NCBI GenBank assembly: GCA_964035545.1
Contig: OZ037771.1
Location: 1,747,628-1,811,627 of the forward strand
Direction of reading: 5' to 3'
Source of the DNA: Bugula neritina
Taxonomy: Eukaryota > Animalia > Bryozoa
DNA length: 64,000 bases
Positions 1-64,000 of the stretch are shown in pieces. Both the position numbers and the translations under genes were made by a program. Below the pieces are notes generated by a model that ran no database searches, had not been told where the DNA came from, and saw nothing but the letters and a program-made list of their open reading frames with translations. Each line of letters opens with the position of its first letter. The first letter of the stretch is position 1.

Positions 1-3000
1 GTACTCATGATGGTGAAACTGAACACTACTATGATGATGATCATCATCATGACAGTTATAATAAAACAGTTTCACTTTGAAAATTGAAATTAAAAATTGC
101 CATCATCATTCTGATTGTATTTATATAGAATATGTTTATAAAAGTATTTATATTGATATTAGAAACCGTATTGATTTTAAGCATTTGATATTTAACCCAG
201 TGATTGAATATTACTTCTACCTATTTAATCTTATATAATATTTATTAAATTTAAAATAAATACAACTATCACTATAACTTGATATTTAGTTTCACTATGA
301 CTATGAGTATTACTTTTACTATAACTATTAGTATTAGTATTAGTATAAGATTACGTAACACTAACAGTCAGTGGAACTGAAACTGTAATAATAATAAATA
401 TAGTAATCGTAATGTTAATACTTATGGTAAACGTAATAGAAGACACTGAGCCATGCGTAAAACGGCTTGAGCTGTATCATACAGTGTGAGTGTATGAGTA
501 TGATAGTGTATGGCAAACTGAAACTGCAAGAAATAAAATCAAGTTGAACATAAAATGTTTATTAATTCCTTTACCCGCAAAAATTAAAGCGGTTACAATG
601 ACAAACAAAATGCTTAATAATAATTGAGAAAAAAACAAAATTGTTATAAAAGAATAGAATATTATTGTCAATAAATAAAACTTCAGTGAAGCAAGTTTAA
701 AAGTGCAATTATTATAATGGAATGCAAACCGGAACAGATAAAGAAAGGTGTTTAATAGGTAAGGTCGAAAACACTTCTCAGTTCTACAACAATTTTATTG
801 TGATGGTGATCGACATACACCCTAATACAAAGCTAGGGGCTACGCAGAAATCTCAGCTAAGTCACAGTTGAGTCTATGGGGTTGTGGCTAAATAAAAAAA
901 TGAGAAGATAACTTGTGTTAGGATGAAACCTGCCAATGTTTTGCTTTTTAATAATTACGAAATCATTTAATTCTAATTATTGGAAATTTACAAGTTAAAA
1001 ACTAGTTTATAATTTAACCTAACGTCAAATTAGTGTAGGCTAATTTATATTCATAAACCCTACAAACTGAAAGCCTTACAATACTTTATTGTAATATATA
1101 TTACAATCATATTATATTGCAACTAGTGCTGTAGCATTATGGCCTATCAAGTCCCTGAAAACGCTTGAATCGGGCTACAAGGCATATAAAGTTAGTATGC
1201 ATGGTGTCAGCTAATATACAATATACAATATACAATATACATACCAGATTCTCGTCTCAAAGTGTTGAAAGATACTCAAATACGGTTTACTATTCTAACA
1301 TTTAAAATAGATGCTTTTGTTTTTTGTGCTATTTAAAAGAGTTGCTGTCAGACAGCATGGATAGCTAGGCTATGGGCCTCTTCATCATCTCTTTGGCATT
1401 TAAAATGTCTAAATTTTTTTGTTTTGCTAAACATTGATTATGTTGATAAAATTACCAAAAAAAACAAAATTTCTTATTTGTAAGAAATTCTACAATTTTT
1501 GGGAAACTTTTTAGTTTAATTTGTGAAATTTTCTAGTTTTATTGCATATAGATTTATTTCATAAACAATTTTAACATATATAGGCAGGTAACAATTACAA
1601 ATGTAAATATAATATACAGAATGCACAGAATGGAAGAATAAAACATTAATGGGGTGTGGGTGGGAGAGGTGGGGCTTTTTTTATTTATGTGAACGTTTAT
1701 TTAGAGCTGTCAAAGAAGTTATCCCCTCTCCTATTGCATCATTAAAACAACCTTCCAGTTTATCTGATATCAACTTTGATCTCTGAGTAGACTTGTCCTT
1801 TTCTTCATTTACTTTTATAAAATCTGCGCTGAGAGGTTGTTGAGAGATCTTCATCACAAGTAAATATGTTACCATAGCAGCTAACTAAAACAGTGGAATT
1901 TCCTGTTTATTAGAGTATTTATCTTACTTTAAGCGATATTTTGCTGCTCAAGAGAACTAAGAATTATGTACTTTAAACAGAATTTACTGATTACAGAATT
2001 TTCAAATGTTTTAAGAGTTTTTTCCTATTAAACTGAAGCAAGCAAAGGTACACCATTTTAATTTAATTATGACACACCAGAATGTCAGCTATTAGGCAAT
2101 TAAACTTTTAACTGATTAGAAAAACTATTAACAAAATTGTATAGGAAAGTACACCATTTTCTTTGTTGAGCATAATAAATTTTGCCTGTAGTAAATTTAT
2201 TGAATATTTTTGGTTGTAGTGAAAACTTGGCTTGTTTTAGAAAACTTTCATCGAAAAGTTTTCACTGGCGTTTGAAGATATTTTAAAAAAATTTATTCAA
2301 AGAAATGATGGTTTGTGAAAAAATAGTAATACATTCTTGGAATTTTAACAATTGTTTTATTGGAAAAAAGCTATGGCATTGTATATTATGCAGTTTTGAA
2401 ATATAAAAATAAGTTTAAAAGAGCTTCGAATTATATTATAATGTAGTTACCATGACTATTTCAATGAATGCCATTACAGTCAACATCCATGGGAAATTCA
2501 AATTCTCGGTGATAGCTCCACCCATTATTGGACCAATCATATTCCCCAATGCATAGACACTGTTGATAGTTCCAGATACTGCAGCATAAGTCTGTATACT
2601 GTCTTTTAAATAGCCATTAACTCTGTTTAGGATAAAAGAATAACTGCTAAAAATCTAGTCATTAGGATTAAACACAATTATTATTAGATAATGAAGTTGA
2701 ATGTTATATTATGTACCGGAAATATATTCTCTTATGTAACAATATGTTAGAAACTTTTGTTGTGAAAATGCAAAAGAAGATTATACTATTTATTAAAGCC
2801 TGCCTGTTGTACAAGTTTACAATCAATGAAGCTACAATAACAAACTTGGGTTGTGATGCACAAAATTTTCCTCCACTAAAATATATTTTTATTGAAGTAT
2901 TATATTATGTTATATTATTATATAGATATAAATTTTGTGTTCACTCACCCTAATAAGTTTAATTCAATTTGCTATAAAATTTCATTGTAATATATATTGC

Positions 3001-4209
3001 ATTATCATTTTATAAACAAACTTTGCAGTTATTATCATAATATTATTACATAATATTACATAATATTATATAATATAAATATATAATATTATATAAACAA
3101 ATGTGTTTACTCACCCTACTAAATTCAAAGATGCTTGATACGGTAAAATGAACATGCAAGCTTGGAAAGCTAGCTCTATAGGTATTAGAATCAGTGGGAG
3201 CAGCACATAACTAAAACAATTCATTTTTTTCTTCAAAACAACACAAGAATGACTAAAATATAACAATTACAAATCACTATTTATCTTTAAATGCCATCTA
3301 TACATGAGTGTGATTAGAATGAACAATGAACTGTTTGAGTAGCTTATTAGCCAACCAGAACTGAGTTTCATGCTGTATACAGTCTATCCCACCGTGCTCT
3401 TAGATTAATAAGCATGTTATGTTAGAAATAATTAAAATAACTCACTGTTTTCCATGAAATATAAAATCTAGTAGAGGAGATGGTCCAGTAAATAAGTTGA
3501 TGAATATGGAAACGCACCATGCCAGTATCATCAGAGACCATGTAAATCCCTGAAAATGTTTGCTTATTAATAATACAGGAAAGAAAAGTATAGTTTCCAT
3601 AAATTTTAGCAATATCGTTGACAACCTGCCAATGCCAAAATTTTTTCAATAGGATTATGCCAATAATCAGCATATTTTTGCTTTACTATATATGAACATA
3701 TGTTACCCCAAATCCAAACTACAAGATTGTGCTTATATTATTGCTATATACTCATATTACAATATAAAAAGTCAATACATCAAGTCACTGCATGTATCTT
3801 ACCCTTTTAGCAGCGAATGCTGCGAGTGGACAGCATAGAACATGTGCTAGAGTCCATATTCCATACAGCAAACCTGTTTGAACGGAGGTTTTATGAAACT
3901 AAAAGAAAGAATTTAGCTAATTTGCATTTCAAGTAAATTAAAGAAAGTTTTCATAGGGTACACATTGTTGAGTTACCCTACTCAGCTCCAAGCACTTGCT
4001 AGACTCTGTCAGGTAATCTCAGAGAGTGCCCTTAATGTTTATATGATCACTGAATGATGGTTTTTGAAAGTTGAAAATCAAAATTTTTAACAGAATATTG
4101 CCATCATTATTAACCTTTGCAAAACTTTTTTTAGAATTTGTTGAAAATTATTACTGTTGACAGACTATGCGCAAAAATAAAATGAGTTAGCTGAGTTCTT
4201 TTTAAAATG

Positions 4210-4360
4210 AAGATGAGGGACAAGGGCTATAAATTAGCTAAAGTTTACTTACAGTGAAGATGAGAGACACAGGCTATAAGTTAGCTAGAGTTTACTTACA
4301 GTGAAGATGAGAGACACAGGCTATAAGTTAGCTAAAGTTTACTTACAGTATATATGAGAA
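4210..4360 (-). repeat. 47-bp tandem repeat (x3) containing the exon-6 3' end and the GTAAGT donor of MFS copy A
   Basis: Donor cores ACT|GTAAGT have their G at 4346 (real), 4299 and 4252, exactly 47 bp apart. Confidence 0.9.
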
Positions 4361-5689
4361 AGTTACTAATTCCTGTGGTACGAGCACTGGACACTATTCT
4401 GGCCGTGAGGCAGTGACCTACCAAAACTAACATTCCAGGAATTGCTAGCAGACGATATACCTTTTTCTCTGATTTTTCTGCTGCTTCTAAAATTAGAAAT
4501 TTAGAACCAAAACTGTTTTTGGAGAAATAATGTATTTATAGTGATGGTAAGTTTGCTTAAAAGGAGCACAACCAGTAGTCAAAGTTAAGGGGGGGGGGTA
4601 TGTCGTACCCTCAACATAACATACCTATATCTGGTAGAACAACACTCAGAAGAATAATGAAAAGGCTTAATATTCCTCCCAGAATCCAAAACATGCTTTC
4701 ATATCCAGCCAGCTGTAAAACAAGATATTATTTAGTCACTTTATTATCTTCAACCTTTCAGTGCGTGAATTTGATTGGCTGAAACAGACCTGATCAGATG
4801 AAGAGTGACTTATTTCTAAAGTGAAAGCACGGCATATCTACTCAAACAGAGAACTTCTTTTAGCATGCTGAAGGTACAGATGGGCAACAAGTGACCCCAT
4901 CTGCCTGACTTTTTATCAATTTTGCAAAGGGACGAAACAGTGGCCAACTAAATCATATCATAAAATTATGTCATAGGATACACTTTTAAAAGCATTATAT
5001 TATAAAAACCTATAAAGTATAGCCTACAAAGAATTTTAAACAGTAGTTTTTATGGAATATTCAACAAACTGTTTCAAAGTTATAAACTTGAACAAATTAT
5101 TATCCAATATTGTGGTAAGTTTCCACTTATAGTTAGTATTCACTAGGTATAGGTTGCTAATGACCACTGTACCTGATAAATAGCCGAGCCGATGGCTGGA
5201 CCCACTGTATAGCCAGCTCCTGATACCATTTGCATCATTCCCTTTAAATAAACAGAGCACCAGCTAGTTTATAGTATCTAAGTCTAATTAATTAGAAGAA
5301 AAGTTTTTTTGCAACTAGTCAATTTTAGAATAGTATAAGCTTGATCAATTAGTCAAACTTCCAAGAAAGTATGCTTTTGTAATTATTATTGCTGTGAACA
5401 CTCTGGTAGTACAAAGGCTTTCAGTTGTATGGACTCCGAATCAACTCATGCTGGCAACAGGGCCTAGGGCTGTTAATGGTTTACAGAAGCAATTATATGA
5501 CTAAAGAATCTTTTGCTTCAAACATTAATAATGACATTATTAAAGGTGTGTTATTTACTATTTCAGCTTATAAACAAGTTTATATTGTTTAAAAAATATT
5601 TTGCAGAAACTTGAGTACTTAAATTTTTTCAACTAAAACTACTGAATCAAAAAGTATTAGCAGAATCTCTATTCTCTTAATTAAAGTAA

Positions 5690-5808
5690 ATACTCAGTAT
5701 GATTGTGATATATACTCACTATGACTGTGATACACTCACTATGATTGTGATATACTCACTATGATTGTGATATACTCACTATGATTGTGATACACTCACT
5801 ATGATTGT
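5690..5808 (-). repeat. 20-bp minisatellite made of the exon-3 donor junction (ACAATCATA|GTGAGTATATC), copy A
   Basis: About 6 units; five intact GTGAGT including the real donor at 5799. Confidence 0.92.
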
Positions 5809-5951
5809 GCTGTTGCTGTAAGACGTAGCTTTTAGTAGAATACTCATACCACAGACTACAATACATGCTGAACCACATCCAGCTATCATTCTAACTATGA
5901 TACACAGAGGGAGATATGCTTGCATGGTTAGGAGCGTATGATATCAATCTG

Positions 5952-5953
<2 letters not shown>

Positions 5954-6033
<80 letters not shown>
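5954..6033. repeat. (TA)n microsatellite abutting the exon-3 acceptor, copy A
   Basis: Pure TA run ending ...TATATTACAG|exon on the minus strand. Confidence 0.95.
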
Positions 6034-6036
<3 letters not shown>

Positions 6037-6727
6037 GCATGATGTGTAAAAAATTACCCTAATTCTAGTTTTAGACCACCTTCTGGTTATAAGTTGCATT
6101 TTATGTGAAAATGCAAAGCAATAAACTAAAAATATTGAGTGTGATGTTTATGAATAATCACTTTGATTCTAGTTTTAGACTATTTTATGGCTATAAGTAA
6201 ATTGTAAATAATGACATGCTTCCAAATTTATGGTGACTTGAAATACATCTGCATTTTTTAGTTTGGGCAACAAAAAATGTACTATAAGCAGCAATTATTA
6301 TTGAGATTAGTTCTAAAAGTATAGGCTACAAGTTTAAACGTCTGCTTTAATATTTTCAGCTGCCGAAAGCCCTTCAAATTTATATGAACCATTTTAAACA
6401 ATTCCATACCCAAAGAGAACACAAGAAGCCGCTGCTAGAATATTCCCAAATATGCATAGACTTCTGGGAGAAAACTTGTTAATCTAAAACCATAAGTAAT
6501 ACATTATAGGGCTGTAGCTTTATTGCTAAGGGGGCATAAAGATTGTACTCATCATGTTCAAGCTTTATATGTCACGGTTGATCAACTGATGTGTAGGAAT
6601 ATTCACTAGCAAGTATAAAGTATTTTTAGCAGAAATTGAAATAAATAAAAAAATTTCCCAGCCACCAATCTTTCCAAAGCCAGTTAGTTTAGAGTTTTAC
6701 TCCAGTGAAACGCAATGTAACTTGAGG

Positions 6728-6889
6728 TAGGTGCAGTAAGGTAGAAATTGAGAAAAGCCTGTGTTCTAGATTAGAAATGTAACAAAAGAAGCTATGTTCT
6801 CGCAATAATTTCAACCCGTGCCCCAAACCAAATTTTATAAATCACATTAAATAACTTAGGCTGTCTCAATTTCTCTACTATTGCTCCTA
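6728..6889. mobile_element. MITE-like element (family 1), TA-flanked, ~27-bp imperfect TIRs
   Basis: Left TAGGTGCAGTAAGGTAGAAATTGAGA; reverse complement of right end TAGGAGCAATAGTAGAGAAATTGAGA. A homologous copy lies at 15733-15875 in a non-homologous intron. Confidence 0.7.
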
Positions 6890-9236
6890 CAAATGTGTAA
6901 CTTCGCCACTAAAAAAAGAAGAGGTGGATGTTGTCTTGAAATGCATTAGTACTATCAACTGCCATAAAATAGTTTCAAAAAGTCAATAAATCATAGTTTG
7001 AGTTAATGAGCTCTGTCGTTCAGCTTAAATAATGTAATACAATCATACTAATGTGGTGCTAAAATCTCAAGTAGCCCCTATACCTACACTATGTATACAC
7101 ATAGTGTGTGTGTCTTCTGGTAACGGTGTAGTTGGAGTTCTTGCCGCCTGTGTGATTGCTCTGTTAGTAGTTCATATATATTCATATCCATGTTTCTCCT
7201 TATGAGGGTTGAAAAAAATACTAATAAGTCACCACTATACCTCGGACTATTCTAGTAAAATCAATAGAGAATAGCTTATATAGCTTAACCTTGGAATCAT
7301 TTATAGAGCTCATGCTAATTATGTAACGCTATGTGTTTGCAACTGAGTGAGTTTTAATTTTACCATTTAAAGCTTTATGACTGGCTTAAGTATAATTACT
7401 TATACAGTGCAGTGCAATGCTGCACTAAACATACTAAATTCGCACTAAACCAATAATGTACCTATAGCGAATCAGGCTAGGTGTAAGGACTTGCTTTATA
7501 TTGATGAGTTGTGTTTAAACTTTAAAGCTTTACACTTAAAAATTTGCTTTTTATAAAGTTTCAAGTTTAAAAATTGAAAACATGATTTCAATAATTCCTT
7601 CTTTTAAAGCTTTGACTTGAACATTATGGTACCAAGGTAATAATATTAACATACCTACTACTAAAACTATCGGTAGTTGAATTACACGTTAGTAGTTTGA
7701 CAGCCTCTAGTATATTTCAAAAATACAGCCAATAAAGTGCAAAAATTGCAAAGCTTTAGAAAAACACTATATTATGTACACTTACCAAATATCCAACTAG
7801 AAAAGCAGAAATAAATTTAGAGAACTCAAATGCTGAAAACACAATTCCTATTTCTGTGTCACCGATGCCTTTTTCTCGTGCCACAGGAGGGAAAAAAGGA
7901 ATTAAAAATGTATCAGCATTCATAGCTGAAAAGTTAACGCTCAAAGTAACAGCGATGAGACCCTTTTCCTTCCACCATGAGCTCTTTGAAAATACTCCTT
8001 GACACATGTCAGAAGTATAGTTAAAGATTTACAATCCAGGTATCAGAAGTGTGAATGATAGCAGTAGTACTCTGGTAATGATGAAGTTGAATTACCCACT
8101 TTCACATATAGTTGCTGTAAATATAATATGTTTAATGCGCCATGCTTGAGTTGCAAGAAGTTGAGACAAGGTTTATTAAGTACTTGTAGCGATCAGGTAT
8201 TTCAGGGTTACATACAGATGTTAATAAAGTGCATCCATGCAGTAAATACTTAGCATTTGAACATGATCTATATAATTGAGTGGGTCCATTACAATAACAT
8301 ACATCTTTATTTTGAATGCGAGCAAGTATAAAAAGTAAATTATATCAAACAATATATGCAGAGTGAGATATAATGCTTGGTTTAGTGCATATAGTTATGA
8401 ACTGCAGTGAAATACATTCAGTAAACTGTTTAAAAACAGACTCAACATAATATATCAGTTAGCTAGTAACCAATTAGATATGTCAATACCATGGGTGAAA
8501 GTCATCTAAAATTTTCATCATTATTTTGAAGTTTTGGCTCAAAGTACTGCTGCTTTAGATAGCAGCTAAGTCTTTAAAATACAGATACAACACCCACTGC
8601 AATACATAAATTTCTTTAGCAACTCATGATGTTTCACCTCTAGAGTCTAGGACTTTGGCTTAACTGCAATAATATTCTTCTATAACCCTCTTTTTGAAAA
8701 AGCTAATCTATTAAAATTTATTTTGCAGTCTCCTATCAATACAAAAAATGAGACTCAGCGACTTTAAACAACACAATGTTTAGAAAACAATATTTCTTAA
8801 AAGATGACTACCAAAGCTCATTGTCGCTTTTGTAAACACGATAGTAGATTTTATCTACTTTATTAGGGTGGATTCAGGCATAATTTAAACTTTACAATCC
8901 CATCACTTGCTTTTCATTTCATTATTAAGCTAGCATTGTTGCTAATTTATGGAAGTTTTTGTTCAACTGAAAAAGTAGTGCCTTAAAGAAGAAATAGGTA
9001 TCTTGAAGTATATCATTACGTAATCTGAGCCAATGTTCATGTGAGTTATAAACATAAGGGAATACAAGTTATATGCAGCTTCACAATGTAATATTATAAA
9101 GCTTTAAGCTTTTCTGTAGGCATATGATACGTGCATATCGTCGGCTAAAACATGGCATTGTATTATACTAATTATGCTTTTCATAAGCAGCAGTCATTTT
9201 ATTTGTTATAGTGCAATAATTATTGTTATATTTTAG

Positions 9237-10201
9237 TTATATAGAGCTTCCTCTTTCACTAATAGTCATAGAGTTTCTATTTCAACCCTTCATGTTTATT
9301 CTGCCATTTCAAGCATCCTTGAACTTAGCTGAGTGAGTATTAAAGTATATACTTATAAATTTTTTTATCAAAGTTTCCCACAAACAAGAAGAATTCAAAC
9401 AAGTACACTGCTGTATCAAGCAATATTTAATATTTAAATAAAATTTAATTTTAAAATAAAAAACTATTAGCAAAACAGATTGCCTTCTGATATCGAAAAA
9501 ATTGTAAAGCTAATTTTAATAGTACAGCACTGATAAATGTTGGTTTTGTGTTACCCAAACAACTAGCTGGCTTAATGTTGTTCTATATATTATATATTCA
9601 CTATGCTTTATAAACAGAGTTAACGGCCATTCAAAAGACAGTATGCAGACATATTATGCAGCAGTATCTGGAACTATCAACAGTGTCTATGCATTGGGGA
9701 ATATGATTGGTCCAATAATGGGTGGAGCTATCATAGAGACCCTAAACTTTCCTTGGATGTTGACTGTACTAGCCTTCATTGAAATCGCTATGGTAATTAT
9801 AATTCCCTATCCTATTTTTGTAAAAAACGTTGAGCATAATTAAGATTCAAAATAAACCTATGCATGCATACATGTAAGAGTTATACCACAGATGAGTACA
9901 GACATACAAACATTCCAAAATTAGAGAAAATTATTGTCAAAAGCTATGCATGACTCATCAAGAGTATACAACTCCAAGTGTTTACCCATTGTAGTTGGTT
10001 ACTAGAGTTACATATCTGCTTGTAATGAAGATTTCTCAACAACCTCTAAAGCCAAGTGATAATAATAAAGAAGAATTAGAAGACAGCATCTCAGAGAGGT
10101 CAAAGTTGATAACAACTAAACTAGAAGATTGTTTTAATGATGCAATAGAAGAAGGGATAACTTCTTCAACTGTTCTTAGTACCAAACATGCACCTAAATA
10201 A
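9237..10201 (+). pseudogene. Inverted, 5'-truncated SLC18B1-like fragment (last three exons)
   Basis: Plus-strand exons 9237-9332 (YIELPLSL..QASLNLAE), 9618-9792 (VNGHSKDSMQTYYAAVSG..FIEIAM) and 9995-10201 (LVTRVTYLLVMKISQQPL..) have intact splice sites and frames. No exons 2-8 are seen upstream on the plus strand. Confidence 0.85.
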
Positions 10202-10784
10202 TTTATGCATATCCAATTTTTAGCATTATGCACAGCTTCATGTTTTGTTTCACATTTATTCTGTTTATATTTGTTAATTTTTGTTATTTTTATTAAAAAT
10301 TTGAAACAGCGCTTTTTGTCTTTAGACTTTGTGTCTTTTTACTTTACACTTACAATTCTAATGTGTCAAAGGTAGTGCTACAATAAACCAATACAAAACA
10401 CTTAAATTATAACAGGATTTAACAGTTGCTGTATTAGTGCTGAAATATAAATTGTAGAATCTTGACTAAAGATGTTAGAACAGCTTACAACAAAAAAGTT
10501 AAATTGCTTGCAGAATTAAAGATTAATCAAATAAATTAAATTTACTCGCTTGTTATTTTTTCTTTTCACGCAGTGATTAAAGCAACTTCCTTCCGATACA
10601 GCCCCCATACTAGTAAGTCAGTCTCCCTCAAAGATGCTAGAATAAATTTTACAGCTGGTGTTTTTTTTAAGATTAATTCATGTCCATTATAAACTGATGC
10701 TATTGTAGCTACAATAAATAAACATATCTTAACTCATCAAATAATATATCCTATAAAAAATGCAAAAAAAATTAGATGATTTAA

Positions 10785-10880
10785 ATAAGGAGAACCCATA
10801 TTCTATTTCTGTGTCACTGCTACGTCTTTCTCCTGCCAGAGAAGTAGCAAAATGTTTCATTATTCACAGCTGAAAAAATA
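10785..10880 (-). pseudogene. Decayed exon-1 relic of an SLC18B1-like paralog
   Basis: gagaacccatattctatttctgtgtcact...ttcacagctgaaaa aligns by eye with exon 1 of copies A and C (gagaatacaattcctatttctgtgtcact; ttcatagctgaaaa), with indels. Confidence 0.6.
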
Positions 10881-11749
10881 GTCACACTGAATAAAATATC
10901 AATAGGGTATCAAATATTATGTTTAGTTAAAAAAAATTTTAAATGGATATTTACCTATATATATTATACCAATAGGTTTTTTCTTTATTAATGCTGTAAT
11001 TAGTCTTTTCTCCCTTATAGCTGTTTGACTTTTTTATAGCTAATAGCTTATTTTAGCTGTCATGTTATTGCATAATCCATTTTCGTTCGGCCATGCTCAG
11101 CTCTTTTACTAAACATGTGATGTTCTAACAAAATATCTTTAGATTTATTGTTCTGATAAAATAACTTTAACAAAGCCAAGCTCTACGAATGAAAATAATA
11201 GTTTTGAATGCCTAATCTAATACCTGGTATATATAATAGTTCATAAATTGGGCTGCACTGTACTGGAGTACTTGCATCTGTTTTCCCTCACACATTTGAC
11301 TCTATGCGCCAAGTAGACTTAAAGCCTTAAACTATTTTCAACAAAACTTGTTTTTCAATAAAAAGAATCAGTAGAATGTTTCTAATTGCAAACTTCATAA
11401 AGAAAGTAGGGAAATAATTACCAATAATTTATTGATATTATAGCCAGCTATATATATAAGTGTGCATGGGCATGTGTCTATGGTGGTGGACTTGAGCGTT
11501 TGTTACACTCATGAGTTCTATTTTTAAACTAATATTAAAAAAAATCATTTGATTATTAACAAAATGCAAAGATACATAATTCTAAAAATTTTAATGTGGC
11601 AAAATACTAAATGGTTACAGCAAAATGTCACTTAAAATGTATTTTAATAAAACTAAATTTTTAGAAACCACCCAGAGAATTATAAAAAATAAACATAAAG
11701 GAAAAAGTTTTAGCTGTTTTAATGGTTAACATCTTTAGATCTGTTTTCA

Positions 11750-14700
11750 TCATTTAGACGAGTCATGGCTACTAAGAATAGTTGAAGAAGTTATCCCCTC
11801 TTCAATTGCATCATTAAAACAATCCTCTAGTTTATTTGTTATCAACTTTGACCGCTCAGAGAAGTTGTCTTCTACTTCTTCTTCATTATTATTACTTGGC
11901 TTAAGAGGCTGTTGAGAAATCTTCATTACAAGTAAGTATGTAACCATAGCAACCAACTACAAAGGATAAACACTTGGAGTTGCAATCTCATGAAGTATCT
12001 TGGATAATATTTGAGACTAGTTTTTTCCGAATAGTAGAGAATTGATTAAAATAAAATATTATTGCAACAAAGGCAGTTCATTTAAAAATTCACATGACCC
12101 ACAACTCTAATTGCAAATCACTTTGAAGAACTTATAATCATAAAAAGTTTTTTTATTTCGCTTCATCATATTTTCAATTTCTATTTTTACTTAATTTACA
12201 ACCTTAAAGTAAAACTATCTAATTGCATTAATATTTTATTAAAACTTGCTAAATTAAATCGGCCATAACTCAAACAGTGTTGGAGTTGCATACTCAGCTG
12301 AGTTGACTTAACAGTACATTTGGGCACATTATTCTTCAATTAACTCACTAGCTTTAACTTGGTTGTGAAGCTTGGGTCAGTGAAGAATAATATAGTTAAC
12401 AGAAGGTATAGCTAGTAAAACTACAGTTAGCTAGAACTTTAAAGAAACCTAATTTTGTTACTTTCTTTCATATTGATGCTTATATTATTGATTTTGTTAA
12501 ATCCTAAAACATAATCAATTACATAATCCACCATTTTGACTAGAAACTTAAATTTTGCATTTTATTTGGTGAACTTATATTCCGTGAACAGATGTTGGTT
12601 TATATAATTACCATGACTGTTCCAATGAATGCCATTACAGTCAACATCCAAGGAAAATTTAGGGTCTCTATGATAGCTCCACCCATTATTGGACCAATCA
12701 TATTTCCCAAAGCATAAGCACTGTTGAGAGTTCCAGATACTGCAGCATAAGTCTGTATACTGTCTTTTGAATGGCCGTTAACTCTGATTTTAAAACATGA
12801 TAAATAAACGTTGAACAATATTAAATTAGCAAACTGTTTGGTGCACAAAAAGTAATAAAAACAAAATTTCTCAAAGCAATTTTTTTGACACAATTTCATT
12901 AATACTAGAAGAGTAGAAAGCACTCTATTTTTTTATCACACTGATTCAAAAGTTAATCTATATGTAGCTAACAAGCATGACACATTCTTACTTATTATAC
13001 CATTCATCCCTATGGCAATCTTTGATGGGAAAAAATTTCTGCAGGGTAAGTACGATGCCTCTAACCATGCTGGTAATATTATCTAATGGCTTTCAAAGCA
13101 AGATCAAAGCCTCGATAACATCAATAGCTTTGGTCAGATTCCAACTAATAATCTATAAACTCAAACAACTAGACTATGGTAACTGCTTGCTAGATAAGTT
13201 AGTAATGCTAAATGATAATGCTTTCATTTAATATTAAACTTTATGTCTCTCAAACTTTGTAAAGATGATATAAAAGCTCCTAGGGTCATAAGTTTTAGTT
13301 TCAGTTCCATGTTTTAGTACTCACTCGGCTAAGTTCAATGATGCTTGGAATGGCATAACAAACGAATAGGCTTGAAACAGAAAATCTAAGGCTATCAGTG
13401 AAAGTGGAAGCCCCAGATAACTGAAAAATACCCAAAGATTAGTACAAAATATCAAGTGACATGACTGCTGTATGTAAACAGTATAGTTAGCATTATACAA
13501 AGTCATACTTCTTGCTGATGCTATATCTACATGTCATATGTCTACAAGAATAATTGTAGTTTCATAGACTATTCCATTAGAAGGCTGCATATAATTTGAA
13601 TTTCATTAACTTTTTAGGTTATTACACCCAAATAATTCATTTTAAGTTCTAAATCTTGTTGAGGAAAATAGAAATAACTAATAAGTATTAAAAACTTACT
13701 GCTTTCCATGAAATATAAAATCTAGTAAAGGAGATGGTCCAGCAAAAATATTGCCAACTATAGAAACGCACCATGCCAGTATCATAATTGACCATGTGAA
13801 TCCCTATATACAAAGGTAAATATTATACAATTATTCTAACATAAAATAAATCATTAAAAATAGCAACTATGTAGAGTGCTTTCAGATTCTATACTATAAA
13901 AGTTGCAGGAGTTGCTATGTGTAAGATAACACTTGGGTTTTAATGTACAGATGCACTTGGTATCATCTCCCAAAAATATGAACCACAAAACAACTATATA
14001 TATGTAGTAATAATTTACTGTAATTTGATAGCTACCTACAATATAGAGTATCAATACGTGAGCTCATGACATTGTTTTGAAGTTTGGTATTAGTGCTACT
14101 TCTATTTTAACTAGTCTTTTGTCTGCATTGCCAGAGCTTAGATTTAAAAGAGCAAATCTGACTGACAAAAAAGACCAAAATCAAATAGAGGCTCAAAAAT
14201 TACATTTATGTCAAACTAATGTGTTTTGTAACTATTTTTCAAGCTAGATATAAAAAAAATAAATTTGAAAATCAAATTGAAACTTTAACTTAGAGCTGAA
14301 AGCAAAATTAGCGTGTATAGATATTAATCAAAAATACAAGCTACCCGTTCTTAAGCATTTAGTGAGAAAACTAGAAGTATATAAAACATAAATATTATTT
14401 ATACCTTGAACTAATACATAACCAATAGTTTTAATGAGAAAATAGTTATGTTGACAGCAAATTCGAGTAATGCTGTGAGTATATTTCACAGCCACTTATG
14501 CATATTTAAATGTAAAATCTTTCAGTTAAAGTCACAGCTGTCTGATGTGCCCAGCTTAAAAAGTTTATCCTATTGAAAAAAAATTGTGAGAAAAAAAGAC
14601 AGTTGATTAATTGATTAGCTTTAGTATGCTATGCATATGGGATCTATATTCAAATATTCAAAATTATGTGATATTTTTAAAGCATGCAAAATTGCCTTAA

Positions 14701-17337
14701 AACCTTATTCAATTTTATTTATTTAAAAATTCAGCAAATAAAATCAATAAATTAAAGAACTATAATAGAACCACCTGTAGAAACATATATTTGCAATTAT
14801 AATTATATATATATATATATATATCTTCATTTATTGACCTTACCTTAGTTCCTATAAATGAAGCAATGGGACAGCTTATCATAAAGGCAAGAGACCAGAT
14901 GCCGTAAAACAAACCAAACTCAGCTGCTGATTTATGGAACTGAAAATGACATTAAATTATATGCTATTTATCACATACTTCAAAATTAAAGAAATTAAAA
15001 TGTAGGAGTGAAATAGCAATAACTTGTAAGCTTATTAAAATATATTACATAATAAACAGATCATTAAATGCATGACTAATTTAAACAAGCAGCTTTCTCA
15101 AAAGAGCCATCATCAAAAACTTTAACTATAAAACCATTTTTCCTTTATGAGAATAACATACAAAAAGATAGGGTGCTTTTGATAAATTTTAACCTGTTAA
15201 AAGCTTGTCTCACTATAAACTGTGAGTATTAAATAAATCTTTTATTCTAACAACAGGAAACTGATATTAGTGTTGATTTACCATTTAATTTAAAAAATCA
15301 AGAGTGATGTTTTTACTTACTGTAGAAATAAGGAAATTACTTATTCCAATGGTACGGGCACTAGAAACTGCTTTTCCTACAGTGCCATGAACAAGTAATA
15401 CTACAAATCCTGGAATTATTAGCAAATGGTGGAATTGTCTTTTTTGTTGCTTTTCTGATTCTGAAAGACATATATTATTGTTTTTATTTTAACTTTTTGA
15501 ATTCTTTATATAGAAAACATTATTACACTTGATTGAATAACAATGAAGAAAAGATACATGACTCAGTTTACCAATATTTGGTAGAACCAGAGCCATGGGA
15601 ATCACAAGAACAGCCAGAAACCCTCCCAGAATCCAAAACATGCCACCATATCCAGCCAACTACAAGGAAACCTGTTCATGCAAAAACTTATGCCAAAAGA
15701 TCAATTATTGTGTATATTAGTATAAACAAAAGTAGGTGCAATAATAGAAAAATTGAGAAAAGCTGTTCTAGATATGAAATGAAGCAAAAAAGTTCTTTCA
15801 ACCAGCATTTCAAGTTAGAATTTCTTAAGAAACCTAATAAATTAGACCATTTTCATTTCTCTCCTACTGCACCTAAATGCATTTGCTCTTTCAAATTTTA
15901 AAGATAATTTACCAAAAATAGCATATCAACAAGCAAGAAGATCAATCAAGTTACATTTCAATCAGGAAAGTTGGTTGGACCACAAAAAGCCTGGACTAGA
16001 AAAACTTAATCTTCTTTGAATGACCATATTAGAGCTCTGTCTTAGTTTAGCATGTTTATGATTGATTGTTAATAATTTTAAATCAATGCAAATGTGAAAG
16101 TTGCATGCATACATTAAACAGTCAATCCTTACAGTCAGGAATTTGATGAAGTGAATACAAATGTATTATAGGTTTTACTTTGTGCAAAGACAAAGATGAA
16201 TAATAAATAGGTAAAAAGTGCATGAGTTCCATTACCTTGTAAATTCCAGAGCCTATAGCTGGACCAGCTGAATATCCGGCACCTTCTATCATCTGTGCTA
16301 AACCCTTGAAAATATGAGATGGCAGTATTTTGATTAGGCTATGAAAAAGGGATAAATTGGATGTGGTGGTAACACCATCTTCCAAAAATGATATCTCAAG
16401 AATTAAAAAGTTGTAAATAGACATTTCTAAAATAGGACGACTAGAGTTCAATAAGCCAATTATGGTGTCCGGTGAAAAATGTCACCAGCAAAATTGGCAC
16501 AGTAACAATGCCACAAATGGCAAAGTAGGTAATAATAGCACATTTTCAATATTAGGGTTTGAGGTAAAGGTTGGGGGCTTGGAATGGGGGGCTTAGGCTT
16601 AGGAATAGGGGTTTGGGTTTTGGGTTTAGGAAAATTTAACATAAGTGTGCCATTTTGGTATACTTTTCCATTTGTGCTATTATTACCTATGCCATTTGTA
16701 CTAGTGTCATTTTTTATCTAAAATCACCAATTATAGATTTCCGTCGACAGTTTTTAAAATATAATACTTGAAAAGGAAAAAATATGTTTGAGATGAAATT
16801 TATGAAATGTCACGACTGTGTTCATTATAATCTAATGAAAGCTTCTTAATTATAGTCAAAATTTCACCATTTTTGTTATAAAAAAATACAACAAAATAGT
16901 ACGAAAAATAAGCCCACACTGCTTTTCGAGCTTAGAATTTGGTGGAAAATTTTGCAGTGAGAATGCAATTTAGATTGTAGTCTTAGATAATATTTCATCT
17001 AAAACTTAGTATGATTGTGATATACTCAGTATGATTGTAATATACTCAATATGATTGTGATATACTCACTATGATGGTGATATACTCACTATGATGGTAA
17101 TATACTCACTATAATTGTGATATACTCAATAGGATTGTGATATACTCACTATGATTGTGATATACTCACTATGATGGTGATATACTCACTATGATTGTGC
17201 TGTTGCTGTAAGACGTAGCTTTTAGTAGAATACTCATACCACAGACTACAATACATGCTGAACCACATCCAGCTATCATTCTAACTATGATACACAGAGG
17301 GAGATATGCTTGGTTAGGGGCGTATGATATCAATCTG

Positions 17338-17405
<68 letters not shown>

Positions 17406-18799
17406 TTGTGTGTGTGTGCAAACGCACGCGAGTGCGTACTAATACCATTACTATGCTACAATTAACCTATTAATAGAATTTATTAAGTGTTCACTTACAT
17501 AATAGCAGTCTAAATTGTTTAAAAAATGCGTTATTTAAAACGAAATATAACAGTTGAAAATAATGCGTTCATTGACGAATAATAAAAGCAAAAGAACATA
17601 TGAAAAGCACATATGTAGGAAAAGAACAGTAAGCACTTTAGAATAATACATATTGTGCCTTGAAATGATTTGTATTTTAATCCCTTACCCAAAACTAATA
17701 CATGAAGCTGTAGCTAATATGTGTCCTAATAAACAGCATACTTTAGGAGAGAATTGGCTAATCTACAATAAATGTGCAATGAATATTCAAAAAGTATATA
17801 TAACAGGACTTTGAGCGGAATTCTGGTTATGTGTCTGTCAGTTCTTTTAACTTGGAGTTGGGCTTTCACCAAACGATTTTAGATTAAAAAAACAACATTT
17901 CGATCTGAATAAACAGCTAAGTATAAGAGTTGTATTTTAGAAGACACTGGCTCATTAAATCTACTTGCAGTGTGTTGTGATCTCTACCGGAGTGGACAGA
18001 ATAATGCTATATTAGCATTTACTCAATGTATGTAGGTAATACGTTTGACTGACATTAATAAATTTTAATATAATTAATAGACTTGAGCTATTTATAGAAT
18101 AAACATCATACACAGAATTAAGGTCAGTGCTGCACACAGTTTTAAACAACAAATTATAATAAAATCACTCTTGATCTGCGTCACATGCATAAAGCTTTAA
18201 AAAAGGCGTTATGGATGGGTGGCTATAATATATGCATACTAAAAGCATTTCATCACAAACACAGTGACTCTGTAGCATGTTGTAGAGCTTGTTTACCATT
18301 TTTTATTTTTAGACGCAGAAACAGAGAAAACTTCAGTTGAAGCTTTTAATTGCCTTTCTGAACCTCGTTCTGTAGGCAGATTGTAAAAACAACTTTTTAT
18401 CTTATATTTCTTATCTAAGAAACAGATTTTTTCAATTTTTCCAATCCTATACCTTCTTCCGATTTTAAGTACCATGAAATATCTGTACCTCTTGAGTTGA
18501 AAAATAATAAAATGTGTTTATGAAAGCATGTTTATTTTCTTAAAATATTATAATAAAAAGTTAAAACTTACCAAGCGCCCAACAAGAAAAGCAGAAATGA
18601 CTTTGGAAAATTCATATGCTGAAAACACAATTCCTATTTCTGTGTCACTAACACCTTTTTCTTTAGCCTTCGGAGGGAAAAATGGAATTAAAAATGTGTC
18701 TGTAGTCATTGACATAAACTGTACAGTTAGAACAACAAATGTAAGAATTCTGTCTTTCCATGGAGATTTTATGCATGAAAATGATGATTCTTTGCTCAT
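11750..18799 (-). CDS. SLC18B1: SLC18B1-like MFS transporter, copy B (11 exons, ~472 aa)
   Basis: Exons 18572-18799, 17689-17762, 17190-17334, 16236-16304, 15572-15659, 15321-15460, 14844-14939, 13700-13803, 13325-13420, 12612-12783, 11750-11956; GT-AG, phases consistent, 1419 nt open frame. Contains PFFPPKAKEKGVSDTEIGIVFS, GAGYSAGPAIGSGIYKLAGY and TGPSPLL. Confidence 0.9.
15733..15875. mobile_element. MITE-like element (family 1), second copy
   Basis: TAGGTGCAATAATAGAAAAATTGAGA ... TTTCTCTCCTACTGCACCTA; TIRs, plus internal similarity to 6728-6889. Confidence 0.7.
16464..16728. mobile_element. Non-autonomous DNA element (265 bp) with GGTG..CACC ends, long imperfect subterminal inverted repeats, a G-rich core and a 6-bp TSD
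   Basis: AATTAT direct repeats at 16458-16463 and 16729-16734; inverted AAATGGCA/TGCCATTT motifs; core TTAGGG/GGGTTT-like repeats; not seen in the homologous intron of copy C. Confidence 0.75.
17003..17198 (-). repeat. 20-bp exon-3 donor minisatellite, copy B
   Basis: About 10 units; six with intact GTGAGT (real donor at 17189). Distal units are degenerate (CTGAGT, TTGAGT, CTAAGT). Confidence 0.92.
17340..17402. repeat. (TA)n microsatellite abutting the exon-3 acceptor, copy B
   Basis: Pure TA run immediately 5' of the acceptor TACAG on the minus strand. Confidence 0.95.
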
Positions 18800-19104
18800 T
18801 TTTGATAGGGTTGAGGCTAAAACTACAAGTGATGTGCTTCTAGACTTTCATAAACACCTCCAGTTGTTCTAACTATTCTGCTTGGCAAGAATAAAGTGTT
18901 TAGTCAACAATAGTCTGTTTCAGCTGACAAATAATCAAATATACTCAGCTTAACAATCAAACAATTCTATTCTCTTAAGTAGCTTCCTTTTCAGTTGATG
19001 TGAAATTATCTCGCTGAAATCTTCCTTCTGTACTAATTTATTGTTTTATCCGTGAATTGTTGACAGATAATAGGCATTCAATTCAGTCAATGGTAGAAAT
19101 AATG

Positions 19105-19317
19105 TAAAGCAGCACCATTTGATTAATTTCAGTAAAATCTACTACTGCGAGCCATTCTCTCCCCTTTGCTATTAGATGTACAACTAGCAGTAGATTGAGT
19201 TGGACAGTCGTCACAGACTGTGTGCACCGGACTGTTTCATAACCCATACATGATTCATATATCAAGGTGGTTACGCTTGATTTAAGATATTCCTTTATTT
19301 ATGCAGTAATTGATGGC
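19105..19317 (-). promoter_or_regulatory. Conserved upstream (putative promoter) block of MFS copy B
   Basis: cagcaccatttgattaatttca..gagccattct..ctttgctattagat and GTGGTTACGCTTGA are shared with 21553-21760 and, more weakly, with 27533-27725 upstream of copy C. Confidence 0.5.
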
Positions 19318-20280
19318 TTTCAAAGAATCAATGAGATGTTAAATTTTTTGAAGGAGATAATGCAATAAAAAGCAAAACTGCTATTCTAGATACCTCTTTG
19401 GTAAATTTTTACAGCAGTTTAAATAATTAGATAACTCCAAAATAGACATGCCGTGTTCACTATAAACACATGTGTTAATTTATTCAACCAGCTCAAGGCT
19501 TTCAGGGTAACTTTTCAACTAACTAGCAAAAGCTTTTAATACAATACCATGTCATTTACATTCCATATAGATATGTTTTCAACTCTTTCAACATTGTGTT
19601 TGACAAAATCCTGCACAGCTAGGCGAGAATCACCTATAATTCATAGCATAGCCATTAAAAACTGATAAATTATATAACCTAAAATTTGTTTAAAAACTCT
19701 GTTCAGCTGTCTCTATGAGTTAAATTGCCGCACTCACCTCTAAACCAATTCATATTTCAACTTGTTATATAGCTGGATAACTTTCAGTTGTAGTTTCATA
19801 TGTTGTTGTTTTTTGTAAGACATAATATTATAGTAATTTAAATATTTAGCTTAATATATAGCAACTTGCTAAAACAACTTAATATTACTATATTATTGGT
19901 TCGGCATTATGTACATTTGCTTTGAACTGTATTCACTAAATAAACATGTAGCAATCAATCATTAAGTTTCAAAATAAAACTAAATTTAATCAATTTGTCA
20001 AGAATTTGTAACTTTCATGATGGGGCTAGTAAAAACTACCAATTCTCAATTTTTATAATGCTAATACAAAATGCTATAAGAGACCTTGTAGACCAAAAAT
20101 TCGACTTTAACTGCTGAGTTTTTTGTTCGAAAATGGCATAAAAGAGCATAATATTTGAACAAAGCTAAAAGCTATAGAATAAAAAGTTATAAAGTGTAAA
20201 GAAATAGCTACTGTTTAAAGGAGCTGCATTTAGTTGTGCTAAAATGTACAACCTAAATGGACACATCACACATCACAGTA

Positions 20281-20362
20281 CTGCATAGTACTACACAGTA
20301 TACTACACAGTATCCTGTGTAGTATACTGTGTAGTATACTGTGTAGTACTACAATATGCAGT
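20281..20362. repeat. Palindromic 12-bp repeat hairpin
   Basis: Perfect 22-bp arms (20289-20310 and 20315-20336) around a 4-nt loop; unit TACTACACAGTA. Confidence 0.85.
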
Positions 20363-20684
20363 GCATACCACATCTAGCCATGTTCATATGACATTGAATG
20401 GGTGTATGATTCACGCAGCTCAATACCGTCTAAGCAAACCCTTCATGGAAGCAAATTGTTTGAGAATGATTTTTTTTTATACAATACACAAAATTATAAT
20501 AGTAAAATACATAAATGCAACACAGCATAAATATAAAAAGCGCAGCTCGAGCACTATGTGGTAATATGGTATTTTAGATGTCATATATTAAAAATAAATT
20601 GTTGTAAAACAGACTATACAACATGACTACTGAATTTAAAAAATGTTTTCACTTTAAATTGGTTGAAAAATCTAAATGCTTAAA

Positions 20685-20891
20685 TCATTTAGGTGTATCT
20701 TTGCAACTAAGAATAGTTGAAGAAGTTATCCCCTCTTCAATTGCATCATTCAAAAAATCTTCTAGTTTATTTGTTATTAACTTTGACTTCTCAGAGAAGT
20801 TATCTTCTACCTCTTCTTTATTATTATTACTTGGCTTAAGAGGCTGTTGAGAAATCTTCATTACAAGTAAGTATGTAACCATAGCAACCAA
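20685..20891 (-). pseudogene. Orphan terminal exon of an SLC18B1-like paralog (possible alternative last exon for copy C)
   Basis: Open LVAMVTYLLVMKISQQPLKPS..DTPK* with an intact acceptor CTCTTTGTAG; upstream intron resembles the last intron of copy B; no other exons nearby. Confidence 0.8.
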
Positions 20892-21552
20892 CTACAAAGA
20901 GTAAACACTTGGAGTTGTAATCTCCTGATAAGTATTGCATAATGTTTGAGAGTAACTTGCCTATAATATGTTGGAGCAAAATGCATTAAAACAAAACATT
21001 ATTGCAGCAATGGGATTTGTATGTTCATACAAATTTCACACGACCCTTAATTTGCTGCGAAGTGGTTCAAAGAAGTTACAATACAGAGTTACATTGATAA
21101 CATTTTCAATTTTTGTAAAACATTAACTGCTATTGCAGCATTTAAGAAAAATAGTTACCAACAGTCAAAATAAAATCTCATGTAGAGTGCAAGCATTGCC
21201 GATACACATAACAACCAGTGTCAGTTCCTGATCACAACAAATGTAAGAACTTGCATTGGTATAAAATACAAAAATTGTTATAGCAAGATTGTCTTTTGAG
21301 CAATAAATGAGGAGAAAATTTCTTTTACATACTAATTATTATATTATTATTATATTATAGTTTACGAATATTCAATTATAGTCACACTAACAATAGAACA
21401 ATAACGAACTACGTTTGATAGTTTCCTTTCAGATTTGATTCGAACCCCAACATAATGTTCTATCTAAAGCTCGTTTCAATTCATTGTCTATCCAATAGTT
21501 GATAAAAATACTAAACACTAATTCAATTCAGGAAATGATAGAAGCAATACAA

Positions 21553-21760
21553 AACAGCACCATTTGATTAATTTCAAGAATTTCAAGCACCAGGAGCCAT
21601 TCTTTCTCTCTTTGCTATTAGATAAATGAATTGTTGTCAAGACTGTTCTTAGTTGAATGCCTGGTCATTAATATAGTAACACATGCAGTGAATAATATAT
21701 CAAATAAGGTGGTTACGCTTGAGTTAAAACATTAATTTTTTCTTGTAGTAATTGATGGCC
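21553..21760 (-). promoter_or_regulatory. Orphan copy of the MFS upstream block (relic of a deleted paralog)
   Basis: Similar to 19105-19317, including GTGGTTACGCTTGA (21709-21722) and GTAATTGATGGC. Confidence 0.55.
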
Positions 21761-22105
21761 CAGCATAACTGACAAGAAGAGATATATTAACTACTTCATG
21801 GAAATTTTGTGCTAAGAAGTATGCATGCTTACATGCAGTTCCAATTTTAAAAGTCATATCATATTTAATAAAGCAGTAACACTATATTTTTTGTGAAATG
21901 GACTGCATTTTTGGCACTAGTTTTAAAAGTTTTTACCAATTGTATATATACAAGAAAGAAGTAATACAACAATGATAGAAGTCCTATGTTACAGTATGCC
22001 ACTGAGGGTGTTTTATATTAATATTAAATAAATAAAAGGAAACTCACAAGGCTATTATTAACAAAGATGAGACAAAATTTTCAACGGTACTAATGATTAA
22101 AACAT

Positions 22106-25100
22106 TTATGAATGTTTAAGTCCTTTAGAAGAGTCTTTGCAACTAAGAACATTTGAAGAAGTTATCCCCTCTTCAATTGCATCATTGAAACAATCTTCCA
22201 GTTTATTTGTTATCAACTTTGACCTCTCAGAGAAGTTGCCTTCTACTTCTTCTTTATTAATATCACTTGGCTTAAGAGGCTGTTGAGAAATCTTCATTAC
22301 AAGTAAATATGTAACCATAGCAACCAACTACAAAGAGTAAACACTTGGAGTTGTAATCTCCTGATAAAGGTGTTGTGTTTTATAATTGCAAATCACATGA
22401 CCTAATAATTGGCAAAAAGAGTTTATCAAATGAACCCAATTTAATTTTATTTTACTTTTACTCTTACTTTTACTAATTTTATTTATTGTTTGTGTGCGAA
22501 GCATGTTGATTTATAATTACCATGACTATTTCAACGGATGCCATTCAACATCCAGTTTGGAATAGAAAATTACAATTACCATAGCGAGTTCAATGAAGGC
22601 AAGTACACTCAACATCCATGGGAAATTTAGATTCTCAGTGATAGCTCCACCCATTATTGGACCAATCATATTCCCCAATGCATAGACACTGTTGATAGTT
22701 CCAGATACTGCAGCATAAGTCTGTATACTGTCTTTTGAATGGCCATTAACTCTGTTTATAAAGCATACAGTAACAAACATAGAATGATATTAAAGGTCAA
22801 TAAGCTCTTTAGTTAACACAAATAAACGAAAATAAAGTTTGCCATTGTTGCACTAATAAATTTGTCTACAGAATTTTATCAATAAAAATGGTGTAAGCTT
22901 TTCATAAGACAAACTCGCTCAAGCTTAAACAAAGTCAGCTAATAAACCATGAAATAATATTGGAATGGTTTCTTCTACATTTCTATTCTTTTTGGAAACT
23001 TTTAAGTTGATGATTGTAAGTGGGCAAAAAAGTCTTTTATACATGCTGGCAATTTTAAACTGGCTTTGGATGAATTCAGACCCTATAATCCAGTGCATGT
23101 GTGACATACTGTGACAGCTCTCTAGCTGCTAAACCATGATTACTCCTTTGCTACAGTAAAATAAGTTTATGACCTACTCACAGTAATAGTTACACTATCA
23201 CTCCACAAGTATGCTATGAAGGCTATTAGAACCTTTTAAACCTTAAGTTGAGTTATTCTGTTTTCTTGTTATGATTTATAATATACTCACTCGGCTAAGT
23301 TTAGTGATGCTTGAAAGGGGAGAACAAACATGCAGGATTGAAAAAGAAACTCTATGGCTATCAGTGAAAGAGGAAGCTCTATGTAACTAAAAATAAAAAA
23401 ATTATTATGAAACAACAGCAAGTATACTGACTATAAACAGCATCATAAAATATCACATTTCTAGCAGATACTATTCATATACCATACCAGAAGAGTCTAC
23501 AATTTTTTAAAAGACTGCATAATATTTGCATTTCTTCAAATTTACATACTACATAAGAATGAGACTTTTCCAAATCTCAATCCATCAAAATGAAAATATA
23601 AAATAATACAGTTTTTTGATGAAAGAATAACTCACTGCTTTCCATGGAATATAAAGTCCAGTAAAGGAGATGGTCCTGTAAAAAAGTTGATAACTATGGA
23701 AACACACCATGCCAGTATCATTAGAGACCATGTGAATCCCTGCAAAAGTAGAAATATGAAATAATTATAGAATAAAAGGTTCCATTTTTGAAATTACAAC
23801 TTTTAATTTTATAACTTTATGCTGATTTTTTGAACCTTAAGCTGATGTTCAGGATTTGATCAATTAAACTAATAAACTACTACACCAAGAACAAAATTAT
23901 ATTTAAAACATCTGTAAGAATAAACATTTTACATGTGTGTTCTTTGTTTATTTATTGACCATACCTTAGTTGCTATAAACGAAGCAATTGGGCAGCCTAT
24001 CACAAAGGCAAGAGACCAGATACCATAAAACAGCCCCGATTCAGCTGCAGTCTTATGAAACTAAAATGAGAATAAAATGAAATGATAATTTATAATGTAA
24101 TTGCGTGTTCGATAAAGTAAAATATTGCTATGCATTGCAATCGGCCTATAGGTTTGTTAGAACATGTAAAATTATTGTATCAATTACGAGCTCCCAGCCA
24201 CACAGGAAGTGGCCTTATAAAGAACTGCATGGCTTTAAAAGCCTTCCACACTATAAAATCCTTTTTGCTTCTCTCTATATATCATATACAGGAATAAAGG
24301 GATTTTACTTTTTCAAAAAATTATCATGCTAAAATTGTTCTTCAAATAATAAATAATAAAACTAATAAACTAAATTTTTATATATAATGACCGGGTGTGT
24401 AAAAATATTTTAATATGTAAATACCTAATGCACAGATTCTGTACTTCATTCATTTTCTACTCATAATCAAACTTGTGCCGTAATTAAGCCAGCTATCAAA
24501 TGATGAAGGTGAGTTGGAAACAAAGTTTTGAAATTAAATCAAAAAAGATATTTAATTGCTTACCGTAAAAATAAGAAAATTACTAATTCCAGTAGTTCGG
24601 GCGCTAGCAACTATTTTTCCTACAGTGCAATGAACAAGTAATACTAAGATTCCTGGAATAACTAGCAAATGGTGAAACTTTTTTTTCTGTTGTTTTTCTG
24701 ATTCTAAAATATAAATATAACATCTACTCTTGAGAATCACTTTAATTGAGTTCTTTATAAAAAATAATGTTAAACATGGTTGATGATTAATAAAAAATAA
24801 ATAAAAAGATACATGACTCATCTTACCAATATTTGGTAGAACCAGAGCCATGGGAATCACAAGAACTGCCAGAAACCCTCCCAGAATCCAAAACATGCCG
24901 CTATATCCAGCCAACTACAAGGAAAATATTTCATATAATGAATTGTATACTGTGTATCAATTATTGTGTGTAACTCTAGCATATATCTCATGATTAGTTT
25001 TTTTGAAAGTAGTATAATACAAATACATACATACAGACCATCACTATGTTTCCATTGCTCTGCAATATTCGAATGAAATTTTTGTTAAATGTTTGGAAAC

Positions 25101-25808
25101 AGTTGCATCTGATGAAACTTTAACAGTAAGAGGACGCAAACCACCACAACAAATTCATCCTTGGGTTCTCGGGTTTAAATCCCAGAGGAGGCAAAATTAT
25201 TTTATAATTGGTGAATTATAAAAGATTGAAAAATGCATTGTTGTAGTGTGCCTGAGCAATGTTACCTTGTAAATTCCAGAGCCTATAGCTGGACCAGCTG
25301 AATATCCTGCACCTTCTATCATCTGTGCTAAACCCTTGAAAATACAAGATACAAAACTATGGAGGCGGATATATTGGTTGTGGCCGCTTACAGGTGACAG
25401 CTTATTAATTATAACCAGGATTTATTGCCATTATTTATGTGATTAGAAAACTAGGACAACATATTGAAAAAAGTAATATATAACCCCAGTTACAGCCATG
25501 TAATCGTGATATATTCCCTATGATTGTCATATATTCACTATGATTGTCATATATATTCAGTATGATTGTGATATACTCAATATGATTGTAATATACTCAC
25601 TGTGATGGTGATATACTCAGTATGATTGTGATATACTCACTATGATTGTGATATACTCACTATGATTGTGCTGTTGCTGTAAGACGTAGCTTTTAGTAGA
25701 ATACTCATACCACAGACTACAATACATGCTGAACCACATCCAGCTATCATTCTAACTATGATACACAGAGGGAGATATGCTTGGTTAGGGGCGTATGATA
25801 GCAATCTG

Positions 25809-25876
<68 letters not shown>

Positions 25877-27170
25877 AAAAAGATAGCTAGATAAAAAAGT
25901 TTTTAAATTAAAAAGCCATCATAAAACAGTATGAAAAGTTTACACAATGAAATGGTAAGCATTTTAAAATATATACAAGTTGTGCCTTAAAATGGTTTGT
26001 AATTTACTCTCTTACCCAAAACTAATACATGAAGCTGTAGCTAATATATGTCCAAATAAACAGCATACTCTAGGAGAGAATTGGCTAATCTACAATAAAT
26101 GTTCAATAAAGATTTTAAAAGTTCCGAATTCAGTTATTGTGTAGCATAAATGTAAGTGAGAATACTAATTATATGCCTTTATGGCCTATATTTATTCAAA
26201 GTGAGAGTTGTGCTTCATTAAAATACAGAAACCCAATGCCTTAATGGAGATAGATGGCAAGTTGAATGTAATTAAACTCTTTGTACTAATAAATTGCTAA
26301 CTTTTAATTGCATACGCAGCTAGTAATGTAGAATAAAGATTGATATCAGATTATCTTTCAAGATGATTGCATTGCACTCACCCAAGTCAGTTAAAAAGTT
26401 CTACTTTAATCTGAATAGAGAGTTAAAACAAGTTCTACTGACTCAAATAATGTTTTCTGCAGTGTGCATTGATCTCTACTAAGTGTGACAGTGAGCTAGT
26501 CTTATAACTGGATTGTATAAACTTGAATGCCTTTAATAAATTTGAGCTTTATATACCAGAAAAACTTCAGCAACAAAATCAAATTCTGCATTATATACAC
26601 AGTAGTTAAATATAAAGCGCCTTTGACAAAAAAGCTGACACTGCAATGATGAGATGGGTATCTAAACCCTATTATTTACAATTTTTTTTGAGATAAAATT
26701 AATGATTTTTACAGTGAAGGAAGGCAAAACAAATAGTGTGTAGCTACAATATTCAAATACCAGGTGAGCAGTGGGTGTTGAAGACACAAATACATTGACA
26801 GTCCCAACTGGTATAATATACACTCATATTACATGTACCATTTGACACCACTTATTCCTACCATTACATATGAGTAAATTGTAATGTTTTACCCATGAGA
26901 ACACCTTTTAAGCTCTTTTATTTAATAAATTTAAAACCTTACCAGACGTCCAACAAGGAATGCAGATATAACTTTTGAGAATTCAAATGCTGAGAATACA
27001 ATTCCTATTTCTGTGTCACTAACACCTTTTCTCTTTGCTTCGGGAGGGAAGAAAGGAATTAAAAATGTGTCTGTAGTCATTGCCATAAACTGTACAGATA
27101 GAACCACAAATGTAAGAGTTCTATCTTTCCACAGAGAGTTTATGGATGGAAGCCGTAAATATTTATCCAT
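22106..27170 (-). CDS. SLC18B1: SLC18B1-like MFS transporter, copy C (11 exons, ~477 aa)
   Basis: Exons 26943-27170, 26016-26089, 25661-25805, 25266-25334, 24827-24914, 24564-24703, 23965-24060, 23636-23739, 23291-23386, 22580-22751, 22106-22327; internal exon sizes and phases identical to copy B. Confidence 0.9.
25495..25669 (-). repeat. 20-bp exon-3 donor minisatellite, copy C
   Basis: About 8-9 units, increasingly degenerate away from the exon; real donor at 25660. Confidence 0.9.
25811..25873. repeat. (TA)n microsatellite abutting the exon-3 acceptor, copy C
   Basis: Pure TA run in the same position as in copies A and B. Confidence 0.95.
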
Positions 27171-28887
27171 TGATGATACAAATGCCGGCAGCTGATCAAT
27201 GTTTTCAGAGCTTCATAAGCTTTTTTATCTGTCCCCAACAGTCTTCTTGTCATAAATAAGGTGTGTACTACCTACACTAAAACCTCATTCCTATAATGTT
27301 TCAACTACTGATTGATCTAGTTTGACTACATATCCAACAAAACAATATTATCTTTAATAAATTCTCAGTTGATTTTGATCTCAATGTAATCCTGCTTATC
27401 TAGAGGTGTAACAATTCTGCTAAACTATTTGTTTAATAAATAAATTTCAAAAAAATACTAACATTCGTATATTTCAAAGCATGAAAATATCAGGATTTCC
27501 AATTCAAACCGTTTAGCAACCTTCCTTTTAATGACAGCATAATTTGATTAGTTTTAGTAAAAGAAAGTACCACAAGCTATTTCTCCAGTTGTCAATCTCT
27601 TCTTTCAGGATTGATTTGCAAGACATAAAGCGAGTTGATTCGTGCTTGCCACTTGAAGTAGAATGAAATTATATTTACACCAACAATCAACATGCTACGA
27701 CTTGTAGCTGTGTGGTTCCACTTGACTTCTTTTAAGCTTTAAAGTTAGCTTCATATTATAGGTGATGATATATTAATTCACAACTACGTCATATTGTTAA
27801 AAGAAGCGCTGATGCGTACATTAATTATGCAGCATTAAATAATTCACAAATATCTTGACTATCAGCTAAATACAGCTTTGAGGTGGTATGTCCAAGCGTA
27901 GTGGTTTTATAATATATTATGTACATTAATGTCTTGAAATATAATTTATGTGTTGAAAAACTCCCAATTGCCCTGCAAATGCCGTTTCTGTAGCTGCACC
28001 TAGTTCAATTAACCATGTCTAAGGGAAAAAGCAGCCCAACCTGCAAGATTTATAAGTTTTCAACTCTTATAACATTATTTATTGTAAAACACATTGCATT
28101 TACAGTGTTAAATATTCAACAGCTTTTTAGTTATCGCTACCTTTAATAATATTGTGCTGTTTTATTTGCTACATTTCCAGAGCAAATATGTGTTATAAAT
28201 GAATCATTAAGTTGTAAGATGAGTTCCCATTGAACAGCATTTTATCAATTCTGAGCTTCATGACTGATTAGCAAAAAGATATTAGCATCTAGAAGGCTTG
28301 CATGATAATTGCGTTATCTAAGGCTAGGGGATTTTTAGCTGTAGACTATTTAAAATGTAAAATAAATTTAAATTAAACAGTTTGCTTTCAAAGAGAGGCT
28401 TGTAAAAGCATATTATTGCAACATAGTCAAAGTTCGTCAAATGAAAAGTTCATTTGATGACATTGAATACCTGAGAATTAGGATTGATGTTTAAAGCAGT
28501 TGCATTTTGAGTTGAAGTTTCAAAACAATGATAAAGTATATAAACTAAGCCAAAACAACATTTTGTTTTTTTCCCTACTACAATAACGTTGTATTAGGCA
28601 TCAGCTTTAAATAATTTTTAAATAAGCACTATATAATGTAGTTTAATTATTAAAGTGTATCACAATGACAGAAAGGGCATTGTTTTGAGTGTTCCCATTA
28701 GTTTATTGTAAAACTAGACTAACTGCAGTATTATGGAATGGGTAATGAATACTAACATATTAACAAAAAATAAATGTCTAATTTTTCTGCATATTTTACC
28801 AAATAAAAATTATTTTATTTGTCTAAGAAAAGGTCTATTTGTAGCACATGGAAAAAAATAAAAGGAAAAGAATCAAAAACATAAATT

Positions 28888-31800
28888 TCAAACGCAGCCT
28901 GACTGTTGAACTTGTTCATCATATGGCTGATCTAACAACTGAAATATAAGTCTAACGTTTGTGTCCCAAAACTCTTCAACTTTGTTTATTCTGGTAAAAC
29001 AATCGTCTATTCTGGCTGAGATGTTGCACAAGTGTTGTTTTTCCTTTTCTATAGCTTCTTGTGACGTCTGCGTAAGTTGGCAATGACCATCTGCTGCAGC
29101 TGATTCTTCAAAATCTGTCTGTTTCTGTAGTCTGGAGGTCAACTGCATCACCTGAAGATAATTTGCGTAAATTTAGCTGAACCAAACAGGTAGATATTGA
29201 AGTAGAAGCAGACTTAATTTTTGCTCTGGTAATAGATAGCTACTGCATGCAAAAGTGCCTGCGCTGTGAACTAAAGCCCTAACTAAAACTCAAAACTATA
29301 GGCTAAATGAAGCCTCTTACTTTTTTGCATTAAACATATTGCAAGAAAACAGGGTTAGTGAATTATATATATGCAATTCAAAACTCAAGACATTGTAATG
29401 CAATTTAATTACTTTTTGTTCTTCAAAAATTAATAATTTCGGCAATGTTTTTCCCAAAAACTTGCTGTTCTGTGCCTACCTTATAAATAAAATTTACAGG
29501 TAGAGCCTAATGACAGATATATAGGTCAAATTATTTTTGAATGTGCCTTTATTCCAAAAGAAATTAATCACTTCAAATTGACTAATACAAGCAGTTTGAG
29601 GTGTTTCAGCTTGTCTGCAAATCTGAGTGACAGGAGATAGTTGATTACTGCAGTAGAGGATTACTTGGCTAGCTCTCTGACTAGTCATAACTGACCAACT
29701 GACCGACTGACTGACTGACTGACTGACTGATCAACTGATCAACTGACCGACTGACTGACTGACTGACTGACTGACCAACTGACTGACTGACTTATTTGCT
29801 GACTGACTGATTACTGAGTGACTGACTGACTGCCTGACTTATTTACTGACTGACTGACTGACTGACTGACTGACTGACTGACTGACTGACTGACTGACTC
29901 ACTGACTGACTCACTGATCAACTGACCAACTGACCAACTGACCGACTGACCAACTGACTGACTGGCTGACTGACTTATTTACTGACTGACTGACTGACTG
30001 GCTGGCTGACTGACTTATTTACTGACTGACTGACTGACTGACTGCCTGACTCATTGAGTGACTGACTGACTGATCAACTGACCGACTGACTGACTAACTG
30101 ACTGACTGACTGACTGACTGACTGACTGACTGACTGACTGACTGACTGACTGACTGACTGACTGCCTGACATATTTACTGACTGACTGAATTATTTACTG
30201 ATGACTAACAGACTAGCTACTTACATGTTTAAAAGTTGTCTTTTCTTCACCTTCAGCTTCTTCATCCAGCTGCTCATTAGGAAGTGGAGTTTCTATCTTT
30301 ACTTTCTTCAGTACTTTAGTCTCGGCTGCAACAAATCATTCATTCAGTAATAAAGTAAAATCTATAAATTCCCAACTGTTTAACAACAGGATTTCCATTT
30401 TGGTAATACAATATCTAACACACGCTTAATGACGGGTGCTTTCTAAATTATATTCTATAAAAAGAGTTACTAAAGTCGTTATCAAAACTATTGCTTATAG
30501 AATGTATTTTTATATTGTTTTAGTAATTTTGTTTAAGTGAATATAATAAAAGTGTCACCTTAAACATTGCGAATTCCCCTGTAATGCTTTAGTGGCCAAT
30601 AAAAGAAGCATTCTTTAGGTAAATAAGGGTGTATTTTCAATGACAGTGGTTAGAGGTATATAACTCTATTGAAAAAGCTTGAGATATAGCTTACAATTCC
30701 TGCGATTGTGGGGTTTGGGTGGATCATGAAGGCTCCACACTCCATGTCCAGATGGAGTGAGTTCTAATATTGTGGAACTCTGAGGCGCATCCATAACTTC
30801 ACTTTTGCGGGAGGCGACTGAAAATCTTCTAGTTAAGCTTTCGTCGTCTGAAAAAAATATTATTCATGCAAAATAATAACACATAATATGAGCAATTCTG
30901 GGGTTTAATGAATATTTTTAGTATAGAGTATGAGTTATGAAATACGCCTACTTCAAGCTTAAGATCTCAGCTAAAACTTTTCCATCACCTGATATAACTA
31001 CACTGCAATACACTGTAATACACTGCACTACACTGTAATACACTGCATTGCTCTGCACTGTTTTTCTGCTAAAAAATATAAAACGCTTTTGTGAGTTTGA
31101 TGCTATATTGATTACAAGGCTTTAAAAAAGTTTTACAGTATATGGTGCTATTGTGAAGCACACCACACATAAAAATTAACCTTATTTTTTCATAAATTGG
31201 TTTCTGGCTCTCACCACAAGAATACTGGGCATACTGAACCATCAACACAATCTGAAACCTGCACAAGAATATGCAAAAACAAAGATTCATTAAAAGATAC
31301 ACCAGCAAAGACATAATGCACCTATAACCCAAGAAGGAGAAGATCAAACACAATATCTACCGCTAGTGTGGGGTAAACTGCTATTCAACAGGAAGTCTCC
31401 TTTGCACTGCATCTTGGGTCTCCTTTGTCTAATCAGCTTGAGTGTTTCTTCATCCATTGCTTGAGGTGTTACCAATGTTTTATATTCGCCCTGTAAATAA
31501 AAATAAAAAATTTAAGCAATAAAGATATGTTTATTAGCAAACCCTATTTACAGATCACACTACTTATTAGTAAAGTTAATGTAGCTGCAAGTAAATATAA
31601 TATTAAGATATGTCTATCCGGGCAGCTCGGTGATTCATTAATTGTAGCACCCACATAGTTTTCTACAAAAATGTGGCATTAGTGTCGTTTTTTTTGCCGA
31701 GGTTATTTATTGCAGATACGGTAGCGTGGGTTTTCATTACCCACCTGTCTAGATGATTACTAACAACCTTGTCAATATTAATGAACACCAGATTTAAATG

Positions 31801-34800
31801 CTTCAGTGAATATGTCAAAAGGGATAATGTTTGAGAATCATTAGAGGTCTAGGAATTTCATAAAATTTGGAACCAACCAGACCATGGAGCTGATCTGGTA
31901 TGTGGAGGAGTAAAAGGGTCTTGTGGAATTTCAACATTTCACATGCATTAACTAGGTCACTAGCCTGAGGGCCTGACATTGTGATAATTGGTAAGCATAC
32001 TTCAAAAATAGTGATTGCCTGAAAGTTAACTGGGTCTGATAACGAAACAACTAGAAAAAAACAGTAAAATCCAATACTAAAAAGTACTAAAAAGCTGAAA
32101 TAAATGCATATGATCAACCTTAGAAAAGAGTTATATTCATAGAAATTCGAGGCTGCATATAAGTATGTAGACTTGAAACAATATATTGTGAAAAAAGCTC
32201 AGTGAATCAACAAATAGTTCTGCAAAAAAATTTCTTCTTAGTGTAGCCTATAGTAGGACTAAGTTGATGGTGGAAGACTACACTAGTTTAAGGTGTGACA
32301 TGACTAATAATGGTTGTAAGGAGTCATCAATGATCAATTAGAGCTTCAATTCAGTTTAAGACTCTAGTGCATTGTAAGTGGAAAATATTCCAATTTTTAT
32401 TATAAGGGCAATCACCAATTTCCAACCAACGAACACATTTGTGCAAATATTTTCCTGTGCAAATGCATTACATAATAGCTGATTAAGTTCTAACTTGGTG
32501 GGTTAGTTCTAGTATATGCATGTGTAGCCCTAGCTTTTAGTAGATTTTAGCTGTAAAACTAGTTTATGATTAAATAAAGCATTGTTTTAATATTATACTA
32601 GACTTCTCTGTGTAAGCTTCACTACATATTAAATTGCTGAGAGTGTTACATGTTGCGACAACAAGAAAATGTATGTATAGTGTATTTACAACACTGACAT
32701 CTAATTGTCAACACAGTTTTTTTAAAACTTGAATATTTTTGTTAAAAATATTTGAAAATACTTGAGATAAAACTGCTATCAACAATTTTTGTAGAATGTT
32801 CCATTTTACTTCAAAAATGTTTTTTAAAGAATGATATTGATGTAAATAGCGACTATTCATTGCAATTATATTACAAACGAGGAGTTACCTTACCTCCTTA
32901 TATGTCTAAAACAGTATTGGAATTTTTAAACAAGTAGTTGCTCAATATATAATTTAAAATATGATTATGCTACCAAAATAAGAACATACTTCTGCATATA
33001 TACATAGGTACTGCAGCCTCAAATTATAGTAAAAATAATTATTGATTTATTAATTAACAAACTCAATTATAATGATTATTTACTGCTTGATGAAAGTTAT
33101 ATACTATTTACCTATAATAATTAAGTGTTTTTAGATCTATGCAATTTATACAAAATATTATGCTCAAATATTATATACCGTAGGTACTATTTATAGGTAA
33201 TGAGACGTAGGTGCTATTTATAGATAATGAGACGTAGGTGCTATTTATAGATAATGAGACGTAGGTACTATTTATAGATAATGAGACGTAGGTACTATTT
33301 ATAGGTAATGAGACGTAGGTACTATTTATAGATAATGAGACGTAGGTACTATTTATAGATAATGAGACGTAAGTGCTATTTATAGATAATGAGACGTAGG
33401 TACTATTTATAGGTAATGAGACGTAAGTGCTATTAAATAACGAGACGTACCATTTTTAGGTTGAAGGTCAAGCTAAACCTCTTTTTGAAGTTTTCAGTGA
33501 ATTCAGGATACATGTCGAATATGTCCTTTAAATCGTAGGCATCTATCTTATTCATGTCACAGAAAGTAAGGGCGTGGACGTTATAATTAGACTTGACCAC
33601 CTTTTCTAAGTCGTCAACCGACAATCCAAATATGTCTCCACGGCCTAGTAATGTAGAGTATATTGTGTTATACATGAAATATAGTCTGTTATTTATACAG
33701 GCATGGTTATATATTATTAGACTATAACACAGAATTCTACAAACAGAATTGGTTATTAACTTCTGATTAAAAGTAACAATCAGAGTACAAATTTGCGGAC
33801 TCTATGTAGATGTACCGAGTATAGCCATGCAGACATCATCTTTAAGTATCTCTATAGAACCACGGGCTATGAAATAGATTGAGGTGACGAGGTCTCCCAG
33901 ATGCATGAGATTATCACCGGGAGGTGCATGAGCGGTAGCAAACCTCAACGACAACGCTCTGCAACGTATACAAACTTGTAAAGATATCTTAAAATATTTG
34001 ATTCTAAAATTTATGGAAAGTTGTCTGATTTTTAGTTTTAAGATGGCCATTACTCTTGCACGCAATGTCTGAAGTAAATAATGAAAAACGGCACAAATTT
34101 GACACAAATTGTTTTAATTTACCAACTAGGTGTCAGATTAGCAGACAACCCAACAACTAAAATTCAAAGGCAACTTTTGCTTCAATAAATCTTTAAATTC
34201 TAACATCTTGAACAGCATTTAGCATCTAAAAATATTTTAAACTTGCTTATTACAGATGTTGAATAAACGATTTTTGTTAACAAAACGCAGCAAACAAATT
34301 TATATGCTGATTGATTGAACTAGACTTTTGTAAAAACACATGCTATTGCAAATTATTCACAAAGTTTGCTTTTCCAAATTTTCTCTGATGACTGAAAAAA
34401 CATATTCAAAATATTACAAAAGTGCAACTATAAAATAAACTTTCAGAAAATTTAGACAATTTAAAGTACTGACTCACCTGAGACAGCCAGGTGAAGCTCC
34501 TTTAAACGCCGGGTTGTTGTGTAACAAATTCTTGTTTAGGTGGAGACAAATATCAGCTTGAATCTGCTCAGGGAAACTTTTCAACACCTGAAATAATTAG
34601 CATATGTAAAAGAAATAGATGAATGGGAAATTCATTTGACTAATTTGCCCTAGCAGGAAATACATTTAATAAGTAAAAGTTTTAGTACATTGTAAAACTA
34701 TAAAAAAATGATGGCAGCTTGAATTTTATTTAAGTTTCAAAATGGAATAGCTTAAAATAATGAATACAATAGTTTTGCACTTTAAATCTAATTATGATTT

Positions 34801-37800
34801 GCCATTATCTCTCTGATTGATTTACAGCATTATGTGAAGTTTTCCTTACTCACAGCAATAATAGGAGTTATCCTTACACCCAGCGATATTAAGAGTTGTC
34901 TTCACTCACACTAATGTGAAGAGTTGTACCCACTCACAGTAATATTAGTAGTTGTCCTTACTCACACTATTCATGTCGATGCCGTTTGTGTCACTCCAAG
35001 AGTGAAAAAATGCGTCGTGCATTCTTTTAGACAGATTCTCCGGGATAACGTGAAAGGAAATGAAGTCTTTGATGGATCTGGTTTTGGTCTGCATTTCCTC
35101 CGACCCCTGATACATTCTCATCATAATTGATGAGAAATTACCAAATATGACTGCAGACATCAATGCTGTAAGTAAACACAAGCAAAAAATCAAGAAATTC
35201 GTTGCTTGTAATAATTTTTTTATAAAAGATTTATATGAGAAAGCTCTGAGCATTCGCGCCCATAAAACGTTCATTCCAATATTTATATTAAATTAGTATA
35301 GCCTTTTAAATAAATAAATTGTAAAACATGTAAAAGAATTATCATCTAGAAAATATATTATGCAATATAATTTAGTATTGTTGTTACTAATAGGAATTAA
35401 TTTTTATCAAGCTGCACAATTCATGTATATTTAAATTATCATAGCACAATATTATAAAATGAGATTATGAAATAGTATTACAAAATCGTATAACAATATT
35501 GTTAGCCAACTAAGCAATGGGTATATTTATAAAAAACGAGGTCACATCTGAATAGAACAGCACGGTTCTTAACATATTTTACAGCATTTTGTCAGCGGTG
35601 CTTAAAATAATTACAATAAGAAGTATTTAATGCTGAATAGTTTTAACGTTATATCACAAGATATTAGAAATCCCATAACTTCAAGTTTATTTTCACAGCT
35701 TGAAATCAATAAAATTATGTGAGTTCAGAAATCCAACTGAAGTGTTTATTGAGTTTATGAAAGATGATTATTCTGACTCTTGCAGTCAATATTTCCAACC
35801 CTTTTATATAATTGTCATAACACAATTTATTGTGTATAAAATATTATTTATTAATAATAATCTGCATGCTTCAAGTGTTATCTGCATGCGTAGTGAATGG
35901 TCAAGTGCTATCTACAGGCGACTGGTTTCCGATGCCAACACTTTATATACCTTTAGACCCACTTGTCATTATGACAACAAACAAACTAAGTCTTTAGGTT
36001 TTAGGCTTTTGTATTTGAAGTGATTTTTATAAAGAGAGTTATATTTGTTATAGATGTTTCCTGACGCCATTGAATCTGGAAAGCAGATTGATGCTTTCCA
36101 ATTGACAAAATCTACTCATAAGTGCTTTTGTAAAAACTGCTGATGTTATCATATAATTCAAATAATATGATTAAGTAACTTGTTTTATTCATTTTTACAG
36201 TTTGCATTTAATGTGTGTCTGTTATAATAGCTAAAGTTTCAGCACTTGTTATAATACATTTTATTAAATAATGAAAAGTGCAACAAACCAGCAGAATGTT
36301 TTTAGTTTTAAAACTTGCTGTTCAAATTTATGATTGAAACCCACAACTCATCGCTATTTTTTGTAAACTTTTACTAAACATAGAGCCCAATACAATAGCT
36401 CTTTTAATCAGATGGTAAATTTTACAGCATGATGCATTAGGTCAAAAATATTAATTCAAAACATGTCAATTTTGTGCCAAAAATTAGACAACTTTAGGAA
36501 AGCAACCAATAAAAACAGTTGTACGACCCTTTTACACATAGCAATATTTACTCTCTCTTATTGCAAAGAGTTATTACTAACCTCCAATCATCATAGCAAA
36601 AAGAGAAAACAGCTTCTCGTTGTCTGTGTTTGGTGCAATATTCCCAAAGCCAATACTTGTTAGTGTTGTCATGGTGAAGTACATGGCCGTGACGTAACGC
36701 TCTTGTAAGTTCGGTCCGCTAGTTGTATCATTGGCTAAATATGGTTTGCCTACCGCAACTATAAAATATACACAAATATAGCATAGCAGTTTGACATCAT
36801 GCATATCTGACATAATAATATGATCAATCTAAGAATAAATACTGAAAACTAACCACTATAATTAATTTAAACCAGGTAATTAAATAATACATTTTACGAT
36901 TTGCAAAAACTGATCGTGAGCTTAAAATAAATGACAAATTGGAATAAATACGTACATTAAAACTGGGAGTTCTTTTAAAATATAAAATTTATTTTTACAA
37001 ATGACATTAGCTTTGTCACGTATAAGTGTGACTTGTGAATTATCAAAACAGTGAAGTTTACCTGCCAGTGCATCCAACCAGCCTATTGGTGCATCCAGGT
37101 GTTTCCTCTCCATGTAGGCTATGATGTAGAAGATGCAGGCCAGCCAATGAGAGATGAGAGCAAAGGAAAGAAGCATCAGCAAGAGTGTGGCTGTAGCGTA
37201 CTGTGAGTATTGATCAGCCCTCCTAGCTACCCTTAGCAGTCTCAGGAGTCGGACTAGCTTCAGTACACCCGTAATAGTGAGTGTCTGTAGACAGGAACAT
37301 AGGCTAGCATTAAAGTTATTGTATTTACATGCACACCCAAGTGGTTTATACAATAATTACAAAACAGGTAAAATAAACCTGCAATGTACATGTCAATATA
37401 TAATGTTATGTTTTCAACATTAATCTATTACTATATTCATACAACTATAACTTTATAATACAAATATTTTAAAACATTTGTGAGCAGCACAATAATATTA
37501 TTAAAAGTCTTTATAATTTAAAGCAAATTGGTTGCATAGAAAAGACTTGATATAATAATGCAAACTAACACAAAGCCTGTAAAATAAGCATGTTAGTGTT
37601 AAGCAGTTGTTAAAGAACACTGATATATTATCAAAATATTATATCTATTTTTCTCCATTTAGGAAAACTCGGAGAGGTTTGAGCCAGCATTATATCAAAT
37701 TGTTTGGCATTGCCTAGAAAGATTTTATTTACTGTTACATAAAATTGTGAAAAGCTGAGTAGAGTGAATATAGCATGCCATAGCTAAAATGCAGCATAGA

Positions 37801-40800
37801 TAATATTCTATTATCACCTATAAAGAGAGAGTTTAAAAATTCTAAACCAGTCAATACATAAAAAAGTTTTAGAGTACAATCATGAATTGCTACAAAATAA
37901 TGATACATTTTAGCACACTAGTTAATTATAATAGAAGTGCCACCTTGGTTGTTACTACATGCAGTAGGGTGTAGGTTATAAAAAAGATGCATTCTATTGA
38001 AATATGAAATACCGGAACTATAGTAAATCAAGAAGTAGAAAAAAATGTCTTCAAATCGAAGATGCTAATACTATAATAAGAGAAATTTACTTACATCTGA
38101 TGTGCCAGAGCCAAAGAAGAGAAGGTCAAAGGGTATAGCAGCGACAGCATCGATGACAAACCATCCTTTCATATAATGCACAGCTATTTGTTTGGAGTTA
38201 CTCACCACTTCTCCACCTTTGACAAATGTAGTCCTGAAAGAGCAATCTCTCACTAGTGAGTTATATGGCCATGTAGAGATGATTACTCTAACATTTAGTA
38301 AGGTTTGCTAGCTTCAAAACATGACTCAGAAGTAATTACATTAAGGCTTACTAACAAATATTTGCTGACTTTGTACATGAGTTGCCCTGAAAGTGGTGTT
38401 TTAATTCTTCATACAATTAAGTAAATGACCTTGACATAGCAGACAGAACCTTAAATACTGAAAGTTAGACTTTGAAATTCTAATTTAATGACTGGCTTTT
38501 TTAGAAAGAGTGTTTAGTTACATCTGATGAGCTCAAAATTCCCTTACAGTTATGGCGGTAGTTTTCCAACAAGTTTTGTGTAAATTATTTATCATATTTT
38601 TCTTACCTGAAGTTAATAATAATGTCTGCTATGAACATCAAATCTACCAGCAGATCTACAAACACGAGAGGGTCTTCAATCACATAGTCTGCATTCTTCA
38701 GTCGTGTCGCTTGATCGTCGTTTAAATTCATCCTCACCTCTATAAGAAATTCTGACATGAGAGAAATTTTTATCATTGCAACAATACAGCACTCCACCCA
38801 AAAGTCAAACAAGAAATTTAATTGTGCTATAACCAGACTTGAAGATATGAACTATTTAGAGTAAATAGAGTTGACAATGTATTGACTATTAAAATGAATA
38901 ATTTTTATGCATCAACTACCAAAAGAAAAATTATAATTTGGATATAAATATTAGTTGTAAATTAATATTATTTTTTTTCTTTTTATATTATTTAAAATAT
39001 GCTTGTAGGTAATATTATTTTGGAAATCAATTTTTCAGCTCTTCAAGCCTGTAAAGAGTAAAATTTTTTAAAATATTTCAGTTTCAGAACCTTATGTATA
39101 TAAAATAATGTTACGTACTCTACGATTTAAGAACTTTCCGGAATAAACCTTAAAATATTTCAGAAAAATTTCAATAGCATAACATATAACTCAAAATGAA
39201 ATACACACAATTTCCTGGAACCACTGTACATTGTCTTATAAAAGTATTAATACTTTAGCAGATACATTTATGCTTTACATTGTTCAATGATTAATGTTAA
39301 AAAGATATTATACAACTACAATAACAATATATAATATTAAGGGTATTAACATATCACATTATGAGTAATAAGAATATTTCATTTTTTATGTACTATAACC
39401 AAATAGTTAACTGAAAATGCCAAACAAATTAGTAGAAAAAACTGACCCGTTTCGTTGACTTGGAAAGCAACAATGTACGGCGTAAAGACGGCTGTGTACA
39501 GGACCAGAAGCAGTACTATCCAATCCCAGACGGCCTTGAAAGGAGAGTAATGGAGAATAGTGCATTTTGGGACAGGTGTCTGTCTGTCTTCAAACTCTAT
39601 CGGCCTGAGAGAAGACAGAATGTTTCTGTAGTGTTGAGCAGATACAGTTAGACCTCTAAACAACATGCCACTTTTGCCCATGCTGCCAATAACGACAGCA
39701 GTAATCACACTATCAGCTGCTCTGAACGCAAAGTTTCCTTTCTGGATGAATGAATGAGAGAATTTATCTTGCAATACATAGCATTTATTGAGAACAACTT
39801 GGGAACGCAGAACATGTCAGGAGTGGATACAGAATTACCCCCTTTACACGGATGAACTAATCCCCAACTAAAATGACTGCGGATATTAATTTAATATGTT
39901 ATGCATTTTCATTCACTTCACAAATTTTATTGCTAGAAAGCTGTAGGTTCTTTTTCAAAAATGTATTAGCTATTTAATGCAGGTTCATATAAACATTCAC
40001 AAGGCTTTATATATCACCTTATAGTCGAAGCAGCGCTATGACAGCCTTTGACTAAAGGCACCTCATTAATCCACCCCTTTTTCAATATGAATGCAAACAG
40101 ACCTTATGCAAATAGCCTTTATTTATATCAAGTAATGAATAAATTACAGATTGATTTTTTAATGCTTTTTGATTTGCCTAACGATAAATAAAACTAGAGT
40201 ATCCTGGCAGGAAATAAAAGCTCCCTAAAATAATAAATACTATAAATAGCATTCAGGGGTTAATAATTGCCAGCTTCCTTAAAATATTGACTTGAACACA
40301 AACAATGAAAACATATTCTATTACATGAATCAAAATAGCTAGCGGCTAGCAAGCTTTTGCATATAACAGTTGCTTAGCTGTTGCTAAAGATCTATACCAT
40401 AGGTAAATCATCGTTAGGGGCTGGTCAATTGCCGACCTGAAAGTATAAAGTGGTTATGCACCACACAGCTTTACTTGAAGCTGTGGCTATGCATCCCGCT
40501 GCGTGAGATTGTATGTATTAGCTCATCTCTCAACAGCTGTTAGACTTGTTTGGCAATATTGAGTATTTTCAAATGTCATCAGCCATTTGACTGGTATACC
40601 CCTATCCCTTCAGCCAATCATGTATGAGCTACTATTAAGCCAACCATAATTCCATCTTATTTTTAGGCAATTCATAGTTTAAAGATACATGAATTTTTCT
40701 GGTAGTTGATTTGATTTTGTCCTTATTGTGGCTGTTTATATTAGCATTTCAGTCGCACTAACAGAACTCTTTCAGATATGCCCATAATAAAATATTTTTT

Positions 40801-43800
40801 AAACTTGTAATGAAATGTGTCCATTGTTGATTCTCAAAAAGGAAGTCAGGACTGCATTTGATCATCATTCGCTTTTTTATTTGTTCATATGGTGGCATTC
40901 TATTTCTCCCTCAACTCTATTCATTATTATATGCATCAATATATCTGAGACAGGCCGGCAGTTTTATGTGACTGAGGTGAATGAATTATCTATTAAATGT
41001 GTATCTAAACAACTATATAGAGGCCAGTGCACTGATTGCTACAGTATTTAGAAGGAAATCAATTATTGTTACATATTAAGTGTTCTGCGTGCTGACTTAT
41101 GCAATATACTAAGGAGTAATTAATATTTATACAAGGGAGTTTCACTAGGTTAGCAAAATCAATGTTGTGTATATAAGCTTATTATTAGGTGTGTTATAGT
41201 ACTTATCATGACAGCCAAACAGAGCAAAATAGAGTTGATTCATGAACTAGATGAGGCATAATGCTACAAATAATATTAGACGAAATAGTTCTTTCTGCTC
41301 ATTTTGCTTTAAATATAATACGATAAAATTTCTTGGTTAGTAGACACATTGAACTTGCATTTAGGTGCGGATAAAGGTGTGTTTATGCTTTCACTCAGTA
41401 AAGTACCAAGCTTCACTCATCCTAGCGCATATTTATAGCTTTACTGGAACTGGTTGAAATTATATTGATGAGGGCTGTCACTTTCTAATAGTAAAATGCG
41501 ATTCATTTAGTTGCTATTTGATGTAAACTGACTCAAGTGAGAAAGATTGATTATATTTTGCTTTGTCTAAAATTCATTCACTTTACTCATGCTACTATAT
41601 TCAGAGCTTTGATGAAGAAAGTTACAAATAATTTTTTGATGTCATTGATACAATTTTTCAAGATTGACATGATATACTAGCTGCCAGTTTATTGCTAAGA
41701 AAAGCAATCTTTAAAGTTGATGAATAAAGTTATTTAAATTTTGTAATTGGCATATTATAACATGTCCCCTTTATGCTGCTCAATGACTAATATTTATTTG
41801 AAAATATATTAATTTTATTGAAAAGTTTTGCTATAAAATGCAGGAGTTGTCTACCTAATGCTAATGTTTATTAGATTTCATTATTTAAATTCTCAAAGTG
41901 TGATTTGCATGATATAATAAACATATTATTTAAATTTGGGAAGGAAATTTATCTAGCTGAAAATAATAACATAAAATGTCAAATTTGTGCTAATACAGTT
42001 GTTGCTACTCATTTAACATTTGATGAAACTTTTGTACTGTGAAAATATCAAGAATATAACTCATCATGCTTTAAAATGCCTCTACTAGCTCTTAAAGAGT
42101 AGAACAACTCATACTAAAGATATGATACTTTCATCCTCATTTATAAATGCTTATAGTGAACATGGGGTTTGTGACTTTGGAAGTTGCCTTCTTTAATAAT
42201 AGAATACTAAATTGCTGATGTAACTTTAGCTTGATCAGTTACTAGGTGGAAGAGATTACAACTCCATATAGCAAAACATAGGTAAAATTCTAATTTGGAG
42301 TGGGTGTATTAATGATATTATGATATTATGCTATTAGAATATAATACTATTATATTACGTATCCACTTACTCTAGCATAGACTCTTCGGTAAGAGCTAAA
42401 GATCCGTTTCCATATTCTGATCCCTGCAAGAGATTCAGTATATATAATACATCAGCTATACATTAACTGTTACACTATAGGCATGTTATTCAGTATATAC
42501 AACATTAGCCATAATACACCAAATGTGTTTTCAGATATAATGTTGATCAATAGATTATATGGTATTATATTTGGTATTCTTATAGACTTAGTTGAAGTGG
42601 ACAGTTTTATATTTATACAATATATTCTGAGATGATGGCTTCAGCAAGATAACTAGAAGTTATAACCCATAACTTCATTTTTCACACAAATGCTATTAAA
42701 ATTGTAATGGAGATGAATAATACATAGATTTGAGTAAAGCTAAGATTTATTTGGCAAGTAAGTCTTAGTGAAATGATCCTGCTTACGACATGAGTCTTAG
42801 TTTTGACCAGCATCTAATGTAAACTTGAATAAATATGAAATGTTTCAGCAACTTATAGACAACAATTGATGCATAGTTATTTTGAATTTATATACATTTA
42901 ACAAAAATCTCATGTTTACTGTCTTCTATCAATTTTAAGAGCTGAAAGATTTTTTAGTAGATTTCCTTTTTCCTTCAAAAAACTTATTCACACACAAGCA
43001 TTGTATGAGTAGGCTTAAGCTATTTCGATAATAAAGAAACTACAATGATGAAAAGAGCAAACAAAGGACGTGCACCCAGTCTAGCTTACAGTGACAAATC
43101 GTTTCTCAAAACAACAGAAGTGTCTTATTCTTCACTTTTATGGAGATAAAGCAAAACAAAACAAAAGAGTATATAATTTACTATTCTATAGCAATGCTGG
43201 GTAAACTACGCCAGCCATGTTAGAGTAATTCTAAATTCTCAACCCGCAAACTAGTAATTTTGTTACTTTCCCTGCTTTCAGTTTTGACCTCAGAGAAACA
43301 ATTGAAAAAAAGCTATTATTCAAAGTTAGAATAGATCTTTGCATCCTAAGAATTATGCTGAAATTGAGTCGTATGGTGATTATATGTATATCTTTAGTGA
43401 TGGTGGATAACAAGTAACAAAATCATTTAACATTAATTGAAAAAAGTCAACCCATGATTTGTAGAATTTAATTATAATTTGTAAAACTTTATACACTTTT
43501 TGGTATTATATTAGTCACTAGCTGTCACTTATAGATGCATTTTTTATTAATCTTTCAGGCATATATGTTATACATAATCTCTATAACATAAGGCTGTTAG
43601 AATAGATAAACTTACTTAGAATAGAAAAGGGTTTGTCAATATAAATATATTATACAAGTTGGAATGTGAGATGTTGAAACATTCAGCTTTTAATAGGAGT
43701 TTAGCTAAGCTGTTAACATTTAAAAAAATATACTGAATCACATTTTAACTCTACCCTGATACCCTGCAAATTGATGTATTTGTCTAACTACATAAACTAT

Positions 43801-46800
43801 ACCATTATATGCTCTACAAGATGAATGTGGCATGGAGTGATTATACCATAACACGCGGTGGTTATTTTATAATGGTTATTTCTCAAACATATTTCATCAC
43901 TCACAACTTAATGTATAGCTCTACACTACAATTTTAGCATAGTAGACAATTTCTACCTAAAAGTGTAGTATAATTAGGCATTGTAAAAAGACTTGTATTA
44001 TAATATTCTAGACATCTATTCACTGCATGATGGCTACTCTATTACATTAGTTTGAGATACACTATCTAATAATACCTTAGCCTCTCTTTCAGCTCTCTCA
44101 AACACTCGCTGCAAATCGTGGACATTAATATGTCCATGCAGCACGCATTTACTTCTGCTTCGATGATTTTCTGAGAAATTCTCTGAGTTTTCAGCCATAA
44201 AAGTGTTACCAATAAGACGATACATTTTACTTGTTTAGACTTTTCTCCTAAGTATATAGATGAGCAGGCAGCAAAGTTAGCTTTTCATATCGTAGAGAAA
44301 AGTGGTTAGATTACAGCCCAGCAGCAGTTTAATTGAAGAATTAGCAGCATGAGACTGACTTATAGGTTTAACCTCTACTGAGCAGCAGTAACTGTAGTGT
44401 ATGCTTAGCTAATGGTATGCAAATATATTGGAACTGTTTATAGGTTTCTATTAAAATGTGCATTAGATCACTAATTAAACACTGCTGCAGATTGCCTGAT
44501 GGCATGTACTCTCTAATAAATAGATAAGTCAGCAGTTTGCAGTGAATATAGTAAATAATATTTCTCAACCCACCAAAAACTAGTTGTTACCAAATTAAAT
44601 TTGCATAAAGCCTTAAGATTATTTCACTTACAATTAAATTGTGAAATACAATAAAGTGTATAATTTCACTTTTCTGAAAGAATGTATAATATTCTCAATT
44701 TTTCAACTACTATACACTTTAATATTACAGCTAATATACATTGACAACTTAAGGTAGATGTGTAATAATATTACTGTTATGTGCTATTATAAAGTAAAAC
44801 TTTACTCTACGTATTGCGTATTTGCAAGATAACTTTTTGCACAATGGTTATTGATATTGCAGCTGCATAAAAGCAGCTTTCATAAGCATATTGATTGATT
44901 CAAAGATATATAATACTTAGTGAAAAAGGTTTAACAATGTCCAGTATCATTATAATAATAGTTTAATTACTTTTTGCAATATACTTTGAATTATATTAAG
45001 CTCTACTTTTAAATATTATTGAGTGCTTAATATGTTTCTATGGCTACTTTATCCTTGGGCCAGTAGTTTAACAGTTGTGTTGAATGTTTCACTAAAAAAG
45101 ATACTTTCGTTTCTATGCATTAAATTGTGTGCTAAAACATTTAGGAGAGCTCAAGGTTTTATAAAAGTTGATAATTAAAATAAAAGATCGAAAAAGCAAA
45201 ATAAGATTACTACCAACCTTTTGCTTTTAGAGCAATTTTCAATTTTCAATTTTATATTTGTTAATGTTTTATTAGCCTATTTTTTAGATTAAATAGACCA
45301 TTAACTACAATACACATTGTGCAATATTACATTATTTAATATAACATATAAGCTAGGGTTGGCATCGATTTTCATTACAACTAAAAATGGATGTAATATT
45401 GGTAAATAATATATTATTTATAACATAATATGATACAGTTGAAGTATAATTGCAATACTAAGTATTTGCAGTTAAACCCACAAGCTCAAACAGATCAAAA
45501 ACCAAATTCCTGCATCCGGAAATGGATGAATTTGATGAACTGTCAAGCTATTATATTTGCTAAATACATATACTCTCATATCCCTTGTGTTACTCTATAT
45601 ATAACAAAGAAAATCTGAAATCGGATGCCATAAAGCTATTGAGATAAGCAAATAAAATAAAGCATAATATAATCTTGATTATTCAGCAGTGCATATAATA
45701 ATGCTGCGCTTACCAGTTGAGATATAGCTCAGGTTAATTAGATTGTCCAACGTTTGAACGTAACAACTAATTAATTACAATGCTCGTGTGATGTACTTTT
45801 CAACATTAGCTTATCAAAACCTAAATGAAATGAATTTGTATGCATTCAACATTCAATGTATTAAACTATTATTGCTTAATTGGTATTATTATAATATACT
45901 GTAATTCTAAATACACTTGGGCAGAAAGTTATGGCACCATCCTTGTTTTAGAAGTTGGTGTGTAAAATACAATTTTGTGCAAAACTTCACATACATTTTT
46001 TAAATAAATTTTATTAAATTTTTATAAATTTTTAGCATATTGCCTTTATTCAAAAACAAAATTTAAGTCTTTGTTAAAAAAATGAAAAAATGTTGAAAAA
46101 GTGCATATATTTGAAAGTTCATACAAAGTAATTAATTGTTCTTCATGTATATCACAATACAACTTGCTAAGGCCCGATTTGATCAGTAAGTGTGAGTATA
46201 ATAGATCATTGCACATATAAATATTATTTAAACAACCAAGTCTACATTACAGTCTAAACTGAGTGTTGCCTAAAAAATAAAACTCAAATTTGTGAACTCA
46301 AAGTGTATTTTTTATTACAGACCCAAAATATTAATCACAAACTATTTGATTAATGCAATGTCCTTTAACTTACAGCTTCAAATATTTCGGTATTATATAA
46401 TTTTATAAATTCGAATTGGTTTTGATTTTATATATTTACAAAACATCAGTTAATTTTCAATTTTTAATACAATATCCAGCTTGGTAAGAAGTTTATGCAC
46501 CTCAACATGATAAAATAATGTGCACATAATTCCTCAATTAGCTATTAAAATTGGATAACAATCTAGGTTGTAGAATATAATAAAAAAGTATAAAAATATC
46601 TTAATAATTTAGCATGAAACTTGTGCAGATAGACTTAATGAACACTTCTGAAATTGATGCTGTAACTACATGTGGGCTAGAATAAAAAAGGCAGTAGGTA
46701 AACTAGTATATATGCAAGTAATGCATGTAACTTCAAAATTAATACTAAATATAACTGTTTATAGTTTGAATGTAAATAACTTTACATTCTTGCTTTTGCT

Positions 46801-49800
46801 CCAGCTTCAAATACTATGCTTTGTAAAAACTTGCCAAATATATTCATTGGAAAAAAGAATACAAATTTAGCAGTATATGGCAATTATGAGTTCAAATTAT
46901 ATAGTATATATTAATGTGCTTGTAAGAAAAATAACTCGTCATTTCCTTTCAAAGATTCAAGAATATAAGCATCTTTTGACTTGAATTATTTGCTGGAGCT
47001 ACTTATGCAAAAAGAAAACAGTCTTGTACAAACTTATATTTACTATATTATTATATTATTATTCAGTTTTCTTACCCATGGGAGTTAATTGGACTTTGGA
47101 GTTATCTATTCAAAATCATTTTAATGCTCACAACAGGTTCACTTGTTATATTATTGAAAATAGAGTTGCATATGTAATAAAGATGACACAAATAAACTAA
47201 CACTAGATTTGTAACACACGTCATGCTATCTTATAATCATATAGCATATAGCATGTTATATATCTTACTATAGAAAAGTTATATCCATGTCTGTCTATTT
47301 GCCAACTATGCTATCACGTTTCTATAAAGCTTTCAGATTTTAAGTAACATGGATGCCGATCTCATAACAAGACTGGAAGTCACCGGCAGCATATTTACTC
47401 ACTTGTGGCAGCATATTCACGTACCTGAGAGAGAGACTTGCTGTCGGAGTTAGCATTTTCTCTAGCTGACCGTCTCTGTTCCTCAAGGTCGTTCTTGATA
47501 TCATTCAGAATTCTGAACATAATGAAGCGGTTGGCTCTCTGAAATCACAATATATAAGATTTCCTTAAAAATATTATTTTTTATTCATTATTTTTCAAAA
47601 TAACATTATTATATATTTTTTCATAATATATATTATATTATACAATATATATTATATTATACAATATATATTATATTATACAATATATATTAAATACTAT
47701 ACAATATATATTAAATATTATACGATATATAATGTATAATATATATGTGGAATCGTATAAACGAAGCTATTTACTGTTTCCTATTCTCCATTTAGAAAAG
47801 GCTCAAACATATGAAAAATTAATTAGACATGGATACAGGATACAACCTACAGGCTACATATTACAAGTATAATACTGTCTGATTCATGGTTAAAAGAAAC
47901 AATATAAATAAGCATGTTGATGTGACAGAATCTCTAAGGAGATGGTGCATTGTATATCTATTATCAGTGGATCACAGGCTATTATCAGTAGAATAACATA
48001 ATTAAATGGAACAACAACAAATGTTGGTAGAAATATTTATATATACACAACAGTGCATTGATTATTAATATTATATAACAACTGCATGAATACTTTTACA
48101 TGAAAATCAATTGCCCAACGTGAATTCAGATCAACCAAACACAGAAATGTGTCGTGTCTGATATCCATAGCTCATTCATATAATTTATAAGCCAAAAATT
48201 AACACAATTATAATTAGGTTAAACATCAAACTAATGGGAAGTTGTGTAAAAAGTATCAAAATGATTAAATTTAGAAAATTTTTTAATGGAAAGTATGAGC
48301 AAGTTGCTCTGATTGGCACAACATCAGAAGTAAATTTTTGAAAAACAGAGACTATATGTTTTAAAAGAATACATTTTTTCCTATCTCATTCTCGTGCATA
48401 TATTAAAAACCTAAAATTGTTTAACACTTTGAATGCAATCTAAAGAGTTGATATAAGAACAGTCTTATATACACAGTGCAGCTATTTAACAAGCATTCTA
48501 TTTGCATTCCTAATACAGGGGCTGACAACTGACTAACCTAGTTTCTGATTAGCTTGTCTGCAAATTGATGATTCAATTTAAAAATAGAAATGTGTTTATA
48601 AATTATTTATAAATTTAGACAACAAATAAAATATAAGAGTTGATGAATATATCATTATAAACTTTAAAACACAATATATCACGCCATGATGACTGCACCT
48701 TATACATTAATCCCCTGTATGTGCAACTAGGTATATTATTACAACAAATAGTGTGGAAAAAAAGATTAAAAATAACTTATTCATCGTTTAAACCGTATTG
48801 TCAACTTATTTTGAGTTTTCTTACCAGCTTTTGCTGAATATTTTCAGATTACAGAATAAAATGTTAAACAAATTTCTACATCAAGCTAAATGCAAAGTAC
48901 ACAAATTGCCAACTATATCATAAGTTACATCAAGATAAAATTAAGAACTACAACTATAATTGCTGGTTCTAATCATGTTCACCGGAAAGTTTAATTATTA
49001 GAGACATTATAGGCACATAATTGGATTGTTGAAAATTATTGTAATTTTATATCTGGAAATTGCTGTGATTGCTTTTGCACACGTGGGAATAGTTAATTTT
49101 TCAGAGTAAATTACTTTTAGGCATAAATCTTAATAATATGTACAGCTCATCAAAAGTCACAAACATAAATGCTGCAATTTTTCAACATTCACTTGGGATT
49201 TACTTTTAACTATGAATACTACAGTGCCTGGGTGCTAAAATGGTGCTGTGATTGACCAAATAATTATGCAGCCAGAAAAAATTTAATGGTAATTTAACAG
49301 AGTATAAAAGTTTAGAGAAAGGCCTGTAATCTATTCTATACCTCTTGTAATAAAAAACTTATGATACTAGTTTATATATCAATGTTTATTATCATTTTAG
49401 CACAAATAATATAAAGGTTTAACCTAAAATTCACTTTATAAAATACATAATCAATATTTCGGTATGTTACATTGAATCTATTGAATAAGTAGTATGTAGT
49501 TATACAATTTATCACCAAAATATAAAGAAGTTACTAAATTAGAAGCTGCCTGACAAATATTTCATTTTTACATTACCATCATTTCACTCTCGTGACATAA
49601 GAAGGAGCGTATTATAGAGACGCTGCTATGACACCCTTCAGCTGTATTTTGCAGCTAAATTGTAATATACTCGTATGTACTTCTCATCTTACTTTCTTCT
49701 GGATTATCTAACTTACTTTTTGATTATAATAACTCACTTCTTGGTTATTCAACTTACTTATTACCTACCAAACTCCTATAATAACTTACTTCTTGGTAAT

Positions 49801-52800
49801 CTAACTTACTTCTTAGCTATCATAACTTACCTCTTGGTAATATAACTTACTTCTTAGCTATAATAACTTACTTCTTGGTAATCTAACTGAATTCTTGGCT
49901 GTAATAACTTACTTCTTGACTATGATGACTTACTTATCTTATTATAGAAGCAGATAAACTGCCAACCGCCTAATGATTTCAGGATAAGTGGTGTGAACAC
50001 TAATGATGATCTTATAAGTCTGTGTTAAGCTAGAGTAAATAATACCCCCTTCAAGTAATCCAGTAGCCTCTAGTGTCTCAAACATTCACACAAACACGTA
50101 TAGACATACAATATGGATGCCCTAACGTGGGAGCTACCAATCAACTGGTGGGATATTTATACAGCAGCAGCGTGTGCAAATAACACTGCGTGTATACCTG
50201 ACATTAAACTCTCAACTTGGGTGGCATTCAACGAAATCAAACAAAAGTCAAAGATTGATTAACTGCATAGAGAAGTACAAAGAATTACTTTTTATATTCT
50301 TACTATGCAATCCCTTGACATTTTCTAAAAATAGAAATGTGTGTGCCGTAAGAAATAGAATTCTGAACTTTCAGCTGAAACATATGCTTGTTAAATAGAT
50401 AACAAGTCCTGAATGCAATAATTATAGAACTTAGTATAACTGCAGGCCAGCAGCAAAATGTGTGATTCTATTATTATATATATATATATCACATGTACAT
50501 AAAATTACAAAATGATAAGCCTATCTTTAATTAGTCGTGTTTGTATATAGCATAAAATAGGTATAAAAATATGATTTTTCCTATAAAAAACAAGATTTTG
50601 CAAACCTAAAGATAAATATATGTGGTAGAAACAGAGTTTTCTCAAAAACTTGTAACTTACGTCATGAAACTGGAGTAGGTCTATAATTAGTGGAGTAAAA
50701 ACTGTATAGCAATTTATCCCACAGTCAACTGTAAATAAAGAGTCATGACTCTAACAATTAAGCCGTTACCAGCTTATGATGGTTGCTTACAGGTATTAAC
50801 ACACGACTTTACAGCTAATATTGATGTATCGCCCTCAAGTGAATAGGTAGACACAATAGTGTTATCCGAGATAATGCCAGTTAATTTGTTTTGTTCTTAT
50901 TCAAAATTGTTTTATTGTTGATAATAACAGCAAAGAAAATATTTGTGACAAGATCAAAGGTATTTCAGGTGTTTTATACATCTTTTAGTTATTGAAAAAG
51001 GTTAATTCACAGAAAGGGGTGTTTTTCACCAATTTTGTTCTTAGGAACTTAAAATCAACCAAATTTCAATTTATTTTATTTTTTCTGTTATTGTGCTAAC
51101 TAAGGGCATACTACATAAAATCTAAATCATTTATTAATAAATTAAAATGAACTAAAACATTTGAAATTATGCGCTTTTTGCTTTTACATATGAATGAATA
51201 AAAATAGTTTTGTGGGAAGCACATATTGCAGCACTGACTGCATTGGGTGTGGGAGAAAACGTAAACTTTGAATTCTTAAATCAGTTTAATCAAAGTGAAT
51301 TAAAACTGCAATGCGCAATCGAAATAAAGCTCATTGTCCTCAGCAGGTGTGTAGTAATGTTGACAATTTATGTAATTATATACACCACTTGAAAAAGTAA
51401 TTTGGTGATATCCACCACTTGAGTTTGTTATATCTATTAGCTAGAGATTAATTATATTGAATTAGGAATTGATCATAAATATCTTGAATACTACAGTAGA
51501 GTAGAATGTAAATATTCTCTGTAGATATTTGCTTTTATAAAAGCCAATTCAATCACTCATGACTTTTGCTATTATTTACTTTGGATATGTTTACTTGCTT
51601 CAAACCCCTCTGGCTATTAACCGTGGGATATTTATACGAGCAAACCATGTGTGTATAAATTATATATGAGATAGTAAGCCATTTATTCCAAGGGGTTTGC
51701 AAAGGGAATACACACTGAGCTTATGCTATGCTAGTGAAACAGTATCTAGAAAGAAAAGAAGCAGAGTTTATAACATGTCGTTCATTATATAGCCTGGGAT
51801 ATTAGTTGAAACCATTTAAGGGCCATTGGTGATTACACCCTTCAATATTGTCTCCTGGTTATCCAATTTATAGCCATTTAGAGTCCTCACAACTACTTTT
51901 TGCAAAATATTATTTTTGGTTTAAATTATGTTTCTAATTATGATCCAGCCTTTGGACTGGGAGATGTATGCTACGTCTCCTTTACAAATAGCTGTTATCA
52001 ATCAAACCTAAGGCTACACAAAATTGCAAGTTGCTATACAAGTACATCTTTTTTAACAAAATAAAGTAAACTGTTGAAAGCATCAAATAATTTATATTTT
52101 GAAATGCAGAAAATGATAATCTGTTTACTTAGTGCTTGCATCACCAAAGTAATTTATTATTTAATAAAGAGCAGCCGTGGTGTAGGGGTTAGAGCTTTTA
52201 TTAGAGCGTTAATAAAAGTTAAACATTCTAATTTTGAAGCTTTGCTAAAAATTTAGGGTTGCATACAAATCACAAAACTCTTATTTATCCAAACAGTGTT
52301 TAGTATGTTGTAATTCATTTCAATTTAAAACAAACCTTTATCGTCATGTTATTTTCAAAGATTCGAAGTATAAAAAGCTTGCAGCAAGTGTAGTTATAAA
52401 TGTGTTTGTTCTGATACATTTACCAAGTTGCTTTACAAAAAATAAGAGTCTGATTGAAACAGATGAATGCCACAAGTGGAACAACTTATATAAGATGGTC
52501 AGACAATCCATTTCTAGTCCTGTAAACGCAGTTGAAAGGAGAAAGACTAATAACAAAGTTAGATATGGTTTACTAAAACAATATTACAGTCTGTGCGTGA
52601 TGTCATCTTCAGACTAACTAGAACAGCAAGCCATTAAATGTCAAATGTGAATGAATACACGACATACGTAACACTAGGTGAGTTAGATAATCAGTATGAT
52701 ATATGATAGTATTATCTTAGTAGCTCAAGGATCAAGTGAGACACTTTGAGATGAAACTAATTAATAATTTATAAACTTATTGACTCTTTCAGAGCTGATA

Positions 52801-55800
52801 TCTCAGGAGCATGCAGCTATAGTCAGCTAAGGTTACGTAAAGAAATTATTTGCATCTTTCTCTTCTGCATTGGGACTTATGGCTGAATTTTTGCACATAA
52901 GGGATATTTTAGACTACATCTAGCGTATGTTGCATTCAGTGGTCAAGATGTGGAAAAAATAGCGAGGATAAAAATGTAAGGTGTAACCCTGCATTACCAC
53001 TAGTTGTATATCATTCTTGTGGTCACAATTTATCCCCCTGTACTATGTATTATTTTATCAAATCTTATAATAAGGCTATTAATGATCAAGTTCCTTAACA
53101 CAGATATTTTCTTTAATTTTCAGACTTTTACTTTCTTAACTATAATGCTAAAAATTCAAAGTATTTAGACCAAAACTTATAGATTTTCTACTAGAAAAAG
53201 ATGGATTGAAAATATATTTATTTAATTCTGTACCTTACAATGAATCAAAGCTTGCTTGATATTAACAAGTGAATCTAGTATTAAATATACAGTAACTTTT
53301 AGAAATAAATGCACATTTAGGTAGAGGATATGTCACCCACCCGCAATGAATGCCATATTTGGCTAACTCACCTTTGCTATGGCTTGTCTGATTGTTCCCT
53401 TGGGAGGTTCTTTTAATGCAGACAGTCGGCGGTTTCTCGCTTAAAAGAGAAAAGAAACATTTTTACTCTAGGAAATGCAGTTTGCATGCTCCGATGTTTA
53501 CTCAAGGTTAACTATCTTGTCTGCATAAATAATAAGCTGCTGAGTTACTGCAAGCTACTGGAATATGATTGGTCAAGGGTGCAAACTGACAAGGAAAGAT
53601 GACTCCAGAATCAAACTGATCTGCTATGAACTTTGTAACACAATGACTATAAAAGTTGATAATCCCATATATGCTGCATATATACTACATAAACACCATA
53701 TATGTTATATATATGCCATATATACACCATAACATATGCTACACACCTATAGTTGCTATATAATTTATGCATCAATAGCATGAATATAGTAGACTATCTT
53801 GGTCACTAATTAAGAACTTCAAAAATATTATAGCTTATTAACACACTGTCTACGCACAGCAAAATAACTTTTGGTTATCATTTTAAGCAAGCAGTGTATA
53901 AAAATCACAACTTACTATCTTACCAACATGATGCATATTATGATCCTGCAGGTCCATTTCATATTTTATATATAATCATTACAATACATGAGAAGACAAC
54001 TACATATAGAAATATTTCACTGGTATTGGCTGTATTATTTGTTTAGATATTGAACAAAGCATTGTCATTGACTATGTAAGCACTGAAACATGCAGAACAA
54101 AGTTATAAATAATTCAGTGCACCATTAATGCGACAATGAAATAAAGGCAACAAACCAAGGTAAGCTTGCAAAACACACCTCTAACCATCCGCCGTGTTCT
54201 TCTGACCAGAACAGATGTGCTTCTCCTCCTAGACATCCGTCTTGTCCGATTAAACTGAGAGCTCGGCAGCATGCTGATAGCTGCTATATCTCCGCTGCTG
54301 AACGTCTTTCTGTGTATCCTCTTGCGTCTCCGGACAGCGTAAACTGTGACACAGATACAATCGGTTGGAATAAATGCAGCAGGAAATTAGCATTTTAAGC
54401 AATAATTGGATTAAAACGCATGTATTGGCTTCTTTAATTGAGCTTTATTGTGATGCTGCCTTAAGTTATGCCAATAACAGGCAGCTGCATCAATACTCTG
54501 CATCCTCTATTCACCGTGACACGAGGACAGATGTCAACAAGTGCACGAAGCCTTATAATGACTTCATTGCTACTGTATACCATGTGACTTCTCTACCACA
54601 AAAGATCTCCTGACAGATCTATCGCATTTAATTTTACAATGTGAAGTTTATGTTATTTAGCCTCAATTTATTTGCTGCTGGAAAATCTATTCAAAGTGCA
54701 AAGCTAAACATTTTGCCTCCTGGCTAAAAGTAGTTAAATCAGTAGTCATGATCAAAGCACAATTTAAAGTATGCGTCAACTTGCTTAATGACAGACCTCA
54801 GCATTTAATTGCACAAAGTATGGCTCCAGACAAGAAGCTGTTTCTAGTTACCAACTTTTATTAGGTTCTAAAGTAAACAGTGCAGAGACATTTTTTGATA
54901 TTTTCAATGATTTTTTAAAAATTAAGATTATACCACAAAGCTTTTAATCACATAACAAGTGCATCAATCAGCTGTATCTCAGCTTAACAATTGCAACTGG
55001 TTCAAGACTAATTTACCATAGTGCTGTTTTATTTGCATTAGCTCTGCATTTCCTTGTATTGTATAAAATCAGGCTTAGCTATTGTTTTAGCTTCTTCTCA
55101 TTATGATGATTGTATTCAAGCTTTGCTTAAACTATGTTATCAGGTGCAAAACTCCAAAAACAACTAGAAATAAATGTCTTTCGAAAGATTTTAGAGTTTA
55201 GTAGCATCTTATCTATTGTTCAACGCGAATTCTATTGCCTGTTAACTTATTTTCATTTGCTTTACTGCAATATTTTATTATACTGCAAAAACTGTTTCAT
55301 CATTAGTTTATTTAATTATCCAAACATTGCTCAAGCTACGGTTTCTATATTCAATTTAACTAAAATGAACCTGTAACTGTATTTGTATTATATAACTTTT
55401 GTTACATAAAGGCACATGCACTACAGCTGTGTCTTACTACCACAAAGTTGTTCATTTTGCCATTTTTAATACTAATTCAAAATTGCTTTTGACTTAAAAG
55501 AATATGTTATTCAAAATAAACTTTAAATCATAGACTAGTGTTAGAGAAAATTTCACAAAAATATTTTAATAAACAAAGAATATTAAGTAGCAAAACTGAA
55601 ATAGAAGATGTACTCTATACATACTTTGCTGTTCCTGGCCATCAATACGAGGTAGATGAGTGCCAATGTTCAACATTGTACTGATATTTTGTTCAGCTGT
55701 GTCTTGTCTTACTCAGCTACGCAGTAGAAAATGTATTGCAATTGTAGTTTTTTTTAAGATCAAACTTGAATAAACCAACTTTAAAGTCTATCTCCAAGTT

Positions 55801-55882
55801 GGATTCAGCAAAACCATTGATTGTTACCAAAATCTCAACCTGCTGGATTGGCGAGGGTGAGTGTTTTACAATCCACGAGCAT
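28888..55882 (-). CDS. KCNH2: ERG-subfamily voltage-gated K+ channel (KCNH2/6/7, seizure, UNC-103-like), PAS-less, ~855 aa
   Basis: Exons 55840-55882, 54179-54343, 53372-53439, 47425-47538, 42371-42423, 39447-39604, 38607-38739, 38095-38233, 37062-37284, 36582-36758, 34966-35165, 34478-34587, 33816-33958, 33451-33644, 31361-31490, 30695-30847, 30225-30325, 28888-29151; all phases join (2568 nt). ERG signatures: [95 protein letters not shown]. The core (33451-39604) is secure; the five N-terminal and four C-terminal exons rest mainly on splice and phase logic. Confidence 0.88.
29688..30215. repeat. (ACTG)n / (GTCA)n tetranucleotide microsatellite starting just inside the donor of KCNH exon 30225-30325
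   Basis: About 520 bp of GACT repeats with CTTATTTA interruptions. Confidence 0.95.
30998..31060. repeat. Short ACACTGCAAT-type repeat
   Basis: ctacactgcaatacactgtaatacactgcactacactgtaatacactgca. Confidence 0.7.
33178..33450 (-). repeat. 27-bp minisatellite derived from the donor-proximal intron of KCNH exon 33451-33644
   Basis: Unit GAGACGTAGGT(A/G)CTATTTATAG(A/G)TAAT, about 10 copies, ending at the real donor ATG|GTACGT. Confidence 0.92.
34838..34965 (-). repeat. Degenerate ~28-bp donor repeat (about x5) after KCNH exon 34966-35165
   Basis: Minus strand: GTGAGTAAGGACAACT.., GTGAGTGGGTACAACT.., GTGAGTGAAGACAACT.., GTGTAAGGATAACT.., GTGAGTAAGGAAAACT. Confidence 0.8.
44076..44225 (-). CDS. 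Candidate alternative first coding exon of the ERG channel
   Basis: [50 protein letters not shown]|GTATTA; its phase-0 donor matches the phase-0 acceptor of exon 42371-42423. Confidence 0.5.
47622..47746. repeat. AT-rich ~18-19-bp tandem repeat (ATATATATTATATTATACA)
   Basis: Visible tandem units ~85 bp upstream of the acceptor at 47539. Confidence 0.8.
49577..49654 (-). CDS. Candidate 78-nt phase-0/0 cassette exon in the ERG N-terminal region
   Basis: AATTTAG|[26 protein letters not shown]|GTAATG; open and frame-preserving; no homology support. Confidence 0.3.
49688..49933 (-). repeat. 20-21-bp repeat array in which most units carry AA|GTAAGT
   Basis: Plus-strand unit ~TAACTTACTTCTT(G/A)G(T/C)TAT, about 10-11 copies. 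Confidence 0.88.
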
Positions 55883-57971
55883 CTCTAAGATGGAGGAAGA
55901 AGCACATTGTTATTACTTAGGGGAGAACAGAAGAAGCTCTGCACATTTATAATAAAGGTTACTTAATGTAAATAATTACATGAGTTGAAAATGCTGCATT
56001 TAGAAAATATGTTTCAATCCTAGGCATTTAAAAGAGAGCCATTAATACATAACTACCAGAGCACTGTTAGTTTACCCCACAAATACTCTACATATAAAAG
56101 CAAATGGTCTTCTGGTGATAAGCTTGCACTAAATTTTACTTTTCCATGTATAGGAGGGTTTTTTTACACTTACCTCCAATGGTTGTAGCTGTGGGTTAGT
56201 TAGTGCAATATGTCTTCTTTTCTTCTTCAGTCAAGTTCAAGTACACAATTAAACTCTACACTACATTCAAACAAATATTTTACTTTATAAAGTGCAACAC
56301 TAACCTTGATTAATGCTATAGCAATTATCAATACATCATAGGATGCTGCCTTGCTTATTGTATATTGTGTAGCCTTTGTATGTATTGGAAATCTAGAAAG
56401 CAAATCCTGACCTTTCATGTATGATGAATGTAAACTTATAAACGAAGTTGCAGTCCAAGTAGATAGTTGATACAAGAAATGAATATAAGATTATTAAATT
56501 TACTTCTTGAGCAAAGCCTTCATCTCAACAGCATGCAATTTAATAATTATAGCATACGCTGTACATATTAAACCAATACGGACAGTGAATAGCCAAGTAT
56601 TATTTAGTTAGTTGGGAGTTATTAGCAATGAATTATGAAATCAATATTACTCATTCGAGTAGCCATAAAACTAGGCTAAAAACATAATAAACTTAGTATA
56701 ATGTATACAGTTTTACCACTCACCAATAACAAAGGAAAATATACTGCAGCTTACTAGCTCTCAGTTATAGAGCTTCAGACTAGAAAATTACAATATTCAA
56801 TTGTCTAGACAAGCTTTGAAATTCAACACGAGGTCAAATCAGCTGCAGAATATAGCAGTATATCATACTTTTGTGAATACAACTCTGATAACAATTGAGC
56901 ACATATTAGTTCCTAATAATATTATTGACTGTATGATTGGCAAAATTAAATTCCAAAATTTGTCATCAACTGAGAGAAGCAGACATGAACTCTCATTGGA
57001 TATAAATGCTGGTATGTGTCACTCATTCTCATTTATGCAAGAAATTTTCCAGAAACTTACACTACGAGCCATTTACAAACTTTCCAATTTACTTTCTCAC
57101 AAGAATGCTCAGATTGAGCAGCTGAAAGGCAAGTTTCTTATGACTGCAGCATGAAATAGCATGTAAAATGCTACAATAACATTTACTAGTGCTACTATAG
57201 CACACACTGGCACAGCAACTTTATATGTGCAGGTCTATATTATAGCTGCTTTATAACATGAAGAGCATACATAGGTTGGGCTAAGATTTGCAAAGCTTAT
57301 ATTTTAAGTGTGAACTAAAAAAAATAAATAAAGAGTTGACTGACAGTTAAAGACAAACAACAAATAAAATACATTGTAGCTGACAATATATACTTTTGAT
57401 TAGCCAATTACAAAAATATATTATAATTGCTGGTTTTATTAGTTTGAAGAGTTGTATAGCATGCAATAAATATATATATTATTATGAGCAAATGTATGTA
57501 TGTATTTTGTATACATTTACTGCTAACAAAATACTATTTACATTTGAGTAAATTCTCTTGAAATTATCACAACTACCAAAACATGTTTAATGGTAATCTC
57601 ATTATTTCATAAAAAATGTAAATTGAACAAAAACTACATTAATTCCGAATAAAATCACAATATAATTCATAAAATGAAGAACAGGTTAAAATGCTTAATT
57701 CACTTTTCAGTTCTAGGAAAATAACATGTATGTTATTTATAACTGATCACAAATATTGCGGCAATAAATAAAATTTTAGGTAACGCAGAATTTTCTGACT
57801 TATGTGAAAGAGCGACAGCAAATTGACCTGCTCAGCTCAACAAATGGTCAAATGATGGGTGAAAAGAAAAGCACAAAAGTTGCTTATATTTAAAGCTTAT
57901 AGCTAAATAAAATTCACCAGCCATCCTCAAACGCTGCTGCCAGAGTTGAAAGGCAAGTCAGCAAATCCTTT

Positions 57972-60900
57972 TCACGAGGAATGACTGTTGCTGACTTCCC
58001 AGACGATGAGATGACTCCAAAACACGGGACTGTCCTCACCGGGTTCACCTTCATCATCCCCTAAAACATGTACCGGCAGAGAGTGGAGTCAGAGAGTGAG
58101 CTGGGAGAGAGTGAGCTGGGAGAGTGAGCTGGGAGAGAGTGGGCTGAGAGAAAGTGGGCTAGGAGAGTGAGCTGGGAGAGAGTGAGCTGGGAGAGAATGA
58201 GCTGGGAGAGAGTGGGCTGGGAGTGAGTGAGCTGGGAGAGAGTGGGCTAGGAGAGTGAGCTGGGAGAGAGTGGGCTGGGAGAGAGTGAGCTGGGAGAGAG
58301 CGAACTGAGAGAGAGTGAGCTGGGAGAGAGTGAGCTGGGAGAGAGTGAGCTGGGAGAGAGTGAGCTGAGAGAGAGTGAGCTGGGAGAGAGTGAGCTGGGA
58401 GAGAGTGAGCTGGGAGAGAGTGAGCTGAGAGTGAGTGAGCTGGGAGAGAGCGAACTGGGAGAGAGTGAGCTGGGAGAGAGTGGGCTGAGAGAGTGAGGGG
58501 AAGGGAAGCTACTAGAGTTAGTCTAAATAACAGCCAACAGCAATTTATTATAGTAGTGAAGAGGATCTGATATGAGTAGACGACGGCAGAAGCTGAGGCA
58601 GCATCTCAACAAACAAACCATGTCAGCAAAATGCGCCGAGGCAGATAAAGGCACGAGAAGTAAAATGGAACAGCTTTAAGAGAAAGGAGAGGCAAATCAA
58701 GGTGGTATGAAACAGCAGAATGAGACAGAGGAGTGTTGTATGCCCAGGGATAGACCGTGTATTAGTAACAGGAAATGCTGTATTATCCAACCCCCCTGTC
58801 TGTTAGATTAAGTACTGATAGATAAGGATAAGCAGTCACTCAACTGTGGATCTTATTATACTATTGGACAGATAACAAGTTTTAGAGTCGTGGCTACGTG
58901 TTGCAGCTGAAGGGTGAAGTCAGCCGCTGCCGAGCAAAACTTCTGGTGCTAAAAGGCGGCAGCAACTGGGTTAGAATAGGGGAGACAACTCAATAGACCG
59001 GTAAAAGATAGATGCAGCGATATAGGGACGTACTGGAGTGGCATTAGTAGAGACTGAATCTACCACTTATATACAAGCAGAGGGAGGGAGTATTCATATA
59101 CTACTTATATACAAGCAGAGGGAGGGATATGGTCTACTGGGACTTTAGAACAGGCAGCCATTAAACAATTACTAGCAGCAGTTACAGATACTTGGATATA
59201 ATTATATTGACACAATAATGGAATAACAGACAGTTACCTTCAACAGTTGGCTGTCTCTCTAAAGCTAACATAAGAAAGGCAATTAGCATGTGTTGTATAA
59301 TCTATTAGCATGTGTTTTATAAGCTATTAGCAGTAGGCTATAGGAGCTACATACTACTACAGAGTACTACTACATACTACTACAGAGTACTACTACACAC
59401 TACTACAGAGTACTACTACATACTACTACAGAGTACTACTACACACTACTACAGAGTACTACTACACACTATTACAGAGTACTACTACACACTACTACAG
59501 AGTACTACTACACACTACTACAGAGTACTACACACTACTACAGAGTACTACACACTACTACAGAGTACTACTACACACTATTACAGAGTACTACTACACA
59601 CTACTACAGAGTACTACTACACACTACTACAGAGTACTACTACACACTACTACAGAGTACTACATACTACTACAGAGTACTACTACATACAACTACAGAG
59701 TACTACTACATGTCACCTACCAACTCTGAAGTCGATGTACCCTTCACCCCCAGACATAACTAAACTCGTCTCCTTACTGTTTCCAGCGATAGTGGAAAAG
59801 AATCTGCAAACACAATCAGAATGTCAAGCTACAATTAACAGCAATGTCACTGCCACCTCATGTAGTACAGCTGTATTCCATATACTCTACACATTAGCTT
59901 GACATGCAGTATCCATCGTAGATTTGCAAAACCTAGAAATATTTCAATATTGAACAAGAAAGCCACGTGAGCTCTGGTACTGTGGGTATGACATACATTG
60001 GGCCACAGGCTAAAATATAGCAAATTAACGAGGAGGTAATCTAATACGCACATGAAAAACCTTTAAACCTGAATGATACTGAATATAACAGTAAAAAAGA
60101 AAGCCACCAAACTAAGTTGACCACCAAATTAAAAGATAGGCATTGTAATAGAGGAGGGTGTCTCAACCGAAAGTTTTGTTAACATAGTATGCGAATACCT
60201 CACGCAATCTCTGTGTCCGTGATAGCTGAGTTGAGCCTGGCTTATATCACAGTACGGTACATAACTAGCAGGGGTCACCTGGTCTCCCTGGACATCCGAG
60301 TACACCCTCACAGCTCCACCTGGTGGCTTGTCTTTCCCAGGGATATCTACGGCTTTGCTTGTGTCCTGCTGATTTTCTACAAGACAAGTTTTGTATAGAC
60401 ATCATTGTCCAAATTTCAAACCTGCTCTGAAATCTAATGCTACAGAAAGAAGACAAATCCAACAACCTCTAAAAATAACAGCCTGTGTGAAAGTCTTGAT
60501 TTTAGTTTAGGTGAGATGTTTCTATGGGCAGACAACTTACAGAGATCAAATTCAAATGTCAGACTAATTTATTTAAAAATTTAGCAAATGATCAAACGTT
60601 TTCGCTGTGAAAAAATTGAAAGTTACTTCTTATTTAAGAAAAATTATACTTTGAACATTTTCAAGCTTTTAAAACAAAGGGAAGATAACCCACAATAATT
60701 ACCTAGAGTGAGTGGTATAGAAATGATGATACCGTTTCCTGTGCCGACCCACAACCTGCTACATGCAAGCTCCAATGACGTAACTCGACACAAGTTCTGC
60801 TTATCTTCTCCTGAAACAAGAATGAATAAATTAGAACACAGGCTATAAAGTAGTATTCACAACAAAACACAACAAAAAACAATTTCTCTCTCAACACCCA

Positions 60901-63325
60901 ACTGTACACTATATTAGTGACTGCAAACACAAGTCTTCAAATTAAGTCTAACTCTAGACTTCTAAACTTAGAGCTCAGTTCAAGCCCATTTCTTATGTAA
61001 AAGAAAATATGTACATCATTCACTAAAACTCACTTATATTTTAATTAGAACGCAAACCTCAGCTTACCTATTAGTTTCTCTACACAGGGCTGTATGTTTA
61101 TATCCTGAAGGTGCTCCATAGTAAAGGCGTGGTACAACCTTAGCGTTACGTCATTACGTATGGCCACCCAGACGCCGTCTCCTGACCAGGTTAACAACCT
61201 CACCTGGCTATCCTTAGATGGGTGGGCTTCAAACGTCGTCTGAGATATTATATAATAATCACACGATTATTGATTAGATATATTTATCAAATACATATAC
61301 ATGACTTTAGAACTACAACTACTAAACTCTAATGTGCAAAGTCAAACCTGAAAAATGTTTTAGTCAATTTTTAAAACAATTGAAACTTTCAATTAACTTT
61401 GAAATACTCTAAATACTCTGACCTACTTCAAAGAAACACTTGTCAAGAACATAAATACATTTTTGCAGTGTAAAAGACAAAGTGCAGCATATAATAAATG
61501 TCACAGTACGACACATAATTATGCATGAATGGTATAATGTAACTAGCCACTATAACACAGACGTATATACTGCATATAATGTGATCTGGTGTAAGTACAA
61601 CTCATAAAGAGGTCAGTGTGTAAGTATAACACATAAAGATATACATACTGTAACCATGAGTGTGTGAACATTAACAACATAGACTCTGTTCCTATGTCCA
61701 ATCCAGAGATGAGAGTTTGCAACGTGCGTGAGAGTCCGCAGTGGCACTTTATCTTCACCGAAGTCTATTATATGGTAGTCATCAAAGCACCAAGCTCCAT
61801 CTGCGGATATACACATCACAATTGTTTGTTTAATGTCTCCACCCCTGTGAGAACCCCTGATTACAGGGGGTTTCAAGTAGACTAAGGATTGCACCCCTAA
61901 CATGGTTTAAGGGTTCTGTCTGGAAGAATTACGAACATGTGTCCTTGCTGACATCACCAAAAGCACTAATTAAACCAGAAGGAAACAGGTCTAGATAGAA
62001 CTGATTTAGGTAAAAACTGCAATAAACATCTAAATGAGTTAGAGAGGACCTGGTGAACCAATACCTCAGCCCAAGTGCCCACATGATGCATGGAGTTAGT
62101 GGAGAAACGAACCTGCATTCCTGTGAAATACTGCCATCGTCCCATTAGCCAGCCCAACAAACACCTTACCAGAAATGTGCCTAGAAAATGTAACAGTATA
62201 TCATTTCTCAACAGAGAAGCAGGATAACGTTCTGCCCCCCCCCCCCCCCCCCGTAGACTTGTACAGCTTTAGAAAGTTGCTAAACACATTCTAGAGTATA
62301 GGAAGAAATGGGTGTTGAAGGAATCTATTATATAAAGTTGAAAAGTACCAGAATTATACAACTTTTACACATATTTCTGTTGAATAAAATTCTAATTTTT
62401 AAAATCGTTAAAATAAGTGAGTCCCTAAAGATTTCATTCACGGTTGAATATGCCGAGTGGTGAAAGATTTTCAACGCCTAAACTCACTGGATGAAACTAG
62501 GAGCAAATGGTAGAAACCACAGCTGGTGTTTGTGAACAGACTAAAGACTAATTTAGCACTTGACTATGAAAACTTCAAGCAGAAAATTTCACTCAAAAAT
62601 GGCATCCATTTAGATTTCTTCAATATACTACAAGGATTTAAAGTATATTTAAAGCTATAAAGTTTTTCTCCTATTACTAATAAGGATAAAACAAATCTAA
62701 TGTCGTCATACGTAATGTAATTGTTGAAGCATTTTAAAAGCCTGAACACTGTTTGGTTAATAAAAATTCAAATATCAAAGCTGTGTTCATCAATATCATA
62801 TCATAACCATATCACTCCCTGCTAAACCCCTAACAAGACTTACACTATAGAGAGAATGCAGTCTCCCAAATCCACACTTCTGATTGGCTGTTTCCAATCA
62901 TCCAGCGAGGAGTGAATGGCCAGCAAACCGTTTTGTAGTCCGAGCCACATCGTAGGTAATATCAGCTTCCTCTTGCCCTCATCTATGCTGTGTATGCTGA
63001 CATTGTCACCTGCCTCAGCAGTGGTAGACGACTTCTCAGACACGCTGTCACATTTCTCTGTGCAAAGACAAACCATTGAAGACGAAGATTTATAGAGAAA
63101 CTGCCTGAAAACTAAATATTTTTAAACTTGTGAAAACTATTGCCAGCTTGAAAAAATTTATATTTAAATAGCGGAGCAGCCTACCAGATGCGCTGGAGAG
63201 AGTTGTGGAACTTGGGCTATTCACATATTTAACAGTCACACTTTCGGCACCGTCAGCTGCCGAACTTCTTGTCGAAATATTGTCGTGACTGTCGGACTCA
63301 GAAGGATAGTCTTGTTCAGAGATGC
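57972..63325 (-). CDS. MAPK8IP3: JIP3/JIP4 (MAPK8IP3/SPAG9, sunday driver/UNC-16)-like scaffold, C-terminal WD40-like region; 5' part continues toward or beyond the right edge of the window
   Basis: Exons 63185-63325, 62844-63057, 62113-62180, 61649-61800, 61068-61239, 60703-60810, 60199-60376, 59721-59803, 57972-58060; phases join. Motifs [70 protein letters not shown] and SHLIVWEV. Confidence 0.9.
58085..58498 (-). repeat. 15-bp minisatellite (GAGAGAGTGAGCTGG)n just upstream of the last JIP3 acceptor
   Basis: About 27 units; minus strand reads CTCACTCTCTCCCAG repeated. Confidence 0.95.
59238..59258 (-). CDS. Candidate 21-nt in-frame microexon of the JIP3-like gene (ERQPTVE)
   Basis: TTAGCTTTAG|AGAGACAGCCAACTGTTGAAG|GTAACT; phase 1/1 matches the host intron. 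Confidence 0.6.
59348..59711. repeat. ~23-bp ACT-rich minisatellite (ACTACTACAGAGTACTACTACAC) starting ~10 nt after a JIP3 donor
   Basis: Tandem units are visible directly in the sequence. Confidence 0.95.
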
Positions 63326-63337
63326 CTGAAGATGATA

Positions 63338-63600
63338 GCAGTACTAGTAGTAGTACTAGTAGTAGTACTACTACTAGTACTAGTGCTAGTAGTAGTAGTA
63401 GTACTAGTAGTAGTACTACTACTAGTACTAGTGCTAGTAGTAGTACTACTACTAGTACTACTACTACTACTAGCACTAGTACTACTACTAGTACTAGTAC
63501 TAGTAGTAGTAGTAGTAGTAGTAGTAGTACTAGTAGTAGTATTAATATTAGCAGCAGTATTAGTATTAGCAGTATTAGTGTTACTAGTAGTAGTAGTATT
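63338..63600. repeat. (TAG/CTA)n trinucleotide-type repeat immediately upstream of the JIP3 acceptor at 63326
   Basis: Mixed AGT/ACT runs, self-complementary in blocks. Confidence 0.95.
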
Positions 63601-64000
63601 CACCAACTAGTAAAGCCAATTGCAACAATAGAGATAGTAGCCTGAATGCTCAACTAAACTTTGGTTTGGGGTGCAAAATGCAATTTAAAACAAAACTATC
63701 TGATAATTTCTCTCAGTAACATGTATGTACATTGCGCCTGAACCCAACAGAATATGTAAATGTAGCAAGCAAAGAAGATCTAAAGCCAAATCAATTACAA
63801 GATTTCCATAAAATTCCACTTGATAAAATTGATTTGGAGTTTTCTTCTCATTTGGAGATACGGGCACGAACAAATAGAAATGAAAAATATTTTCACCAAA
63901 GTGAGAAAATAGTAGAGTCATGCTCACAACTATGTTACACAAATGATCCTATATAATTTTGATAAGGAAGAGTTTTCAAAAAACCTATACATTTACTCAC

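Follow-up and report, generated by a model that had tools for sequence, protein, structure and literature searches.

Exon 3 and its immediate flanks in three tandem transporter genes of Bugula neritina, here called A, B and C, are very probably kept near-identical by recurrent short-tract interlocus (ectopic) gene conversion, with tracts of about 0.15-0.4 kb. The three genes lie in a window of 64,000 nucleotides (contig OZ037771.1 of assembly GCA_964035545.1), and all positions given below without a contig name are those of this window.

A near-identical exon in diverged tandem paralogues

Genes A (1699..7974), B (11771..18760) and C (22142..27131), each given by the limits of its aligned coding part, are SLC18B1-like genes of the MFS type. 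They are tandem minus-strand paralogues with an identical layout of 11 exons and canonical AG/GT borders throughout. When the exons of gene B were searched singly, exons 1 and 10 matched the Pfam family MFS_1 (PF07690) with 29.6 and 21.7 bits, scores under the 33.4-bit cut-off, which applies to whole proteins. P0005, a database paralogue of the family, matched both MFS_1 (E = 9.7e-21, 74.5 bits) and SLC18B1 (E = 7e-16), a vesicular transporter of the MFS type whose structures have been solved (9d7u-9d7x). Compared with SLC18B1, the identity of the Bugula neritina family is low and the family is greatly expanded. Genome-wide searches, which covered the 216 Mb assembly (216,009,554 bases in 321 contigs), found at least 34 homologues of exon 3 in this genome, indicating a large family.

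Exon 3 of gene B (17190-17334, minus strand) is 145 nt long, is entered in phase 2 and left in phase 0, and encodes the segment LISYAPNQ...NSTII with a TM4 motif of the R-x-x-x-G-x-G type. Its counterparts in A (5800-5948, 149 nt) and C (25661-25805, 145 nt) lie on the same strand, and all three copies have AG/GT borders. A preliminary description of this DNA had reported that the three copies are near-identical at synonymous sites as well, and that the neighbouring exons 2 and 4 are far apart between A and B. Both statements stood, and the peptides that it quoted for exons 2 and 4 were correct. B and C differ in exon 3 by one substitution (Ile/Leu). Between A and B there is a single synonymous substitution, and between A and C there are two substitutions; A has, in addition, a 4-nt insertion at about 5922-5926 that shifts the reading frame into a stop. 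The per-exon comparison of dS that had been suggested as a check gave the expected contrast: by the Nei-Gojobori method, dS of exon 3 was 0-0.03 in all three pairs, versus about 1.0 (A-B and A-C) and 0.37 (B-C) for the other ten exons pooled. At the nucleotide level these ten exons are 26-28% different between A and either B or C (identity 72-74%) and 11% different between B and C (identity 88.6%).

If differences fell at the background rate between A and B, 145 nt would contain no more than one of them with a binomial probability of 2.6e-19. Identical runs in exon 3 reach a length of 131 nt, versus at most 43-56 nt in 2000 column permutations. Because of these two results, chance is excluded as the cause of the identity of exon 3. 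The introns present a different picture from that of the exon. Outside the repeats described below, no similarity of the introns of A to those of B or C was detectable, and the introns of B and C show weak residual similarity beyond the repeats, being barely alignable and unequal in length.

Lineage-wise homogenization and the overwriting of gene A

Orthologues were found by a profile-free search with the exon-3 peptide, which returned two near-identical proteins, P0001 and P0002. P0001 (KAF6026593.1) comes from the B. neritina assembly GCA_010799875.2 and is encoded on contig L045, whose introns and exons line up collinearly with those of gene A at 84-87% identity. Since this collinearity runs through the introns, L045 carries the orthologue of A, referred to as A' herein. 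P0002 is encoded on L046, a 2.1-kb JGI contig, which is collinear with gene C, introns included, and therefore carries the orthologue C'. The orthologue comparison comprises these two sequences from two different sources (an NCBI draft and the JGI contig), with no B' among them; in a 90%-identity cluster look-up P0001 and P0002 were both singletons, and B' and further copies were not recovered. A scan of metagenome contigs with a 24-nt core of exon 3, in which records of this genome or very close ones may be skipped, gave no match, a blank that carries no weight. In eight other exons, 56 of 853 nt distinguish A from A' (pS 0.194, pN 0.026); the second lineage is therefore well separated, and it presumably represents a further member of the B. 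neritina species complex.

Exon 3 and two units of the array that follows it were aligned from A, B, C, A' and C'. Four sites in this alignment, at exon positions 13, 15 and 121 and array position 155, are fixed by lineage and common to the paralogues, and the number of sites pairing A with A' or C with C' is zero. Within the second lineage, the differences between A' and C' number 26 in 74 nt for exon 2 and 12 in 42 nt for exon 4; beginning at nt 9 of exon 3, the two are separated by one substitution and one indel, and this homogeneity ends after array unit 1. The pattern is the classical signature of concerted evolution via gene conversion in both lineages. As states are shared among paralogues and none is shared between orthologues, conversion has been acting in each of them. 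The support for conversion comes from sequence comparison, and the direction and number of events were deduced without an outgroup.

The comparison also revealed how gene A acquired its present exon 3. In the window, a pure (TA)n repeat adjoins the acceptor of exon 3 in each gene: (TA)40 in A (5954..6033), (TA)31.5 in B (17340..17402) and (TA)31.5 in C (25811..25873), the length in C being equal to that in B. The acceptor after the repeat is identical in the three genes. In B the repeat forms a long hairpin fold beside the 3' splice site; RNA folding of exon 3 with its flanking repeats gave this trivial (UA)n hairpin and nothing else. L045 and L046 lack the (TA)n repeat at the corresponding position. 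A' has a normal pyrimidine-rich acceptor and four private differences in nt 1-7 of exon 3, and C' has merely a short TATATA seed before its acceptor. Intron 2 of A is homologous to that of A' precisely as far as the outer end of the (TA)40 of A. The next ~325 nt of the A' intron, together with its acceptor and exon start, are missing from A, which has a (TA)n, acceptor and exon start of the B/C type instead. Since A' retains its own acceptor, exon start and ~325 nt of intron, DNA of the B/C type overwrote A from inside the (TA)n through exon 3 in a non-reciprocal replacement after the lineages had split. The (TA)n is thus young and lineage-specific, and was spread to all three copies by the conversions themselves. 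In A', the 5' edge of the tract lies within exon 3. Gene conversion at this exon, as the preliminary description had proposed, is borne out by the dS contrast, the permutation test, the paralogue-shared states set against the orthologues, and the replaced acceptor and intron tail of A.

Constraint at the nucleotide level may add to the identity of exon 3. A 128-nt core of the exon, delimited post hoc, shows 1-2 differences between lineages versus ~8 expected from the 56/853 of the other exons, and conversion does not slow divergence between lineages, which is why constraint is suspected. By our own arithmetic, the whole of exon 3 differs between B and C' by five substitutions and one indel in 145 nt, which is not clearly below the 56/853 of the other exons. 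No rise in GC3 was seen in exon 3, where GC3 is 0.31-0.33 and within the range of the other exons.

The donor array, conversion in the wider family and competing explanations

On its downstream side, exon 3 runs into a tandem array on the minus strand whose 20-nt unit consists of the last 9 nt of the exon and the first 11 nt of the intron (GTGAGT and five further bases). The first unit spans the exon-intron boundary, and each unit repeats the donor consensus. The array covers about 5690-5809 in A (~6 units), about 17004-17199 in B (~9-9.5 units) and about 25503-25670 in C (~8 units, two of them of 22 nt), and copy number varies further in the second lineage, with ~12 units in A' and ~13 in C' (compared with ~6, 9.5 and 8 in A, B and C). 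Units 1-2 are near-identical among A, B and C; later units are 85-92% alike in any register, and the arrays diverge faster than exon 3. The unit length is not a multiple of three. Only the first donor is predicted to keep the reading frame, and use of a later one would lead to a stop at the exon 4 junction; the database model of P0005 joins exon 3 directly to exon 4. Arrays of this kind, with units of 20, 22, 24-26 or 38-40 nt, follow the homologous exon 3 in at least 15 paralogues. The donor array is therefore a family-wide trait of exon 3 and not a private boundary device. In the C7 cluster described below, 6 of 10 exon-3 donors lie inside a tandem array versus 1 of 86 other donors (Fisher 1.5e-6), an excess that shared ancestry of the paralogues can explain.

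Other identities considered for this region were rejected. Exon 3 with its flanks is not a transposon or mobile cassette, as there are no dispersed copies and the cassette and its 20-mer array occur at three sites only in 216 Mb. Rfam matches, which would have pointed to a structured RNA, were of low complexity and far below gathering scores. An antisense gene was likewise dismissed, the sole plus-strand open reading frame of at least 40 aa being read-through of the (TA)n.

Conversion in this family is not confined to exon 3. Exon 4 of B (16236..16304, minus strand), which has no flanking repeats, differs from exon 4 of C (25266-25334) at 1 of 69 nt and from that of A at 23 of 69, and exon 2 of B (17689..17762, minus strand) differs from that of C at 3 of 74 nt and from that of A at 28 of 74. 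Between B and C, pS is 0.07 in exons 2, 4 and 5 versus 0.40 in exons 1 and 6-10 (Fisher 1.2e-6), and in exons 2, 4 and 5 B is closer to C than C is to its own orthologue (in exon 2, 3/74 for B-C and 5/74 for C-C'). These three exons of B and C, which no repeats adjoin, have thus also been converted. For exons 8 and 10, the distance of A from B or C is no greater than that between B and C, which hints at older conversion events. Similar mosaics were found in other tandem clusters of the family, where the preliminary description had suggested looking for homogenized exons. Within a ten-gene cluster elsewhere on the contig of the window (C7:4.66-4.79 Mb), the gene g2 shows a pS of 0.13-0.26 to g5-g10 in exons 1, 3 and 10 and of 0.57-0.91 elsewhere. 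A three-gene cluster (C3:84-144 kb) has a copy, h1, that is 97-99% like h2 and h3 over a 1.3-kb tract extending from just before exon 3 across its array to exon 4, intron included; outside this tract exons 5, 8 and 10 differ by 25-32%, and exon 2, whose homology is less secure, by ~40%. Exon 3 is homogenized in all three clusters examined, each of which has a donor array, and no other exon has drawn in the distant copy A. Because of the conversion of exons 2, 4 and 5, the C7 mosaic and the intron-spanning C3 tract, short-tract conversion is a habit of the family that is neither bound to (TA)n nor strictly limited to exons. The earlier view of an exon-restricted process is weakened by the C3 tract with its intron.

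We weighed several explanations other than conversion between the genomic copies. That the assembly or its consensus collapsed three different exons into one sequence is barely credible. Nothing positive speaks for such an artefact, although the (TA)n lengths of B and C are exactly equal. The assembly was built with hifiasm from PacBio HiFi reads at 132x, has a QV of 53.7 and involved no described polishing step. A collapse of 400 bp has no route between cassettes that lie 8-11 kb apart in unique flanks. Each copy has private differences and an array structure of its own, and two independent data sets, the NCBI draft and the JGI contig, give the same exon in A' and C'. Purifying selection alone at the nucleotide level, with exon 3 as an ultraconserved element (for instance one dense in splicing enhancers) that undergoes no conversion, is very unlikely. 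It would agree with the low divergence of the exon 3 core between lineages (1-2 of 128 nt, against 6.6% in other exons), and exonic signals could be needed in so unusual a splicing context, where the acceptor adjoins a (TA)n hairpin and decoy donors are present. The preliminary description had named selection as the alternative to be judged on orthologues, and these weigh against it: the sequences group by lineage, and the four lineage-specific states shared by paralogues, set against none shared by orthologues, would need parallel substitutions. Selection would also have to account for the non-coding (TA)n and acceptor that are common to A, B and C and absent in A', for distant paralogues that are only 35-57% identical in exon 3 at the protein level, and for the lack of any Rfam family at threshold. 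Conversion templated by spliced or partly spliced RNA or by cDNA, which would homogenize exons and leave introns alone, is most improbable. Exons 2, 3, 4 and 5 of B and C are 96-99% identical and the introns between them barely alignable and of unequal length, as an RNA template would predict, but intronic DNA was co-converted with exon 3, namely the (TA)n, the acceptor and the first two array units, the C3 tract contains an intron, and no copy (A, B or C) has lost an intron.

A further explanation concerns the cause of the conversions, namely that the (TA)n, the donor minisatellite or both bring about breaks or pairing that start them, so that exon 3 would be an exchange cassette bounded by repeats. 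Among known fragile sites and hot spots of recombination are long AT repeats and minisatellites. The junction in A coincides with the outer end of the (TA)n, identity decays inside the first array units, exon 3 alone involves the distant copy A and alone has an array in all copies, and it is homogenized in 3 of 3 clusters examined, each with a donor array. Against this, the sister lineage, whose A' and C' lack the (TA)n, homogenized the exon all the same and has an edge of the tract within it; exons 1, 2, 4, 5 and 10 were converted without adjacent repeats; long (TA)n are frequent in introns, with 22 in the 130 kb of the C7 cluster; and the arrays diverge faster than the exon and so are not its best-paired part. 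We therefore regard a repeat-driven origin as possible but doubtful. The preliminary description had held that identity stops at the (TA)n on one side and the 20-bp array on the other, and that pairing or initiation takes place at these repeats, which would form the borders of a cassette. The first boundary is real in A, where the outer end of the (TA)n is the junction, while array units 1-2 are still near-identical beyond the second. The proposed role draws on that junction and on the decay of identity in the array; it is at odds with the (TA)n-free sister lineage, the repeat-free exons 2, 4 and 5, the 1.3-kb tract of C3 and the family-wide occurrence of the array. Since exon 3 is homogenized in a sister lineage without (TA)n, exons 2, 4 and 5 are converted without repeats, and the array is family-wide, the repeats are therefore edges and passengers, possibly contributing hot spots, rather than a required device.

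Proposed course of conversion and known parallels

Under recurrent interlocus conversion, a break near exon 3 in one copy would be repaired from a neighbouring paralogue. The tracts would stay short as the only homology left lies in the exons and the shared donor array, and short tracts would in turn keep exon 3 as an island of identity in which further conversion is possible. In A, synthesis on a B/C donor template may have proceeded upstream into the hairpin-forming (TA)n, with the upstream end probably closed by end-joining to the intron of A without homology and with the deletion of ~325 nt. The donor array, which would be an old minisatellite of exon 3, may blur the downstream end of the tracts by slippage.

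The conversion process itself is already known, and the locus is a fresh instance with an ordinary mechanism. Mosaic concerted evolution of tandem paralogues by interlocus gene conversion has been described in Caenorhabditis (PMC3966223), and interlocus conversion in the mammalian pairs BMP8A/B, DDX19A/B and TUBG1/2 (PMC2720389) and in teleost duplicates (PMC10503786). As in these catalogued cases, the Bugula neritina locus has a short tract, near-identical at synonymous sites too, within diverged tandem paralogues; inside the tract paralogues are closer than orthologues, and mosaic boundaries recur across lineages. Unlike them, the tract amounts to about one exon and connects copies that have reached synonymous saturation in their other exons, and a young microsatellite and acceptor were carried into the distant paralogue A with the loss of ~325 nt of intron. 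In contrast to the mammalian cases, exon 3 in Bugula neritina shows no rise in GC3.

The donor array has parallels of its own. The minisatellite of IFI6 (6-16) is a comparable splice-junction repeat. In human F7, the first unit of a 37-bp VNTR of intron 7 spans the boundary between exon 7 and intron 7 (PMC1557585). Like the F7 repeat, the Bugula neritina array starts inside the exon and presents the true donor followed by a row of look-alike donors. It differs from F7 in its 20-nt unit, in later donors that are predicted to lead to a stop, and in its presence at the same exon of at least 15 paralogues with varied unit lengths. The donor minisatellite could have belonged to exon 3 for a long time throughout the SLC18B1-like family, being rebuilt with other unit lengths, and could be a hot spot that keeps this exon concerted in every tandem cluster, with selection disabling the decoy donors downstream, though we think this rather unlikely. 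If that reading were true, a splice-site minisatellite would link splicing control to exon-level concerted evolution.

This natural locus offers a compact and well-controlled case of conversion in very short tracts between tandem paralogues, and one of its events can be dated: once two cryptic Bugula neritina lineages had separated, a distant copy received a young microsatellite together with an acceptor. For annotation and phylogeny it carries a warning, in that trees or dS values from single exons of an expanded transporter family would mislead the dating of duplications. Should the link to the minisatellite hold, one could test directly at this locus whether concerted evolution at the level of the exon is seeded by intronic minisatellites.

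Arrays of exon end and donor across the family

Among the paralogues of this SLC18B1-like family, we found a tandem array whose unit comprises the exon end and the donor directly after the exon-3 homologue in at least 15 (loci L007–L015; L026–L038 of the ten-gene C7 cluster; L039–L044 of the three-gene C3 cluster, G000:C3:84001–144000), with unit lengths that vary from paralogue to paralogue (20, 22, 24–26 and 38–40 nt). Within the C7 cluster (G000:C7:4664001–4794000), 6 of 10 donors of exon 3 lie inside an array, versus 1 of 86 other donors (Fisher 1.5e-6). Gene A carries a second, private array (4208–4349) after the donor of exon 6, whose end is at 4347; it has three units of 47 nt, each beginning anew with a donor.

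In the C3 cluster, h1 is 97–99% identical to h2 and h3 over a 1.3-kb tract that contains exon 3, the 22-nt array, exon 4 and a 49-nt array (G000:C3:91629–92923 versus 107274–108195; L039–L041). Beyond this tract, exons 5, 8 and 10 diverge by 25–32%, and the matches to exon 2 diverge by ~40%.

Cores resembling GTAAGT or GTGAGT also occur on one strand in other minisatellites of the window (34838–34966, 49696–49935 and 58091–58497), which may be additional junction-seeded arrays of neighbouring genes.

Gene A, its orthologue and duplication relics

A 4-nt insertion in exon 3 of A (5922–5926) shifts the frame into a stop. As all remaining exons are open, and pN/pS between A and its orthologue A' is ~0.13, either A became a pseudogene very recently or the insertion is heterozygous. 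At this locus, the two public B. neritina assemblies are separated by a pS of ~0.19 and by ~15% in introns (the A' contig L045, VXIV02002243.1 of GCA_010799875.2, versus 1400–8559); they probably belong to different cryptic species. Exons 1 and 10 of A' contain indels of 1 nt, reflecting either errors of the draft or decay. The deposited model of A', KAF6026593.1, consists solely of a portion of exon 1 joined to exon 3 and exon 8.

Remnants of additional duplications are present at 9061–10210, where a partial inverted copy of exons 9–11 lies on the plus strand between A and B, and at 20688–20891, where an additional minus-strand copy of exon 11 lies downstream of C. L045 contains no counterpart of the inverted exon 9–11 relic.

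Exon 3 core and decoy donors

The 128-nt core of exon 3 (17190–17317 and homologues) shows 1–2 differences between lineages versus ~8 expected from the other exons. A possible cause of this low divergence is that synonymous sites are under constraint, for instance from splicing signals.

In distal array units, the most frequently altered position is the first base of the donor (17004–17189, 25503–25660 and 5690–5799; L045:12870–13103; L046:1386–1640; arrays of L039–L044). GTGAGT has become CTGAGT or TTGAGT in distal units of the window's exon-3 arrays; the 22-nt arrays of the C3 cluster have ATGAGT instead. In the array of C', the orthologue of C on L046, units with G take turns with units with C, giving a higher-order period of 40 nt. 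The concentration of changes at this base suggests that decoy donors are undergoing disablement.
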